This document shows, in pieces, positions 1 to 64,000 of a stretch of 64,000 nucleotides of DNA (the stretch's first letter is position 1; every line of letters starts with the position of its first letter). The translations under genes and the position numbers were made by a program. The stretch spans positions 11,594,001-11,658,000 of the forward strand of contig CM060732.1 of the NCBI GenBank assembly GCA_030704615.1, written 5' to 3'. Below the pieces are notes generated by a model that ran no database searches, had not been told where the DNA came from, and saw only the letters and a program-made list of their open reading frames with translations. This DNA is from Takakia lepidozioides (Eukaryota > Plantae > Bryophyta).

Positions 1-17
1 ACCTCCGGGAGAGCAGG

Positions 18-2109
18 ATGACATGTATGGTATGGCGGAGTTGCCTACCATGGTTGCTCAGACTCCATTGTGGGGCACGAGCAAGGATTTGCAGCGGGAT
101 GCTGATCGACGGGTGCAACAAGCCTGGGTGGAGGCTTTTGTACCGTCAGGAGAGGAGGAGAGTGCGGGGATTGCACCAGGACCACCTCAGTTTGTCTCCA
201 TTGGACACCACACCTATTGTGTGGCAGTATCCGGATGAAGGCATTTGTCTTCTGGACTTGTTTGGCGGGATCAGCACCGGATTGGCTGCTGTGTTACAGG
301 CAGGTGTACGAGTTCGGCGTTACCTGTATGTGGAGAGGGATGAGACTGCACGACGCGTTTCACTTCGCCATGTTGCTCAGTTGGTGCAGCGGTACCCTGA
401 GTTGTTGTCGGTGTCTGCAATTCGTGGATATCAGCAGGCCTTGCCAGACATTTCGTTGCTGGGGGCGCAGGATTTGGAGCGGGTTGGCTCCATTGATCTG
501 GTAGTGGCAGGTTGGCCCTGCCAAGGGCATTCATCAGCCGGGCATGGCAATGGATTGAGCGACGCGAGGCTCGGCTGTGACATGGGCGTGCATGGCCATG
601 CCTTCAGTCCAAAGCCTATCTGATCATGTTTCCCAGCCTAGCATGGCTCCAGCTCTTGGTTGAATGAGTGCGATTCCATCCCAGGCCTACTCTCACAGTA
701 GCATCCTAGCAGCGTCCAGATAATGCCTGTTGTGACACCACACAACCAGTGAGACACTCGTGTGATAAAGGCCCCACTTCATGCGGTCATGCACCATTGC
801 TTAGCAGAGTGTAGGTGTCAGTCATCAGTTTGGATCATACACATGCTACGCCCCTGCATGATGCATTCAACGTGCTTGCCACCTCTGCCGCAACAACACA
901 TGTTCATGACCGCAACTTCAGTGCAGCACTAGCGATACAGAGACGAAGGCCGGCTGATTCGGATTGTGTGGCGGTGCAAGTATTACTGCCTACTACCATC
1001 GACCAAGCAGCAAATGCGGCTTTCATGGCATGTGTTTAGTTGTATGGCCATCCACGAGCTGGTCAGGTTGGCGCTGGCAGCTAGTGTAGCTGACAGTAGG
1101 ACGTCCATTAGGTGCAAGTTCTTCGAAGAGTTTCACGGAGCTTGCAAGAGTTCTGCATGAGGCGCTTGGGGGTTACTTGGTATGGCAAGGAAACGTGACT
1201 CGAGGTCGGGTCTGTTTGGGAGATGGTGCGGGTTTTGCGCCACTTGCAGCTTCATCAAGCTGTATCTCCAGCATACATCTTGGAGAATGTGCCACTGATG
1301 GGCGATTCTCGGGCCAGGGTGATGGCCAGTGTGCATCAAGTCCGGTCGTGGCTTGGGTCAGCAGTGTTGCTAGATGCAGCTACAGTGGGGTCACGGGCTC
1401 ATCGTCCACGGCTATGGTGGACTAACTTGATGCCACCCGCACTGCTCAAGCGTGCATTTGATGGGGTGCAGTGGCCAGCACATCTCACAGTGGATAACAT
1501 TCTGGACACAAGCGTGTGAGACACGATGACCGTTCGCCTTTGGCAGTGGTCAACAAGGTGGGTCAACCACGAGCAGCATTACCTACACTGCTCAGCTTCC
1601 CAGGATCGCATGCTTTCCGGGATAGTGGACCTGGCCTCCTGTGGGATGCTGAGTTGCAGCAGTTAGTGGAGCCTAATGCTGACGAGCGTGAGCGGGCAAT
1701 GGGTTTTACCACTGGTACCACGGCGGTGTCGTCTCTTTCTGAGGCATCACGTCGTCAAGTGTTGGGGCAAGCAATGGATCTCAATTGCTTGACTTGGATT
1801 ATCAGCTTGGCTCTGGCTGAGCAACGCAGAGTGCGGAGTACACTTTCCTCAATGGTCTCTCTGCCTACCGAGACGGTACAGGCAGTGAGTGGGGGCGAGC
1901 ATGTGAGGACCACGGGGTGCATGCATCCATGGCACACGTGGGAGGTGCTCGAGGTTCAGAGGGAGTTGGCAGCCAAGGCGGCTGTGATGGATGAGGTTGG
2001 GGATTCTTCTCGGGTGGAGGAGGTCCTCAAAGATGAGATGATGGGGCAGGATGAGGCCTTGTCATTGACTGAGCAGGTAGGGAGTACTGCTCAAGAGGTT
2101 GCAACATAG
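18..2109 (+). pseudogene. Retrotransposon-encoded DNMT3-like C5-cytosine methyltransferase domain, interrupted by frameshifts and a ~600-bp insert
   Basis: Motif I LLDLFGGISTG, II YVERD, IV VAGWPCQG, VI YILENV, VIII AHRPRLWWTNL, IX ERERAMGF and X RRQVLGQAM occur in order across ORFs 18-623, 1223-1519 and 1516-2109. Confidence 0.92.
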
Positions 2110-5100
2110 CAACCACTGGACGCGTCCTCTACCTCTAAGCCCACTGGACTTAAGGTTGCAGTTACGGAGGACAATTGGGAGCCTGACATTGGACCCATTG
2201 TCACCGGAGGAGAGTGAGGACGTATACGGCGGTTCCTGAGGGCTTACAAGAATTGCTTTGCCTTCAGTTTGAAGGACTTGGGAGCACTGAAGGGTCAAGA
2301 GATCCGTATTGAGTTGGCCACTGACACGCCAAATCTTTCGGAGACCCTATAGATACATTGACATGGAGACGTCTTTGATTCAAATGAGGACTCAAGATCT
2401 CTGGGAGGCAGGTTTGGTGGAGCTCTCTGGTGGAGAGTATGCTTCAGCCAGAGTGATGCCAGCCAAGAAGGATGTCTATGGCAATTGGACGGAGAGACGT
2501 ATGTGCGGTGATTACCGGCCTGTAAATCATCAGACCAAGTCCGATAAGTATGCCATGCCAACACCAGAGGAGATCTTTGATGCCATCGGGCATGCTAAGG
2601 CCTTTAGCACTTTGGATTTACGATCCGGATATCACCAATTGTCAATCAAGGAGGCGGACAAGCAGAAGACGGCATTCTGGGGGATCAATGAGCACGGCAA
2701 GGATTGCCTATATCAGTGGCGGTTCTTACCATTTGGGCTTAAGAATGCCCCTGCAGAGTTTCAGAGAGTCATGGATAGGATTCTAGCAGGGGTGGACTTT
2801 GCTCGGTGCTACATAGATGACATCATCATCTTTAGTGTTACGATGGAGGAGCATGAGAGACACCTTCAGGTGGTATTGGAGCGCTTGAGAGCGCACGGAT
2901 TGAAGTTGCATCCGGGGAAGTGCAAGTTTTTCCACAACCAGATTGAGTATCTGGGTCACATGATATATCCTGGAGGATTGGGGGTACAACAGACTAAGGT
3001 AGAGGCCATTGCACAAATTCCACGCCCCATGGATGTGAGCCGAGTTCGAGCTTTCATGGGGTTGGCAAACTATTATAGACGGTTTGTCAAGGGATTTAGT
3101 ACCATTGCAAAGGCTCTAACCAAGCTGACCAAGGTGGACCAGGAGTGGCAGTGGGAAGATGAGCAGGAACGAGCTTTTCAAGAGCTCAAGGCGAGGTTGA
3201 CCTCGGCGCCTATCTTGAGACGACCTATCAGGGGGCGTCCCTTTCAGCTGCATACGGATTGGAGCATGCTGGGGCTTGGAGCGGTGCTCACACAGGTGGA
3301 TGATGAGGGAAGAGAGTTCGTAGTGGCTTACGCTAGCCGCTCGAACAACGCTGCAGAGGCTAAGTACAGCTCATATGAGGGAGAGTGCTTAGCTGCAGTG
3401 TGGGCCGTGGCACACTTCAGGTGCTATCTATACGGCAATCTTTTCACCCTTGTCACGGATCACCAGCCACTCAAGTGGTTGATGGAGTCAGACAAGCTTA
3501 CGGGGAAGCTTGCATGGTGGGCACTTATACTCCAAGAGTATGACTTTCAGGTTGTGCATCGACCGGGTTTGGTCAATCGGGATGCGGATGGATTGAGTCG
3601 CAATCCATGCATGAGCCAGCAGGATGACACTGGAGCTCGGTGGCATGGTGAGACGGACGAGGAGATGGTGCCGGGATGGCACGCATCTGCATTTTTGTGT
3701 ATCTTGGCATCGGGAGGTCAGATTGGACCTACAACAGGGATGACTGTAGACGCAGTGTCTGAGGACCCTGAGGTTAGTGATGAGCTAGGTGGTGCCAGAG
3801 ATATACATGAGGATTCGGCTGTGTTGGACTACCTCCGTACGGGAGACACGACAGCCATTGTGACTGCCAGGGAGAGGGATCGGATCCTACAACGAGCCAA
3901 GAGGTTCAAGTGGGAGGGGATACACCTACTTCGAGTGTGGGAGGATGGTCGGGTGAGGATTGTGCCTCATCCCACACAGCGTGCAGGGTTAGTGCGGCAT
4001 GCCCATGAGGAGTTGGGGCATTTTGGAGTGCGACTCACTCATAGTTTACTGCAGGGGCAGTATTGGTGGCGTGGTATGCATACAGAGGTGCAACAGTTCG
4101 TGGCTAGGTGCATGGTGTGTGATAGGGTGCGTGCTTCATTCAACGCCCCTACACCACAGTTGCATCCTTTACCAATCATGGGATTGGGCTACAGGTGGAG
4201 TCTTGACTTCGCAGGACCGTTGCCTTTGACTATGCGCCACCACAGATATGTGTTGGTGATGGTGGAGCACTTCTCCAAGTGGATTGAGTTGGTTCCATTG
4301 CCTGACAAGGCTAGTGAGGGGGCTGCGTATGCATTCTTGGATCGTGTGCTTAGCCGATTCGGTGCTCCAGCTGAGGTACTCACGGACCAAGGGAGAGAGT
4401 TCTTGGGGGAGTTTCAGGCTTTGTGTGATAAAGCCTTGATAGACCACCGCACCACTTCTCGGGATCATCCTGAGGCCGATGGCTTAGCAGAGAGAGTTGT
4501 TCAGACGGTGAAGAGGGGTTTGCGCAAGTATGGCTTGCAGAAGGGACACCTAGGAGATTGGGATCTTCAGGTTCCTTGGTTAGCCATGGGCTACAGGTTT
4601 AGCAAACAAGCATCACTTGCCTCCTTCTCACCATATTTCCTTCTCTTTGGCCGAGAGCCGGATCTGCCTGCAGCCATTCGTAGGGACACTGCTCAAGTCC
4701 TTAACCTTGACGATTCGGACGTGTGGGTACGTGCATGTGATCAGCGTGCAGAGTTGTTCAAGAAAGTCATGCCCATGGCTTTTGAGAACCTTGCCATTGC
4801 ACAACACCGTGATACGTTGAGGTATGCCACTATACGTGGTGGAGGATATCGTCCTGGGGTTCGGAGGTTTAGCCCTGGTGACTATGTTTATTTGCAGCAC
4901 ACTGCTCCTACGACTCTGGATGTTACTGCAGGGCGTGTTATTCTGAGGGTTCGAGAGGTGTTGCCCTCAGGGGTCCTGATCTTGGAGGGTCGGGATGGCA
5001 TGACTTGGAAGGACCATGTGCGTAATTGTGCGCCATGTCACCTTCCCAATGTCGATGGCAGAGTTGACCCAAACTTGGCAGTGGTACCTGCAGGTTTGAG

Positions 5101-5245
5101 GTGCATGCTCTGTGGGTCTGCCAAAGGGGCAGCCACCATGCTGGTGTGTGATCGATGCTCAAGGGGTTGGCATATGGGATGCTTGACACCACCTCTTGAG
5201 AAGGTTCCTGACGGAGATTGGTTGTGTCCACACTGCTTGGGATAG
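2110..5245 (+). CDS. pol: Pol: reverse transcriptase, RNase H, DDE integrase, C-terminal PHD finger
   Basis: RT LDLRSGYHQ, PFGLKNAP, YIDD; RNase H TDWS/YEGE/TDH/DADGLSR; integrase HHCC (HEELGH..CMVC), SLDF, TDQG, AER; PHD at 5102-5236. Open from 2309; the N-terminal part (2110-2340) has one TGA and one 1-nt indel. Confidence 0.95.
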
Positions 5246-5490
5246 TGGCAGTGGACATGATTGGAGGCAGCTAACAAGACATGGGAGGCCAAGCTCATAG
5301 GAGTCAATACATGAGATCCCAAGCTCAAGTTCACAGGTTGCAAGACGGCGACTAAAGATGGGGCAACTCTTGCACCTGGCCTCTTGATCTATCGAGTTTG
5401 AGTGTAGTAGGGATAGTGGTGGAGGACTTAGTGAGGCTATGGTCACTATCACATCTTGTGGCTACCTGGACTTAGAGGGACCTAAGCACT

Positions 5491-5505
5491 AGCTAGGGGG
5501 GCGAT
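5491..5505 (+). promoter_or_regulatory. Polypurine tract-like plus-strand primer site
   Basis: AGCTAGGGGGGCGAT directly before the TGT start of repeat A; same sequence at 42450-42464 in copy 2. Confidence 0.75.
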
Positions 5506-6169
5506 TGTGTGGACTAGTGACTGCCATAGTTGGGCAGCCTAGTGACTGACTAGTTGTAGCCTAGTGGTTGGACTAGTGGCTGGACTAGTGGTGGACTAGT
5601 GGTATACTAGTGTGTGGTGTGCACATGTGTTGTGTGGTTTTGGACAGCGATGTAGTTGTGTAGCGATATGTATGCGCACGACAGCTGTCAAGTTATTTTA
5701 CCACTAGTGTGAAACTAGCTAGGAAATAGCTAGCTTTTACATATTGACATTTGGGATTGGCCCAAGTATCAATCCAGGGGTCAAGACAGATTTAGGCCCT
5801 GGAGTGGTTATCTTCACGGCAAGCGCGGAAGGCTCATCTTTCTCGAGTTGAGCCTCACCGCGCCTAGCTATGGCGCCGTAGTGTGGATTCCCCATGGCGT
5901 GGGGTGCACTTGGCTTGACTTGTATTTGAGTGATGAGGTTATATATGCATGAGTTTATGCTTCAGATTTGTGAGCTCGTGCTTGTATTCTTCTTCTTTAT
6001 CATTGTGTGGACTAGTGACTGCCATAGTTGGGCAGCCTAGTGACTGACTAGTTGTAGCCTAGTGGTTGGACTAGTGGTGGACTAGTGGTATACTAGTGTG
6101 TGGTGTGCACATGTGTTGTGTGGTTTTGGACAGCGATGTAGTTGTGTAGCGATATGTATGCGCACGACA
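5506..6169 (+). repeat. Split terminal repeat block of copy 1: A1 5506-5683, B 5686-6002, A2 6004-6169
   Basis: A1 and A2 match except for one extra 12-bp GGACTAGTGG-type unit in A1; A/B junction GACA-GC-TGTC; B ends in TATCA. Confidence 0.93.
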
Positions 6170-6365
6170 TCTCCCTTCTACTTGTGCTTTCATGATGAGT
6201 TTCAATGTTCTCTGCAGCTCCACTATAGAAGAATCTGTCATGATCGACACCGATCATCACCGATTCGTGATAAAAATGATTGTTTTATGCCTGAGTTCTG
6301 AATAGCCGATGTACACACTTCCACTATAGATTGTGTTTACCACACTAACCTGCTATCTTTGGCAG

Positions 6366-6840
6366 ACGAGGATGTTCGAGGCGATCTGCCTGCGGAGGAT
6401 TCGCACCTCAAAGACACCATCCTCCATCTGCAGCTTTGAGATTTCTGACCAGGGTTGTTTCGTCAACCCCCCCTATGAGCCGCATATCGATGACATTTTG
6501 TACAACTTCATGCAGTCTAGTCAGACTCTGAAGAGACCACATGACACTCCCTAGAGAGGTGCAAAGGAAAAATCCCCAGCGTTCATGCAAATACTGCTGG
6601 AGTCATGCAGCCACCACTCTGCACGGGTGGTCGATCTTTCTATGTCCACAGGTTCGTTCTCTCCCTTCCGAATTGGTTTTCTTTCACCAGTTCCATCTGC
6701 TTAAATCCCCCCCACCAAACTGTTCATGTCCTCCTGTCTGGTGCAGGAGCAACTTACCATGCATGCAAGGTAGGCGGAAGAAGCCTTTTTGGCATGGAGG
6801 GTGATTCTGACCTCTACAACACAGTGCTCCTCCCCCTTTT
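6366..6840 (+). pseudogene. Possible beta-class amino-(N6A/N4C) DNA methyltransferase-like relic, spliced
   Basis: Removing a GT..AG intron (~6652-6746) gives P*RGAKEKSPAFMQILLESCSHHSARVVDLSMSTGATYHACKVGGRSLFGMEGD, resembling motifs X-I-II (QKP..L..LI...S.....VLDPF.GSGTT..AA...GR..IG.E.D); in-frame TAG at 6552-6554. Confidence 0.5.
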
Positions 6841-7986
6841 GTCTGGCTCCACTTCAGGCACATAGACTGATCGGATTCAAATTCGAAATGATGACGATCC
6901 TGAAGATAAGCAGGTCGACAACGACTTTTCATGTGAGTAAGTGCTAAACCCACTTTGGGAGTCATACTCAATTTCTCAATAACATCAAAGTTAAAGTAAT
7001 AACTTTTTCGGGCTGTCTTTCAGGAAAGGCAGCGGTGGATCTTTAGGAGATACTGTCATTTGTGGCGAGTCTATTTTCGACAGCCCCCTTTCCAATTTTC
7101 TGCTTCCTGATTATGCCGAAGCAATGGCACTTCATGCGGCCGAGTCCCTATCCCCTGAATTTTTACTGCCCGGCCCTAGGTGTAGCCAGCGTAGATCCGG
7201 AGTTCTGAAATACTTAGACTTAGATGCAGAGGAAGCGGGGATACATTGTACTGACTCTGAGTCAGACTGAACTATGTTCTTTTAATATTCTGTTTCATCC
7301 TCTTTGGAAAACGTTGAATCCCCTTCCTCCACCGTAGTTGTTCCTTTGGAAAGAAAAATAATCAAAGAATCAACTACCATTTAAATTGCAATATGTATGT
7401 ATCCATCTCACAAACCTCCCTCACTCTTGTCATATCCATTGTGCTTTCATCTACAGTGTATTCATGCGTGCTCCATTCATGAATGTTTTCCTTTGTTCAA
7501 CATCCATTGTACATTCATCCTCTGTACTCTTTAATCCACCCCACAAACCTACCACACTCATGTCATGTACGTTGTGCATTCGTCTAAAGTTTTAGTCATG
7601 CATCTTCCTGTCATGAATGTTTTTCATTGCTCAACATCCATTATACATTCATCCATTTGACTCTTATTCATCCCTCATTCATCCATCTACATTCATTTTT
7701 CACACTCATCCATCTGTTTATCATCCAACTATACATTCATCCATCCTTTATTCATCTGTTGCTTTCAGGTGGGAATGACCACTGCTTTTTATTATGTCGT
7801 CCAGCTTGTTTCCGCGGTAAAGGGTGCCAATCCGCGGGAATACACTCCACTTCTTCTTGGGCGCGTGGTGACGCGGTCTTCAAGTGTGATGACGTGGAGT
7901 GAGCCCCGTGATGTGGCATTGGCGCAAGGTGATGTGGCGTGAGCGCAGTTGCGCTCACGCGCTCATGTGACCAGGCTCACGCCGAG

Positions 7987-8047
7987 GCATCCCTGCTGCA
8001 CATACCTTGCAATCATGGCACTCCAAAACACCACATCTCGTTCAGCC
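7987..8047 (-). pseudogene. Isolated PPR motif fragment
   Basis: Minus strand reads AERDVVFWSAMIARYVQQG, similar to the repeats at 8620-9490. Confidence 0.65.
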
Positions 8048-8619
8048 ACCTCTCTTGATCCTCTTTCAGAAGCTGTGGTCATGGTTGAGGTGTCTGATTT
8101 TATCAACTGTGCCGTTGCAGCTACTACCTTTAGTTGACCATCTACCCATGCAGCAGGTTTCTTATAGCTATTGATTCACATGGAATCATAGGTAATTTGG
8201 AGCTTGAAGTCCGGCCCTCTTGGATGAATCTGGACCCACACTCTATCCCTGCTCCTTCAGCTATCCATGCCGCTGCACAAATCATGCATACATCCTTGCC
8301 TTGCTGCTAGCACCTGACAATGACAGCCTATATTTGTTCTAGGAAACACCCAACTCAACTTATCACTATGGTCAATTGCATCTGCTACTCTATGTAATCC
8401 AACAGGCATTCACCTTTTTGCCTTGATTGTCCCACCATTGACTGGGGTGAGAAAAGTATTCATTCCACAGCTTCTCCTCGTCTCAGCTGTTACCTATTTC
8501 TGGATACTTCCCTATTGTCACATTGGCAGTACCATGTCAAAGTCACTCCAAACTATCAAAGGTTCACTCAACTAGCTAACTTGCAGAATTCAACACATTC
8601 CTTCAACTAGTTGCAGGAC

Positions 8620-9490
8620 CTCCCTATGACACCATGCTGGGCTTATCCTGCGATCATTGTGTTCCACGACACCACATTTCGTTCAGCCATATTATCAAAT
8701 ACTCCCTTTACATCCTCAATGCACCCACATTTCACATACATGTCCACCAGGGCAGTGTCCAGATTAACACTTGGTACAATTCCAACTTTGATGATGTCAC
8801 CATGCACCTCTTTGCCCTTTTCCAGAGCAGCCAAGCTTGCACAAGCATTGCAAATGCACACAAACGTGATGTGGTCGGGCTCACCCCTTCCCCCATCATT
8901 TGATCATAGGTCTCCAAAGCCTCCATACCACGTCCCTCTTGTGCATACCCTGCAAGCATCGCGTTCCATGACACCACATCTCGTTCAGCCATAGTGTTGA
9001 ACCCTCCCTTTGCGTCCTGAATGCACCCACATTTGGCATACGTGTCTAGTGTTCAGAATGACATCTGGTACAATTCCAGCTTTGACAATGTTACCATAGA
9101 CCTCTTTCCCCTTTTCCAGAGCTGCTAGGCAGTGTTCAGAATGACATTTGGTACGATTCCAGCTTTGATGATATCCTCATGCACCTCTTTGCCCTTCTCG
9201 AGGGCTGCCAGGTTTACACAAGCATTGCAAATACATACAAACACGACGTGACCGGTCTTCACCCTTTCCCCCATCATTTGCGCATAGGTCTCCAAAGCCT
9301 CCATCCCACGTCCCTGTTGTGCATACCCTGCAAGCATCGCACTCCACGACACCACATCTCGTTCAGCCATAGTGTTGACCACTCCCTTGGCATCCTCAAT
9401 GCACCCACATTTTGCAAACATGACCTCTTTCCCCTTTTCCAGAGCTGCCAGGCAGTGTTTATAATGACATTAGGTACAATTCCAGCTTTG
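8620..9490 (-). pseudogene. PLS-class pentatricopeptide repeat gene relic
   Basis: Repeated P-L-S triplets (MAERDVVSWNAMLAGYAQ, CNACASLAALEKGKEVH, TALVDMYVKCGCIEDA) with deletions and frameshifts. Confidence 0.88.
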
Positions 9491-9496
9491 AACAAG

Positions 9497-10018
9497 GCAC
9501 GGCCTTCTAAGACCAAGTTGACTCTCTCTCTTGCACCAACGAGCTAACTTACAGATTTCAATATGCATATCAGGCCCGAGTCTGATAAGAGGGCAAAACA
9601 GGCTGAAATAGGTTGAAGAAGAAGGTGCCCTCACGGCCTGCTAAGACCAAGCTAACTCTCTCTCTTGCACCAACGAGCTAACTCACAAAATTCAATATGC
9701 ATATCAGGCCTGAGTCTGATAAGAGGGCAAAACAGGCTGAAATAGGTTGAAGAAGAAGGTGCCCTCACGGCCTGCTAAGACCAAGCTGACTCTCTCTCTT
9801 GCACCAACGAGCTACCTCACATAATTCAATATGCATATCAGGCCCGAGTCTGATAAGAGGGAAAAACAGGCTGAAATAGATTGAAGAAGAAGGTGCCCTC
9901 ATGGCCTGCTAAGACCAAGCTGACTCTCTCTCTTGCACCAATAGCTAACTTACAGAATTCAATATGCATATCAGGACCGAGTCTGATAAGAGGGCAAAAC
10001 AGGCTGAAATAGGTTGAA
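9497..10018. repeat. Tandem repeat, 134-bp unit, about 4 copies
   Basis: CTAAGACCAAG recurs at 9507, 9641, 9775 and 9909. Confidence 0.9.
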
Positions 10019-10039
10019 TCAGGAAATGAATCAGCAGGC

Positions 10040-10985
10040 TGCTAAGACTCCCAAGAACCTTGTAAACATCAGGAAGAATACCAAATCATGGTACTAACAG
10101 GAGCCAAAAGCCCACATTTGCAGGATGGACAAACTTCTTCACATCCTACATTAAGGAAAAGCCACACCTTGCGATTGCGATTGTTCCACCATCGGCAAGG
10201 ATCGGTAAAAAACTCATGCAAGCTCTGAAATAGGTCGAAGAAGAAGTTGCCCTCACCACATTGTCCTCGACCTTGTGTCATGACCCACGGAGGATTTTAC
10301 TCCCCATGAACCCAAATGGACCTCTTGTGTGTGCTAATTGTGTATGTAGTCTGGTAATGGCGGATTGGTCCATGAGAACCACCACAGTGCAGCTGAGCGA
10401 GCAGAGATTGAAACATGACCTTGAAACACGACCTGCTAAGACCAACCTGAATCTCCCAAGAACCTTGTAAACATCAGGAAGAATATGAAATCATGGTATG
10501 TCTAACAGGAGCCAAGAGCCCGCATTTGCAGGATGGACAAACTTCTTCACATCGTACATTGAGAAAAAACAACACCTTGTGATCGCGATTGTCCCACCAT
10601 CGTGCACGCCTTCATGCCTTGATTCTAGGGCTTGAGTCCCTGTCTGCCCCCTATCCCACCAGCTCCACTCGTCATCGTACATTGAGAAAAAGCCACACCT
10701 TGCAATCGCGGTTGTCCCACCATCGTGCATGCCTTCATGCCCCGATTCTAGGGCTTGAGTCCCTATTTGTCCCCTATCCCACCAGCTCCGCTCGTCATTG
10801 TACATTGAGAAAAAACCACACCTTGCAATCGCGGTTGTCCCACCATCGTGCATGCCTTCATGCCCCGATTCTTGGTCTTGAGTCCCTGTCTGCCCCTATC
10901 CCACCAGCTCTGCTCGTCGTCTCTGATGATCAGACTCGACACTATAAGAAAACAAACACAGCTCTGTCCTATTTGTCTCTCACGA
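10040..10985. repeat. Modular dispersed repeat, including three ~125-bp tandem units that contain a SEC13 N-terminal fragment
   Basis: Blocks shared with 11655-12370 and 19655-19970; minus strand reads GTQALESGHEGMHD in the tandem units. Confidence 0.75.
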
Positions 10986-10989
10986 TTAA

Positions 10990-11173
10990 ATATTACACGT
11001 GGATTACTCAGTGGTTGAAACCACTTCCAACCACTCCATATGATGCCACCCGTGGCATTTCATGGGAATTAACCACTGGCCAGTGGTTACCATTACTTGG
11101 AGTGATTTATAGAGTGGTAAAAGACAAGAATGATTAAGGAGGCCAGTGGTTATTCCGCGTTTTCCTTCTAGTG
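10990..11173. mobile_element. Possible CACTA transposon terminus
   Basis: Ends in GTTTTCCTTCTAGTG (reverse CACTA) with repeated ACCACT/AGTGGT subterminal motifs. Confidence 0.4.
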
Positions 11174-11654
11174 TAGTGGACAAAGATTTTGGTCTGTAAA
11201 TGGAAACTCCCCACCCACATGGCCACCCTGAATGCTAAGTAGCGGATACAAGGTGAGTGGGTGTAGAGGTGAGGCCATCTTGATTGTTTTCCAGTCTTTG
11301 TTTAATCCTGGGAGAACCATTGATAAATTTTCAGTGCTATTGTTGGATCAGGCCTTTGTTGATTGATAATGACATTGAAATGCCCTGTTGTCTGAAGCCA
11401 TGCTTGTGGAGCTTCAGTGGTTGTAGCCTGGTGTATACAAGGTTGTGGTTAAAGCTATTGCTGCTCAGCTGCACACTTGGGGATTTCACAGCGAAGTCCA
11501 AGATCGCCACACTTCAAATATGAGCATACACAGGAGGTTATTTGGTAAAGTAAAGCTAGCTACCAGGATGCAAGGTCAAGCACAATGGAATGGTGAATGG
11601 ATACTACACTGTGGCTTTGATTCTGCTATGAGCAGCCTAGAAGAGACAAATGCA

Positions 11655-12370
11655 GGATAAACAAACTTCTACATATCGTACTTCAAGAAAAAACCACACC
11701 TTGCGATTGCGGTTGTCGCACCATCGTGAACGATCTTTAAAAAACTCATGCCAGCTCTACTCTGTGCTGCGAATTCAGGGCAAAGTCTGATGAGAGGGAA
11801 AAACAGGCTGAAATAGGTCAAAGAAGAAGGTGCCCTCACCACATTGTCCTCGACCTTGTGTCATAACCCATGGAGGATTTGACTGACCATGAACCCAAAC
11901 GGACCTCTTGTGTGTGCTGCTTGTGTCTATAGTCCGGTAATGTCGGATTGGTTCATGAGAACCACCACAGTGCAGCTGAGCGAGCAGAGACTGAAACACA
12001 ACCTGCTAAGACCAAGCTCACTCTCCGAAGAACCTTGTAAACATCAATACCAAATCATGGTACTAACAGTCGCCAAGAGCCCACATTTGCAGGATGGACA
12101 AACTTCTTCACATCGTACGTATGAAAAAAATCCACACCTTGCGATTGCGGTTGTCCATCGTGAAGGTGGCCAGCCGCTTTCCATAGTAGTCGATGGCCAC
12201 ATCGTGCACCACATCTTCATTCCCCGATTCTAGGGTTTGAGTCCCTATCTGCCCCCTATCCCACCAGCTCCGCTCGACATCTCTCATGATCAGACCCGAC
12301 AGTAAAACAAACATAGCTCCGTCCAGTTTGTCGTCTCTCACGATCAAACTCGACATAAAGAAAACAAACA
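11655..12370. repeat. Second copy of the modular repeat
   Basis: High similarity to 10040-10985 and to part of the 134-bp unit. Confidence 0.75.
12165..12240 (-). pseudogene. SEC13: SEC13 N-terminal gene fragment
   Basis: QTLESGNEDVVHDVAIDYYGKRLAT matches the Sec13 first WD40 signature H.D.VHD...DYYGKRLAT. Confidence 0.8.
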
Positions 12371-13299
12371 GATGGCAAGGGAGACAAGCTAAGTCCCCTC
12401 TACTGACTGGATGGATGAATGTAGCAATAGATGGATGGATTTTGGGTTTTCCATCAATATATCCATCAATTCATTTGTTTTTCCATTTTTTGGCCATTTT
12501 AATTTCATCCATTCATCCAAAATAAATCTTTAAATGAGTTTCACTATCAGTTCATCCAATAGCTGCTAGCTCAGTGTTTGCATTATCATTCGTTCCTACG
12601 TTCATCCAATAGTTGCCAGCAAGGCGTTTGTGTATTATTCGTTGAGATAATACAATTGTTTTGTTTCACTAACCTTAACCAGCAGTCGATTAGTTTACTG
12701 TTAATCTGCTGGGTCAATGAAATAGTAGTTAAATGTTTTTACTACTTATTATCCTCATACTTAACACTGTGACCTAGCAATCCTAAATTTGAGCACATTC
12801 ATCCTACTTCATCCTAATCATTCATTCATCCATTCATTCCATCATTCACAGGGTGTGGCTTAGTGCCTGCGAGCAATGATATGTTGACACGTTGTCATTT
12901 GCAATCACATCCTACATCTGTTTCATCCATTTATGTTTGCATCGTCCACATAGACACTCATTGGGCAACCGACAATCGCCATGTGCAGTTGTGAATACTG
13001 GCAATCATACATTCCCATGCCCACGTCATCATGTTGCAGTTTTGGCCATGACTCATAGTCGTATCTACCATCTTCCCTATCTAGTCAAATATGTTTGACC
13101 GCAGATCCTGACGTGGCGGAGGTACAAGGTGGCATATACGACTTCTGGTGGTCAAAAACTGGCAACCAGGACTGCCCCCTTGTATTTTGCAGACATAGAT
13201 GCTACAACTGGCAAATGTGGCATACCTTAAAGCCGGGATCTGTTGTAGCGAATCTTTATTGCAAACTGCAATTTTCGTGTCTGAAATGAATTTATCTTC

Positions 13300-13730
13300 A
13301 TGGTTCCACTTTCTTCAATGAGATCAATCATTGTCATTAGCTAAACTTTCTTGAATGAGATCAATCTTTCTTTGTGGCTCCATTTTCGTGAATGACATCA
13401 ATCTTTGTGAATATGTGCACTTTCAATCATTGTCATTAACTAAACTTTCTTGAATGAGAAAAATCTTTCTTTGTGGATCCATTTTCGTGAATGACATCAA
13501 TCATTGTGAATATGTGCACTTTGTTGAATGAAATCAAACATTCTAAATGGTTCCACTTTCTTGAATGAGATCAATCATTGTCATTAGCTAAACTTTCTTG
13601 AATGAGATCAATCTTTCTTTGTGGCTCCATTTTCATGAATGACATCAATCTTTGCAAATATGTGCACTTTCTTGAATGAGATCAAACATTCTGAATCGTT
13701 CCACTTTCTTGAATGAGATCAATCTTTCTC
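13300..13730. repeat. Degenerate ~37-bp tandem repeat
   Basis: About 12 variants of CACTTTCTTGAATGAGATCAATC. Confidence 0.85.
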
Positions 13731-13754
13731 TTCTTTTTATGAAGCTTTTCGGTT

Positions 13755-14290
13755 GAATTGTCATGTTCCATTCAGGGGTGGGAATTAAGGCATCGTTGAG
13801 GCCACCTTAATTCCGACGGGGTTTCTATCTACAAACATGTGACTTCTCCCGGGCTTTTGTTTTATTTCCATTTTTATTTTGTGGTTATTGGGTGGATTGT
13901 CACAAGGATCCGGGGGTGGGAATTACGGCATCGTTGCCGCCACCTTAATGCCAACCCTGTTACCCTCTACGAACAAGGCTCCTCGCAAATGAATTTCTTT
14001 TTCTCATAAATTTATGATTTTTGGGTGAATTGTCATGTTCCAACGTGGTCTGGGAATTAAGGTGTCGTCAACGACACCTTAATGCTGACCCGTTTCCCTC
14101 TACGAACATGGCTCCTCGCCAAAGGATTTTATTTCATTTTTATTTTGATTTTTGATTTTTGGGATGAATTGTCATGTTCTTTGTGAGGGCTGCGAAGGCT
14201 GCGAATTAAGGTGGCGTTGACAACACCTTAATGCCCAGCCTGTCTCAGTGGTACAACATGGCTGTTCGCCTAGGATTTGTTTTAATTTTA
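13755..14290. repeat. Four ~135-bp tandem units, each with a palindromic core
   Basis: TGAATTGTCATGTTC followed by a core like ATTAAGGTGTCGT-CA-ACGACACCTTAAT in each unit. Confidence 0.8.
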
Positions 14291-15139
14291 AATGTTTCAA
14301 TTGGTTTTTGGGTTTAATTCACATGTGTCAATTAGGGTTACCGTTGTGGGTTTGTGGCTTCCGTTTATGCTTTCGGGTTTTGTCGGTTTGGAGTTTGGGG
14401 TTTATCATTGCAGGCATGGGTTTGAGGTGTATGGTTTTCCTTGGGCGTTTGTTATTTGGGTTTTGGGATCTGTGTTTTTACTTACGGTTTCCCTGTCTTT
14501 CCTCCGGTATACAAATTGTCGTCAATGCCATGTTTGTCGTACAATCAATTTTATTTCAGTCCATGCATCCTCCACTCTTCAGTTTTCATGATCATCCCAC
14601 ATTCATCCATCATTCATCCATCATCCATCCATCACCTTCATTCATTCATCCATGCCTCTTTGACAATGAACAATGAACAATCATGGATTGATGCAACAAA
14701 CTTACAGTTGTCATGAAAGCCCCCCATTGTCTATATCTGAAGTGCCAGAAGCCCAACTAGTCTTCAAACTCTTTCATTCCATCCAGACTGGCTGCGTCGG
14801 ACGAGTACCACCATGTTCGGATAATCGCGTACATGGAGTTCGCTTCCTGCTCTGTTGTGGCATCCTTATATAGACGGCACAGTCTTAGATGTTCCTCCCG
14901 CAACTCCAATTTTATGGAACTCTTTCTGTGCCTTTGAAGGGACTGGGACCAATGGAAGAGGCAAGTGCATGTGGATTTTATGTTCGATCGATGTGAGCAC
15001 AGAATTTCGGGGTCGAACAGAAGCATAAACTGGGAATTGGAGATAGAGGAAGAGTATGACACCATAACAAGGATGACCGGCCACATCAAATCGGCCCAGA
15101 GGGGGAGATACCACGATGCGTTTTGCCATGATGGATACC

Positions 15140-15590
15140 AGATGACACAGTTTGTTCGATGTGTAGGAATCCATACGGCCCAGAGGGATGTCATGTGCTT
15201 GGATCACGTGGACATGTATTCCATCTCACATATCTTATCCCGCAAGCCTTGCGGATGAGCGCTTGCCCAGAATGTCGTACACCAATCCATCGTCGTTTCT
15301 ATGAGCTGGTGGGCTTGGAGGATCGGATGCCCATAGGTTTTGAATACAATCGACACAACCTCCCATATGATGGGCTACCATTCACATTTATGAATTGTGT
15401 GCATTGGGGCAAGAACTTGGTATGGGATGCAGACAGAGATATGCATGGCATACATGCCGGAAACCCGACATACATCAAAGATCCCCAGTATTTCTGGGTC
15501 ACATCTGACTGGGAGATAACCATACGTGCGGGAGGCATTCTCGATTGGTGGGAGAGAGAGCAGTTTTGCCGCAATCTGGGAGGGCATTGA
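15140..15590 (+). pseudogene. Degenerate RING-H2 finger ORF (further open frames extend to ~16140)
   Basis: CSMC..GS(R)GHVFHLT(Y)L..ACPECR, with two zinc ligands substituted. Confidence 0.6.
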
Positions 15591-16569
15591 AGTCAGAGAA
15601 GGTCCAGGTTTATCCGGCTCCCACATGTTCCATGGGTGCCGGAGGAGAACGAATTGTATGACCGACAACCGATTGGGAGACATTTGTTTCTGTCCAAAGT
15701 AGAAGATGCTATAATATGTCAACGCCAAATGAATGAGGCGTACGAGGTGGCTTATCGTCGAAATGACACAATGATTAGGGACAGGGCTCGAGAGAGCCAA
15801 TTGGAAAGTTTCAAAAGTACCATCGACACAGTTGTAGAGCAATGGAGGCGACTATGGACAAACCGTTATCATCGTGTTTCGGGGGCTCTATTGCCGGATG
15901 TGATGTCCTCGTTGTCGATTTGCATGCAGCCCAATCACTTGTTCTTGATCCACCTCCGCCACGTCGTGAGAGTGAAGAAGAAAGTCAACTTTCGCCGCGA
16001 AGTAGGCGGATGCAGGCCATAATTGATCACATGCCATTGGGTCCCTCATTGACCACGAGATCGCGGTCGCAAGCTCTAGCAAACGGCAGTGCAAATCAGA
16101 CCACAACATCAAATTCCTTGTCCTTGGACAGTGACGACTAGACTTTTAATGACTGACAGCGTAGTACATAGACAATATGCATTTTTGTTATACCTTGAAT
16201 ATTGTTGGAAAACACAGTGATAGCATTCCGCCAATTTTGTACATCACCAATTTTGTTAATACACAATGCACATGTGCGGCACCTGCCAATTTCAATTGCA
16301 TGAGCATCGTTTTCTTCACATTTACACTCGTATGATGGGGAAAAAGTGATTCACCCTGTAAACAAATTTACAATGGTGTCATATTTGGTCATGACATGTA
16401 TTTGCAATGAACTCCGAAAGCTAGAGAATAAGGAAAATTGATGTTAACCAATAAGTTATAACGAGTTACGAACGGTCGTCTTCCAAACAAATTTTGCCTG
16501 GTCCCTGCATATTTCATAATCATTTCTTAAAATCTATGATCTTTCTATGAACATACCCACAAAGTTCTC

Positions 16570-17860
16570 AAAGCACAAAATAATTTCGATGGACAACCAT
16601 CCGTTGGCCCATTGAACGAATTCCGATTGATCTCATATTACTCTGGGGCCTCTTACATGGCACATAGTGGCCAAGTCTCAAGGTGAACCAAAATCATTTC
16701 GATGGCCAACCATCCGTTGAGCCATCAAATGAATTTCGATTGATCTCATATTAGTCTAAGACATGTGAGAGGGTGTTTCGAACGTACTGGCAAAGTTTGG
16801 AAGCAAACAAAAATGATTTGGATGGGCAACCATCTGTTCACCCATTGAATGTATTCCGTTGGATCTACTATTACTTTAGGACCTGTTGGACTGTGTTTCG
16901 CGTGCTCATGATTTTTTTTTCATTCCGTTTTTGAATGGGGCATGTAATGACTCCATATGCAACGTGGGTGCCAAATTTTGGGAGTGAACATAATTCATTT
17001 GGACCTAAAACCACAGTTTCTTCCGTGTTTTGCACTCCAAACTTGATTTGTGTTTTACTTCATGCACTATTTATAGAGAGTTCTGGCATAGTGAGCGAAA
17101 AGAACACTTTTTTTTGGGGCATTTTTTATTGGTCCAAATTTTGGCGGGGGAGTAGCGGTGGGATGTTTGAAGCCACAGAACAAAATTGAGCCAAAAACAA
17201 AATCGATACGTGCCAGAAACCCCCAATGAAAGGCAGTGCAAACCTATTTATTGGCTTAAAATTAATTTAAATTCAATTAAAATCTAGAATGGCTTGAGGG
17301 GTGAGCGCGTCGATGGGGAGGCAAATGATTTATTCGTCTAATGTGTCTCCGCACATGTTCAAGCACATGGGGACAAAAGAGGGGCTTCAACCACATCCGT
17401 TCAATGGGTGCAATAGCCGTGCACGCATTGTAGGATTTCTTTTTTCGCATTGAACAAAAACCAGATGACAAGTGAACGCCTCATTGGCCCATCAAACGAA
17501 TTTCAATTGATCTCATATTACACTAGGACCTATCAGAGGGTACATTGAACACACTAGCCAAGTCTCAAAGCGAATGAAAATCATTTGGACGGGCAACAAT
17601 CCGTTGGCCCATTAAACGAATTTCGATTGATCTCATATTACTCTGGGGCCTCTTACATGACACATTGAACATAGTGGCCAAGTCTCAAAGCGAACCAAAA
17701 TCATTTCGATGGCCAACCATCCGTTGAGCCATCGAATGAATTTCGATTGATTTCATATTAGTCGGGGACCTAATACATGGTATGTTGAACATAGTGGCAA
17801 AGATTGAAAGCAAACGAAAATCATTTGGATGGGCAACCATTATACTGGGACCTGTTACAT
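16570..17860. repeat. Two arrays (16570-16890 and 17475-17860) of a ~115-120-bp repeat
   Basis: Recurrent AAAATCATTTCGATGGCCAACCATCCGTTG..CCATC.AA.GAATTTCGATTGATCTCATATTA. Confidence 0.85.
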
Positions 17861-18062
17861 GGTATGCCCTTTGAAGTTCTTTTTGTAGTGTCTCATGCTT
17901 CATAATGCGATGCTTCTTCATGTCCACTTTATCCAATATGTTGATGTTCTCCACCTGGAACAGATCCACACATGTGTGCAGAAATCCTCAAATAAGCAAA
18001 TGATCATCTCCATTTTTATAAGCCTCATCCGCAGCTTCCAATTTTGATGGTCATTTGGTTTT

Positions 18063-18905
18063 TTAAATATTTATATACGCATGTGTGGATATGTTCCAGA
18101 TGGAAAATATCAACGTTGGAAAAATAAGAGTTAGAGAAACACATTCCATTTGTTCCAAAATCACCCTGTTGTCCGCATCGTTGCCCCATTTTCTGTCACG
18201 GTTCATCATGTCACGTATTGTCCCTCCAATCCACCATCGAGTGTAACCCTCTACCCCACGTGCATTCATAGCAAAATATGAGATAACACCCGGATGCTGG
18301 AACTTCACTGCCAAACACTCGTCGTTATGTTGTCTCAACGCATTTTCTGGATTTTTGGACTTGGGTTTTTTTCCCGCTAGCTCCCAATGCTCCGGTATTT
18401 TAGAATCGCCAACAATCCTACACTGACGGACCTTAGTATACCCTCCTTCTTTGTAAGGGCCAATCTCTACCACCTTCGCAGTAGAGTTCAGGTAATAAAG
18501 ACCAGTTGTGCCTCCCCTGCCCGATGACCCCGCCTTCCAAGGAACAACCCTAGTCCGGCGATGTGAATTCCGACTTGCCAAGCAAACCCAATACTCAACA
18601 CGCCGCATTAACTTAGCTTCGGCGGAGGGAACTCAACCCTCGGTCGTTCTACCATTCCATGTCTTCATTAGCTACCTCAAATTCCACATGACGTCTTTCG
18701 TCCTGCTTTGGATCCACCGATTGAACTTCGGCTTGTCCCTGTCCACCGTCCACTTAACCCCCGCCAAAGCGTTTGTCATTGTTCTCTCCATATTTTGCTG
18801 GAAAATTTGAAACCCCTCCCATCCATGCCTGACATAAGCACTCTTCAGCCTCATTATGTCCATACTTTTGAAATAATCCACTACCACTTTTTTCGGCTTA
18901 TCCAA
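18063..18905 (-). pseudogene. Truncated divergent protein-kinase-like ORF (N-lobe only)
   Basis: EGGYTKVRQC (Gly-loop-like), LAGKK, alphaC Glu, HPGVI, WIGGTIRD; no HRD or DFG motif follows. Confidence 0.55.
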
Positions 18906-19654
18906 GGCATCCGATCCAAGGCATCCGGTCTCAGGTAGTCTGGCTTGTTCACCTGACTATCCCGCTCGTGGGCACGTTTTCACTTCCTCCGACCCCCAGA
19001 CAACCCCGCCCCAGAACTTGAATTCACAACCCCCGACATTGTAGAAACCTTTGCCCACTACATAGGACAAAACCTCAGAAAACGGCAATGGACGTATGTG
19101 GATGGTGTCTTCGTAGTTTCTGCCAAAAAAACGGGTCGCCGGAGATCCGAAAATGACAAAATGGTGATATGATGATTGAACCGTGAACAAGGGTGTGGGA
19201 CTGACCAATAGAAAACCAACAAAACCTTCCTTCCCCCCCCCAAAATAATCACCTTTGCACCTCCCGTTGGCAGTGCCAAGCAACAAAGTCCAAAAAGACT
19301 ACATGATGCCAAGGAACCGCACCACGAGAGGGGCAAAAGTGATCAAAAAAGGAGGGGGAAATGGTTTATATAGGCGCCCCCCCCCCCAAACCCCCCCAAA
19401 AAAAAAATGGCATTATGTTTGAAAAAGAGCGATAGGCCAGTGGTGCCTCGCCACGCGCACCCACATGGGAGAGGTCAAGGGTTCAAAACCACCTTCCCCC
19501 ACCCCATTTGTTTCGTTTTTCCTGACCCGTGGCACCTCACCACGTGGCTGGCCCAGGCGCCGCTTCATGATTTTTTTCAAATCATGAATACATTCTCATA
19601 GCAGCTGACACTGACGGTGTGCATCTTCTAGCAAACACCCCAACCCTACTTATT

Positions 19655-19970
19655 ACTGTCCTTGACCTTGTGTCATGACCCATGGAGGATTTGACCGACC
19701 ATCAACCCAAAATGACCTCTTGTGTAGTTAGGTAATGTCGGATTGGTCTGTGAGAACCACCACGGTGTAGCTAAGCGGGCAGAGATTGAAAGATGGCATG
19801 CTAAGACCAAGTTGACTCTCCCAAGAACCTTGTAAACATCATGCAGAATACCAAATCAGGGTACTAACATGAGCCAAGAGCCCACATTTGCAGGATGGAC
19901 AAACATCTTCACATAGTACATTAAGAAAAAGCCACACCGTGCGATTGCGGTTGTCCCACCATCGTGCCTC
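19655..19970. repeat. Third copy of the modular repeat
   Basis: Matches 10262-10610 and 11845-12160. Confidence 0.75.
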
Positions 19971-20572
19971 CGTGCTCAAGCACACGGGCCATCTTCCTCC
20001 CCTCGGGCCATCGTCCTCCCCTCGTCCTCCCTTCCCGTGCACGCATCTCTCCCCGATTTGTTTTTCGGTGATTTTTCGGGCAGTCCGGGCAGATATAACA
20101 AACGTGGCGATGATGATGTGGCACTATGGCGCCCTATATCTGCTCTACGCTAAACTAGTCGGGTCGTCGCTAGAATGATTGAAAATGGTTTGAAATGTGG
20201 GTGGAAGAATCCCGAGTGCAGGCAGGGATTGATGTGGAAGATCTCCGCATGCTTGGGTTTGGATAGTTGGGAGGTGAGCAGAGACCAGAGTTTGCGAGTA
20301 AAAGAGAAAGCCTTGATAACGTCCACAGCCATACATCCATTGCAAGGCGCTTCCTGCAGCGCGTAGCTATCAATTCAATTCAATTCAAACTTCCATGTCC
20401 GGGGAAGAGAAAGAAAGGAGGAGATTGGTTACCGCAAGAGGCTCTGAGGACCAGGGAGAGAGACAGAGGTCCTTTCTTAAGAGTTGAGGCACTTGACTAC
20501 CACCGAGTTCTGCAATCTATATGCAAGGATGGTCGGAGTTGTAGACTGTAGAGTGATGAAGGGTGACTGGAA

Positions 20573-22264
20573 ATGGGGCGCCACAGAAACGGGCCGAGAA
20601 GCTGCGGTGGGCACAAGTTGCTTCTTCTGTTAGGGCTGCAGTTGGTGCTGCTTGTCTTCTTGTTGGGAGCATTGGTGGAATCAGAGGCGTTGTATGTGTG
20701 GTGGGATCGCAGTACACTGCTTCAGGGCAGCCCTCACGATCTGCGATCGGCTGTCAAAGAGGGCACAAGGGTGGATTTGGAGTTGCTTGAGAAGAGGGGT
20801 GTTTTGCTACCCCCACAGAATGCATTGTCCAAGAGACTGCTGGAGCGGAATGCGCAACCGCCCAGGAACCAGGATTTGTATCCGGCGCTGGCAGAGGATA
20901 ATCAAGTCAAGGTGGTGCTGTATGTGCACAACCGGCCGGAGTATTTGCGGCTGGTGGTAGCAGGGCTGGCAGAAGTGGAGGGCATTGCGGAGACGCTCTT
21001 GATTGTGAGCCATGATGGGTTTTATGAAGAAATCAACTCGATTGTCGAGGGCATCCGCTTCTGCCAGGTCAGTTTTCGGCATTTTGTTTTCGGGAAGGGC
21101 AAGAAGAGAGGGCAGCTCGTTGGAAAGGGCGATATAAACTTGTAAAAGCGGAAGAAGGTCGGTGTATGCTCCATTTCCAGTAGTAAACTTTGTTTCATTT
21201 CATTTCCTTTGACCGGTGGACACCTCCCAGGTCTTTTCAAAGAGCTTGTACCTATTCACATCATAAATTAATGGCAGGTGAAGCGAATACTATGCCCCGT
21301 GGTCACCCCATTTGTTCCCGGATTCCTTCCCCGGGCCTGGGCATTGCGAGATGAATAACACTGCCGACGAGTGGGGATGCAAAGCCGATCTGGACCAGAA
21401 TGGCAACCATCGGGAAGTTCGGATTGTGTCTCTCAAACACCACTGGTGGTGGATGATGAATACTGTATGGGACGGGTTGGAAGAGATAAAGGGCTTTGAT
21501 GGCCACATTGTGTTTATAGAGGAAGACCACTATCTCCTGCCCAATGCTTACCGAAACATTCAAACTCTCGTCAGAATCAAAGCTAAGAAATGCCCCATTT
21601 GTGTTGCTGCGAACATCGCACCTGCGTACTCAAAGTTTAGGGGCGAACGGACAGACTATTTGTTTGTAGAGAAGATTGGCCGTGTGGAGGAATATCCATG
21701 CTCAAGCAGAGGCTTTCTGCTCTTTCGACGACTATAACTGGGATATCACGATGTGGTCCATCGACTTTCCTACCATGGGAAATCCTTTGCATACTCTGCG
21801 TGGGCCTCACAGCAGCCTAATCAACTTCGGACAATGTGGTCTCCATCAAGGGCATGCGAGAGAGAAACAAAGAGTAGGAGACCTCACAACATCTGCAAGA
21901 AGCCTAAACAGCTTCTGGGACCAACTGATTGAAATAAATAGCTTCTGGGACAAATTGATTGAAATAAACAAAGATACACACAACAAGAAGGAACTCAACC
22001 CAGCATGTGAAGAAGACCTGGATATGGAAGAAATAGACGGTGCCAAATATCAATCCTGAATGGGAAGTCCGATTGTACAAAACTGCAGGGTATGTTTTCG
22101 GTTTCAAAGGACATGGAGGGTGGGGCGATGAGAGGGATCAGCACCTCTGCCTAAGCTTTTCCTCCATGTATACTGAATTGGAGCCACTGGGGGATTGGTG
22201 CATAGGCAAAGATGGTGATTCTACCCAAGAAGAGGAACAGACGAGTATGCATACACTGTACTGA
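20573..22264 (+). pseudogene. MGAT2: Alpha-1,6-mannosyl-glycoprotein 2-beta-N-acetylglucosaminyltransferase (GnT-II, GT16), frameshifted
   Basis: N-terminal TM segment; VLYVHNRP, LIVSHDG, SLKHHWWW, FIEEDH, FDDYNWD, GGWGD.RD..LC; intron 21068-21277; frameshifts near 21290, 21680 (short deletion) and 22040. Confidence 0.85.
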
Positions 22265-22977
22265 TGACTTGAACAAAGATGACACTGCTAAGACACAGAA
22301 AATTGAGAAAGAGAGAAGATTGAGCATGTCAGATGGCAGGACTCTCAAGAGGAGTTTGAAACTGCAACATGCATAGGCACATCGCCGTTTAAGACTGACC
22401 ATAACTTCAGGCAGGCCGGAAACATACAGGCCAAAGGGCATAACTGAACAGTCCATGACCATGCTGGAGAAGCCCACACACTGACAACCTATATCAGTCA
22501 GGCACCACATTATCCCCATCATATGAATTCCCAAGGAAATCCTCTGAACATCAGTTGGCCCCTTCATGTGAGGTAGGAAAATTGCACACACATACTATCG
22601 GTGGGCAGGGGGAAGCAGAAAGAGAAACATCTCCTGCAAAACACATTATGGGGACAGTGCTGTACATTTTACCGGACAAACTAGGAGAAGGTTACAATAC
22701 TAAATTTGCACTTATTGCCTAAGGTGCCAAACCTTGGGCATGGGTAAGCAATGGCAAGCCCCACCTCTTCCCATATGGTCAGGATGCATTGGAGGAATGG
22801 ACCATATTACCTACTGCAATTGGAATGCTGCAGTTTACAGGTAATATCAGGAGCTGATACAATCAACTGATACAATCAAAAGTAACTTATCAAACTTGTC
22901 ATTATCGAACTTGACCACCTAGTTGCCCAGCTCCTCACTTGTACTTTCAACCTTCATGGAGAGAGGAACTCAGGATG

Positions 22978-25900
22978 TCAATAAATGTGAGGGATGATCT
23001 TCCAGGGCACCTTTTTGCGATATGCATCCCAGTACGTCTTGTACCTGTTCATGTAATGTTCTCACATTAGTAACACCATAGTCAATTGAGCAGTCTGATA
23101 GGTCTTTGACGCAAACTTCCTGGAAAAGCCTAACCAGCCAATAATCTCTTTCAGGCATGTCCATCCACTCATCACTTCGTGAATCATCTCTGTTCCTGAT
23201 GTGTGTGCTGTGACCCTATACAATAGAATTACTACACCAAATAGAGTTGAGACAAGAGAATCAAACAGTTCATCATAACTTGACAAAAGCACTGTGGGAT
23301 TGTAAGTACTTTTGTTTGCATCTTTCGTCGTCCCGATTGGCACGGTCAACCAACAGAATAGTCAAGAACACTGTATAAAAGTACGGCAACACCTGGATCA
23401 CCCATCACCATTAGGCAATTGTCAGTAAAGCTCAGACACCAATCAAAATATTTGCCCACAATGTCCTATCAAGTGATGTCAGAAAATTGAAGTTTGAACT
23501 CTGAACCTCCTTAACAATCTCTCCAACAGATGAGTTTAATTTTGAGGACCAAAATCCTCGGCATCATCACTGCTTCAAATGCTGAGATGTGAAGTTTTGC
23601 ATACATGATTGAAAAGTGCAGGGACACTCCAGAAGAAGGCCGCTGCAATCTCTGGTGCGTAGTGAAAATGCCGTGCCAGTCCCCACCTGCCATTTGTCCT
23701 CTCAGCTGAAAACTTAAAAGATGAACATGTGTATACGCTACAGACACTAGAGACACTGAATAAATTGCCATTCTTCCATTTCAAATCATGCCATGATTGT
23801 GTGCAACCTTATACAGAAAATAAAACCCCTGGCTTGGGGTCTAAACTTTTGAAGGAAATGCCATGATTTTCTCATATCCACTGGCATAACATTGGCAGCA
23901 TGAGCTTCTTACGCAAGTGAGAAGAAAGAGTAGGAAAGAGATGGAAGATCCATAAATTGAAGGCCCAGAGGGGCTACAGGGCACCAAAAGAGTCAGATCA
24001 AGACAGAAACGAAAGAAAAATGACCTTTATGGCATCCATGGGACGCCAGAGCTCCTGGGACAAAGTAGAACCATGAGTCAGGGAAAATAAAGATTTAAAA
24101 GGCTGATACCTCCCAGGTTTGACAGTGAAGTACCTAACTCTAAGAGCACCAAGCAGGAAGGGACTTAAGAGTGTACCAGCCCGACACAAGTAGAAGGCTC
24201 TGTTTGTGTTCTCCCTTCTCAGTCACATAGTGGGCTAGAATCTGTCCAAATATCCACACACAACAAACTACTGAGCCGGGACAAACACACACAGTGCTCA
24301 AATATGTTGGGGCAGCAATAAATGGGCCTAGATCTCTCATCAAAGTAACATCAAAAGAGAATGCAATCATGTGTCCAATGCCAAGTCCCAGGGGCACACC
24401 GAAGTACTCCGTTACCAGAGTGCCCACTACTCTCTTCTACTGCTTTTACTGGTTCTTCTAAGTTGGGTGCAGCTTTCCCCTACAAGGTTCAAGACTGACG
24501 GTTCTTTCTCTCTTCACATACAGGTCTGTTGGAAATCCTACCCTTCCTGGCATCCCTCTCACTTCTCCCTCCACTGACAACGAAATTCAATGTACCTTGT
24601 TGGGTACACTTCCCCATATTTCGCTTTTGCCATTGGAATTACGGAATTGCACACGCTGGTTGTCACAGTCATAGTTGATGTAGATACACAACAACCCAGC
24701 TGCTAGTATTGCAGCTGCCAGCTACAGTGGGCACCAAGAGACGACCAGTCAATATAACTACAAAGTTGGTTAGGATGAACTTAATAACTGTCCTGGACAC
24801 ATCACTTATTCCAGACACACATAAGAGGCACCTCTGCCAACTCTGTTCTGCAGCATCGCCCTCCACAATGTGTGTGAGCTAGTTGTCTTGTGAATAAAAT
24901 CCACCAGTGTCAAATGCCACAGCACTCACCCCCAGACTCAATGAGGCAAGGATGAATGTCTAGTCCAGGGCTGGCTTAGTCATTGTATTGGTACAGAAGC
25001 ATGTGTTGCTGTTGGCATTGCTACTGTAGTCCTCCTTAGCACAGCTGTGGGACTGCCAACTATAAGAGGTTGAGAGGGAGGCTTCATACAAATTCACGAC
25101 TAGTGCAATCAGCCATGCAACCAACAACAACACCATCGCTTATGTCCACTTAGTGATCATGTGGGTTATAGCATACTACTCTATTGACTTCGTGTTGTGA
25201 CTGCCTAAGATTCTGAGTAGATTAGACAATACCTTGGTCTGGTTTAGAAATGATAGATAAGAAACACTACCGTGTGGCCGAGAACAACAGGATGATTGAC
25301 GAGGTAGAGTGCTGGTGAAGTGTAGACTGATGGTACCCAAACCAGGCAGCCCCACACAATGTAGAACCCCGCTGGTGTCCGTCAACCCCAAATATCTTTG
25401 TCAGATCAGAGGCTCTCCACTAGTTAAATCTCTCTACATCTGAGCATTTTTCCATCTGCCAGCCCATGCATGTGTTCCCTCTCTCTTTCTCGCTGTTTAG
25501 CCCTGAATTTCTTATCTTATAAGCCATGTGGAGTCTCAGGGACATTATAATTTCCCTTTGTTCTTTCTCTCCTTGGGCCCCCCTACAGCATTTAATAAAT
25601 ATCTTCCTGTTCTCATCTCTCTCTCCATGTTTCAGCGATGTTCATGGCAGAGTCTAATTCAATTGTGGGCTTGTTTTCATCCAGGTTGTGCTCACTGTAC
25701 AACTGACATGGATCACAGAAACCACTAGGACCTTTCTTTAAGCAAATAATTGACGACAATGACAGATCCAGGAAGGCAGCATGGGGTTTTCTACCGTTCT
25801 TTTGATTTTCACGTGACTCTTTCCCATAGGCCCACAAAGCTCTTTCTCTGTCTGTCTGTGAGTTCGGCATCTCTCTCTGCCATCTCCACACTCACAGCAG

Positions 25901-28493
25901 ACAAATAGAATAGATTACTGAAGTATAATTCCACGCCTCACCACCAGTGAGCATCACACTTAGCATCTCGGAGCACATAGTGGGAAACTAAGGCAAGCAA
26001 GTTGGAAGCCAGTGGCTGTGAGAAGACTTATCACAGTTCCCTCCTCAATTTTCATCACATGAGATGGGCATATACAGCAGGCATTGTCTTCAGGCTACAT
26101 TGTTGGGCCTGCCTACATGAGCCATCCTGTTAATGATATGTTGCTGTTTGTTGGCTGCCTTCACTCTAAATTCAAGAAATTGAACCAAAGATAGAGAACT
26201 TGAAAGCCCACCTCGGTCATGGGCAATGTCCATGCTATTCCAGTAGCCTGGCTCCCACCAAAAGAATTTGGTAATGTACACCAGCATCAGTGTGGCACTC
26301 ACTAGCATTGAGTCTGACAGCTTTCCGCTTGACTCAATCTGCAGCAACAAGTAACCTTCTGTCAGCTGACCCGCATAACTTCATGTCCTGTATAAAATCA
26401 CACGGCCATCCAAGCCTGTGATGGCACGACGAGCAGACTCATGCATGTACACATTGAGAAAACCAATTGTATGATGCAATAATCTGAGTTATAAAGCTAT
26501 CCGAATGAAGCCTCGAGTAACACCACCTTGATGACAAACAGTGAATTCCAATATGCTTGACATAAATTAGGGAGAGAGGCAAACCTGCTTAATACAGTAG
26601 CTCATCACCAAGACAGCCCAGGACATCATCCCAAAGCGACAGTTGGTGAAGACTTTGATGTCAAAATGCTTCCCTATCCTTGGATACAGCTCCATCCCCT
26701 GCCATACCCAGACAAAATCAGCTTTCAAGTTTCGTGAGTCAAGTTTGTGATCAGGCAACAAACAGGCTACAATGGAGGTGAAAAATCCCATCTGCAGTGT
26801 TCATGTGGAGGTGGACCTCACCCAGTAAAAGTCCACGAGAACGTTACCCGACGAACCCCAGTCCGACGACGAAGGCGCAATATGGCCCTGCAAAGAGTAA
26901 CCGAGGAACACAGACACCATTGGATTAAAACAGAAAATCTTTGTACATAGATCGACCTGATGAACATCAAAACAAGGACAGAATCCAGATACCAACATCA
27001 CAGTTGATTTGAAATATAATCACCGTAGAACTTCAGCACCTTCAGTATCCTCAACACATTAAAATAATGCAGAGCACATTTCAAAGATATAGGTTGCTTA
27101 CTTTGAAGTAGAGAAAAACACAGAAGAAAAAGCTCCCAACGATCAGCGTCGAATAAATCTCACCCAAGTGGTCATATACAATCACTGGGTTGAACAGTTT
27201 TCCCCTGTGCAACAATAAGCAAGAGTGAAAAGAAAAACTTCTAGAGCCGACAATAGGCCGAAGAGCCCATGGACAAATTAGACCAACAAGAAACCACTTA
27301 ACAAAACATCAGTTAGGCTACTAGGCACATAAGTTCCTCAAAGCAGAAACCTTTACCATGGGGTACAACAGAACAACCAATGAGAGACAATAACGAAAAG
27401 TGAATGTTACTACTTCTGACGACATCATCCTCAATGCAACTGAGACAACAAAAAGTATCTGCAACCCAGATGAGATCAAAGAACAAAATCAAGCAACCCA
27501 TGTCAGGAGGCCATACTGGAAGCTTGAAAGCCACAACAGGAGATGGAATTTTACAGCTAGAATTGCTGTGATGCTTCGAACCTCAGGACTGGAATAAAAC
27601 CGCTTATGTGATAACTTACCACACCCTGGCAGAATCCACAGCTTGTGATGGTCCTCCTACCTAAAGAAATGCCTTCATCATATGAGAGCATGGTCCCCAC
27701 AGGACAACAATCTTCAGAACCCATGCCCCAGGTTTTATGCTGTCCTACTGTGTACACATTCGAACACCAAAAGCAGTAACATATGTCTTACCTGTAAAGA
27801 AAGTAGTAGAGAGAGACCGTTATGATGAAGGCTGCAAACCCATTTTTCTGCACACTAGCGAAAGGAAATTATCACTTTCTGCAACAGTGACAGGTGTCAG
27901 TCTCAACGAGTGACTCCAAGCAACACCTAAGAAATGTTTCTGGAGGGAAGATTCATTCTACCAAGATCACAACAAGAGATTGACAGGTGGCCTTAACAAA
28001 TGATATCAACAGAGCTACCATAATTGGAAGTGTCTCCTTCACCCTTGTGCTCCTGCATCCGCCATCTGATGAGGCAATGCCCCTGGTCAAGCCTGGGTGG
28101 AATAATCTCTGAGTAGGCCAGAAATGGATCTGAACCCAAAATGACCTGCAGTGTGGCCACAGTGCCCTAGGAACTGGCTATCTGCTGTAAGCTTTGCAGG
28201 GCCTACAAACTATAACAATTTCACTGTAAAGTCCAACCTGGGAATTGTGAAACGCACTACATTACACCATTAGACAGATTTAGAGCAGACTTATACGCAC
28301 AAGATCCCATGAATGAAGCTATCATTGTTGACCAATGCCATGATTTTGCATGACTCTAAGACAACCTCAAAGAAGCAAGGAGGCTTCTGGACAAAAGAAT
28401 CAGGAAAATTGTAGCCTGACATGTGAGGACCACAGCACCTAGGTGCTACCTCAATGTCCCTCTGAATTGCATGTCTGTTACGTGGGTGTACTT

Positions 28494-28524
<31 letters not shown>

Positions 28525-30077
28525 TTGCCCACCTTATACACAGGTTGGATCCCAGCAGGGGAAATGGGACCCAAGTGTGCCTGCCCAGGGAGAGCTAATT
28601 GCAAGAAGGCCTCAAATGCGCCAAACGAAAGGATAAGTTTGACAGCCAATAAACTGGGCATGGGCCAGACACTGCGAATTGATTGTAGCCCCTGTGACTT
28701 ATAGTCTTGCCATAACTTCAGAGCTGAACCGTCCAAGTTGACCAGAGTATGCCACCTGGAAACAACCCAACAACTATACTGAGTTGCTTATAAAAGGTGG
28801 CCTGGGTCATGGAGTGGGGAAGAGGGAAATCGGAGGCATACATTCTTGGTATTTACTGACGGATCTCCAGACTGAATCAAACATAATGAGAAATGTGGTG
28901 GAAAGGTAGCTACATTGTACATTGCTGAAACCTGTTACACAACTCTTACACACGCGCACTGTAAGCTGATGAGCAATTCAGCAAACAACATTACAACAAG
29001 ACCACAGGCCTCAAGAGTCATCCATGACAAGAAAACCGCATTTTCTGCAGACAAACCTGTCTGCCATTCTCACCTTTCCAATTAATATTTAGCATTCAGT
29101 ATGAGAGTGAAATTGGAAGCTAACTTGTGTAACCTCACTTAGTCCAAGATAAGTTTGGAGTTTGTGGAGACTTCGACATTTGTTCCAAAACGATTGTGAC
29201 CTTGCAAACATGAAAGGCCGCAAACTGAGGGCTAATTGCAGGATTCCGAGTGGTAGTATCCAGAACAATAGCCTAACCGTCTACGACTCATCGTAATCCA
29301 AGTGCCCACCATGGTGATGCAGACTTCAGACATCAGAGGATTATCGTTTGTGCTGAAGACAAAGTAGAGATACAATGGTTTCTCAAACACCGGAGAACAA
29401 TTGCTTAGGTGACTTCCAGACATACCACAAATATCTACAGGAGGACCATTGCTGGGGCATATGCGTAAATAATGTCCCGTACCATTCTCAATGCTTCCTC
29501 TTGCTAGGAAGATACCTTGGCAGTGGTAGCATTGCTCTACAGAAGTCACCTCCAAACTAAGCACTCGCTAAAGCCAGTGCGAAAGAATGCAACTCTACTG
29601 TGATCTCTGTCTCAATTGCCAACCACCAGGAGCCCAGGTGGAGATGGCTTTAGTGCCACACTTATCCTTCTTGCATGCGAAAACTACACTGAAGATCATT
29701 CTGCACTGGGTGTGAAAGAAGCACACTTGTGAAACTGTTTTGCAGCCAAGAATCCCCAAGTGTTGCCACACGGACGTCTTCCCAAAAACGAATGTATTGT
29801 ACTACAATGGATACGGTTCAGTTGCACCACTAACAGCTTCAAATTTCAACTCCTGTGACAGTATTTACTAGGTCCCGTGACAAAAGAACGCGGACAGACT
29901 GATAGACGTCCCAATCGACACCGTGAACTACCACAGAAGGCAATGTGGGAAAGGAAAAGGGGCTCACAAGCATACGACAAAAACAGGGCAGATGAATATC
30001 AAGGCTGCCATGGACGCATAAGTGACACTTCGAGAATGCACATTGGTGTGCGCCTTTTGATACTGTGACATCTCCAT
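22978..30077 (-). CDS. DWF5: 7-dehydrocholesterol (sterol delta-7) reductase, 13 exons
   Basis: GT-AG exons at about 30077-29968, 28755-28533, 27847-27792, 27205-27101, 26888-26821, 26698-26586, 26338-26212, 25371-25271, 24722-24596, 24241-24177, 23685-23604, 23392-23310 and 23044-22978; peptides VTYASM, GMELYPRIGK, KFFWWEPGYWNSMDIAHDR, WGLARHFHY, KVPWKIIPHIY*. Confidence 0.96.
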
Positions 30078-31047
30078 GCTCCTGCTCTTTATCGGGCTGC
30101 CTCTCCGCTCCCCCATCTTTCCTCTACCACTCTCACTTCACCAAGCGCGCTTCAAACTGGAGCAGAATTCGTGGGCAGTACATAACCATCAAACCAAAAA
30201 GCAGCCTCCTCTCTATCTTTACCGCTCTTCCAGCCTCCAAGACGCATCAACACCCCTCATCAACCACTCGCTCTAATCCTCGATTCTCCGCGAAGCAGCT
30301 CAGATCCCCAAACACCCTCCCTCCCAATCCCCCACACGGAATGCTGATCAGCAGTCCTGCTGTCTTGCCTGGCGAGGTGGAACTTGTTTGCGCTCGCACG
30401 GCCCGTGTGAACACCCAGGTCCTCAAAAAGATGCTTCGCGCACCCCATTCGTCCACGTTTCCATTCGGGCTCTCCTGTTTTGTTGCAATGTGTGGCGGTT
30501 ACCGCGGTGACGTACCCACTGGGATTTTTTATCTGCTCAATACTCATTATTAACCACGTCCAACGATTTTATTTTCCTTTTCTTTTTCTTTTTTTATAGA
30601 ACATCATTGGGAGGCCCTGGATTTTTTTTTTAAATTTTAATGAACAGGGGACAGAAGCCCTTTTGTTTTAAAATAATTAATAAATACAAAAGGAGGGCGT
30701 AATTTTTTATGTTCCCAAGGAATTTTTGTTTTCCAATTATTTCGGATAAACAAACTTTAAGGAAAAACAAAACACGAAGTAAAACCAAAGCTAACATTAA
30801 AAAAACAAAATTCAATTTTCTGCATGACAACTGGAGGAAAGCGAAATATAAAATATAATTTAAAGGAAAATCTGAGTATAAATGGTTATTGTGTAGTATT
30901 TAGAAAATATGCACTCTAGTTTTATTTTCAGAAAAAGGGAAAAGAAAACAAAAGAAACCTCACGGGCCGCGCCGAGATACTTGTGTTTGTTTTTTTCTTT
31001 CTCATTGCGAATATACACAAGGAGTAGAGTGAGAAAGATGTTGAACA

Positions 31048-31395
31048 TGTCAAGTTAAATAAGCACAGTGTGAAAACAGCTAGAATAAAACTAGTTATTT
31101 GTATTTAACACTTGGATTTAGGTCAAGTGTTAAATCAGGTGTCAAGTTTAGTTTGACACCTGGTCCGTCTTATCTTCACGAGAGCGGCAGTCGCGCGGCT
31201 CATCTTTCTCGAGTTGAGCCTGCGCGACCGAGCTCCTGCATGTGTTTAGATTTGAGTGTGCGTATGTAGGGGTACAGGTTGTTGTGGGGTGGAGTCCCCA
31301 TAGCTTGGGGTGCCCCTGGCTCGACTACTATTTTCTAAGAGTGATGGTTTGGTTTTCATGTTTTGTGTCACAGTGTGTTCGATGGATTTCTATCA
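31048..31395 (+). repeat. 5' terminal repeat B1 (348 bp)
   Basis: No difference from 42552-42899 found by eye; TGT...TATCA ends. Confidence 0.95.
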
Positions 31396-31408
31396 CTCGA
31401 GAAAGATG
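31395..31408 (+). promoter_or_regulatory. Putative self-priming primer-binding site
   Basis: ACTCGAGAAAGATG is the exact reverse complement of CATCTTTCTCGAGT at 31201-31214; there is no TGG-type tRNA PBS here. Confidence 0.7.
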
Positions 31409-31484
31409 CTCTCTTACCTGTGAGTGCAAGGTAGGAGTTGAGGGTTAGCACTTGCAAGATTACCTGCGTATAAGTAGTGATTAG

Positions 31485-31605
31485 TTTGAGAAGCATATCA
31501 TTGAATGTGACCACAAGATTCAGCGTGCCCTGAAACGCCTGGAGGATGACGATGCCAGAGCCGCCATTGTTATTGCAGTCGCTGAAGCTACCAAGTCACT
31601 AGAGG
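31485..31605 (+). pseudogene. Captured LUC7-like (U1 snRNP) coding fragment
   Basis: IIECDHKIQRALKRLEDDDARAAIVIAVAEATKS resembles plant LUC7-like ECDRKI.RALKRLE..DAKAAIAISVSEVT. Confidence 0.65.
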
Positions 31606-32059
31606 CTTTGGGGTACACAAGGAGATACTTAAAAATGCAGCAGCAAATGCTAGTTGGCACCTATGCATGATCCTTGAAGCTGGATGATCGTTTCACCAGT
31701 AAGCCTATAGAGGAGCCTGCTGTTGCAATTGATTTTTGTATCGGGGTTGGTCTTGGACCAAAATTTAGCTTCAGCTTCTTTGTCAATCATTTGCTTTGAT
31801 CATGCAAGAGCGCCATGCAGCGGGTTAAGGGGCAGGGCTATGGAGCAGAAAAGCGGCATCCTCTTCGCAATGCGCAGAGGATGGAGTTCCGTGTATATGG
31901 TTGCTATGGAGCCTCGCCAACAGCAGAACTTTGCGCTTTCCGTTCTTGGGGTTGCTGCATTGTATGCGCCCTAGGTTCCGGGCTTGGAATTGTCTTCTGA
32001 CCAATTCAGCAGAAACGAACGACGAACGTATTCTGGCCTGATTCCCTACAGTAAGCAGG

Positions 32060-32805
32060 CGATATATAGCTCAACGCCATCAACGAGTACACCCAAGGAG
32101 GTTGTACACCACAACAAGTGCCGTCAGAATCTTGTCACCAAAGGATTCAGGCCAAGCAGCATACGATGGCCACCTCACGGCCAGGCTTGGAACGGCTCTT
32201 ACCATACCATATGAGGAACTTGTCGAAGTAGAGGAATAAACTTTCACAGACATGTCTGGCGAGATTTGAAAGAGTAGTTTTCTTGCTTTGATGTTGTTTC
32301 ATGTCCTCTGGTTCATGGAGCTCATGACAACAAAAGTCGAGCGGCAGCGGACGTACTGGGCGCCGAGCAGAAAGGATGGTCAGGGGGACGACTGTTTCCC
32401 TTGCCCAGCAGCTAAAGTCGTAAAGATTGAAGTCCACCATGTTCAGAAATCCATTTTCGAGCTGCTACCATGGATGCTTCATTGGGTTGGGATCCTGACG
32501 CTTTTAAGGCCACATAACACTTGACGGTGGTGCTAAGGTCACCTGCAGGAGCTTCATGATAAGTGTCCCAGGATCCGTCAGTTCTTTGCAGGCTCCGAAT
32601 GCAACGCACGACTTTTTCTTTCTTTGGGTCATCTGTAACGCCCAGGAAATGCATAGCCAGAATCCACTCCGCTTCCATTGTACAGCTTGATTCGACCTGG
32701 CCCGCCCAATAGTCCTCTGGATTCTGCTTACGGAAACTCCAGTCAATTGCATCGTTGATGACCTGATCAAGCGGTGTTGCATCTATGGACTCGAATGCTC
32801 CCATA
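32060..32805 (-). pseudogene. SHC: Captured 5' part of a squalene-hopene cyclase gene
   Basis: QNPEDYWAGQVESSCTMEAEWILAMHFLG, QRTDGSW, GDLSTTVKCYVALKASG, FNLYDFSCWARETVVPL, QDSDGTCCGVQPPWVYSLMAL; internal deletion near 32430 and two TGA stops. Confidence 0.88.
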
Positions 32806-33635
32806 CACCCACTTCCCTGCAGTAAGCAGTTCACATTCACAAAAGTGCTAGAGTTTCAGCTGCAGGATGGAGACGACGGGTTTGGGAACGGCGGAGCCGA
32901 GCTACGCTGGGGATAGACGGGCGATTCAGGAGCCAGGGCTTTCTCCCCCGTAACTGGAATGGGCCGGGGACCCGCAAGCTCCAGCACAAAGTCCAGTGCT
33001 TCCCGCTGGTAATCCTCCTCAGTGATTTATCGTTAGCCACCAAGGCCTCGAGCAGACTGTGAGTGACCCCTCGCCTGTACATGGCGTCCATAAACATGTC
33101 CATAAACATGTCTTTCCTCCCCCTCTCTTGGTGCGCAAGCCTGCAAGCAATCACGGAATCCACTCTCTTTCACAACAAGACACTACTGAGTGCCACAATT
33201 CCCTCTCTCTCTCTCTCTCTCACTCTCGGTATGCAGAAGACTGGAGCAAGGTGCGAATTATAGGGCACGTGGCCAGGGAACCTAGGAAAGAACGTAGGGA
33301 ACTGGGAACCAGTTACCAGATAGTTTGGGTAACTTTAAATTTTTAAATTTGAAAACCTTCAAAAAAAAAAAAAACAGGGCATTTTGATCTAATTTAAATG
33401 ATGTAAAGCCAAATTGGTCATATCTTTGTCAAATGAACTCTGTTTGACACAGTTTTTGAGGGGATAGCTGTAGAAAGGGGAAATCTACCTATCTAGACCT
33501 GGTTTCTGTTTTTGGGACTCTGCTAAAAATCTATGGAATTTTTAGAGTGTGAGTGTGCCACGAAATATCCACAATCCTGTTTCTAGAACCTGTGCTGGCC
33601 TATATGAGAGACAAACCTGTGGATGTACTCCTTGC

Positions 33636-34385
33636 ATGGCTGGGGGAAATGAGGACGTAATTGAAGGGCAGGTCTCTTCTCTTAGCCTGTGCACACAAGG
33701 GGACAGGATTTATGTTTCCCAAGGAACTCAGACTGATTTGAGTGGAGAACAGTTGGACGAGTTGATTGCATACTGGGAGTCAGGCATTAGCAGTAGACAA
33801 CAGACTGCTGTAGTTGGCATTGAGGGCCTCAATATCGCCTTGGACAGTCAGAACTCTGTTGGAGCCAGCAGTTCTGCAGCTGTAGGTGAAATACCAAAGT
33901 GGGTGAAAGCTAGGCTTGGAACACAGCCAAAGACAGCACCGGGGACCAAGGTGTTCAGCCACAAGGCCGTGGTGTACTGGAGCAGAGGAGCAGGAGCTGC
34001 ACAAGTTTGTGCAATTAGACAGTGTTGCAGTCGGACACGCTCTGCACAAGGCAACCACGAGCGGGGGTTCATTAGCGAGGACAAGTTTGTTCTGTTTGAA
34101 GGCGATGCAGTCATTCGCAATGAAGACACCCGCAACCGTCTCAAAGCTTTCGAGTTGAGAGACTATCAGACCCTACCTTTGTTTTCTTTAGTGTTCAGTG
34201 AGCGGGAGATAGCAGAGTGTTGCTTTGTCTCTACCTGGCAGAAAGAGGAGGAGGGTTGGTTAGAGCGAGCTACTGTAGCTTGGGACAAGGTTAGTGGCAG
34301 GTTTCTGGACATAGATATACCTCCTACACCTTACCATCAAGCAGAGCGAGGTACTTTGAGAGAAGTCTGGAAGTTGATAGCATAG
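33636..34385 (+). CDS. Extra ORF upstream of gag, unknown function (249 aa from the first ATG)
   Basis: Uninterrupted 750-bp frame inside the element, same strand as gag; no motif recognised. Confidence 0.55.
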   Translation: MAGGNEDVIEGQVSSLSLCTQGDRIYVSQGTQTDLSGEQLDELIAYWESGISSRQQTAVVGIEGLNIALDSQNSVGASSSAAVGEIPKWVKARLGTQPKTAPGTKVFSHKAVVYWSRGAGAAQVCAIRQCCSRTRSAQGNHERGFISEDKFVLFEGDAVIRNEDTRNRLKAFELRDYQTLPLFSLVFSEREIAECCFVSTWQKEEEGWLERATVAWDKVSGRFLDIDIPPTPYHQAERGTLREVWKLIA

Positions 34386-34897
34386 ATCAGGGTTAGATCT
34401 TGCTTGGGCGGGCTTCTATTCTTCCCCTCCATCTCTGTACTATTTTCATTACCTTGTACTTGTAGTTGCCAAAGCCTCTCTTGGTGGAGGCCAGTCAGTC
34501 CGGGGTCTTGGGCTGGGATATTCTGCAGGATCAACGTTGCTGCTGGATTTTGGTGTGGGGGTGTTGATGTTTTGATTTCTTGTGTTTGGATCCCCCCCAA
34601 CACCTGCATGCTTGACTGTGCGCCATGTTGGTTTTGTGTGGGCGCTTGCTTTCATAGGGATTAGGCCGGATTTGATCACCGGTCAATCCTAGAGTATGCT
34701 GTCGGTGGTGAGGCTGGAGTGATGACCAGCAAGACCACCAGTGTTTCTTCTATGGTGAGGCTGGATTGATGACCAGCCAACCATAGGAGTTCTTGCGGTG
34801 GATGCAGGTGCAGGTGCCCTGAGCCATTGGGATATGACCCTTAGACTGCAACAGGTGCCCACCCGTGTCACTATTAGATTAGTACTAGAGCCTTATA

Positions 34898-37400
34898 GTG
34901 TCACTGGAGGAGGTGCACATTGTGAGTGTCATTACGGAGTTACCCAAGGGTTTTGAGGGGAGTACGGCTACAGGCAGTAACAGTGAGAGTGGGTTCACAA
35001 GACGAGGTATTCGGTTCAGACCACCTTCACCGCCCCCCTCAATTACTGTAGAGTCAGACACAGGCTCGGAGGCTTCATCAACAGGTGTGCACTTTCATTC
35101 GCCATTGTTGTGGGACGACATGGAGGAGATGTATGGAGCTACCAAGGGGCCTCGTAGGTACTCTGGAGCTGTGGGCACAATCGAGTTGGATGACTTTATC
35201 CAGGAGTTCGACAGCTGGTGTGATTTGCAGCAGATGCGCAATCCACATCTATTCACCCCATTCATGGCGTGGAAGGGACTGTTCCAGCATTTGGAAGGCC
35301 CGCCTATGGACGATTACCACGAGTTCAGGCGAGGACATGAAGCAGAGATTGAGGAGTGGAGGATGTATTGGTCACCTGACTACATCTCCATTACTCGAGG
35401 CATGACGCGACCAGTAGCTGCATCAGTACCAATAGCTCCCACTGCCAGCACTAGTAGTGGAGCAGGTAGTGCTGGTACTTCTGCAGGTGGTACCAGTTCA
35501 GAAGGTGCTACTACTCCTCCTGCCACAGCTACAACACATGTGCCTAGATTCAACCCGGTGGTGGAGTTCTTCCAGGAGTTGCGGAGGAACTACCAAGGTG
35601 TACGGACAGAGAAGCTACGAAGTTTGCAAGACTTCCAGCGCAAACCCAGTGAGAGCCTGCGAGAGGCGTACACTCGTATGAGGCGCTTGATAAGTGTGAC
35701 CCAAGGGGTTACTGAAGCTCAGGCAATCCAGTTTTGGTATGGAATTCTGGACAAGGAGCTCAAGAGAAGGGTGCGAGATGCAACCCTGTTACAAGCAGCC
35801 CAACCCACATTAGCAGATGTGTTTCTGCTGGCTGAGCGGATTGAGCTCAACATGGTGGAGGAACGAGTTGTTACAATTGGATTTGGCAAGGACATGCCTG
35901 TACGGGGCACAGCTGTCAGCCCACAAGCACAAGGGACTGCCCAACAGCGTGGACAGGGGGGCAAGGTTGCCCAGCCCAAGTTCCATGGAGCTTACAGGGG
36001 GCCTCAGGTGCAAAGGCCCGTGGCATCTTTTGCAGGCCAACAGCAACCAGGGGTGATATGTTGGACATGTGGAGGACCCCATGTCAAGAGAGATTGCCCA
36101 GAGAGTGGCAGAAGGCCGGCACAAGCACAGCCTGCACAGTTGCAGTGTGGGCATTGTGGCAAATATGGGCATGGAGATGCCCAGTGTTATGACTTACATC
36201 CTGAGTTGCGCCCAGGCCAGTTCCAAGGGAACAATGGTGGCCGGGGGCGAGGTGGACCAGCCCAGAGAGGACGAGGTGGTCGGGCACGAGGTGCAGGCCA
36301 AGGGCAAGCTCAACATGGCCAAGGACGCGGAGGTCAGGGCGTTGATCAAGGCATGGCCAACCGGCTTCAGCAGCTAGAGCAGAGGCTCGCTGCCATGGCT
36401 ATAGCTCAGGCGGTACCGGCTCCCAGGCGGGATGGTCCACCTCCTGCTCCTGAGGGAGGAGATATGGGAGGCATGGGATTTATGTGCGGAGCAGCACTAC
36501 CACTAGAGCAGGTGGAGTCTGCTGCAGCCGTGACTCGAGGAGCAGCACGAGTTCCTGAGCCACGAGGTGCAGAGGTGGAATTGGATCCACAGCGTGGGGA
36601 GGCAAGCCGTCAGGCAAGGCTTCCTCAGTCATTCACATTGGCGGAGACTGTGTCAACGCCATCCATGGCACCTAGTTCTCGCCCGACTGTTACCGAGGCG
36701 GAGGTTACTATGCCATTGGGGAGAGCTACACGTGCAGCATTGACTCCTGCTGCCAAGGCTAGTGCGGCCGGTGTGTTATTGGGGGCAGCCACCTCTGTGT
36801 GTCAGGCCCCACTGTTCTCGGCAACAATGATTGCGACGCCGGGGGTGAGACCAGCTGCAGTGTTCAGACTAGCAGCAACACTCTGTGAGAGTGGGGAGGT
36901 CACTTCATCTTCTGCGGAGTTAGTGGAAGGTGTAGTGGCAGAGGGATCCTCGGATTTGAGGGTCAAGACTGCCACGGTAGCGCCCTGGCAAGCTGCAGCT
37001 ACTAGGTTGACGGAGCTGCCAGCTAGGCCAGCCATTGAGCGCGCCATGGTGACACCTGGAGTTGTCTTGTTAGACAACCAGGGAGGCATTTTCACTTTGA
37101 GTGGACCGGCAGGCAAGAAGTACCGGCCACTGCGGGTCTTGTTGGACTCAGGAGCTCAGCCACTGATGTTGGGCAGAGCTGCTATTGCAGGTTTGGGCCT
37201 CATGGAGGCGGATATGGAGCCTTGTCCTTTCCAGATACAGACATCTCTGGGAGGATCAGAGCAGGCTCGCGGCATGACACGACATCAGTTGGCTATAGAC
37301 TGCAGCCGGATCATCCTGTAGATGGCTCAGTGATGCGAGCCAAGGCCATTGTGACAGACGCGGTCTCTTACGATGTCCTCGTTGGTGGGGGGCAGTGTTA
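34898..37400 (+). CDS. gag: Gag-protease
   Basis: MHR-like QRKPSESLREAY; zinc knuckles CWTCGGPHVKRDC and CGHCGKYGHGDAQC; RGG-rich tract; aspartic protease LLDSGA, with YDVLVG after a frameshift near 37300. Confidence 0.9.
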
Positions 37401-37829
37401 TACCCCATGGGCTTCACCCTGGATTTCTGGGAGGAGTCAGCATCCTACAGGCCTGGATGGCAGTCAGGGGATGGTCGCCGTGCACAGCTCCCTGTGACAT
37501 TCATTGGGGGTATTGCAGCTGCCCAGCGGGCCAGATGCCAACACTAGCCGCCTTCACACTGCCGTTAGTTGGCCTGGAGAGTTGCTGGAAGCAATGTCCA
37601 TGCAGAGGATGTGCCACCTCCAGCAGAGCAGGATGACATGCATGGTACGGCGGAGTTGCCGCCATGGTTGCTCACACCCCGTTGTGGGGTACGAGCAAAG
37701 ATTTGCAGCAAGCTGCTGATGGACGGGTGCAACAAGCTTGGGAAGAAGCTTTTGTACCGTCAGGAGAGGATTGCAGAGTGCGGGATTGCCAGGGCCACCT
37801 CAGTTGTCGCCATTGGACACACACCTTTG

Positions 37830-39093
37830 TGTGGCAGCGGCCGGATGAAGGCATTTGCCTTCTGGACTTGTTTGGCGGGATCAGCACCGGATTGGCTGCT
37901 GTGCTACAGGCAGGTGTGCGGGTAAGGCGTTACCTGTATGTGGAGAGGGATGAGACTGCACGACGCGTCTCACTGCGCCATGTGGCTCAGTTGGTACAGC
38001 AGTACCCTGACTTGTTGCCTGTGTCTGCAGTTCGTGGATACCAACAAGCCTTGCCAGCAGACATTTCTTGTTGGGGGCGCAAGATTTGGAGCAGGTTGGC
38101 TCCATTGATCTGGTAGTGGCAGGTTGGCCCTGCCAAGGGCATTCATCAGCCGGGCATGGCAATGGATTGCGAGACTCGAGGACGGGTCTGTTTTGGGAGA
38201 TGGTGCGATTTTGCGTTGCTTGCAGCTTCATCAAGCTGTATCTCCAGCATACATCTTGGAGAATGTACCACTGATGGTGATTCTCGGGCCAGGGTGATGG
38301 CCAGTGTGCATCAAGTCCGGTCGTGGCTTGGGTCAGCAGTGTTGCTGGATGCAGCTGCAGTGGGGTCACGGCTCATCGTCCACGACTATGGTGGACTAAC
38401 TTGATGCCACCCGCACTGCTCAAGCGTGCATTTGATGGGGTGCAGCGGCCAGCACACCTCACCGTGGATGGCATTTTGGACACAGGAAGGCAGTCTCAAC
38501 GTGTGAGACACGATGACCGTTCGCCTTTGGCAGTGGTCAACAGGTGGGTCAACCACGAGCAGCATTACCTACACTGCTCAGCTTCCCAGGATCCCATGCT
38601 TTTCGGGATGGTGGACCTGGCCTCCTGTGGGATGCTCAGTTGCAGCAGTTAGTGGAGCCTAATGCCGACGAGCGAGAGCGGGCTATGGGGTTTTCCACTG
38701 GGACCACGGCGGTGCCTTCTCTTTCTGAAGCATCACGTCGTCAGGTGTTGGGGCAAGCAATGGATCTCAATTGCTTGACCTGGATTGTCAGCTTGGCTAT
38801 GGCTGAGCAACGTAGAGTGCGGAGTGCACTTCCCTTGACGGTCTCTCTGCCTACCGAGACGGTACAGGCAGCGAGTGGGGGCGAGCCGGTGAGGACCACG
38901 AGTGTAGACATCCATGGCACACGTGGGAGGTGCTCGAGGTTCAGAGGGAGTTGGCAGCGAAGGCAGCTGTGATGGATGAGGTTGGGGATTCTTCTCGGAT
39001 GAGGAGGTTCTCAATGATGAGATGATGGGGCAGGATGAGGCTTTGTCATTGACTGAGCAGGAAGGGGGTACTGCTCAAGAGGTTGCAGCATAG
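37830..39093 (+). pseudogene. DNMT3-like C5 methyltransferase domain of copy 2 (1-nt indels)
   Basis: LLDLFGGISTG, VAGWPCQG, ENV, HRPRLWWTNL, ERERAMGF, RRQVLGQAM; ends at TAG 39091-39093. Confidence 0.92.
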
Positions 39094-42000
39094 CAACCAC
39101 GGGACGCGTCCTCTACCTCTAAGCCACTGGACTTAAGGTTGCAGTTACGGAGGACAATTGGGAGCCTGATATTGGACCCATTGTCACCGGAGGAGAGAGA
39201 CGACGTATACGGCGGTTCCTGAGGGCTTACAGGAATTGCTTTGCCTTCAGTTTGAAGGACTTGGAGCACTGAAGGGTCAAGAGATCCGTATTGAGTTGGC
39301 CACTGACACGCCAATCTTTCGGAGACCCTATAGATACAGTGACATGGAGAGGTCTTTGATTCAGATGAGGACTCAAGATCTCTGGGAGGCAGGTTTGGTG
39401 GAGCTCTCTGGTGGAGAGTATGCTTCAGCCACAGTGATGCCAGCTAAGAAGGATGTCTATGGCAATTGGACGGAGAGACGTATGTGCGGTGATTACCGGC
39501 CTGTAAATCGTCAGACCAAGTCCGATAGGTATGCCATGCCAACACCAGAGGAGATCTTTGATGCCATTGGGCATTCCAAGGTCTTTAGCACGTTGGATTT
39601 ACGATCCGGATATCACCAGTTGCCGATCAAGGAGGCGGATAAGCAAAAGACGGCATTCTGGGGGATCAATGAGCACGGGAAGGATTGCCTATACAGTGGC
39701 GGTTCTTACCATTTGGGCTTAAAAACGCTCCCGCTGAGTTTCAAAGAGTCATGGACAGGATTCTAGCAGGGGTGGAGTTTGCTCGGTGCTACATAGATGA
39801 CATCATCATCTTTAGTGCTGCGGTGGAGGAGCATGAGAGACACCTTCAGGGGTATTTGAGCGCTTGAGGAGCGCACGGATTGAAGTTACATCCGGGCAAG
39901 TGCAAGTTTTCCACAACCAGATTGAGTATCTGGGTCACATGATATATCCTGGAGGATTGGGGGTACAGCAGACTAAGGTAGAGTATTGCACAGTTCCACG
40001 TCCCACGGATGTGAGCCGATTCGAGCTTCATGGGTTAGCAAACTATTACAGACGGTTTGTTAAGGGATTTAGTGCCATTGCAAAGGCTCTAACCAAGCTG
40101 ACCAAGGGGACCAGGAGTGGCAGTGGGAAGATGAGCAAGAACAAGCTTTTCAAGAGCTCAAGGCGAGGTTGACCTCGGCGCCCATCTTGAGACGACCTAT
40201 CAGGGGGCGTCCTTTTCAGCTGCATACAGATTGGAGCATGCTGGGGCTTGGAGCGGTGCTCACACAGGTGGATGATGAGGGAAGAGAGAGAGTTCGTAGT
40301 GGCTATGCTAGCCGCTCGAACAATGCTGCAGAGTCTAAGTATAGCTCATATGAGGGAGAATGCTTAGCTGCAGTGTGGGCCGTGGCACACTTCAGGTGCT
40401 ATCTATACGGCAATCTCTTCACCCTTGTCACGGATCACCAACCACTCAAGTGGTTGATGGAGTCAGACAAGCTTACGGGGAAGCTTGCACGGTGGGCACT
40501 CATCCTTCAAGAGTATGACTTTCAGGTGGTGCATCGACCGGGTTGGTCAATCGAAATGCAGATGGGTTGAGTCGCAATCCATGCACGAGCCAGCAGGATG
40601 ACACTGGAGCTCGGTGGCATGGTGAGACGGACGAGGAGATGGTGCCCGGATGGCATGCATCTGCATTCTGTGTATCTTGGCAGCGGAAGGCAGGTTGGAC
40701 CTACAACAGGGATGACTGTAGATCAAGTGTCTGAGGACCCTGAGGCCAGCAATGAGCAGGTGGCGCCAAAGATATACATGAGGATTCAGTTGTGGTGGAC
40801 TACCTCCGCAGTGGAGACACGGCAGCCACTATGACTGCCAAGGAGAGGGATCGGATCCTACAACGAGCCAAGAGGTTCAGGTGGGAGGGGGACACACCTG
40901 CTCCGAGTGGGGAGGATGGTCGAGTGAGGATTGTGCCTCACCCAACACAGCGGGCACGGTTAGTGCGGCATGGCCATGAGGAGTTGGGGCATTTTGGGGT
41001 GCGACGCACTCATAGTCTACTGCAGGGGCAGTATTGGTGGCGTGGTATGCACACAGAGGTGCAACAATTTGTGGCTAGGTGCATGGTGTGTGACAGGGTG
41101 CGTGCTTCATTCAACGCCCCTACTCCACAATTGCACCCTCTTCCGATCATGGGATTGGGCTACAGGTGGAGTCTTGACTTCGCAGGGCCGTTGCCACTGA
41201 CCATGCGCCACAACAAGTACGTGTTGGTGATGGTGGAGCACTTCTCCAAGTGGATTGAATTGGTTCCATTGCCTGATAAGGCTAGTGAGGGAGCTGCGTA
41301 TGCATTCCTGGATTGTGTGCTTAGCCGATTCGGTGCTCCAGCTGAGGTACTCACGGACCAAGGGAGAGAGTTCTTGGGGGAGTTTCAGGCTTTGTGTGAC
41401 AAGGCCTTGATAGACCACCGCACCACTTCCGGGATCATCCTGAAGATGATGGCTTGGCAGAGAGAGTTGTTCAGACAGTGAAGAGGGGTTTGCGCAAGTA
41501 TGGCTTGCAGAAGGGACACCTAGGAGATTGGGACCTTCAGTACCCCTGTTAGCCAGGGCTACAGGTTTCAGCAAGCAAGCATCACTTGCCTCCTTCTCAC
41601 CATACTTTCTTCTCTTTGGCCGAGAGCCGGATTTGCCTAAATTCCATTCGCAGAGAAGCTGCTACAGTTCTTAACCTTGACGATCGGACGTGTGGGCACG
41701 TGCATGTGAGCAGCGTGCAGAGTTGTTCAAGAGAGTCATGCCCATGGCTTTCGAGAACCTTGCCATTGCAAACACCGTGATACGTTGAGGTATGCTACCA
41801 TACGTGGTGGGGCTATGTCCTTGGGTTCGGAGATTCAACCCTGGTAGGTGACTATGTCTATCTGCAGCAGAAGCTTACGACCTGGATGTGACTGCAGGAC
41901 GGGTTATTTGATAGGGTTCGAGAGGTATTGCCCTCAGGCGTATTGGTCTTGGAGGGGTGGGATGGCATCACTTGAGGACCAGTGCGTAAATGGTTTGCGC

Positions 42001-42204
42001 CATGTCAACTTCCGAATGTCGATGGCAGGATTGAACCAAACTGGCAGGTGTATAGTGCAGGTTTGAGGTGAGGTTGGTGGGTAGTAAAGGGGCGCCACCA
42101 TGATGTGTGTGATGATGGTCTAAGGTTGGCATATGGGGTGCTTGACTCCACCTCTTGAGATGGTTCCAGATGGGGATTGGTTATGTCCACAATGCATTGG
42201 ATAG
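39094..42204 (+). pseudogene. pol: Pol RT-RH-IN-PHD of copy 2, with many small indels
   Basis: Colinear with 2110-5245; YIDD, TDWS, SLDF and TDQG motifs and PHD end VPDGDWLCPQC. Confidence 0.92.
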
Positions 42205-42464
42205 TGGGAGTGGATACAACCATGGGAGACTAACAAGCAACGCAAGGCCCAGCTACTAGGAGACCTTGAACACACGAGGTCCTGGCTCAAGTTCACAGAT
42301 TGCAAGATGGCGACTAACGATGGGGCTACTCTTGTACCCGGCCTCTTGGTCTATAGAGTTTGAGTACAATAGGGACAGTGATAGAGGACTTAGTACGGCT
42401 GTGGCTATTACATCTTGTAGCTATCTGGAGGTAGAGGGACCTATCCACCAGCTAGGGGGGCGAT

Positions 42465-42985
42465 TGTGGCAGACTACTTTATTGTGCATATATGTATGGT
42501 GTGGTTTGGACAGCGATGTAGTTGTGTAGCGATATGTATGCGCACGACAGCTGTCAAGTTAAATAAGCACAGTGTGAAAACAGCTAGAATAAAACTAGTT
42601 ATTTGTATTTAACACTTGGATTTAGGTCAAGTGTTAAATCAGGTGTCAAGTTTAGTTTGACACCTGGTCCGTCTTATCTTCACGAGAGCGGCAGTCGCGC
42701 GGCTCATCTTTCTCGAGTTGAGCCTGCGCGACCGAGCTCCTGCATGTGTTTAGATTTGAGTGTGCGTATGTAGGGGTACAGGTTGTTGTGGGGTGGAGTC
42801 CCCATAGCTTGGGGTGCCCCTGGCTCGACTACTATTTTCTAAGAGTGATGGTTTGGTTTTCATGTTTTGTGTCACAGTGTGTTCGATGGATTTCTATCAT
42901 TGTGGCAGACTACTTTATTGTGCATATATGTATGGTGTGGTTTGGACAGCGATGTAGTTGTGTAGCGATATGTATGCGCACGACA
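42465..42985 (+). repeat. 3' split repeat block of copy 2: A1 (85 bp)-gc-B2 (348 bp)-t-A2 (85 bp)
   Basis: Direct comparison of 42465-42549 with 42901-42985 and of 42552-42899 with 31048-31395. Confidence 0.95.
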
Positions 42986-43992
42986 AACATCAATATGCAT
43001 CATCCAGGGCTGGTGACTCAAGAGACTGGATTCACCGGTTTGTGCCATGAATCTAGCGCCTGGAAAATGATGGATGTGACGCAGGGATCATGTTCTGTAC
43101 AACATATTGACAACATCCCACAAAGGCTTATGTTATGTAATCTCTCGCCAAGAACTTTCGTATTTTTCCCTTTGGAAATATAATTGACCTTGCCGTAAGC
43201 TCGTAAGGTCATGAAAGGGACCCCTTAGGGAAAAAGGCGCTAGTTATCAATGTTGATGCTCCCAACCTTTCCAAACCCCACAAATGCACATTTTGGCGTC
43301 ACCGAGTTATGCTGATTCTCTGCGTTGGCCTTGGGTATGGTTGTTGCTACCCCTAGGCAAGTATTAGGTGTAGAGGAAGGCTAGAGGAGGGCGCTCCTTG
43401 ATTTTCATGCCCAAGGACCACCCTTAGGGAGGATCTTCCTTGTGTAAAGAAATGGGATGATTTCTTTCTCCTTAATCGTTTCTTTTGATAATGAAAAGAA
43501 ATGGGACTAGTGAAGGAAAAGATAGGGCCCACCCCCAAAAGGGGGTAGTAGGCGCAATGCGAAGTTGCTCTTAGTTACGCCGGTTTCGGCTGGAGTCTTC
43601 TTCTCTCTCTGAAGGAAAAGATCTTGGAGGTAAAGATAAGAGAATGCCGGAGGTGCGCATTACACAAAGTGTGATCGACACTGTGCATTATATATTTTTT
43701 GTAATGCCCTCATACTCATGGCTGGCTATTACGCTGCAGGACGAAACAATATTAACAAAGAGAAATCAGCCCCATTTCTTTACGCTTCCATGTCACCTCA
43801 GCCTTATAAAGAAAAAGGTGTAAAATGAAAGAAATGTCCGCTGACAAGACTCAGTGCCACACTTGACAAGGACGTAAGGTCACACTCAGATATTATGTTT
43901 CTTTTCTTTTTTCTTTCTTTTTCAAAGGAAACACCTAGGGAGCGACAACTTACAAATTAGGCCCTTCAATTACAGTGAGAGGAGAAAATAAC

Positions 43993-46130
43993 CAGTATTG
44001 GGCAGTTATGTAATATTTTTTGTAACCACCAGTTCAGGTTCTCTCTTTATGAGTGTCTTCTAAGGTTGAGGTTCTCTCTATTTACTTTTTGAAGATTACC
44101 GGTGCCAATTATTAAGTGTCTTTTCATATCTTCCGGTTATGATACATTTCGGTTATTTGGCTACTTGCATATGCCGGTTAGCCAATCCGGTTAGGACATA
44201 TTATAAATCTTGTAACCGGGATAGAATCGCCGATTATAGAAACGGTTACGGTTAGAACAAACTCAAGGCTTAAGCACTTTGGTGAACTATAGCACTTCTA
44301 TATTTATTCCAACACAATTTATAATGCCTTCATGTGATGCACAAGACCTCTTCCTTATCATTGTACCAAGAATGAGAGAGAGAGTAAACTGGAAATAAAA
44401 CCAAGCAATTTTCCTTTTAGTATTTCCAAGAACCTCTTATTGTCTACTTGTAGGATGAGGTGTATGAGAAAAAGACCAACTATGCGGGCCACTAGTTAGT
44501 CATGGACACGATCAAGTTCATTTCACAACTGACTCACTGCCCTAATAAGACCACCTTGCTACCATCAATATAATATGTAGATCCTAACAATGTAAAATAC
44601 ATATCCAAATCTGCCAATTCGTACTCGAAGTTTTGTGACATAATGTTGGCAAGGTGGTCTGGTTTGTTGGCTATGTCTTCCTTGAACTTCAAAGTGAGAT
44701 TTATGGCAGAATGAAGAACATTAGTAAACAACCAATGACTACATGATTGGTTTTGGCACACACTTCGTTACCACAGGTGAGAGAGCATTCATGACTCATT
44801 GTGCAATAGCCCAGGTTTTTGCAGAAGGTACACGAGCCGATAGGGCAAATGGTTTGTCGGCTGTAGCAGAGGCCGATGGCATTTCGGAAGCGTAGGGCCT
44901 CTTCAAAAAGAATCACCGTTCTCGCAAACATGCAATTTTAAGCGCAAAGTATAAGCTCCCCAATTTGACCTCAAATCATGCATGACAACAACAATGTGAC
45001 CAAGTTCACTACTAGTTACTTTAAGACACTTTGAGCATAATCAAAATAGGTTTGGGAAGACCTTGTTTTCACGGGAGTGTTCACCTTACGAGGCCTCATT
45101 CCATAATCAATGCATGCCTTGTGCCATTTAATGACGGCCCTTCCCTGACTTTTTAGGCCAACTGATGCATTTCTAGATCAGCTTGTGTACTCTTGAAACG
45201 TACCTCATACCTCTGCACACCTTTTCATCATTTGTAGCATATTGGCATGTTTTGGACATGATATGTCCAAAACAAGAACCCTAAAATGGTTCACTCAACC
45301 CGAGACTTTTATAGCTTATGTACAACCGTCCTCAATGCCAATGTCATAGTAGCTAGATTTGCTCATTCATCTTTGAGATAGCAAATGATCTTATTTGTGA
45401 GGGATAACTTCTCAAGAAGTTGCTGTAATTTTATTTCCATAGCTACTCTAGTAGTTTCAGTGGCTTCAAACAACCCAAGAGTGACATATTTGGGTTTCCA
45501 TTCACTAGTTACAAAGTTTACAACAAGGGAAAATACATCATGAGATCCTTTTGACATCCACAGGTGAAAGCTTTCATCATTAGTGAAGACCTTTCTCGAT
45601 GAAAAACAACACGATGACACAACCGTTAGCATAGTCTTTGCAACCATATGCTCTCTACTGTCCTAAGGGGCGTATAAGACTTGATGACAAAAAAGGTCAG
45701 ATCCTCTAAGAAACCTTTCTGAACCTCATGATCTTTCTTGAAACGATCGATGACGCCAAAATTCTGAAATAGCAGTAGGACTGATACCTGCTCTCTTCTT
45801 TGCTTTTTGCCGCAGCTCTAAATGATCTTTGGTTCTACTATTTACTTCTTCCTCCCATTTCGCAGACAAAACAAGTGCTCAACTTCCACATGCTTCTTCA
45901 TAACACTAATTCCATTAGCCTTGTTATATGTAATCAATCCTTTGCGACATCAACGCATTACTTGGGATTGTCCACATCCGCCTCTGCACCATCATTGATG
46001 GCAAAAAATGACCATGTGGGTGAGTTGTGATTGTATGGCTTCCCCCTTGCTTTCTCAACGTTGAAAGATGAACTTTGTGTTCGTCCAATGTATTCTCTGT
46101 TCCCTCAACAAAGGGATGTTGTATCCCCAA
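43993..46130 (-). mobile_element. Degenerate hAT DNA transposon
   Basis: Transposase fragments LWMSKGSHDVFSLVVNF..VTLGLFEA..CYLKDE, CISWPKKSGKGR and TPVKTR; CAGTATTGG end with CCGGTT subterminal repeats at 43993-44260; other end not found. Confidence 0.7.
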
Positions 46131-46539
46131 CTCTCCTTCATCTTTTTCATTTTCTACTTTGATTTGTCTAGCTGCCCATAATTATCACTTGCATTTCCTA
46201 CAGACTCTCCGAGTGGAGCACATGGGAGATTAGACATTTGGGACATAGTTGGTGGGCAGGTCACATCGTACAAATCCATTGCAAGTACATAAAGTACACA
46301 AGAAGACAACCCTAAGCAAAGAGCAAAAAGAACTAAAGACAGTAAATTGTCATAAGGCCCCTAAACATATTGTACCAGTTCCTACAAACAAATTTCAAAT
46401 CTACTTGAAATAGGAGAAGCTCTGACTTTTGAACAAAGTGAAATGAGCCTGAATATGGGCTGCAAAATGAGTTTGATGTTCTACCAACACATTTGAAAGC
46501 GTGAAGGGTTTCGCATGGGACACTCGTATGGGACACCAC

Positions 46540-46610
46540 ACTCCTCCCAGGATTTGACCCGGAATCATTTAGGTGGCATTGAGTGTACTATCCAACTGAG
46601 CTTTCGTAAT
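46540..46610 (-). other. tRNA-derived relic (SINE head or tRNA pseudogene)
   Basis: Minus strand has A-box AGCTCAGTTGG and B-box-like GGGTCAAATCC at tRNA spacing; no convincing cloverleaf. Confidence 0.4.
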
Positions 46611-48090
46611 CTTTATCTTTTAATATTGTCACAATAAATACAAAGAAAAATCAGGTCGGCCTGAGGTCGTTTAATACTACATATAAGAGAATGTTTGGAA
46701 TGGAGGCTTTCCTGTATTTGAGGGCCTCAAGCCCTAACCCTAGGCGCAAGCCTGAAAATCTAGGGCCCGACAAGTGGGGCCTTCCCTTGCATAAAGAAAC
46801 ACAAAATTTTGTTATCTTTATGCTCTATATCACTTTAAGCCGAGAGGATGGAGGGTGAGTTAGGTGAGCTTGGCAAAAGACAGGCTAAAGTGCAATAAAT
46901 GTCAAAAGAGCATGTGAGCAAAATACAAGGAAAAAAAAGAAAATAGCACAGAAATTAACGTAAAATATGTTTCATCCTGTATTTGGTTTTTGGCATTCTC
47001 TCCAGGTACGTGGCGTGAAACGAAGGAGGTAGGAGGAGGCTGGGCGGGCCCATACTAACATGAGGCTAATATGTCCGCTCTTTTGGGTGGGCCCGCTGCT
47101 GCAGGCTCGCCTGTCCGTAGTTCCTCTTTAGGTAATGTGTCTAATGAGTTAGTGGATACGTACAAATGGCCCACCCAAGGCATTAGGGGATGTATCAAGG
47201 GGCAAAAGGGAGGGTGACTTAACGGATAACTTTATTATGTAGCCCAAGTTTCATTTCAAAAAGTGGAGGGGTGGGTGCAAAAAAGAGGGGAAGGATAGGG
47301 AGGTGAGAGGGAGAAGGGGGGTTGATGAGTGGACAGGTGGGCCCACCTGGAGGTTGACACTTGCCACCTAGAAAGAGGGGGAAGACTGTTTAACTTATGA
47401 AAGGTGGAAGAAGAGCCAATGGTGGGCTCAAATTAAAGTTTTTGGGGCATGGCAAATAGTGGGGTGGGTTTATGGAGGGTAGGACACATGGGGGGTCTGC
47501 TGGAAGGCTCCACCACTGCCACGCGGGATGAGGCCCGCCCGCCTCCCAAGGCTATATAAGGAGGTGCTAGCCTTACTACTTATACAGGAAATTAAGTACT
47601 TAAATTGATATTTAGTGGGGTCCCTCCAAGGGCCGATTACAAATATGACCAATATAGTGATAGATTAGAATTAGACAATTTGTGAAATGTAATCCACCAA
47701 AACATGAGTTTTGTTTATGGACTACTGTTATGGGGAACAAAGCTGCCTGTACAGCAATGGAAGTAAAAGTTGCCAATTTCTGTTGGACTCATGGATAAAT
47801 TTTCCCTGACTTTAACCAAAATACACAATTAGCAGCAGCAATTCCTCAGTGAAAAAATGCTCCTTGGCATCTGTGACTGCAGATCAATTAGATGTCTGGC
47901 ATTTGTTGATTGGAACTCCGATCCCCGCAAGCAACTACATGGGCAATTTGTCTCTCAAAAGGGTATGAGAAAGTGTTGCAAGCAACCATATATCCCAAAC
48001 CTCCTAACTTCGTACACTTGGGTTCATTTCCAACTGGATGCATGTCTTTTGTGATCTGTTTCTCCTTCCCTCTAAGAAGAAAGGAGATCC

Positions 48091-51000
48091 CTAAAAACCA
48101 GCTGGCCGCCCATCCTTTCTCAGATCACTCACCCCAATAAGCTTGCCAAAAAAGAGCCTGGTTGCTGAAGGTGGCTGATCACCATGATGACTGGCTGGAA
48201 GGTCCAAGCGTTGCACCACTAACTGTGAGACGGCCCCAGTGCTGCCTGATTGCAGGTGATGTCCTTTCCTATGCAGTGCTCTTCGAATGCTGGCTTTGAC
48301 CTCAATGTCATCTCCAACAGCAGTTGTCCAGTTTTCATACTCCAACACATTTGGTAACCACTGTGCACAGATAGAAGTTAGTTGAAACGAGTTTTCTTTT
48401 GTATGCACACAATGTGAGCCTCTGCACCTTCTGTAATCTCGGCTGATTATGATAATCCATAGAAAACATGTTTGTCCAAACAGGTTTTGATTCTTCTTTG
48501 GGACCAGATTCAAATTTGCATTGGGAGTTTCTTGATGAAAAAGTTACCACAGCAATGCTACTCATTCTCTAAGTATGTGCATGTCAAATGTACTGGAGCA
48601 CACCTGATGGTGGACCCTAGGTCTGGTAACAGAGTGAAGTGGGTCCACTCTCTTCACGAAGTAGTTGAGGAAGACTTGTGCAGTTGTTGTAATGATGCGG
48701 ATGCCACCACTTCCCCCGAGTACTCCCCTAAGCTGTCCATTCTGAAATCATGGAGAATTCAGATACAACGTTACAGGTTGGACCGATTAGATATTTTCCC
48801 ATTAATCTGTGTAGTGACATTTTGCATAACGAGAGAGTAATCCAGAACATCCTCTTAGTCTCCTTGCTGAGGGGTTCTAGTTTTACACGTGAATTACAGC
48901 CATGGCATCATGTGTTAAGGTCATACCTCGAGTACAATGGTGGGACTCATAGATGACAGGGGGCGTTTTCCAGGATGGACAAAATTTGCTTGGGCAGGGG
49001 GAGGTTGATTGGCTACAATGGGACCTGGGATGGAGAAATCACCCATCTCATTGTTGAGTAGAATTCCTGTTGCTTGAGACAACACTTTAGACCCAAAGGC
49101 AGTGTTCACTGTTGTGGTCATGGATGCTGCATTCCTGTTGCCGTCAATGATACTAATGTGACTGGTGCCATGATCATCCAGCACATTCCATCTGTAGTGG
49201 AAGTGAAATATTGAGATTTCAACATCAGATCAGATCTCCATTGAAGACATGCAATTTTGTCCATACAAAATAGGAGTATAACACACATCTTCTGCATGGA
49301 AAGTATGTACAATTGCACAGGATAATGGTATGTCACCTGCCTCCATAATACTTGGGGCCAAATGTGCTGTTATCACGGATTCTCCTCTGGAGCTGGGCAG
49401 CAAACTTGGGAGAGAGCATTTGAGCCAGCACTGACGTGGTATTGACGAAATCAGGGTCTCCCAAAAACTCGCGGACTGCATATGCGTTCTTGAAGGCCTC
49501 CACCATTCGATGGATGCCCAATGTGCCTTGCACTGCTTCTGGTGTTCTGTAGCTTGCAAGAATGTTGAGAATCTGGCCACCAAAACATTTTTTCAACATC
49601 TTTGCTTTTCTCCTGAGTGCAACTGGTGGTAGTACAAGCAAGTGTGCTAGCAGTTTTGAAGGGAAGTATGATGATCTGGGTGCCACATTGTGCACTGCAC
49701 TGGCAGTGCTGTACGGGTTAGAAGGAAATGAGGAGTTCCAACATTCACACTGATGACTGACACCATCATATCTTCACACCTAGAGATGGACATATTCTTG
49801 GAAGAAAGGGGGGGGCTTGTCAATGAGAAATTTGTACGGATAAGATTCCACCACCCTCACAAGTTCCATAGCAAGGTTCAGAAGCCTTGTGTATTAATGA
49901 CAAGTGTCTCTCTGGTGATTTCAAAGATGATCAATTGTAATATATGTGATCAGTTTTTTATTTCAACTTACCAAACTGAGGCATGCGCCTCCTGATGAGG
50001 GTGGTGGGAAACCGAGGAGAGTGTAACCCATTGTTTGTGTCACTAAAGGCTCCCGAATAACAACTCGGTATTTATTCAAATCATCGGCAGTAAGAATACC
50101 TCCAGCAGCCTGCACATCTGCTACAAGAATGTTTGCTGTTTCCCCACCGTAGAAGGCCTCAATTCCCCTTTGTGCCACTTTTTCCAAGGTCTTTGCCAGA
50201 TTCTTACGATAACATATATCACCAGCTCTAAGTAGGGTTCCATTTGGAGCGAATGTTTCGTGGAGCCCTTGGTGGCTTAGAATTGCTCCAGCTGATGCAT
50301 TGATAGATGCAGCCAGGTACGGTGCAACTCGGAACCCCTGGGCTAGGGAAATAGCTGGCTTGAAGAGTGAGGCCCAAGGCTTTTGCCCATAAAGCTTCCA
50401 GGCTTCGTAAAGTCCTGCCAGCTCTCCTGGAACTCCAACTGAAAGGCCCCCCAGCAATTGAGATGCATTACTCTTTGCATACATGGCCTGCAAAATAAAC
50501 GGATTTCAGCTGTGTCGCCACTAATCCTTCAGACCCACGTTCCTCTGATGCACTCAATTGCAACAAAGTCAGCAAATGACATGCAATTGCGTAGTTTGCA
50601 TAAAGGTTGTTCTTACAACCTGAGAAGCTGCTGCAGGTGCTGTTTCTCGCATATCAAAAGCTTTGGCAGTCCCATTTGCCAGTCTGACCAGCAAAAAGGC
50701 TCCACCCCCAATTCCACTGGCCATCGGATTCACAACCCCCTGGCACAGGGCAGTTGCAACCACGGCGTCCACCGCATTCCCTCCTCCTTTCAACGTGTCC
50801 CGGCCTATGACAGAGCAGCGGGCCTCATCCGCGGCGACCACCCCCACATCTGCTTCCACGATCCTCACTCGTGGGTTCGTTTGGGCAACAACAAAGGGGG
50901 CCCCCCCGCCTTGGAGGGTCGTTATAGAAACGAGAGATATGCCTATGGCGAGAATTGCTGCACATGAATAAAAATGAATTGGTGATGGCGGAAGAATCTA

Positions 51001-51271
51001 TCTCTTCCCCCCTTATGTGTACACATCCGGAGCTTAAGTTACTTGCCTGCATATAGCGAACACGTCTATGAATCCAGGGGAAAACTTGATGTGCGTAGGG
51101 TCCTCAAATGTAGCAAGACATTATTAAGTTGTGGATGGAGGCCTCGACCAAATCGAGGTCGGTTTCTAGTGGGGGGCAAAGAGACGCCACTTTTACTGAC
51201 CATCCAAACCAGAGTACAAATGAGTGGGCGGTTACCCAGCCCAGCTTCCGGGCAGGTTTCACTGAGGACAT
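48091..51271 (-). CDS. GGT: Gamma-glutamyl transpeptidase / glutathione hydrolase (start codon uncertain)
   Basis: Exons at about 50957-50620, 50487-49972, 49571-49336, 49191-48927, 48742-48604 and 48361-48091; GGNAVDA, SGIGGG, DMRETAP, VGVPGELAG, catalytic HGTSH, LNNEMGDF, KRPLSSMSP, SDLRKDG. Confidence 0.93.
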
Positions 51272-51949
51272 GGTGGCGGGAACACTCGTGTGTATCCAGA
51301 GCTGGACACAGATTGAATCAAATCCAAGGGAAGATGCAATAGCTTGACATAGAATATAGGCTTTAATTCAATGAAGTTCTCGGCATAAGAATGCCCGGAA
51401 CCAGTTCTATGGAGTGCACCCCCGATTTGCAAGCTTGCCGAGCACATGAAGAGATCTCCAACATCGAGAAAGTGATTCAATCCAATTGGTATCGGTATTT
51501 AGTAAAAGTATAGTCTTTAGAACTGCGAACGTTCCACAATGAGCGTATCTCGATGCAGCAGCCAAGACATTTGGGCAAGCGAAAAAAGATAGGAAAGATG
51601 GAGCACTCACAAAGCATCCGTGACGCTCTTGCATGGCAACGCTCCAAACTGTGTGACTGCGTGGACTTGGAGGTGGAGAAATGAACGCTTTCCCTACAAT
51701 CAGTGCCCATGTCGAGAATGTCGAGAGACACCCACATGCACACACAGATCCTAAAATGGACCAGAGTCCGTCTGTCTGGAGACGAGAAGCAGACAAACGC
51801 ACATTGCTGTATGGAACGAGGCCTACTCCATCGACAATGACAAAACCGGTGTTATGGAAAGCTGAGGAAGCTCGCCTTTTGCTTGCGAGACTTTGCACTG
51901 ATCTACTCTTGAGATTTCGCAATTTGGTACTTGCTTCTCTTTCCTTTCC

Positions 51950-52332
51950 CAGTGTTTTTTTTTTCACTTTTCCAAAATCGCAGGCAGGGCGACATGTAGA
52001 TTCTACCCAGTGCCCATATGGTGAGATTAACGAGGTGACCTAGTTAGAAAAGTGGCCATATTACAGGTGTCATATTTTAACAGGTCCACGTACGACAAGT
52101 CTGGCTCCTGATATTTGACCATTGGCGCTTTCTGGCGATTTTCTTAATTTTTACTCTCGTAATTCCTTAGTAAAAGGAGCTGACCCATTTTCCAGGTCGA
52201 AATCTGGCGAAAAAACCTGTAATGTAGCCTCATTTCTAGCTCTGTCACCTCGTTATTCTCGCCACACGGGCGTTGGGGAGAATCTACATGTCGCCCTGCC
52301 TGCGATTTTGGAAAAGTGAAAAAAAAACACTG
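51950..52332. mobile_element. MITE with long TIRs (CAGTG termini) and 6-bp CTTTCC flanking duplication
   Basis: ~55-bp near-perfect TIR extending imperfectly to ~90 bp; CTTTCC at 51944-51949 and 52333-52338. Confidence 0.88.
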
Positions 52333-52645
52333 CTTTCCAGGCTTTCATCCAAGCATGCAACAGTAGCACGTCTCCAAAAGCTGCATCTTGAAATGGGCTA
52401 ATAACTTACACCGAAATCTCATTCGATGCCGAAGAAGTCTCGTTCTTTTGTTTGATCGCCCACTTTTTCATCAACTCATTTTGCCACGCAAGTGTCCCGA
52501 CACAGTCACGTGATGAGGCCGAGATTAGGATCAGGGCGGTCCCTCCAAACACGTGACACGCTCGAAACCGTAGATACTAGATACATGGCAGCAGGTGATT
52601 CAATGTCACTCATGACTATCCGTCGATTTCCAAAAGTGACCAGAC

Positions 52646-53286
52646 CAGTGTTGGCCCGGTATACCTGGTACGGAATACACATACGAGTACATGTATTGAA
52701 GAACATACCAGTCGGGTATGATGAACCAATATACTCAGGTGATACATGTGCTTAGGGGAGTATGTCTTTAGGGTTTCACCCACACATACCATACCAGTTT
52801 GGGTAAGCGGAGGCATAGCAAGGTCCCCATACCAGTATTGCTGAGAGTTTATGGCGGATGGAGCTAGGCATGAGTATACGTTAGTGCAGCTAGTCGCAAT
52901 CTGTACTACCATTTTGTTAATTCAGGGTTCCCTGCTGCAACTCAGACTTCATTTGCCTTCCACTGTTTCATGCTCCTTTGGGTTTGCGGTTCTCAGTTCA
53001 TAGTCTAGACTACAATTAGCTGTGTGCTTAATGACACTTATTCCTAAGTTATGTATGGTGAGCAGTAGAAGTACGATATAGACCCCAGTATCACCTTAAA
53101 AAAAGAGGTAGTACCGATACCATACTCATATACAGACCAAAATACAACTATGCATACCAGATTCATACCCAAGTTGTCATACCTGTATGGATACCTGTAC
53201 CAGGGGCCTGGTATGAAAAAAGGGGTGGGACCCTTCATACCGGGACGAGTCTGGTATTAGAAAATGGACATACCAGCCCAACACTG
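52646..53286. mobile_element. Non-autonomous hAT-type element
   Basis: TIR CAGTGTTGG/CCAACACTG; many ATACC/GGTAT subterminal motifs; 8-bp flanks GACCAGAC and GACCGGAG. Confidence 0.75.
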
Positions 53287-54811
53287 GACCGGAGCACGCG
53301 CGATCTATAGTGAGAGAAGAGGAAACATTCTTGACAGATGTGTAGCGCTATAGTATAGTATATTTGAGAGGTGCAAAGCGCAAACGTTAGGTGGAAAGTT
53401 GGACAAAGTAAAGCTGTCGGTCAATGATGCTCGAGTGTGTGAAGTCGACAATCAGGGAGAACTTTTTCGAGGATCTACAAGAGTAGATCCTTAATGATTG
53501 AGTACCTTGGTACATTCCAGGCAGAGCTGCTGTCTTGAATGTTTGCCGATATACATACTAGATATACATACTAGATACTTTGTCGTAAGTATGCAACTGC
53601 CACAGATCAAGGCTGCACCTGTGATCTTTGAGCCGTCTCTCACGAGTGAACTTTTCTTGAGGTGGAATTGTCGTTTGGGTCTCACGATTGGTATGATATG
53701 TTTATTCATACCATGCCGAGCATGTCACCCTGGATGATCCTTTCTTGTTACCAGGCCCATCTTCTGTCGGAACTCGAGACCACTGATTGCGGGATAAAAG
53801 ATTATTCTTCCAGTCGATGGCCAATGCTCATTGCTGGGTGGAGCTAAGGCATCTGAGCCACGTCTCGCAAAGAATGAGTTAACAGCCTCCGAAGCGTCAG
53901 CAATTGGCGAATCTTCGCTCTTTCCAAGAGAACTGCGGAATAGCTTTAGTTCTAACTGCAAGTTAGCATCGAAAAACATAGTACATACATTTTCAGAACG
54001 GCGCGTGAATGCATTTCGTTCAACGAATGTTTCAGAACAGCGCGTGAATGTATTTCGTTCAACGAATGTTTAGTACAACATTTTGCATTTCACATTTACT
54101 CCTCTTACGTGATGTGCACGTGTTCCAGTAGTTCATACAAAGTTGCGGTTGGGAGATTAGGTCAGTCCAGTTTAAGAGAGTGTTAGTGCGAATTAGACGT
54201 TCATTTGGACATTTAGGAGTAGATTAGATCCATTCATAACACCAGTGTAGACTCAATAGTTCCGACAAAATTCATAAATGATGAATGCATCATTCTGTGT
54301 TCTCCGTGTTGCAGTGATTTAAACAGCAAATGGTTGGAAACCCAAGGGAGCTAGGCGCTAATGGAAATTGGAAATGGAGACAACTTGACAGCTAATTTGA
54401 AGGCATACTTGACAAACCAGACGTTTCCTTCGGGATCAGCAAATACAAATTCACACACATTGATTAATCAAACCCAGATCATCTCAACAAATCAGCATTG
54501 TATAGATTTTACGCTCAACTGTTGCACACCCAAATCACCAGATTACATAAACTGCGTTATTTAGACTTGTAGAATGTTCACCTGACGCAGTCCACCAAAA
54601 TACGAGCCATAAAAGTTTTCAAGTAAGAACAAAGACTTGGCTTCATCATAATTCTGGTTGCTGCTGTGCATTTGAAGAGTAGGTCCCTGGACATCGAATT
54701 ATACACTTATATATACTACTCTCTCCGACGATTGTTGAAAACCTGCTGCATAGAGTAGGGCAATCGACAAGCCCTGCAGCTAGTCTGGGGTGATTGGTCT
54801 ATTTAAAGCTA

Positions 54812-55138
54812 CTAGTTCCAGCCGTCAAACTCATTCCATACTTCGTTTCCTGATGGGCCTGGTGCAAGCCAGTCGAACCCCCTAGGGGTTGCCCGCCACT
54901 CACAATGATCACCGCAGTTGAGAAACCTGCCGTAGGGTGACAAAGGGGGCGCCCACACAATAAACATGTTCTGCTTCTGCACCCACACAAAGTTGCAGAA
55001 TAGCTTGGTGCTCAATGCATCGGCGGGCACTGGAAACGTATAATGCTCACCCGGAAGCATGAAGTGCTGACCCTTCTTCACAGTGCCGCCCTCACAGGTC
55101 ACCACAATGCTTGCACTCATTGCATTAAGGATATCCAC
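54812..55138 (-). CDS. S-protein homolog (plant self-incompatibility S1 fold)-like exon; upstream exon(s) unresolved
   Basis: V.I.N....I.V.C..PGEHYTF..LFCNFVW..F.VW..C...CEW.....GF..W pattern with 4 Cys, preceded by an AG acceptor. Confidence 0.6.
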   Translation of the reverse strand: MDILNAMSASIVVTCEGGTVKKGQHFMLPGEHYTFPVPADALSTKLFCNFVWVQKQNMFIVWAPPLSPYGRFLNCGDHCEWRATPRGFDWLAPGPSGNEVWNEFDGWN

Positions 55139-56275
55139 CTGTGCCAACATAAATTAGAAGGGCAGAAAAACACCAGGTTTGAGGAGAGCTTACATCCACA
55201 GGTTGGAAGCACCAACACTACAACATCAGGCAATAAGGCTGCTTCAGGAGCAGCTGTAGCATAGGTGAAACATGCGAAATTGGCACTAATTATACTATCA
55301 CCATGGCCCAACTGAGACAGCACCCCAACCTTGGAAGGCCTAAAAAATGCAGAGCTTCCAAGCCAAAACGCCACATACATCTTTACGTTAACAAGGACAT
55401 ACTTTCACTTCACAGAAGTGAAACATCCTACAATGTAGGCTTCGATGGTGTCCTATAATTTAACACCGTAAATGAAGCAGCTCAAGCTCAGTGTCGCTTC
55501 GAAGGAATGGGGCAACAACTTTATTGTATACAAGCTCATCACGTCCAATTGAACACTACTTCAAAACACACTGAATGTGAAAGCTGAAGGAGCGAAACTT
55601 GAGACCTCACTGTCAGGGAAATCAGCGGGAGAAAATGGGTTGAACATACAGCCGCGGCTTAAAATACACAAGAGTAAATTAAGTTCCGAAGGAAGTACAG
55701 CGCAGAGCTACGACCTTTCAGCGTGGGAGAACACCGATAGAACTGGACGTTGGTTTGTAAAGCGTCATTTAAACCAACGTAAATTACTGTGGATCAGTCA
55801 ACCGCTGGTGATACCTGTGGCAACGGAAGGGAGCTCGCCGGCATGCTGAACATCAGCATCACCAACAATGTTGCCACCATCATCTGAGCCATCTTGTAAT
55901 GACCAGCCATCGCCTTTTACTGGATCGATCACGAGCTTACACGGCGAAGATCCGAAGGTCGAGAAGTGATACCTCTGGCCGGAGAGCTGGGGCTTTACAG
56001 GAAGCAGTACTGTACCTGAGTAGGTAGACAGGAAAAATATAGAACCTCCTGGAAAAACCACTACTTTGATGAGGGAAAGAAGGCGAGTCTGTGGATATCA
56101 GACGGGACAACGAACACCTCAGAGAACAGAGTAAATGCCGAAGAGATCTACCTCGCAAGTACTGAGATCTAAGTGCTACATAGAAGCAGGAGATACCCTG
56201 AGAGAGTGAGATAAACAGAAGCAGACTACGAAGCCGCACAAACTGCTCTCCTCACACCCGAGAGTTGTGAACCAT

Positions 56276-56316
<41 letters not shown>

Positions 56317-56688
56317 GAGATGGAGTGGGCGAGCAGCGCATAAGTAGGAGACGGGACAGAGGTGGCGCCGTCACGAGGACGGACGGCGCATCGCTCTCCA
56401 GCGACCGAGAGGGCACGCCATCCTCGCCGCCGTTGTGAGATAAAGGCGAGAGCGACGGCGTCGTGCGAGCCCCGGCAGGCAACCGGCGATGGCGCTCAGA
56501 GTGGGTGCGCATTATTAGGCACGTGGCCGATCACCCGCAATCCTGTCCGTACCGCCCCTCCTCCTAATCACGATTATTCCTGATCGCCCCCTCTACTCAC
56601 ACTTTATTCTCCTAATTACTCTACTAGGTACTAAGTCTACTTCTACTTTATACAGTGTATACAGTTGTGAATGCTACATAGTCTGGTA

Positions 56689-57116
56689 AGGTAGAAACAC
56701 CTAAAGGTTCCACCTTAAAGATTTATTGACCTTAAAGTAACCTCCCACCTTAAGGAAAACGGAGCTCAAGGTCCATTTGGATTGAACTCAATCCTGATCG
56801 TTGATCTAGGTGAAACTCAATTGGGATCGTTGATCACGGAATGTGATCCCCTCTCCTACATGTTAAGATTCATTCTTCGTGTCTGGACTTGATAATGCTC
56901 TCAAAGAGAGCGCCTGTGGTTATTAACTTGTCCATTAAGTTAAGTGGTGTCATCATGAACATGTACGAGTTAAAAGGGTTCATTGGGGTTCCATTGTGGC
57001 CCACCACATGACCTAATTTGGACCACTTGTGATCAAAGCACCTTTTAAAGATGGCATATGGTTAGTTTTATGTATTTTTCTAGGGGTCAGTTTTGGGTAC
57101 CCGCTTGTTTCTACCT
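56689..57116. mobile_element. Possible MITE
   Basis: Short TIR AGGTAGAAACA/TGTTTCTACCT flanked by TA. Confidence 0.4.
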
Positions 57117-59276
57117 TAAGTAGATTTTTCTTATATTATTTACTGGCATGGTGCTTTTCTCCTGATTTACCTTTTTGTTTAATTATTTAATTTACCTCCC
57201 TACCTCGCCCTGATACTCAAATGACACTCATAATCATTTTTTTGGGTATAAATCCATGAGTAATAAGTATGTTGGTCATGGAGTTTCCCCATGCGTTCCT
57301 CAGTGGTTATTTTTTCCCTCTTTTTTAATATCTTCTCAGGGCCTCCTTCAAAAGAGGAAGCAAAAAAAAGTATGTTATATAGTTCCTCCATGGAAAAACA
57401 AAAGTGAAGATCTCACAATTTCGCATTTGCAAAGATGGTATAAAATGAAACATACACTGCTGAAGCAGTTCGAACATACCAACAATGCGACAAATAACAA
57501 GGGAACCAAAGAAATCATCACCAACAACATATGGTGCGACAAATAATATAGGACTGTTGAGAGACGAAATGTGAGGTTTACACTTTCTGTGTTCTTCACG
57601 TAGTAATAAAATTGAATGCAAAGGACAGATTTGAAGTGGAGTGAACTAAATGTGATAGAACTGAATATGTAATGAAATTGAATGTGAAGGGAGAAATCTG
57701 AAGGGGGAAGTAACTACTAACTAAAGTGAACTAAACTATAATGGGGCAGAAGGGACAAACTAAAGGGACTAGAGCACTCACCACTCCCATGAAAGGGTGG
57801 CAGTGGGTGTCCTGGAATGTCATATTATAAACTTGTATATATGAGTGTAACAATGGGACCTTGCAAGTATGTTGCCAGTTACTTGGTATGAGATTAGTGA
57901 GTAGTACATTAATTAGTAAGGGGACAAGGGAGTTAAGTGAGGGGACAAGAAGAATCTCAGGCACTTCATTCTAGTATCCATCATATTTCCCACAAGTTTG
58001 TAATACCTCAGCTATTTCTATAGATTATGTGTTTGTTTTTATTGACTTTTTGTGGTGATTTGAAGCAGATGCAAAGCTTTAGCTTCAGAGTTTTGGCAAG
58101 AACTAAGAACACTAATAACTTTTGTTTAAAAAGCAACACCAATAACTAATAACCTTGGAATGATCATCACTTGAATATGTCTATGATCTATCGTGGCGGC
58201 CTCCCATTATCACTTGCTCTCTCCAAGCCCCATCACCAGGTTTGCACTTAAGGTACCAGATTACAACGAACGGGCCCTCTGCAACATCACCCCTAAGTTC
58301 CATGAAGACCAAGAGTCTGGTTTGGGCATGCTGCAAGCCGGATCATGATGCGAATTGGGCACATTGCTTGCAATCTAGTGTGGTGGGCACGGTATAAACG
58401 TATGAACCGTAGTGAGAGGACGAGAATTATGAGAGTTGAATTTTTCCATAAAGTTGTAATGAGGTGCATGAATCAGTACTGCAGTGAATATACCTTTCCT
58501 CGCCCCACCCTTATGAGATGGACGGCCCTCTAGCCTACTGGAGACTCTACAGGAGACTCATCAGCGGAGGAGGACATGTGAACTACGGATCGATCCGGGA
58601 TGCTTGGGATGCGTAAGAGTACAGTAAAAAAACTCCGTCTGCACTGTCGGTCGGTCGGTCTACCAACCGTAGTTGATGAGTTGCAGACAAGATCGAACTA
58701 AGGCTTTGGCCTCCAGAAGATATTACAGGCATTTCTATGTGCCTTCAGACCGTCCATTGGGCCCTCGATGGCCTGTGTGTTGAGCAGTAGGCTCTGTAAA
58801 TTCACTGGACGTTAAAGAAACTTTATCTTTATCTTTATCCTTCGGAGGCTCAAGTTTCCACACCTAATTCACTAGCGCCTGCAGTCCGTTAATCTCTTTC
58901 CCAACTGGCTGTACACTCAACTTCAAAGCAAGGAACGTACGAGCTTCATGGTGATCACCGATCAGCATTTGTGCGGGGGCTCATTTAGGGTTCACACTTC
59001 ACACCAGAGCCTCATTGCGGCTAAGTAAGTAGCATTGTGTGTTGCTAGCCGAAATGGACCAGCAGATCAGTGCTGGAGTACAGGTCACGCAAGTCCTCCT
59101 GCACCTACCTAGATCTTGGTACCGCAACGCCCACCTGTCTCTTGAATCTGTGGTCAGTGCTCATACTCTGTCCAGCTGCACGTGTACTCTTGCTTAATAC
59201 TAGCCGGGTTTCAGATGGTCACACCTAGGCTAACTTGTATTTAGACCAAGCTTGCTTGTTCCAGTGTAAGTTATTA

Positions 59277-59588
59277 GGGCCACTTTACACTATGGACCAA
59301 GACCAAGACCAAGCGGAAATGGAGCATTCTTCTTGGTCGAGGGCCGAAAATTGGTCCCAAGGGCTTCACACTAGGGACCAAGACCAAGCGGAAATGGCCA
59401 GCCAATATGCTTACATGGCACCTACTTTTGGCGCAAACTTGTTGGTCCAGACCAAGGAAAAGGAACCCTCCTGATAGCTGGGCCCAACTCTTTGCCTCAG
59501 GGCCAAGACGTTGGACCAAGACCAGCCCAAGAGTGGCACTTCTTGGTCCCACGATTTCTTGGTCTTGGTCCGTAGTGTAAAGTGGCCC
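59277..59588. mobile_element. PIF/Harbinger (Tourist-like) MITE
   Basis: ~30-bp TIR GGGCCACTTTACACTA.GGACCAAGACCAAG; TTA on both sides. Confidence 0.9.
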
Positions 59589-60210
59589 TTATTCTGTGTA
59601 GGCAAGAGTAGCAGTCTCAAGCCCTAAGTGTTGTATCGACTAATTTGGGCCTAATTCAATCGGACAAATAGAAGTTACTCCCAGGAAGTAAACTGACCTG
59701 TAATCACTTCTAGGAAAGGACAATTGAGGAACCCGTGGAAAAGAAATTGGCCGGGACAAATCAATAGACTGACATTGCAAGAAGGAAAAAACTTATATTG
59801 GCATTTCCCATGCAATTTGATATCATGGTCTTCCAAAACCACCCAATATATGGGCACTCAAAAAACCTACCTATCGAGATTGCAGTCAGCAACCCAAAAG
59901 TGAATAAGACAGACTTCACTCAGAGCCTTGTAGGTGCAAAGTGCAACTATAAATATCTGTACAAGCTGTCTGATAGAACCACCTGTCAGCAGATCTACAT
60001 AGCTATTGTGTGGACATGGGTGTTTCACTTAAAATGAAGGAGCTCATCTAGTACCATAGCCATGAAATTTTCCCTATTTTGTGATATAAAAAGAGTCTTT
60101 GGCATAATATGAAGACAATTCTGCCCCTCCCCTTTCACAATTTTCTGACTTCAATTGAACAGTCCATTGGTACAACCGATGACATTCAACTCAAGCTTTG
60201 AGAGCGTCCT

Positions 60211-63200
60211 TCACTCATTTTCCAGCTTGCGAGTTGAGTGACACCAGAGGTAGTAACAGTTCTGGAGGTTGGGCCAATCTGATTCTGACATAGCATACTC
60301 TTGCAACCAGATTGACAGTATCATCTCCTTGTCCGAGTCTGGGAGACTCAGAACTACGCGTTCCAGTGAACACTCAGCCTCTGATTTCTCAGCACTGTTA
60401 AAGATGGGACCGTCCCCCCCATGAGTTGCAAAGCAGAAAAGAGGCAGCCATAGACGCAACAGCTTGAACTTCACTTCATCCGGAGTCTCTGTGTCGCTCA
60501 CAATCTCCCTGAACAGTAAAGCTGGGGGGCAAGGATAAAATAGATTACAGTCCATTCAAAGCCTGTCATGGACCCCCTTCGTAAAATCATGTAACTTCGA
60601 GCCCTTTTTCCTGCCTTGATCACACATAATGCTCACCTCACTCCCACCCCTCAATGCATTCCAGGGAATGCTGTGGAGGTCGTCAGTCAACAGGCAGGGG
60701 TTGAATCCCCGCAAGTTCAATGGCTTTAAAATTTGCAGCATTCATTTCATGCTTTAAAGCGTTGCAGGCTTTGTGACCATACATCAACCTATAAAGTTCC
60801 ATTCGTTCTTCTTTCTACCTGTGTCAGACAATCATCCAAACGGAAAAGAGCGTGTGATAGCCACACTGAAACTTGAAGACGGCCTTCAGCAAATTCAGAT
60901 CCACATACAGAGGATCGCTCCAACAACAAACAACAAATCCAAGGACAAAGGAAGTGAGGACATGTTGAGAGAAAATCGAAAAAGAGAAAGCAGCTAGGAA
61001 GAGAGGTCACCATACAATTCACATATGTCAAATGAAAATAGCTAGGAGATAATCAGCACAATGAGGGTATTACCACAGAGGCGCACGAGCGATTTTTGAA
61101 CACGAGGGGTGGCATATAGTGACAGCTCTGCTAGCGACGACTCCGAGCTCCATTGCTGGAATGTGAACTCCATTGCCCCACAGTCTGATAGCTTTTCTGC
61201 CATCCAGAGCAGCTCTTGTGCAAGCTTCTCAGCTATCTCAGTGTCTGTCACATTTGTAGTACTCATCACCATGACACCTTTAGGACCCGAGATTTGCGAA
61301 TTGACCATGGGCGACAAGATTTGTCCAACAAGAGATCGTACCCTGGCTAACGGCATGGGGAGGGCCAAATATGGAAGCACTCCCATAAAGGGAATAAGAC
61401 GAAGGAGACGCCTGCAGGAACAGAAGCAGTTTGATTTTATGCAAGCTTTCTCACCTGCAGTGCATCTTATTGAATCCCCTTTGCTGTAAGAGAAAAGATT
61501 GAAATTGGAAGCAGTAGTAGTACAATGAAGCCCAGTTTTTATTTGCTCTAACACTTTATGAGGGGTGGGTGTTGCTTACTTTGAGACTACTGTACACTCC
61601 AGTGGACTTTGGAAGAGCCGCATGCCACTTTCTTGTACAGTACTATGGAGGAGTACTATGGAGGAGACATTGTACACTTCACATCTGACAAGCCAGGCTG
61701 AGTTCAGAGGTCGAAATCCCTTGACTGCTGTTACTGCGGATGAGGTTTAAGTCAGATGCTTGATATCCCAACAAGGATTCTGTTCATGTCACCAACTAGC
61801 AAACATCTCAGCTCTGTACCAGGGGTCCTTCTGGACAAGCTTTGTACTTTTAACACCAATTTGCGCATGGATTTGCGCAAGTAAAATGTCCTGGTCGTTA
61901 ATCCGAGATTTTCAGAATATCGTTGTGCATGTTCAGTGACACTAGGTGAAGTAACAGTCTTTAAAATGCCTCCAATGAGGACCCCCTCGTTAAAAGAATG
62001 CCCATTATAATGGGTCAGCTATCCCCACCATCATGCCCCCCATATTGGGCACGGCACAATTGTTTTCTTTCGCACAGGGAGAGAGGAGGGGAGGGTTCTC
62101 AGGAGAGGTGGATGTCTCCCAAACCTTGCTGCTGAGATATTTCATGCAAAGGTTGTAGAAATTCCATTCCCAAATTGTGGGCTACTAGCATAACCTTAAC
62201 ATCAATCTGCATAGTCTTCATAAAAATCAGACTTGGGGTTTCCTACATGGATTAAAATCGGTTTAGACCTTGCTTTCCAAGAAGCACTCCGCAAAAAACA
62301 TATGGACAGGAGCAAATGGAAGTTACCATATCCAGTTCCCACGGTCCTGCTGCAGCCCCTCCAGCGATCGACTGAGCAGCTTCACAGTCCGTGCAAACCC
62401 CACTCCCAGAGCCGCCCGGTTGACGGATTCATAGGCCAGGCTATGAGCTTTATTTTCTTGGATGATCCTTTCGGCGAGAGAACGTGCAAAAGCATACTTA
62501 TTGGAGGAGGCAGGGATGTCATTCACCAATGCCAACACCTGAGCACAGAAATATGCATCAGCCGAGAGAGGAGAGATCTCAAAGCACATAAATGTGAGTA
62601 AGTCTATGTTACAACTGTTCCAAATTGATAGAAAAAAGGAATGCCTCATTCGATAGTTCCCGCGTCAACAGATCAAAGAATTTTTTAGACAATCTTGAAC
62701 ACATTGTCATTATAGTCAATCTTACCTTGAAACTTAATAGTTAGAGCACTGGTCAAATGACAAACATCTAAAAGCCGATTCCACAGATGCAGTTTTAATG
62801 ACTCTTATTACTTGCGTCAATAACTACTATGAAGTTATGAAGGTATAAGTTCTTTAGAACCTAACCTGAGAAAGGGCCCGGCCAATTCCGCTGCTGTTGA
62901 GCTTCACACTTCGAAAGCTGCCATCACGCTTCTCCACAGCCCTACGTGGGAAACTCTCTCCACCATGATAACTGAGGGTCTCGAGCACGCTCGTCAGACC
63001 ATGCAAAGGGAAAGGCTTGGGTAGAAAGACAAGAACAAGGCGAGCGAAGCAGGCCATCATCCACCGGACTACCATACTCAAGGTTCGAAGCTGGTCGAAT
63101 AGAAGACGGAAGCTCTCCATCTCCGCTCCCCGCGACCGTGCGCCGGAGAACGTGTTTGAAATCCGGGCACTGAGCACTGCGGGGTCGACTACAGCCCCAC

Positions 63201-63231
63201 AAGTACCTGTCATCGTTGCCTCCCGAAGCAT
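60211..63231 (-). CDS. Conserved plant protein, At3g19920/At5g64230-like (related to the C-terminal domain of At3g05675-type BTB proteins), 4 exons
   Basis: Exons at about 63231-62866, 62545-62327, 61412-61075 and 60525-60211; GIGRALSQ, SSNKYAFARSLAE, AEKLAQELLWMAEKL, LWLPLFC, SDWPNLQ. Confidence 0.8.
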
Positions 63232-63850
63232 CTTCCTGTCAACAAAATCGGAGAACCTCAACTTATCCTCAGACTGGCTGATTCTTCCCTTCCTGAATCG
63301 AACTCCTCAACCCATTTCCATGACTTCTCCCAATCTACCAACGACGTCCCACTTTCAAACCAATCTCCTCTATCTCCTTCCCTCCCAAGCCCACCAAAAC
63401 TTAGCGAGACCGCTAGGGCGATACCTTCCAAAGACTGCCATCACACTTGGCGCTCTCTAATGCCAAGTCGTTCCCATAAACAGGGGAACTTAGACCATAC
63501 CTTCCTCAAGAAGAGGGCAACTGCTATGACAACTCTCAGTCCCCACCACAAGACACTTGCATGCGAACTGTTCTGACCTTCCCCCAAGGAGATGCAGACA
63601 AGATTTCCTGGGTTTCCAGACACATGGCCGAAAAATCTTCAACGCCCAGAAAAGAAATGTGCCGATGAGGCAGTCTTCCACCATCGCTTCCTCGTCGACC
63701 GACTCCAGTCCGACCTCCATGGGATCTTCGTTCGTTTGCTGGCGCTACAGTGATATCAGGACTGTATGATGCAATTTTCACTCATCAACATGTACCTATG
63801 ATTATGCAATGAGAAACAATCCATACAAAATGTTGCCCCTCCTTATGGAA

Positions 63851-63921
63851 CCAAGAGATGATGACGGTCTTCCTAAAGGCATGCATTCACTACGGTTAGG
63901 AAGACCGTCATCATCTCTTGG
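63851..63921. repeat. Perfect 26-bp inverted repeat with 19-nt loop
   Basis: CCAAGAGATGATGACGGTCTTCCTAA / TTAGGAAGACCGTCATCATCTCTTGG. Confidence 0.9.
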
Positions 63922-64000
63922 CTGCATTACATGTTTTCTTACAAGGCTTGGTTGTCCAAGTTTAGTATGTTTATTGGCTCCTCTTTATTCTAAAAGGGAG

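Follow-up and report, generated by a model that had tools for sequence, protein, structure and literature searches.

A Ty3/gypsy retrotransposon lineage of green plants carries a selected DNMT3-like methyltransferase domain and split end repeats that suggest insertion from a circle

The window analyzed here, a stretch of 64,000 nucleotides of Takakia lepidozioides DNA, contains two copies of one Ty3/gypsy family, and it is close to certain that this family carries a DNMT3-like cytosine methyltransferase domain maintained by selection. Transposon-borne DNMT3 of this kind has been in print since 2018 (PMC5890265). What is new here is the reach of the lineage across green plants, the unbroken open reading frames (ORFs) in Marchantia, a leaky-type stop codon behind the methyltransferase, predicted self-priming, and an internal junction that matches the ends of the element. 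Why a transposon should carry an enzyme that silences transposons has been a question since 2018, when such elements were known only from algae poorly suited to genetics. Marchantia polymorpha has methylation mutants and, as it also encodes an unbroken ORF1 of this family, the question becomes testable.

Results

Two copies of one element

Over 4825 aligned bases, the two copies show 358 differences and 74 gaps (~93% alike). Open reading frames and Pfam matches give the Ty3/gypsy domain order gag-PR-RT-RH-INT, and the full layout read from the sequence is gag-PR-DNMT-stop-RT-RH-INT-PHD. The features are as follows.

Copy 1
1-6169, + strand: copy 1; its 5' part falls outside the window
232..1830, + strand: DNMT3-like domain, interrupted at ~570-1190
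2107..2115, + strand: in-frame stop TAG CAA CCA
2291..5242, + strand: open RT-RNase H-integrase-PHD frame, 984 codons, PHD at ~5102-5236 (Pfam)
5505..6169, + strand: 3' end, with B1 5505-5683, GC, A2 5686-6002, B2 6003-6169

Copy 2
31044-31047 and 42986-42989: target duplication, 4 bp, AACA
31048..42985, + strand: entire element, 11.9 kb, with TGTCA...CGACA ends; A1 equals A2 and B1 equals B2 exactly
31048..31395, + strand: repeat A1, 348 bp, predicted promoter part, R and U5; identical to 42552-42899
31201..31214, + strand: predicted self-primer, the 5' end of the RNA; 14-nt perfect complement of 31395-31408
31395..31408, + strand: predicted primer-binding site, directly at the CA end of A1
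31488..33159, no strand given: host-transcript-like pieces in the 5' region (contigs of run X7)
32150-32855, minus strand: squalene-hopene cyclase N-terminal piece (Pfam PF13249)
33546..34382, + strand: 279-codon open frame upstream of gag
34889..37318, + strand: 810-codon open frame with gag (probable start 35060), two zinc-knuckle-like stretches and the start of the aspartic protease
~37140, + strand: protease motif LLDSGA
37830..38870, + strand: DNMT3-like C5 cytosine methyltransferase domain, with frame breaks
39091..39099, + strand: in-frame stop TAG, then CAA CCA (CAR-YYA context)
39094..42200, + strand: RT-RNase H-integrase-PHD, with many single-base breaks; ~90% BLAST identity to copy 1
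42454..42463, + strand: polypurine tract directly 5' of B1; related loci show the same tract before B
42464..42985, + strand: 3' end, with B1 42464-42549, GC spacer, A2 42552-42899, B2 42900-42985

Pfam recognized RVT_1, RT_RNaseH, Integrase_H2C2, rve and PHD in the copy 1 pol frame, and Retrotrans_gag (E 0.003) in the gag frame of copy 2, which is colinear with the Marchantia protein P0002. The family is plainly abundant in the Takakia genome; summed contig depth over the element, which is no copy number, ran from 50,000 to 290,000 versus 27-49 at the flanks.

The domain is DNMT3-like and unpermuted

A preliminary description of this DNA had reported a C5-methyltransferase domain in both insertions, following the protease in copy 2, with its motifs in normal order and a likeness to DNMT3, and had proposed the profile PF00145 as a check. 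Our analysis bears this out. The motifs are found in both copies, and PF00145 scores 38.9 and 22.8 bits in the two, both above the Pfam cut-off of 22. In copy 2, the protease is followed by motif I (LDLFGG, from 37862), motif IV (GWPC, with the catalytic Cys codon at 38131-38133), ENV (38259-38267), motif VIII (HRPR, ~38374-38386) and motifs IX/X (~38670-38765); in copy 1, the catalytic Cys codon lies at 519-521 and the stop at 2107-2109. Motifs I, IV, VI, VIII, IX and X thus occur in unpermuted order, with the catalytic Cys, ENV and RxR all present. The motif letters quoted in the preliminary description turned out to be DNMT3A's own, as seen in the structure-match alignment of the relative P0011; those of the window read LDLFGGISTG, AGWPC, HRPRLWWTNL, ERERAMGF and RRQVLG.

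Comparison with solved structures gave the same kinship. P0011, an unbroken liverwort relative, matched DNMT3A/B/C best (44 bits), with DRM at 23-32 bits and bacterial enzymes and DNMT2 at 18-22. A profile of 12 relatives scored 74 bits with DNMT3A, 37-46 with DRM and 270 with the Klebsormidium element protein, and an AlphaFold model of another relative (P0010, pTM 0.78) found DNMT3A as its top Foldseek match (E 5e-16). The domain is ~22% identical to DNMT3A, and DRM2 aligns with its first part only. We rejected a DRM identity, as the domain lacks the circularly permuted motif order. The unpermuted DNMT3 catalytic fold is shared with animal DNMT3A and with the plants' own DNMT3 (PpDNMT3a/b), the latter of which has a C-terminal DUF3444 domain (PMC6453930). 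We also rejected a host DNMT3 gene, which would have several exons: the element proteins P0002 and P0254 have no DUF3444 and the domain sits in a single ORF within the element. The domain proteins further showed no introns, no PWWP and no ADD domain, unlike the host and animal enzymes in their accessory domains. CG and CHG content of the element equals that of its flanks (CG o/e 0.45-0.58 in coding parts versus 0.53), so no target context is visible.

Neither window copy has an unbroken domain: in copy 2 it is split over three frames, and in copy 1 it is interrupted by frame breaks and by a 600-bp insert. Copy 2 shows no break over 2.4 kb of gag and many single-base gaps from protease to PHD. 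The copy 1 insert (589-1176) had zero cover in four runs, two of them probably from the source sample, and matched nothing else among the sequences compared. A 2173-base contig of run X5, from another study, aligns with 38721-40879 with 7 differing letters and 24 gap letters. Assembly errors likely account for most of the breaks in the two copies, a reading that is not proven because contigs drop rare variants.

The domain is under purifying selection

Over 312 codons of the domain, copies 1 and 2 differ by 43 silent and 31 replacing changes, a dN/dS of 0.22, compared with 0.12 in RT, 0.16 in RNase H and 0.12 in integrase. The distant pair of metagenome loci L037 and L040 gave 0.064 for the domain, and three near-saturated pairs gave 0.09-0.16; most pairs of distant families were saturated and yielded no value. 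Close pairs of decayed peat-moss-like copies ranged from 0.32 to 0.95, as expected of decay after insertion.

Residue conservation was assessed in 204 proteins found by HMMER rather than in the metagenome loci, because the pattern used to scan for those loci already contained the Cys. Of 198 aligned relatives, 197 retain the catalytic Cys; the ENV Glu persists in 198 of 201, and the two arginines of the motif VIII RxR in 196 of 199 and 193 of 198. Just before the catalytic Cys, 94 of 197 relatives have Glu rather than Pro. These sequence comparisons support purifying selection on the domain, and we found neither the neutral decay nor the loss of the catalytic Cys in most family members by which the preliminary description had said its reading could fall.

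A leaky-type stop separates the methyltransferase from RT

The domain had been described as lying immediately before RT, as part of the polyprotein. It does lie inside an element ORF; that ORF, however, is not an uninterrupted Pol. ORF1 comprises gag, protease and DNMT, and ends at an in-frame stop ~110 residues past motif X, ahead of RT. Unbroken relatives from Marchantia (1248-1278 aa) and from metagenomes end ORF1 at the same place. In both window copies the end is TAG CAA CCA, in frame with the downstream pol, and nowhere else on the window's + strand does this string occur. We compared 65 metagenome loci for the stop, 33 of which contained the pol anchor; the copy 2 row of this comparison, displaced by a break, was left out. 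All 33 have an in-frame stop (25 TAG, 8 TAA), followed by CAA in 31 and CAG in 2, and then by CCC in 28, CCT in 1 and YYA in 4; most loci are near-copies, so that this evidence amounts to ~5 independent lineages.

UAG followed by CAR YYA is the readthrough signal of TMV (PMC2754532). The exact CAR-YYA context occurs in 4/33 loci, in both window copies and in the intact locus L072, where the stop reads TAG CAA TCA and pol has 1047 codons, while the peat-moss-like family has CAA CCC or CAA CCT (29/33 loci), one base off the TMV consensus. By sequence, then, the window family has the features of a TMV-type leaky stop: UAG-CAR-YYA, with a downstream ORF in frame. Its position between DNMT and RT suggests that the methyltransferase is likely produced at the level of Gag, and the RT-integrase part at a fraction of that. 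Such a dose is not needed everywhere in the lineage, since DNMT and RT share one ORF in Closterium and several metagenome relatives, and chlorophyte elements have the order RH-DNMT-INT. Contigs of run X5 cover most of the element and not its flanks; as it is a guess that X5 and X7 represent RNA, we take this as a weak hint and do not count it as expression.

Predicted self-priming and an internal junction

The ends of copy 2 are not a pair of equal LTRs. The order is A1 (348 bp), the body of the element, a purine tract, B1 (86 bp), GC, A2 and B2. Copy 1 has the same 3' layout, the whole A1...B1-gc-A2-B2 arrangement recurs in locus L039, and parts of it are found in L003, L020, L022 and L054. 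Of the 5 elements for which both ends are available, 4 are flanked by an exact 4-bp target duplication. In copy 2 the terminal repeats match perfectly within each pair (A1/A2 and B1/B2), which indicates a young insertion and agrees with the recent activity that had been proposed for the family.

No tRNA-type primer site was found behind A1 of copy 2. Instead, the site there pairs over 14 nt with a stretch inside A1, and the best of 5000 shuffles reached 11 nt. The predicted self-primer is kept in the A repeat of copy 1 (at 5835), although the A repeats are only ~70% alike. Pairings of 17 nt are present in L032, L036 and L039, of 16 nt in L040 and of 13 nt in L072; they differ in sequence and all lie at the CA end of A. 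With that of the window, self-primer and site covary across four sequence types. Decayed copies retain 8-11 nt or none.

With the primer site marking the end of A and the purine tract the start of B, the reverse-transcribed repeat should be B-gc-A. The A2/B2 joint is then the base beside the primer site joined to the base beside the purine tract. Where B1 meets A2, both window copies read CGACA-gc-TGTCA, a palindrome that recurs with few changes in 8 loci. One of these is the chlorophyte-type locus L050, a collapsed, permuted contig that has the junction and only a 12-nt pairing. That the ends of the element are halves of this internal palindrome points to integration from a circle, and we take the split end repeats to suggest, from their sequence, insertion of this kind.

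There is a smaller, still appreciable chance that no joined circle is involved, a question separate from that of the enzyme: the split ends could come from a route like that of PAT and Ngaro elements, with B2 copied from RNA, or from linear DNA cut internally. A1-B1-A2-B2 split direct repeats define PAT and Ngaro, and PAT elements carry a methyltransferase (PMC4157794). Retroviruses, moreover, insert their DNA in linear form, and in their case the circle-junction model did not hold (PMC11054761). Short A...B forms exist as well (L019, with a target duplication; L006 and L010, which end at B1), and they fit either a one-repeat circle or recombination between B1 and B2 after insertion. Against this stands the A/B joint, which is exact in six elements (both window copies, L020, L022, L039 and L054). 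Because the primer site fixes the start of the minus strand and the purine tract that of the plus strand, B2 lies outside the copied span unless the ends are joined. The family also differs from PAT and Ngaro in its DDE rve-type integrase, TG...CA ends and 4-bp target duplication, and the frames scanned with Pfam gave no match to a tyrosine recombinase. Insertion from a circle is the reading we carry forward; it predicts an integration route unusual for an LTR-type element. As there is no pair of equal terminal LTRs, standard LTR finders would likely mis-cut or miss such elements.

The lineage spans streptophytes and chlorophytes

Among the best 120 of 133 matches, proteins of Marchantia, Sphagnum, Calypogeia and Riccia are 66-79% identical to the C-terminal half of the domain, and Marchantia polymorpha has an intact ORF1 (e.g. 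Mp_4g09160, 1278 aa). A profile search returned 479 clusters (50% identity) at E <1e-30, a lineage far wider than published. The best 150 of these 479 show two domain orders: DNMT precedes RT in bryophytes, Closterium and Klebsormidium, with a piece also in Spirogloea, whereas it lies between RNase H and integrase in Hariotina, Haematococcus, Monoraphidium and many further clusters. In a tree of 54 selected DNMT rows, the two orders fall on opposite sides of one branch (99/96) and the window sequence groups with liverwort proteins (100/99); this tree has no host DNMT3 outgroup, so that a single origin is not formally shown. A quick-method RT-RH tree of 52 selected rows placed 44 family rows together against 8 outside gypsy rows (SH-aLRT 100), with the window nearest Calypogeia and Marchantia. 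This placement points to a probable bryophyte host, which the PPR and squalene-hopene cyclase pieces in the window also fit; RT-RH identity to the window is 80% for Calypogeia, but also 76% for Coleochaete. Viral contigs contained no element, only short, distant matches at 6 loci. Prokaryotic genomes contained one, L072, in a cyanobacterial bin, which we read as a eukaryotic contig.

In Klebsormidium nitens, GAQ93235.1 is colinear with Marchantia ORF1 across the protease and DNMT (29% over 569 aa, E 1e-54), and its neighbor KFL_013780010 is 58% identical to the window RT-RH, which identifies the window family as belonging to the lineage of KnitGypsy-Dnmt3. NCBI lists the DNMT and RT parts of K. 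nitens as two partial proteins. The preliminary description had suggested that a land-plant family would extend the algal cases. The family is indeed present in land plants (Marchantia, Sphagnum, Calypogeia and Riccia); it is, however, the same lineage as the Klebsormidium element, and the kinship of both DNMT and RT with that element led us to reject a separate capture in land plants.

Discussion

A model for the enzyme and the ends

We lean, on sequence evidence, towards a model in which the methyltransferase is active, is packaged at Gag dose and methylates the element's new DNA, and in which insertion proceeds from a circle-like form under guidance of the PHD finger. The RNA would start inside A and prime itself on the site behind A1, in the manner of Tf1. 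Most ribosomes would end at the UAG and release Gag-PR-DNMT, and a minority would read through into RT-RH-INT-PHD, making the methyltransferase far more abundant than RT; it would likely be packaged together with the element RNA. Reverse transcription would yield a true long terminal repeat of B-gc-A, and the two DNA ends would be joined into a circle or circle-like form. Integrase would open the internal CA-gc-TG palindrome with a 2-base stagger, which would give exactly A...B-gc-A-B. Marking of the new DNA by the methyltransferase would precede or accompany insertion, and on entering a methylated genome this DNA would resemble that of the host. The PHD finger would guide integrase according to histone marks. 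The broader claim, of an old gypsy lineage from chlorophytes to liverworts and mosses that combines an active de novo DNMT3 at Gag dose with a circle substrate opened at a palindrome, is more tentative, and taken as a whole we would sooner doubt it than assert it.

The rival we weigh most heavily for the enzyme, unlikely on present evidence yet by no means negligible, is that it enters the nucleus and acts on host chromatin or on integrated copies, so that the insertion site or sister copies become methylated and copy number is limited or the host methylome reshaped. Output at the level of Gag would leave much of the enzyme free of integrase, the chlorophyte-type domain adjoins integrase and PHD, plant DNMT3 works de novo in heterochromatin (PMC6453930), and de Mendoza et al. 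2018, who already proposed methylation of the cDNA, list action on the host or other copies as well (PMC5890265). The family is very abundant here, however, and does not look self-limited; and a benefit in trans would be open to cheaters that lose the domain, yet the domain is kept in both architectures.

A domain that binds DNA or RNA without catalysis, or that has the element's RNA as its methylation target, seems improbable. In favor of it are the K. nitens domain, which did not methylate yeast DNA, a result its authors call inconclusive (PMC5890265), and the frequent Glu in place of Pro before the catalytic Cys. The Cys, the Glu and both Arg are nevertheless almost invariant over the 204 proteins, the fold is that of DNMT3 and not DNMT2, and the DNMT3 of SymbioDIRS-Dnmt3, a DIRS-borne enzyme, is active on CG (PMC5890265). 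The noisy assembly of these repeats might bring to mind that a host DNMT3 gene was captured by chance, that one insertion is nested in another or that the assembly is chimeric. These readings are refuted by the position of the domain, which the two window copies share with unbroken Marchantia ORFs and with Klebsormidium, by purifying selection, by the lack of introns and DUF3444, and by contigs of the same sample that cover the domain deeply.

Were methylation of the element's own new DNA correct, the element would insert DNA that is already methylated and could supply bryophyte genomes with de novo methylation from a mobile source; were the circle correct as well, it would realize the circle-junction route rejected for retroviruses (PMC11054761). 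ORFs of such elements inflate DNMT counts in bryophyte genomes.

Relation to known elements

KnitGypsy-Dnmt3 was described as having gypsy domains, DIRS-like repeats and an intronless DNMT3 with Ka/Ks <0.2 (PMC5890265), and the window family resembles it in its gypsy domains, its unpermuted, intronless, selected DNMT3-like domain and its A1-B1-A2-B2 repeats. The authors place DNMT in the RT ORF, whereas the window family has a conserved leaky-type stop between the two and is therefore a variant within the lineage rather than KnitGypsy-Dnmt3 itself. It differs further in being very abundant, young and resident in a land plant, and in its predicted self-priming, att-like junction and PHD finger, features that the available text on KnitGypsy-Dnmt3 does not mention. 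That text regards the capture as an event of the K. nitens lineage alone (PMC5890265); the element lineage now spans streptophytes and chlorophytes. Later papers, in their available parts, mention the family only as streptophyte (PMC12344493; bioRxiv 10.64898/2026.05.21.726589), and outside subscription papers, Repbase reports and theses we found no report of a land-plant or chlorophyte gypsy-DNMT3 element.

SymbioDIRS-Dnmt3 likewise combines a DNMT3-type enzyme with the same repeat layout, and differs as a DIRS-class element. EpiLTRs also carry a cytosine methyltransferase, but one that is sister to DNMT4 and is accompanied by an adenine methyltransferase and a chromodomain (bioRxiv 10.64898/2026.05.21.726589). 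In Tf1/sushi elements and plant Tcn1, a self-primer inside the repeat pairs with a site behind the repeat (PMC6317226; bioRxiv 10.1101/2022.12.06.519325). The window family shares with them, by sequence, the lack of a tRNA primer site and the complementarity of self-primer and site behind the 5' repeat, and some fission-yeast members have an in-frame stop before pol as it does. Unlike them, it has a PHD finger rather than a chromodomain at the integrase C-terminus, a stop after protease and DNMT rather than after gag, and split repeats in place of two equal LTRs. PHD fingers are known accessory domains of green-algal transposons (PMC8557442).

Other sequence in the 5' region of copy 2

The 279-codon frame upstream of gag had no Pfam match and no counterpart among the related loci and proteins compared, and its Atlas matches stayed below 0.9. 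Farther upstream, contigs of run X7 match three pieces of 31488..33159 and then continue in unlike sequence; summed contig depth over these pieces is 330-560, against 27-49 at the flanks. Besides the squalene-hopene cyclase pieces, the window also contains PPR pieces.

Relatives of the element

In the chlorophyte relatives Hariotina, Haematococcus and Monoraphidium (proteins P0155, P0177 and P0178; locus L050), the order RT-RH-DNMT-INT-PHD is encoded as a single ORF. The methyltransferase domains of the chlorophyte relatives form one branch (support 99/96); the domain therefore changed place a single time within pol or gag-pol. At the catalytic cysteine, EC replaces PC in 94 of the 197 aligned relatives (among proteins P0121-P0324), an unusual change for a C5 methyltransferase. 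Most EC relatives belong to the chlorophyte type, for which a motif count gave 60 with EC and 35 with PC.

An unbroken element, L072:1-9285 (CADCWO010000201.1), comprises ORF1, TAG CAA TCA, a 1047-codon pol, the junction and the self-primer. It was found in a cyanobacterial genome bin and is probably a eukaryotic contig; similar proteins (P0098, P0181 and P0462) bear bacterial labels. A Coleochaete scutata transcriptome protein (P0347), known here from its RT-RH-INT-PHD part, is a complete ORF for these domains and is 76% identical in RT-RH.

Short forms that lack A2-B2 and end at B1 occur at four related loci (L019:6065-14704, L006, L010 and L025); in L019 the duplication, TACA, is exact. Either a one-repeat circle or recombination between B1 and B2 at a later stage would account for such forms.

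Additional sequence in the two copies

No contigs cover the insert in the copy 1 domain (589-1176) in any of four runs, of which two probably derive from the source sample, and the insert had no match among the other sequences compared. It is likely an assembly artefact. The 5' region of copy 2 contains:

31488-33159, three host-transcript-like pieces
33546-34382, a 279-codon open frame upstream of gag

One of the three pieces is an antisense N-terminal part of squalene-hopene cyclase, lacking about 110 bases found in a matching contig. Because contig depth over the pieces is about 10 times that of the flanks, the data suggest a small subfamily carrying them. The 279-codon frame matched no known family and was not found in the related loci; same-sample contigs cover it deeply.

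Other features of the window

20567-21734, plus strand, host gene, MGAT2-type glycosyltransferase
48094-50997, minus strand, host gene, gamma-glutamyltranspeptidase
60214-63306, minus strand, multi-exon host gene without a Pfam match
15132-16019, plus strand, RING-like frame among tandem repeats
18066-18632, minus strand, kinase-like frame among tandem repeats

The RING-like and kinase-like frames are probably decayed mobile or duplicated DNA. PPR gene fragments with 134-bp tandem duplications lie on the minus strand at 8600-10000.
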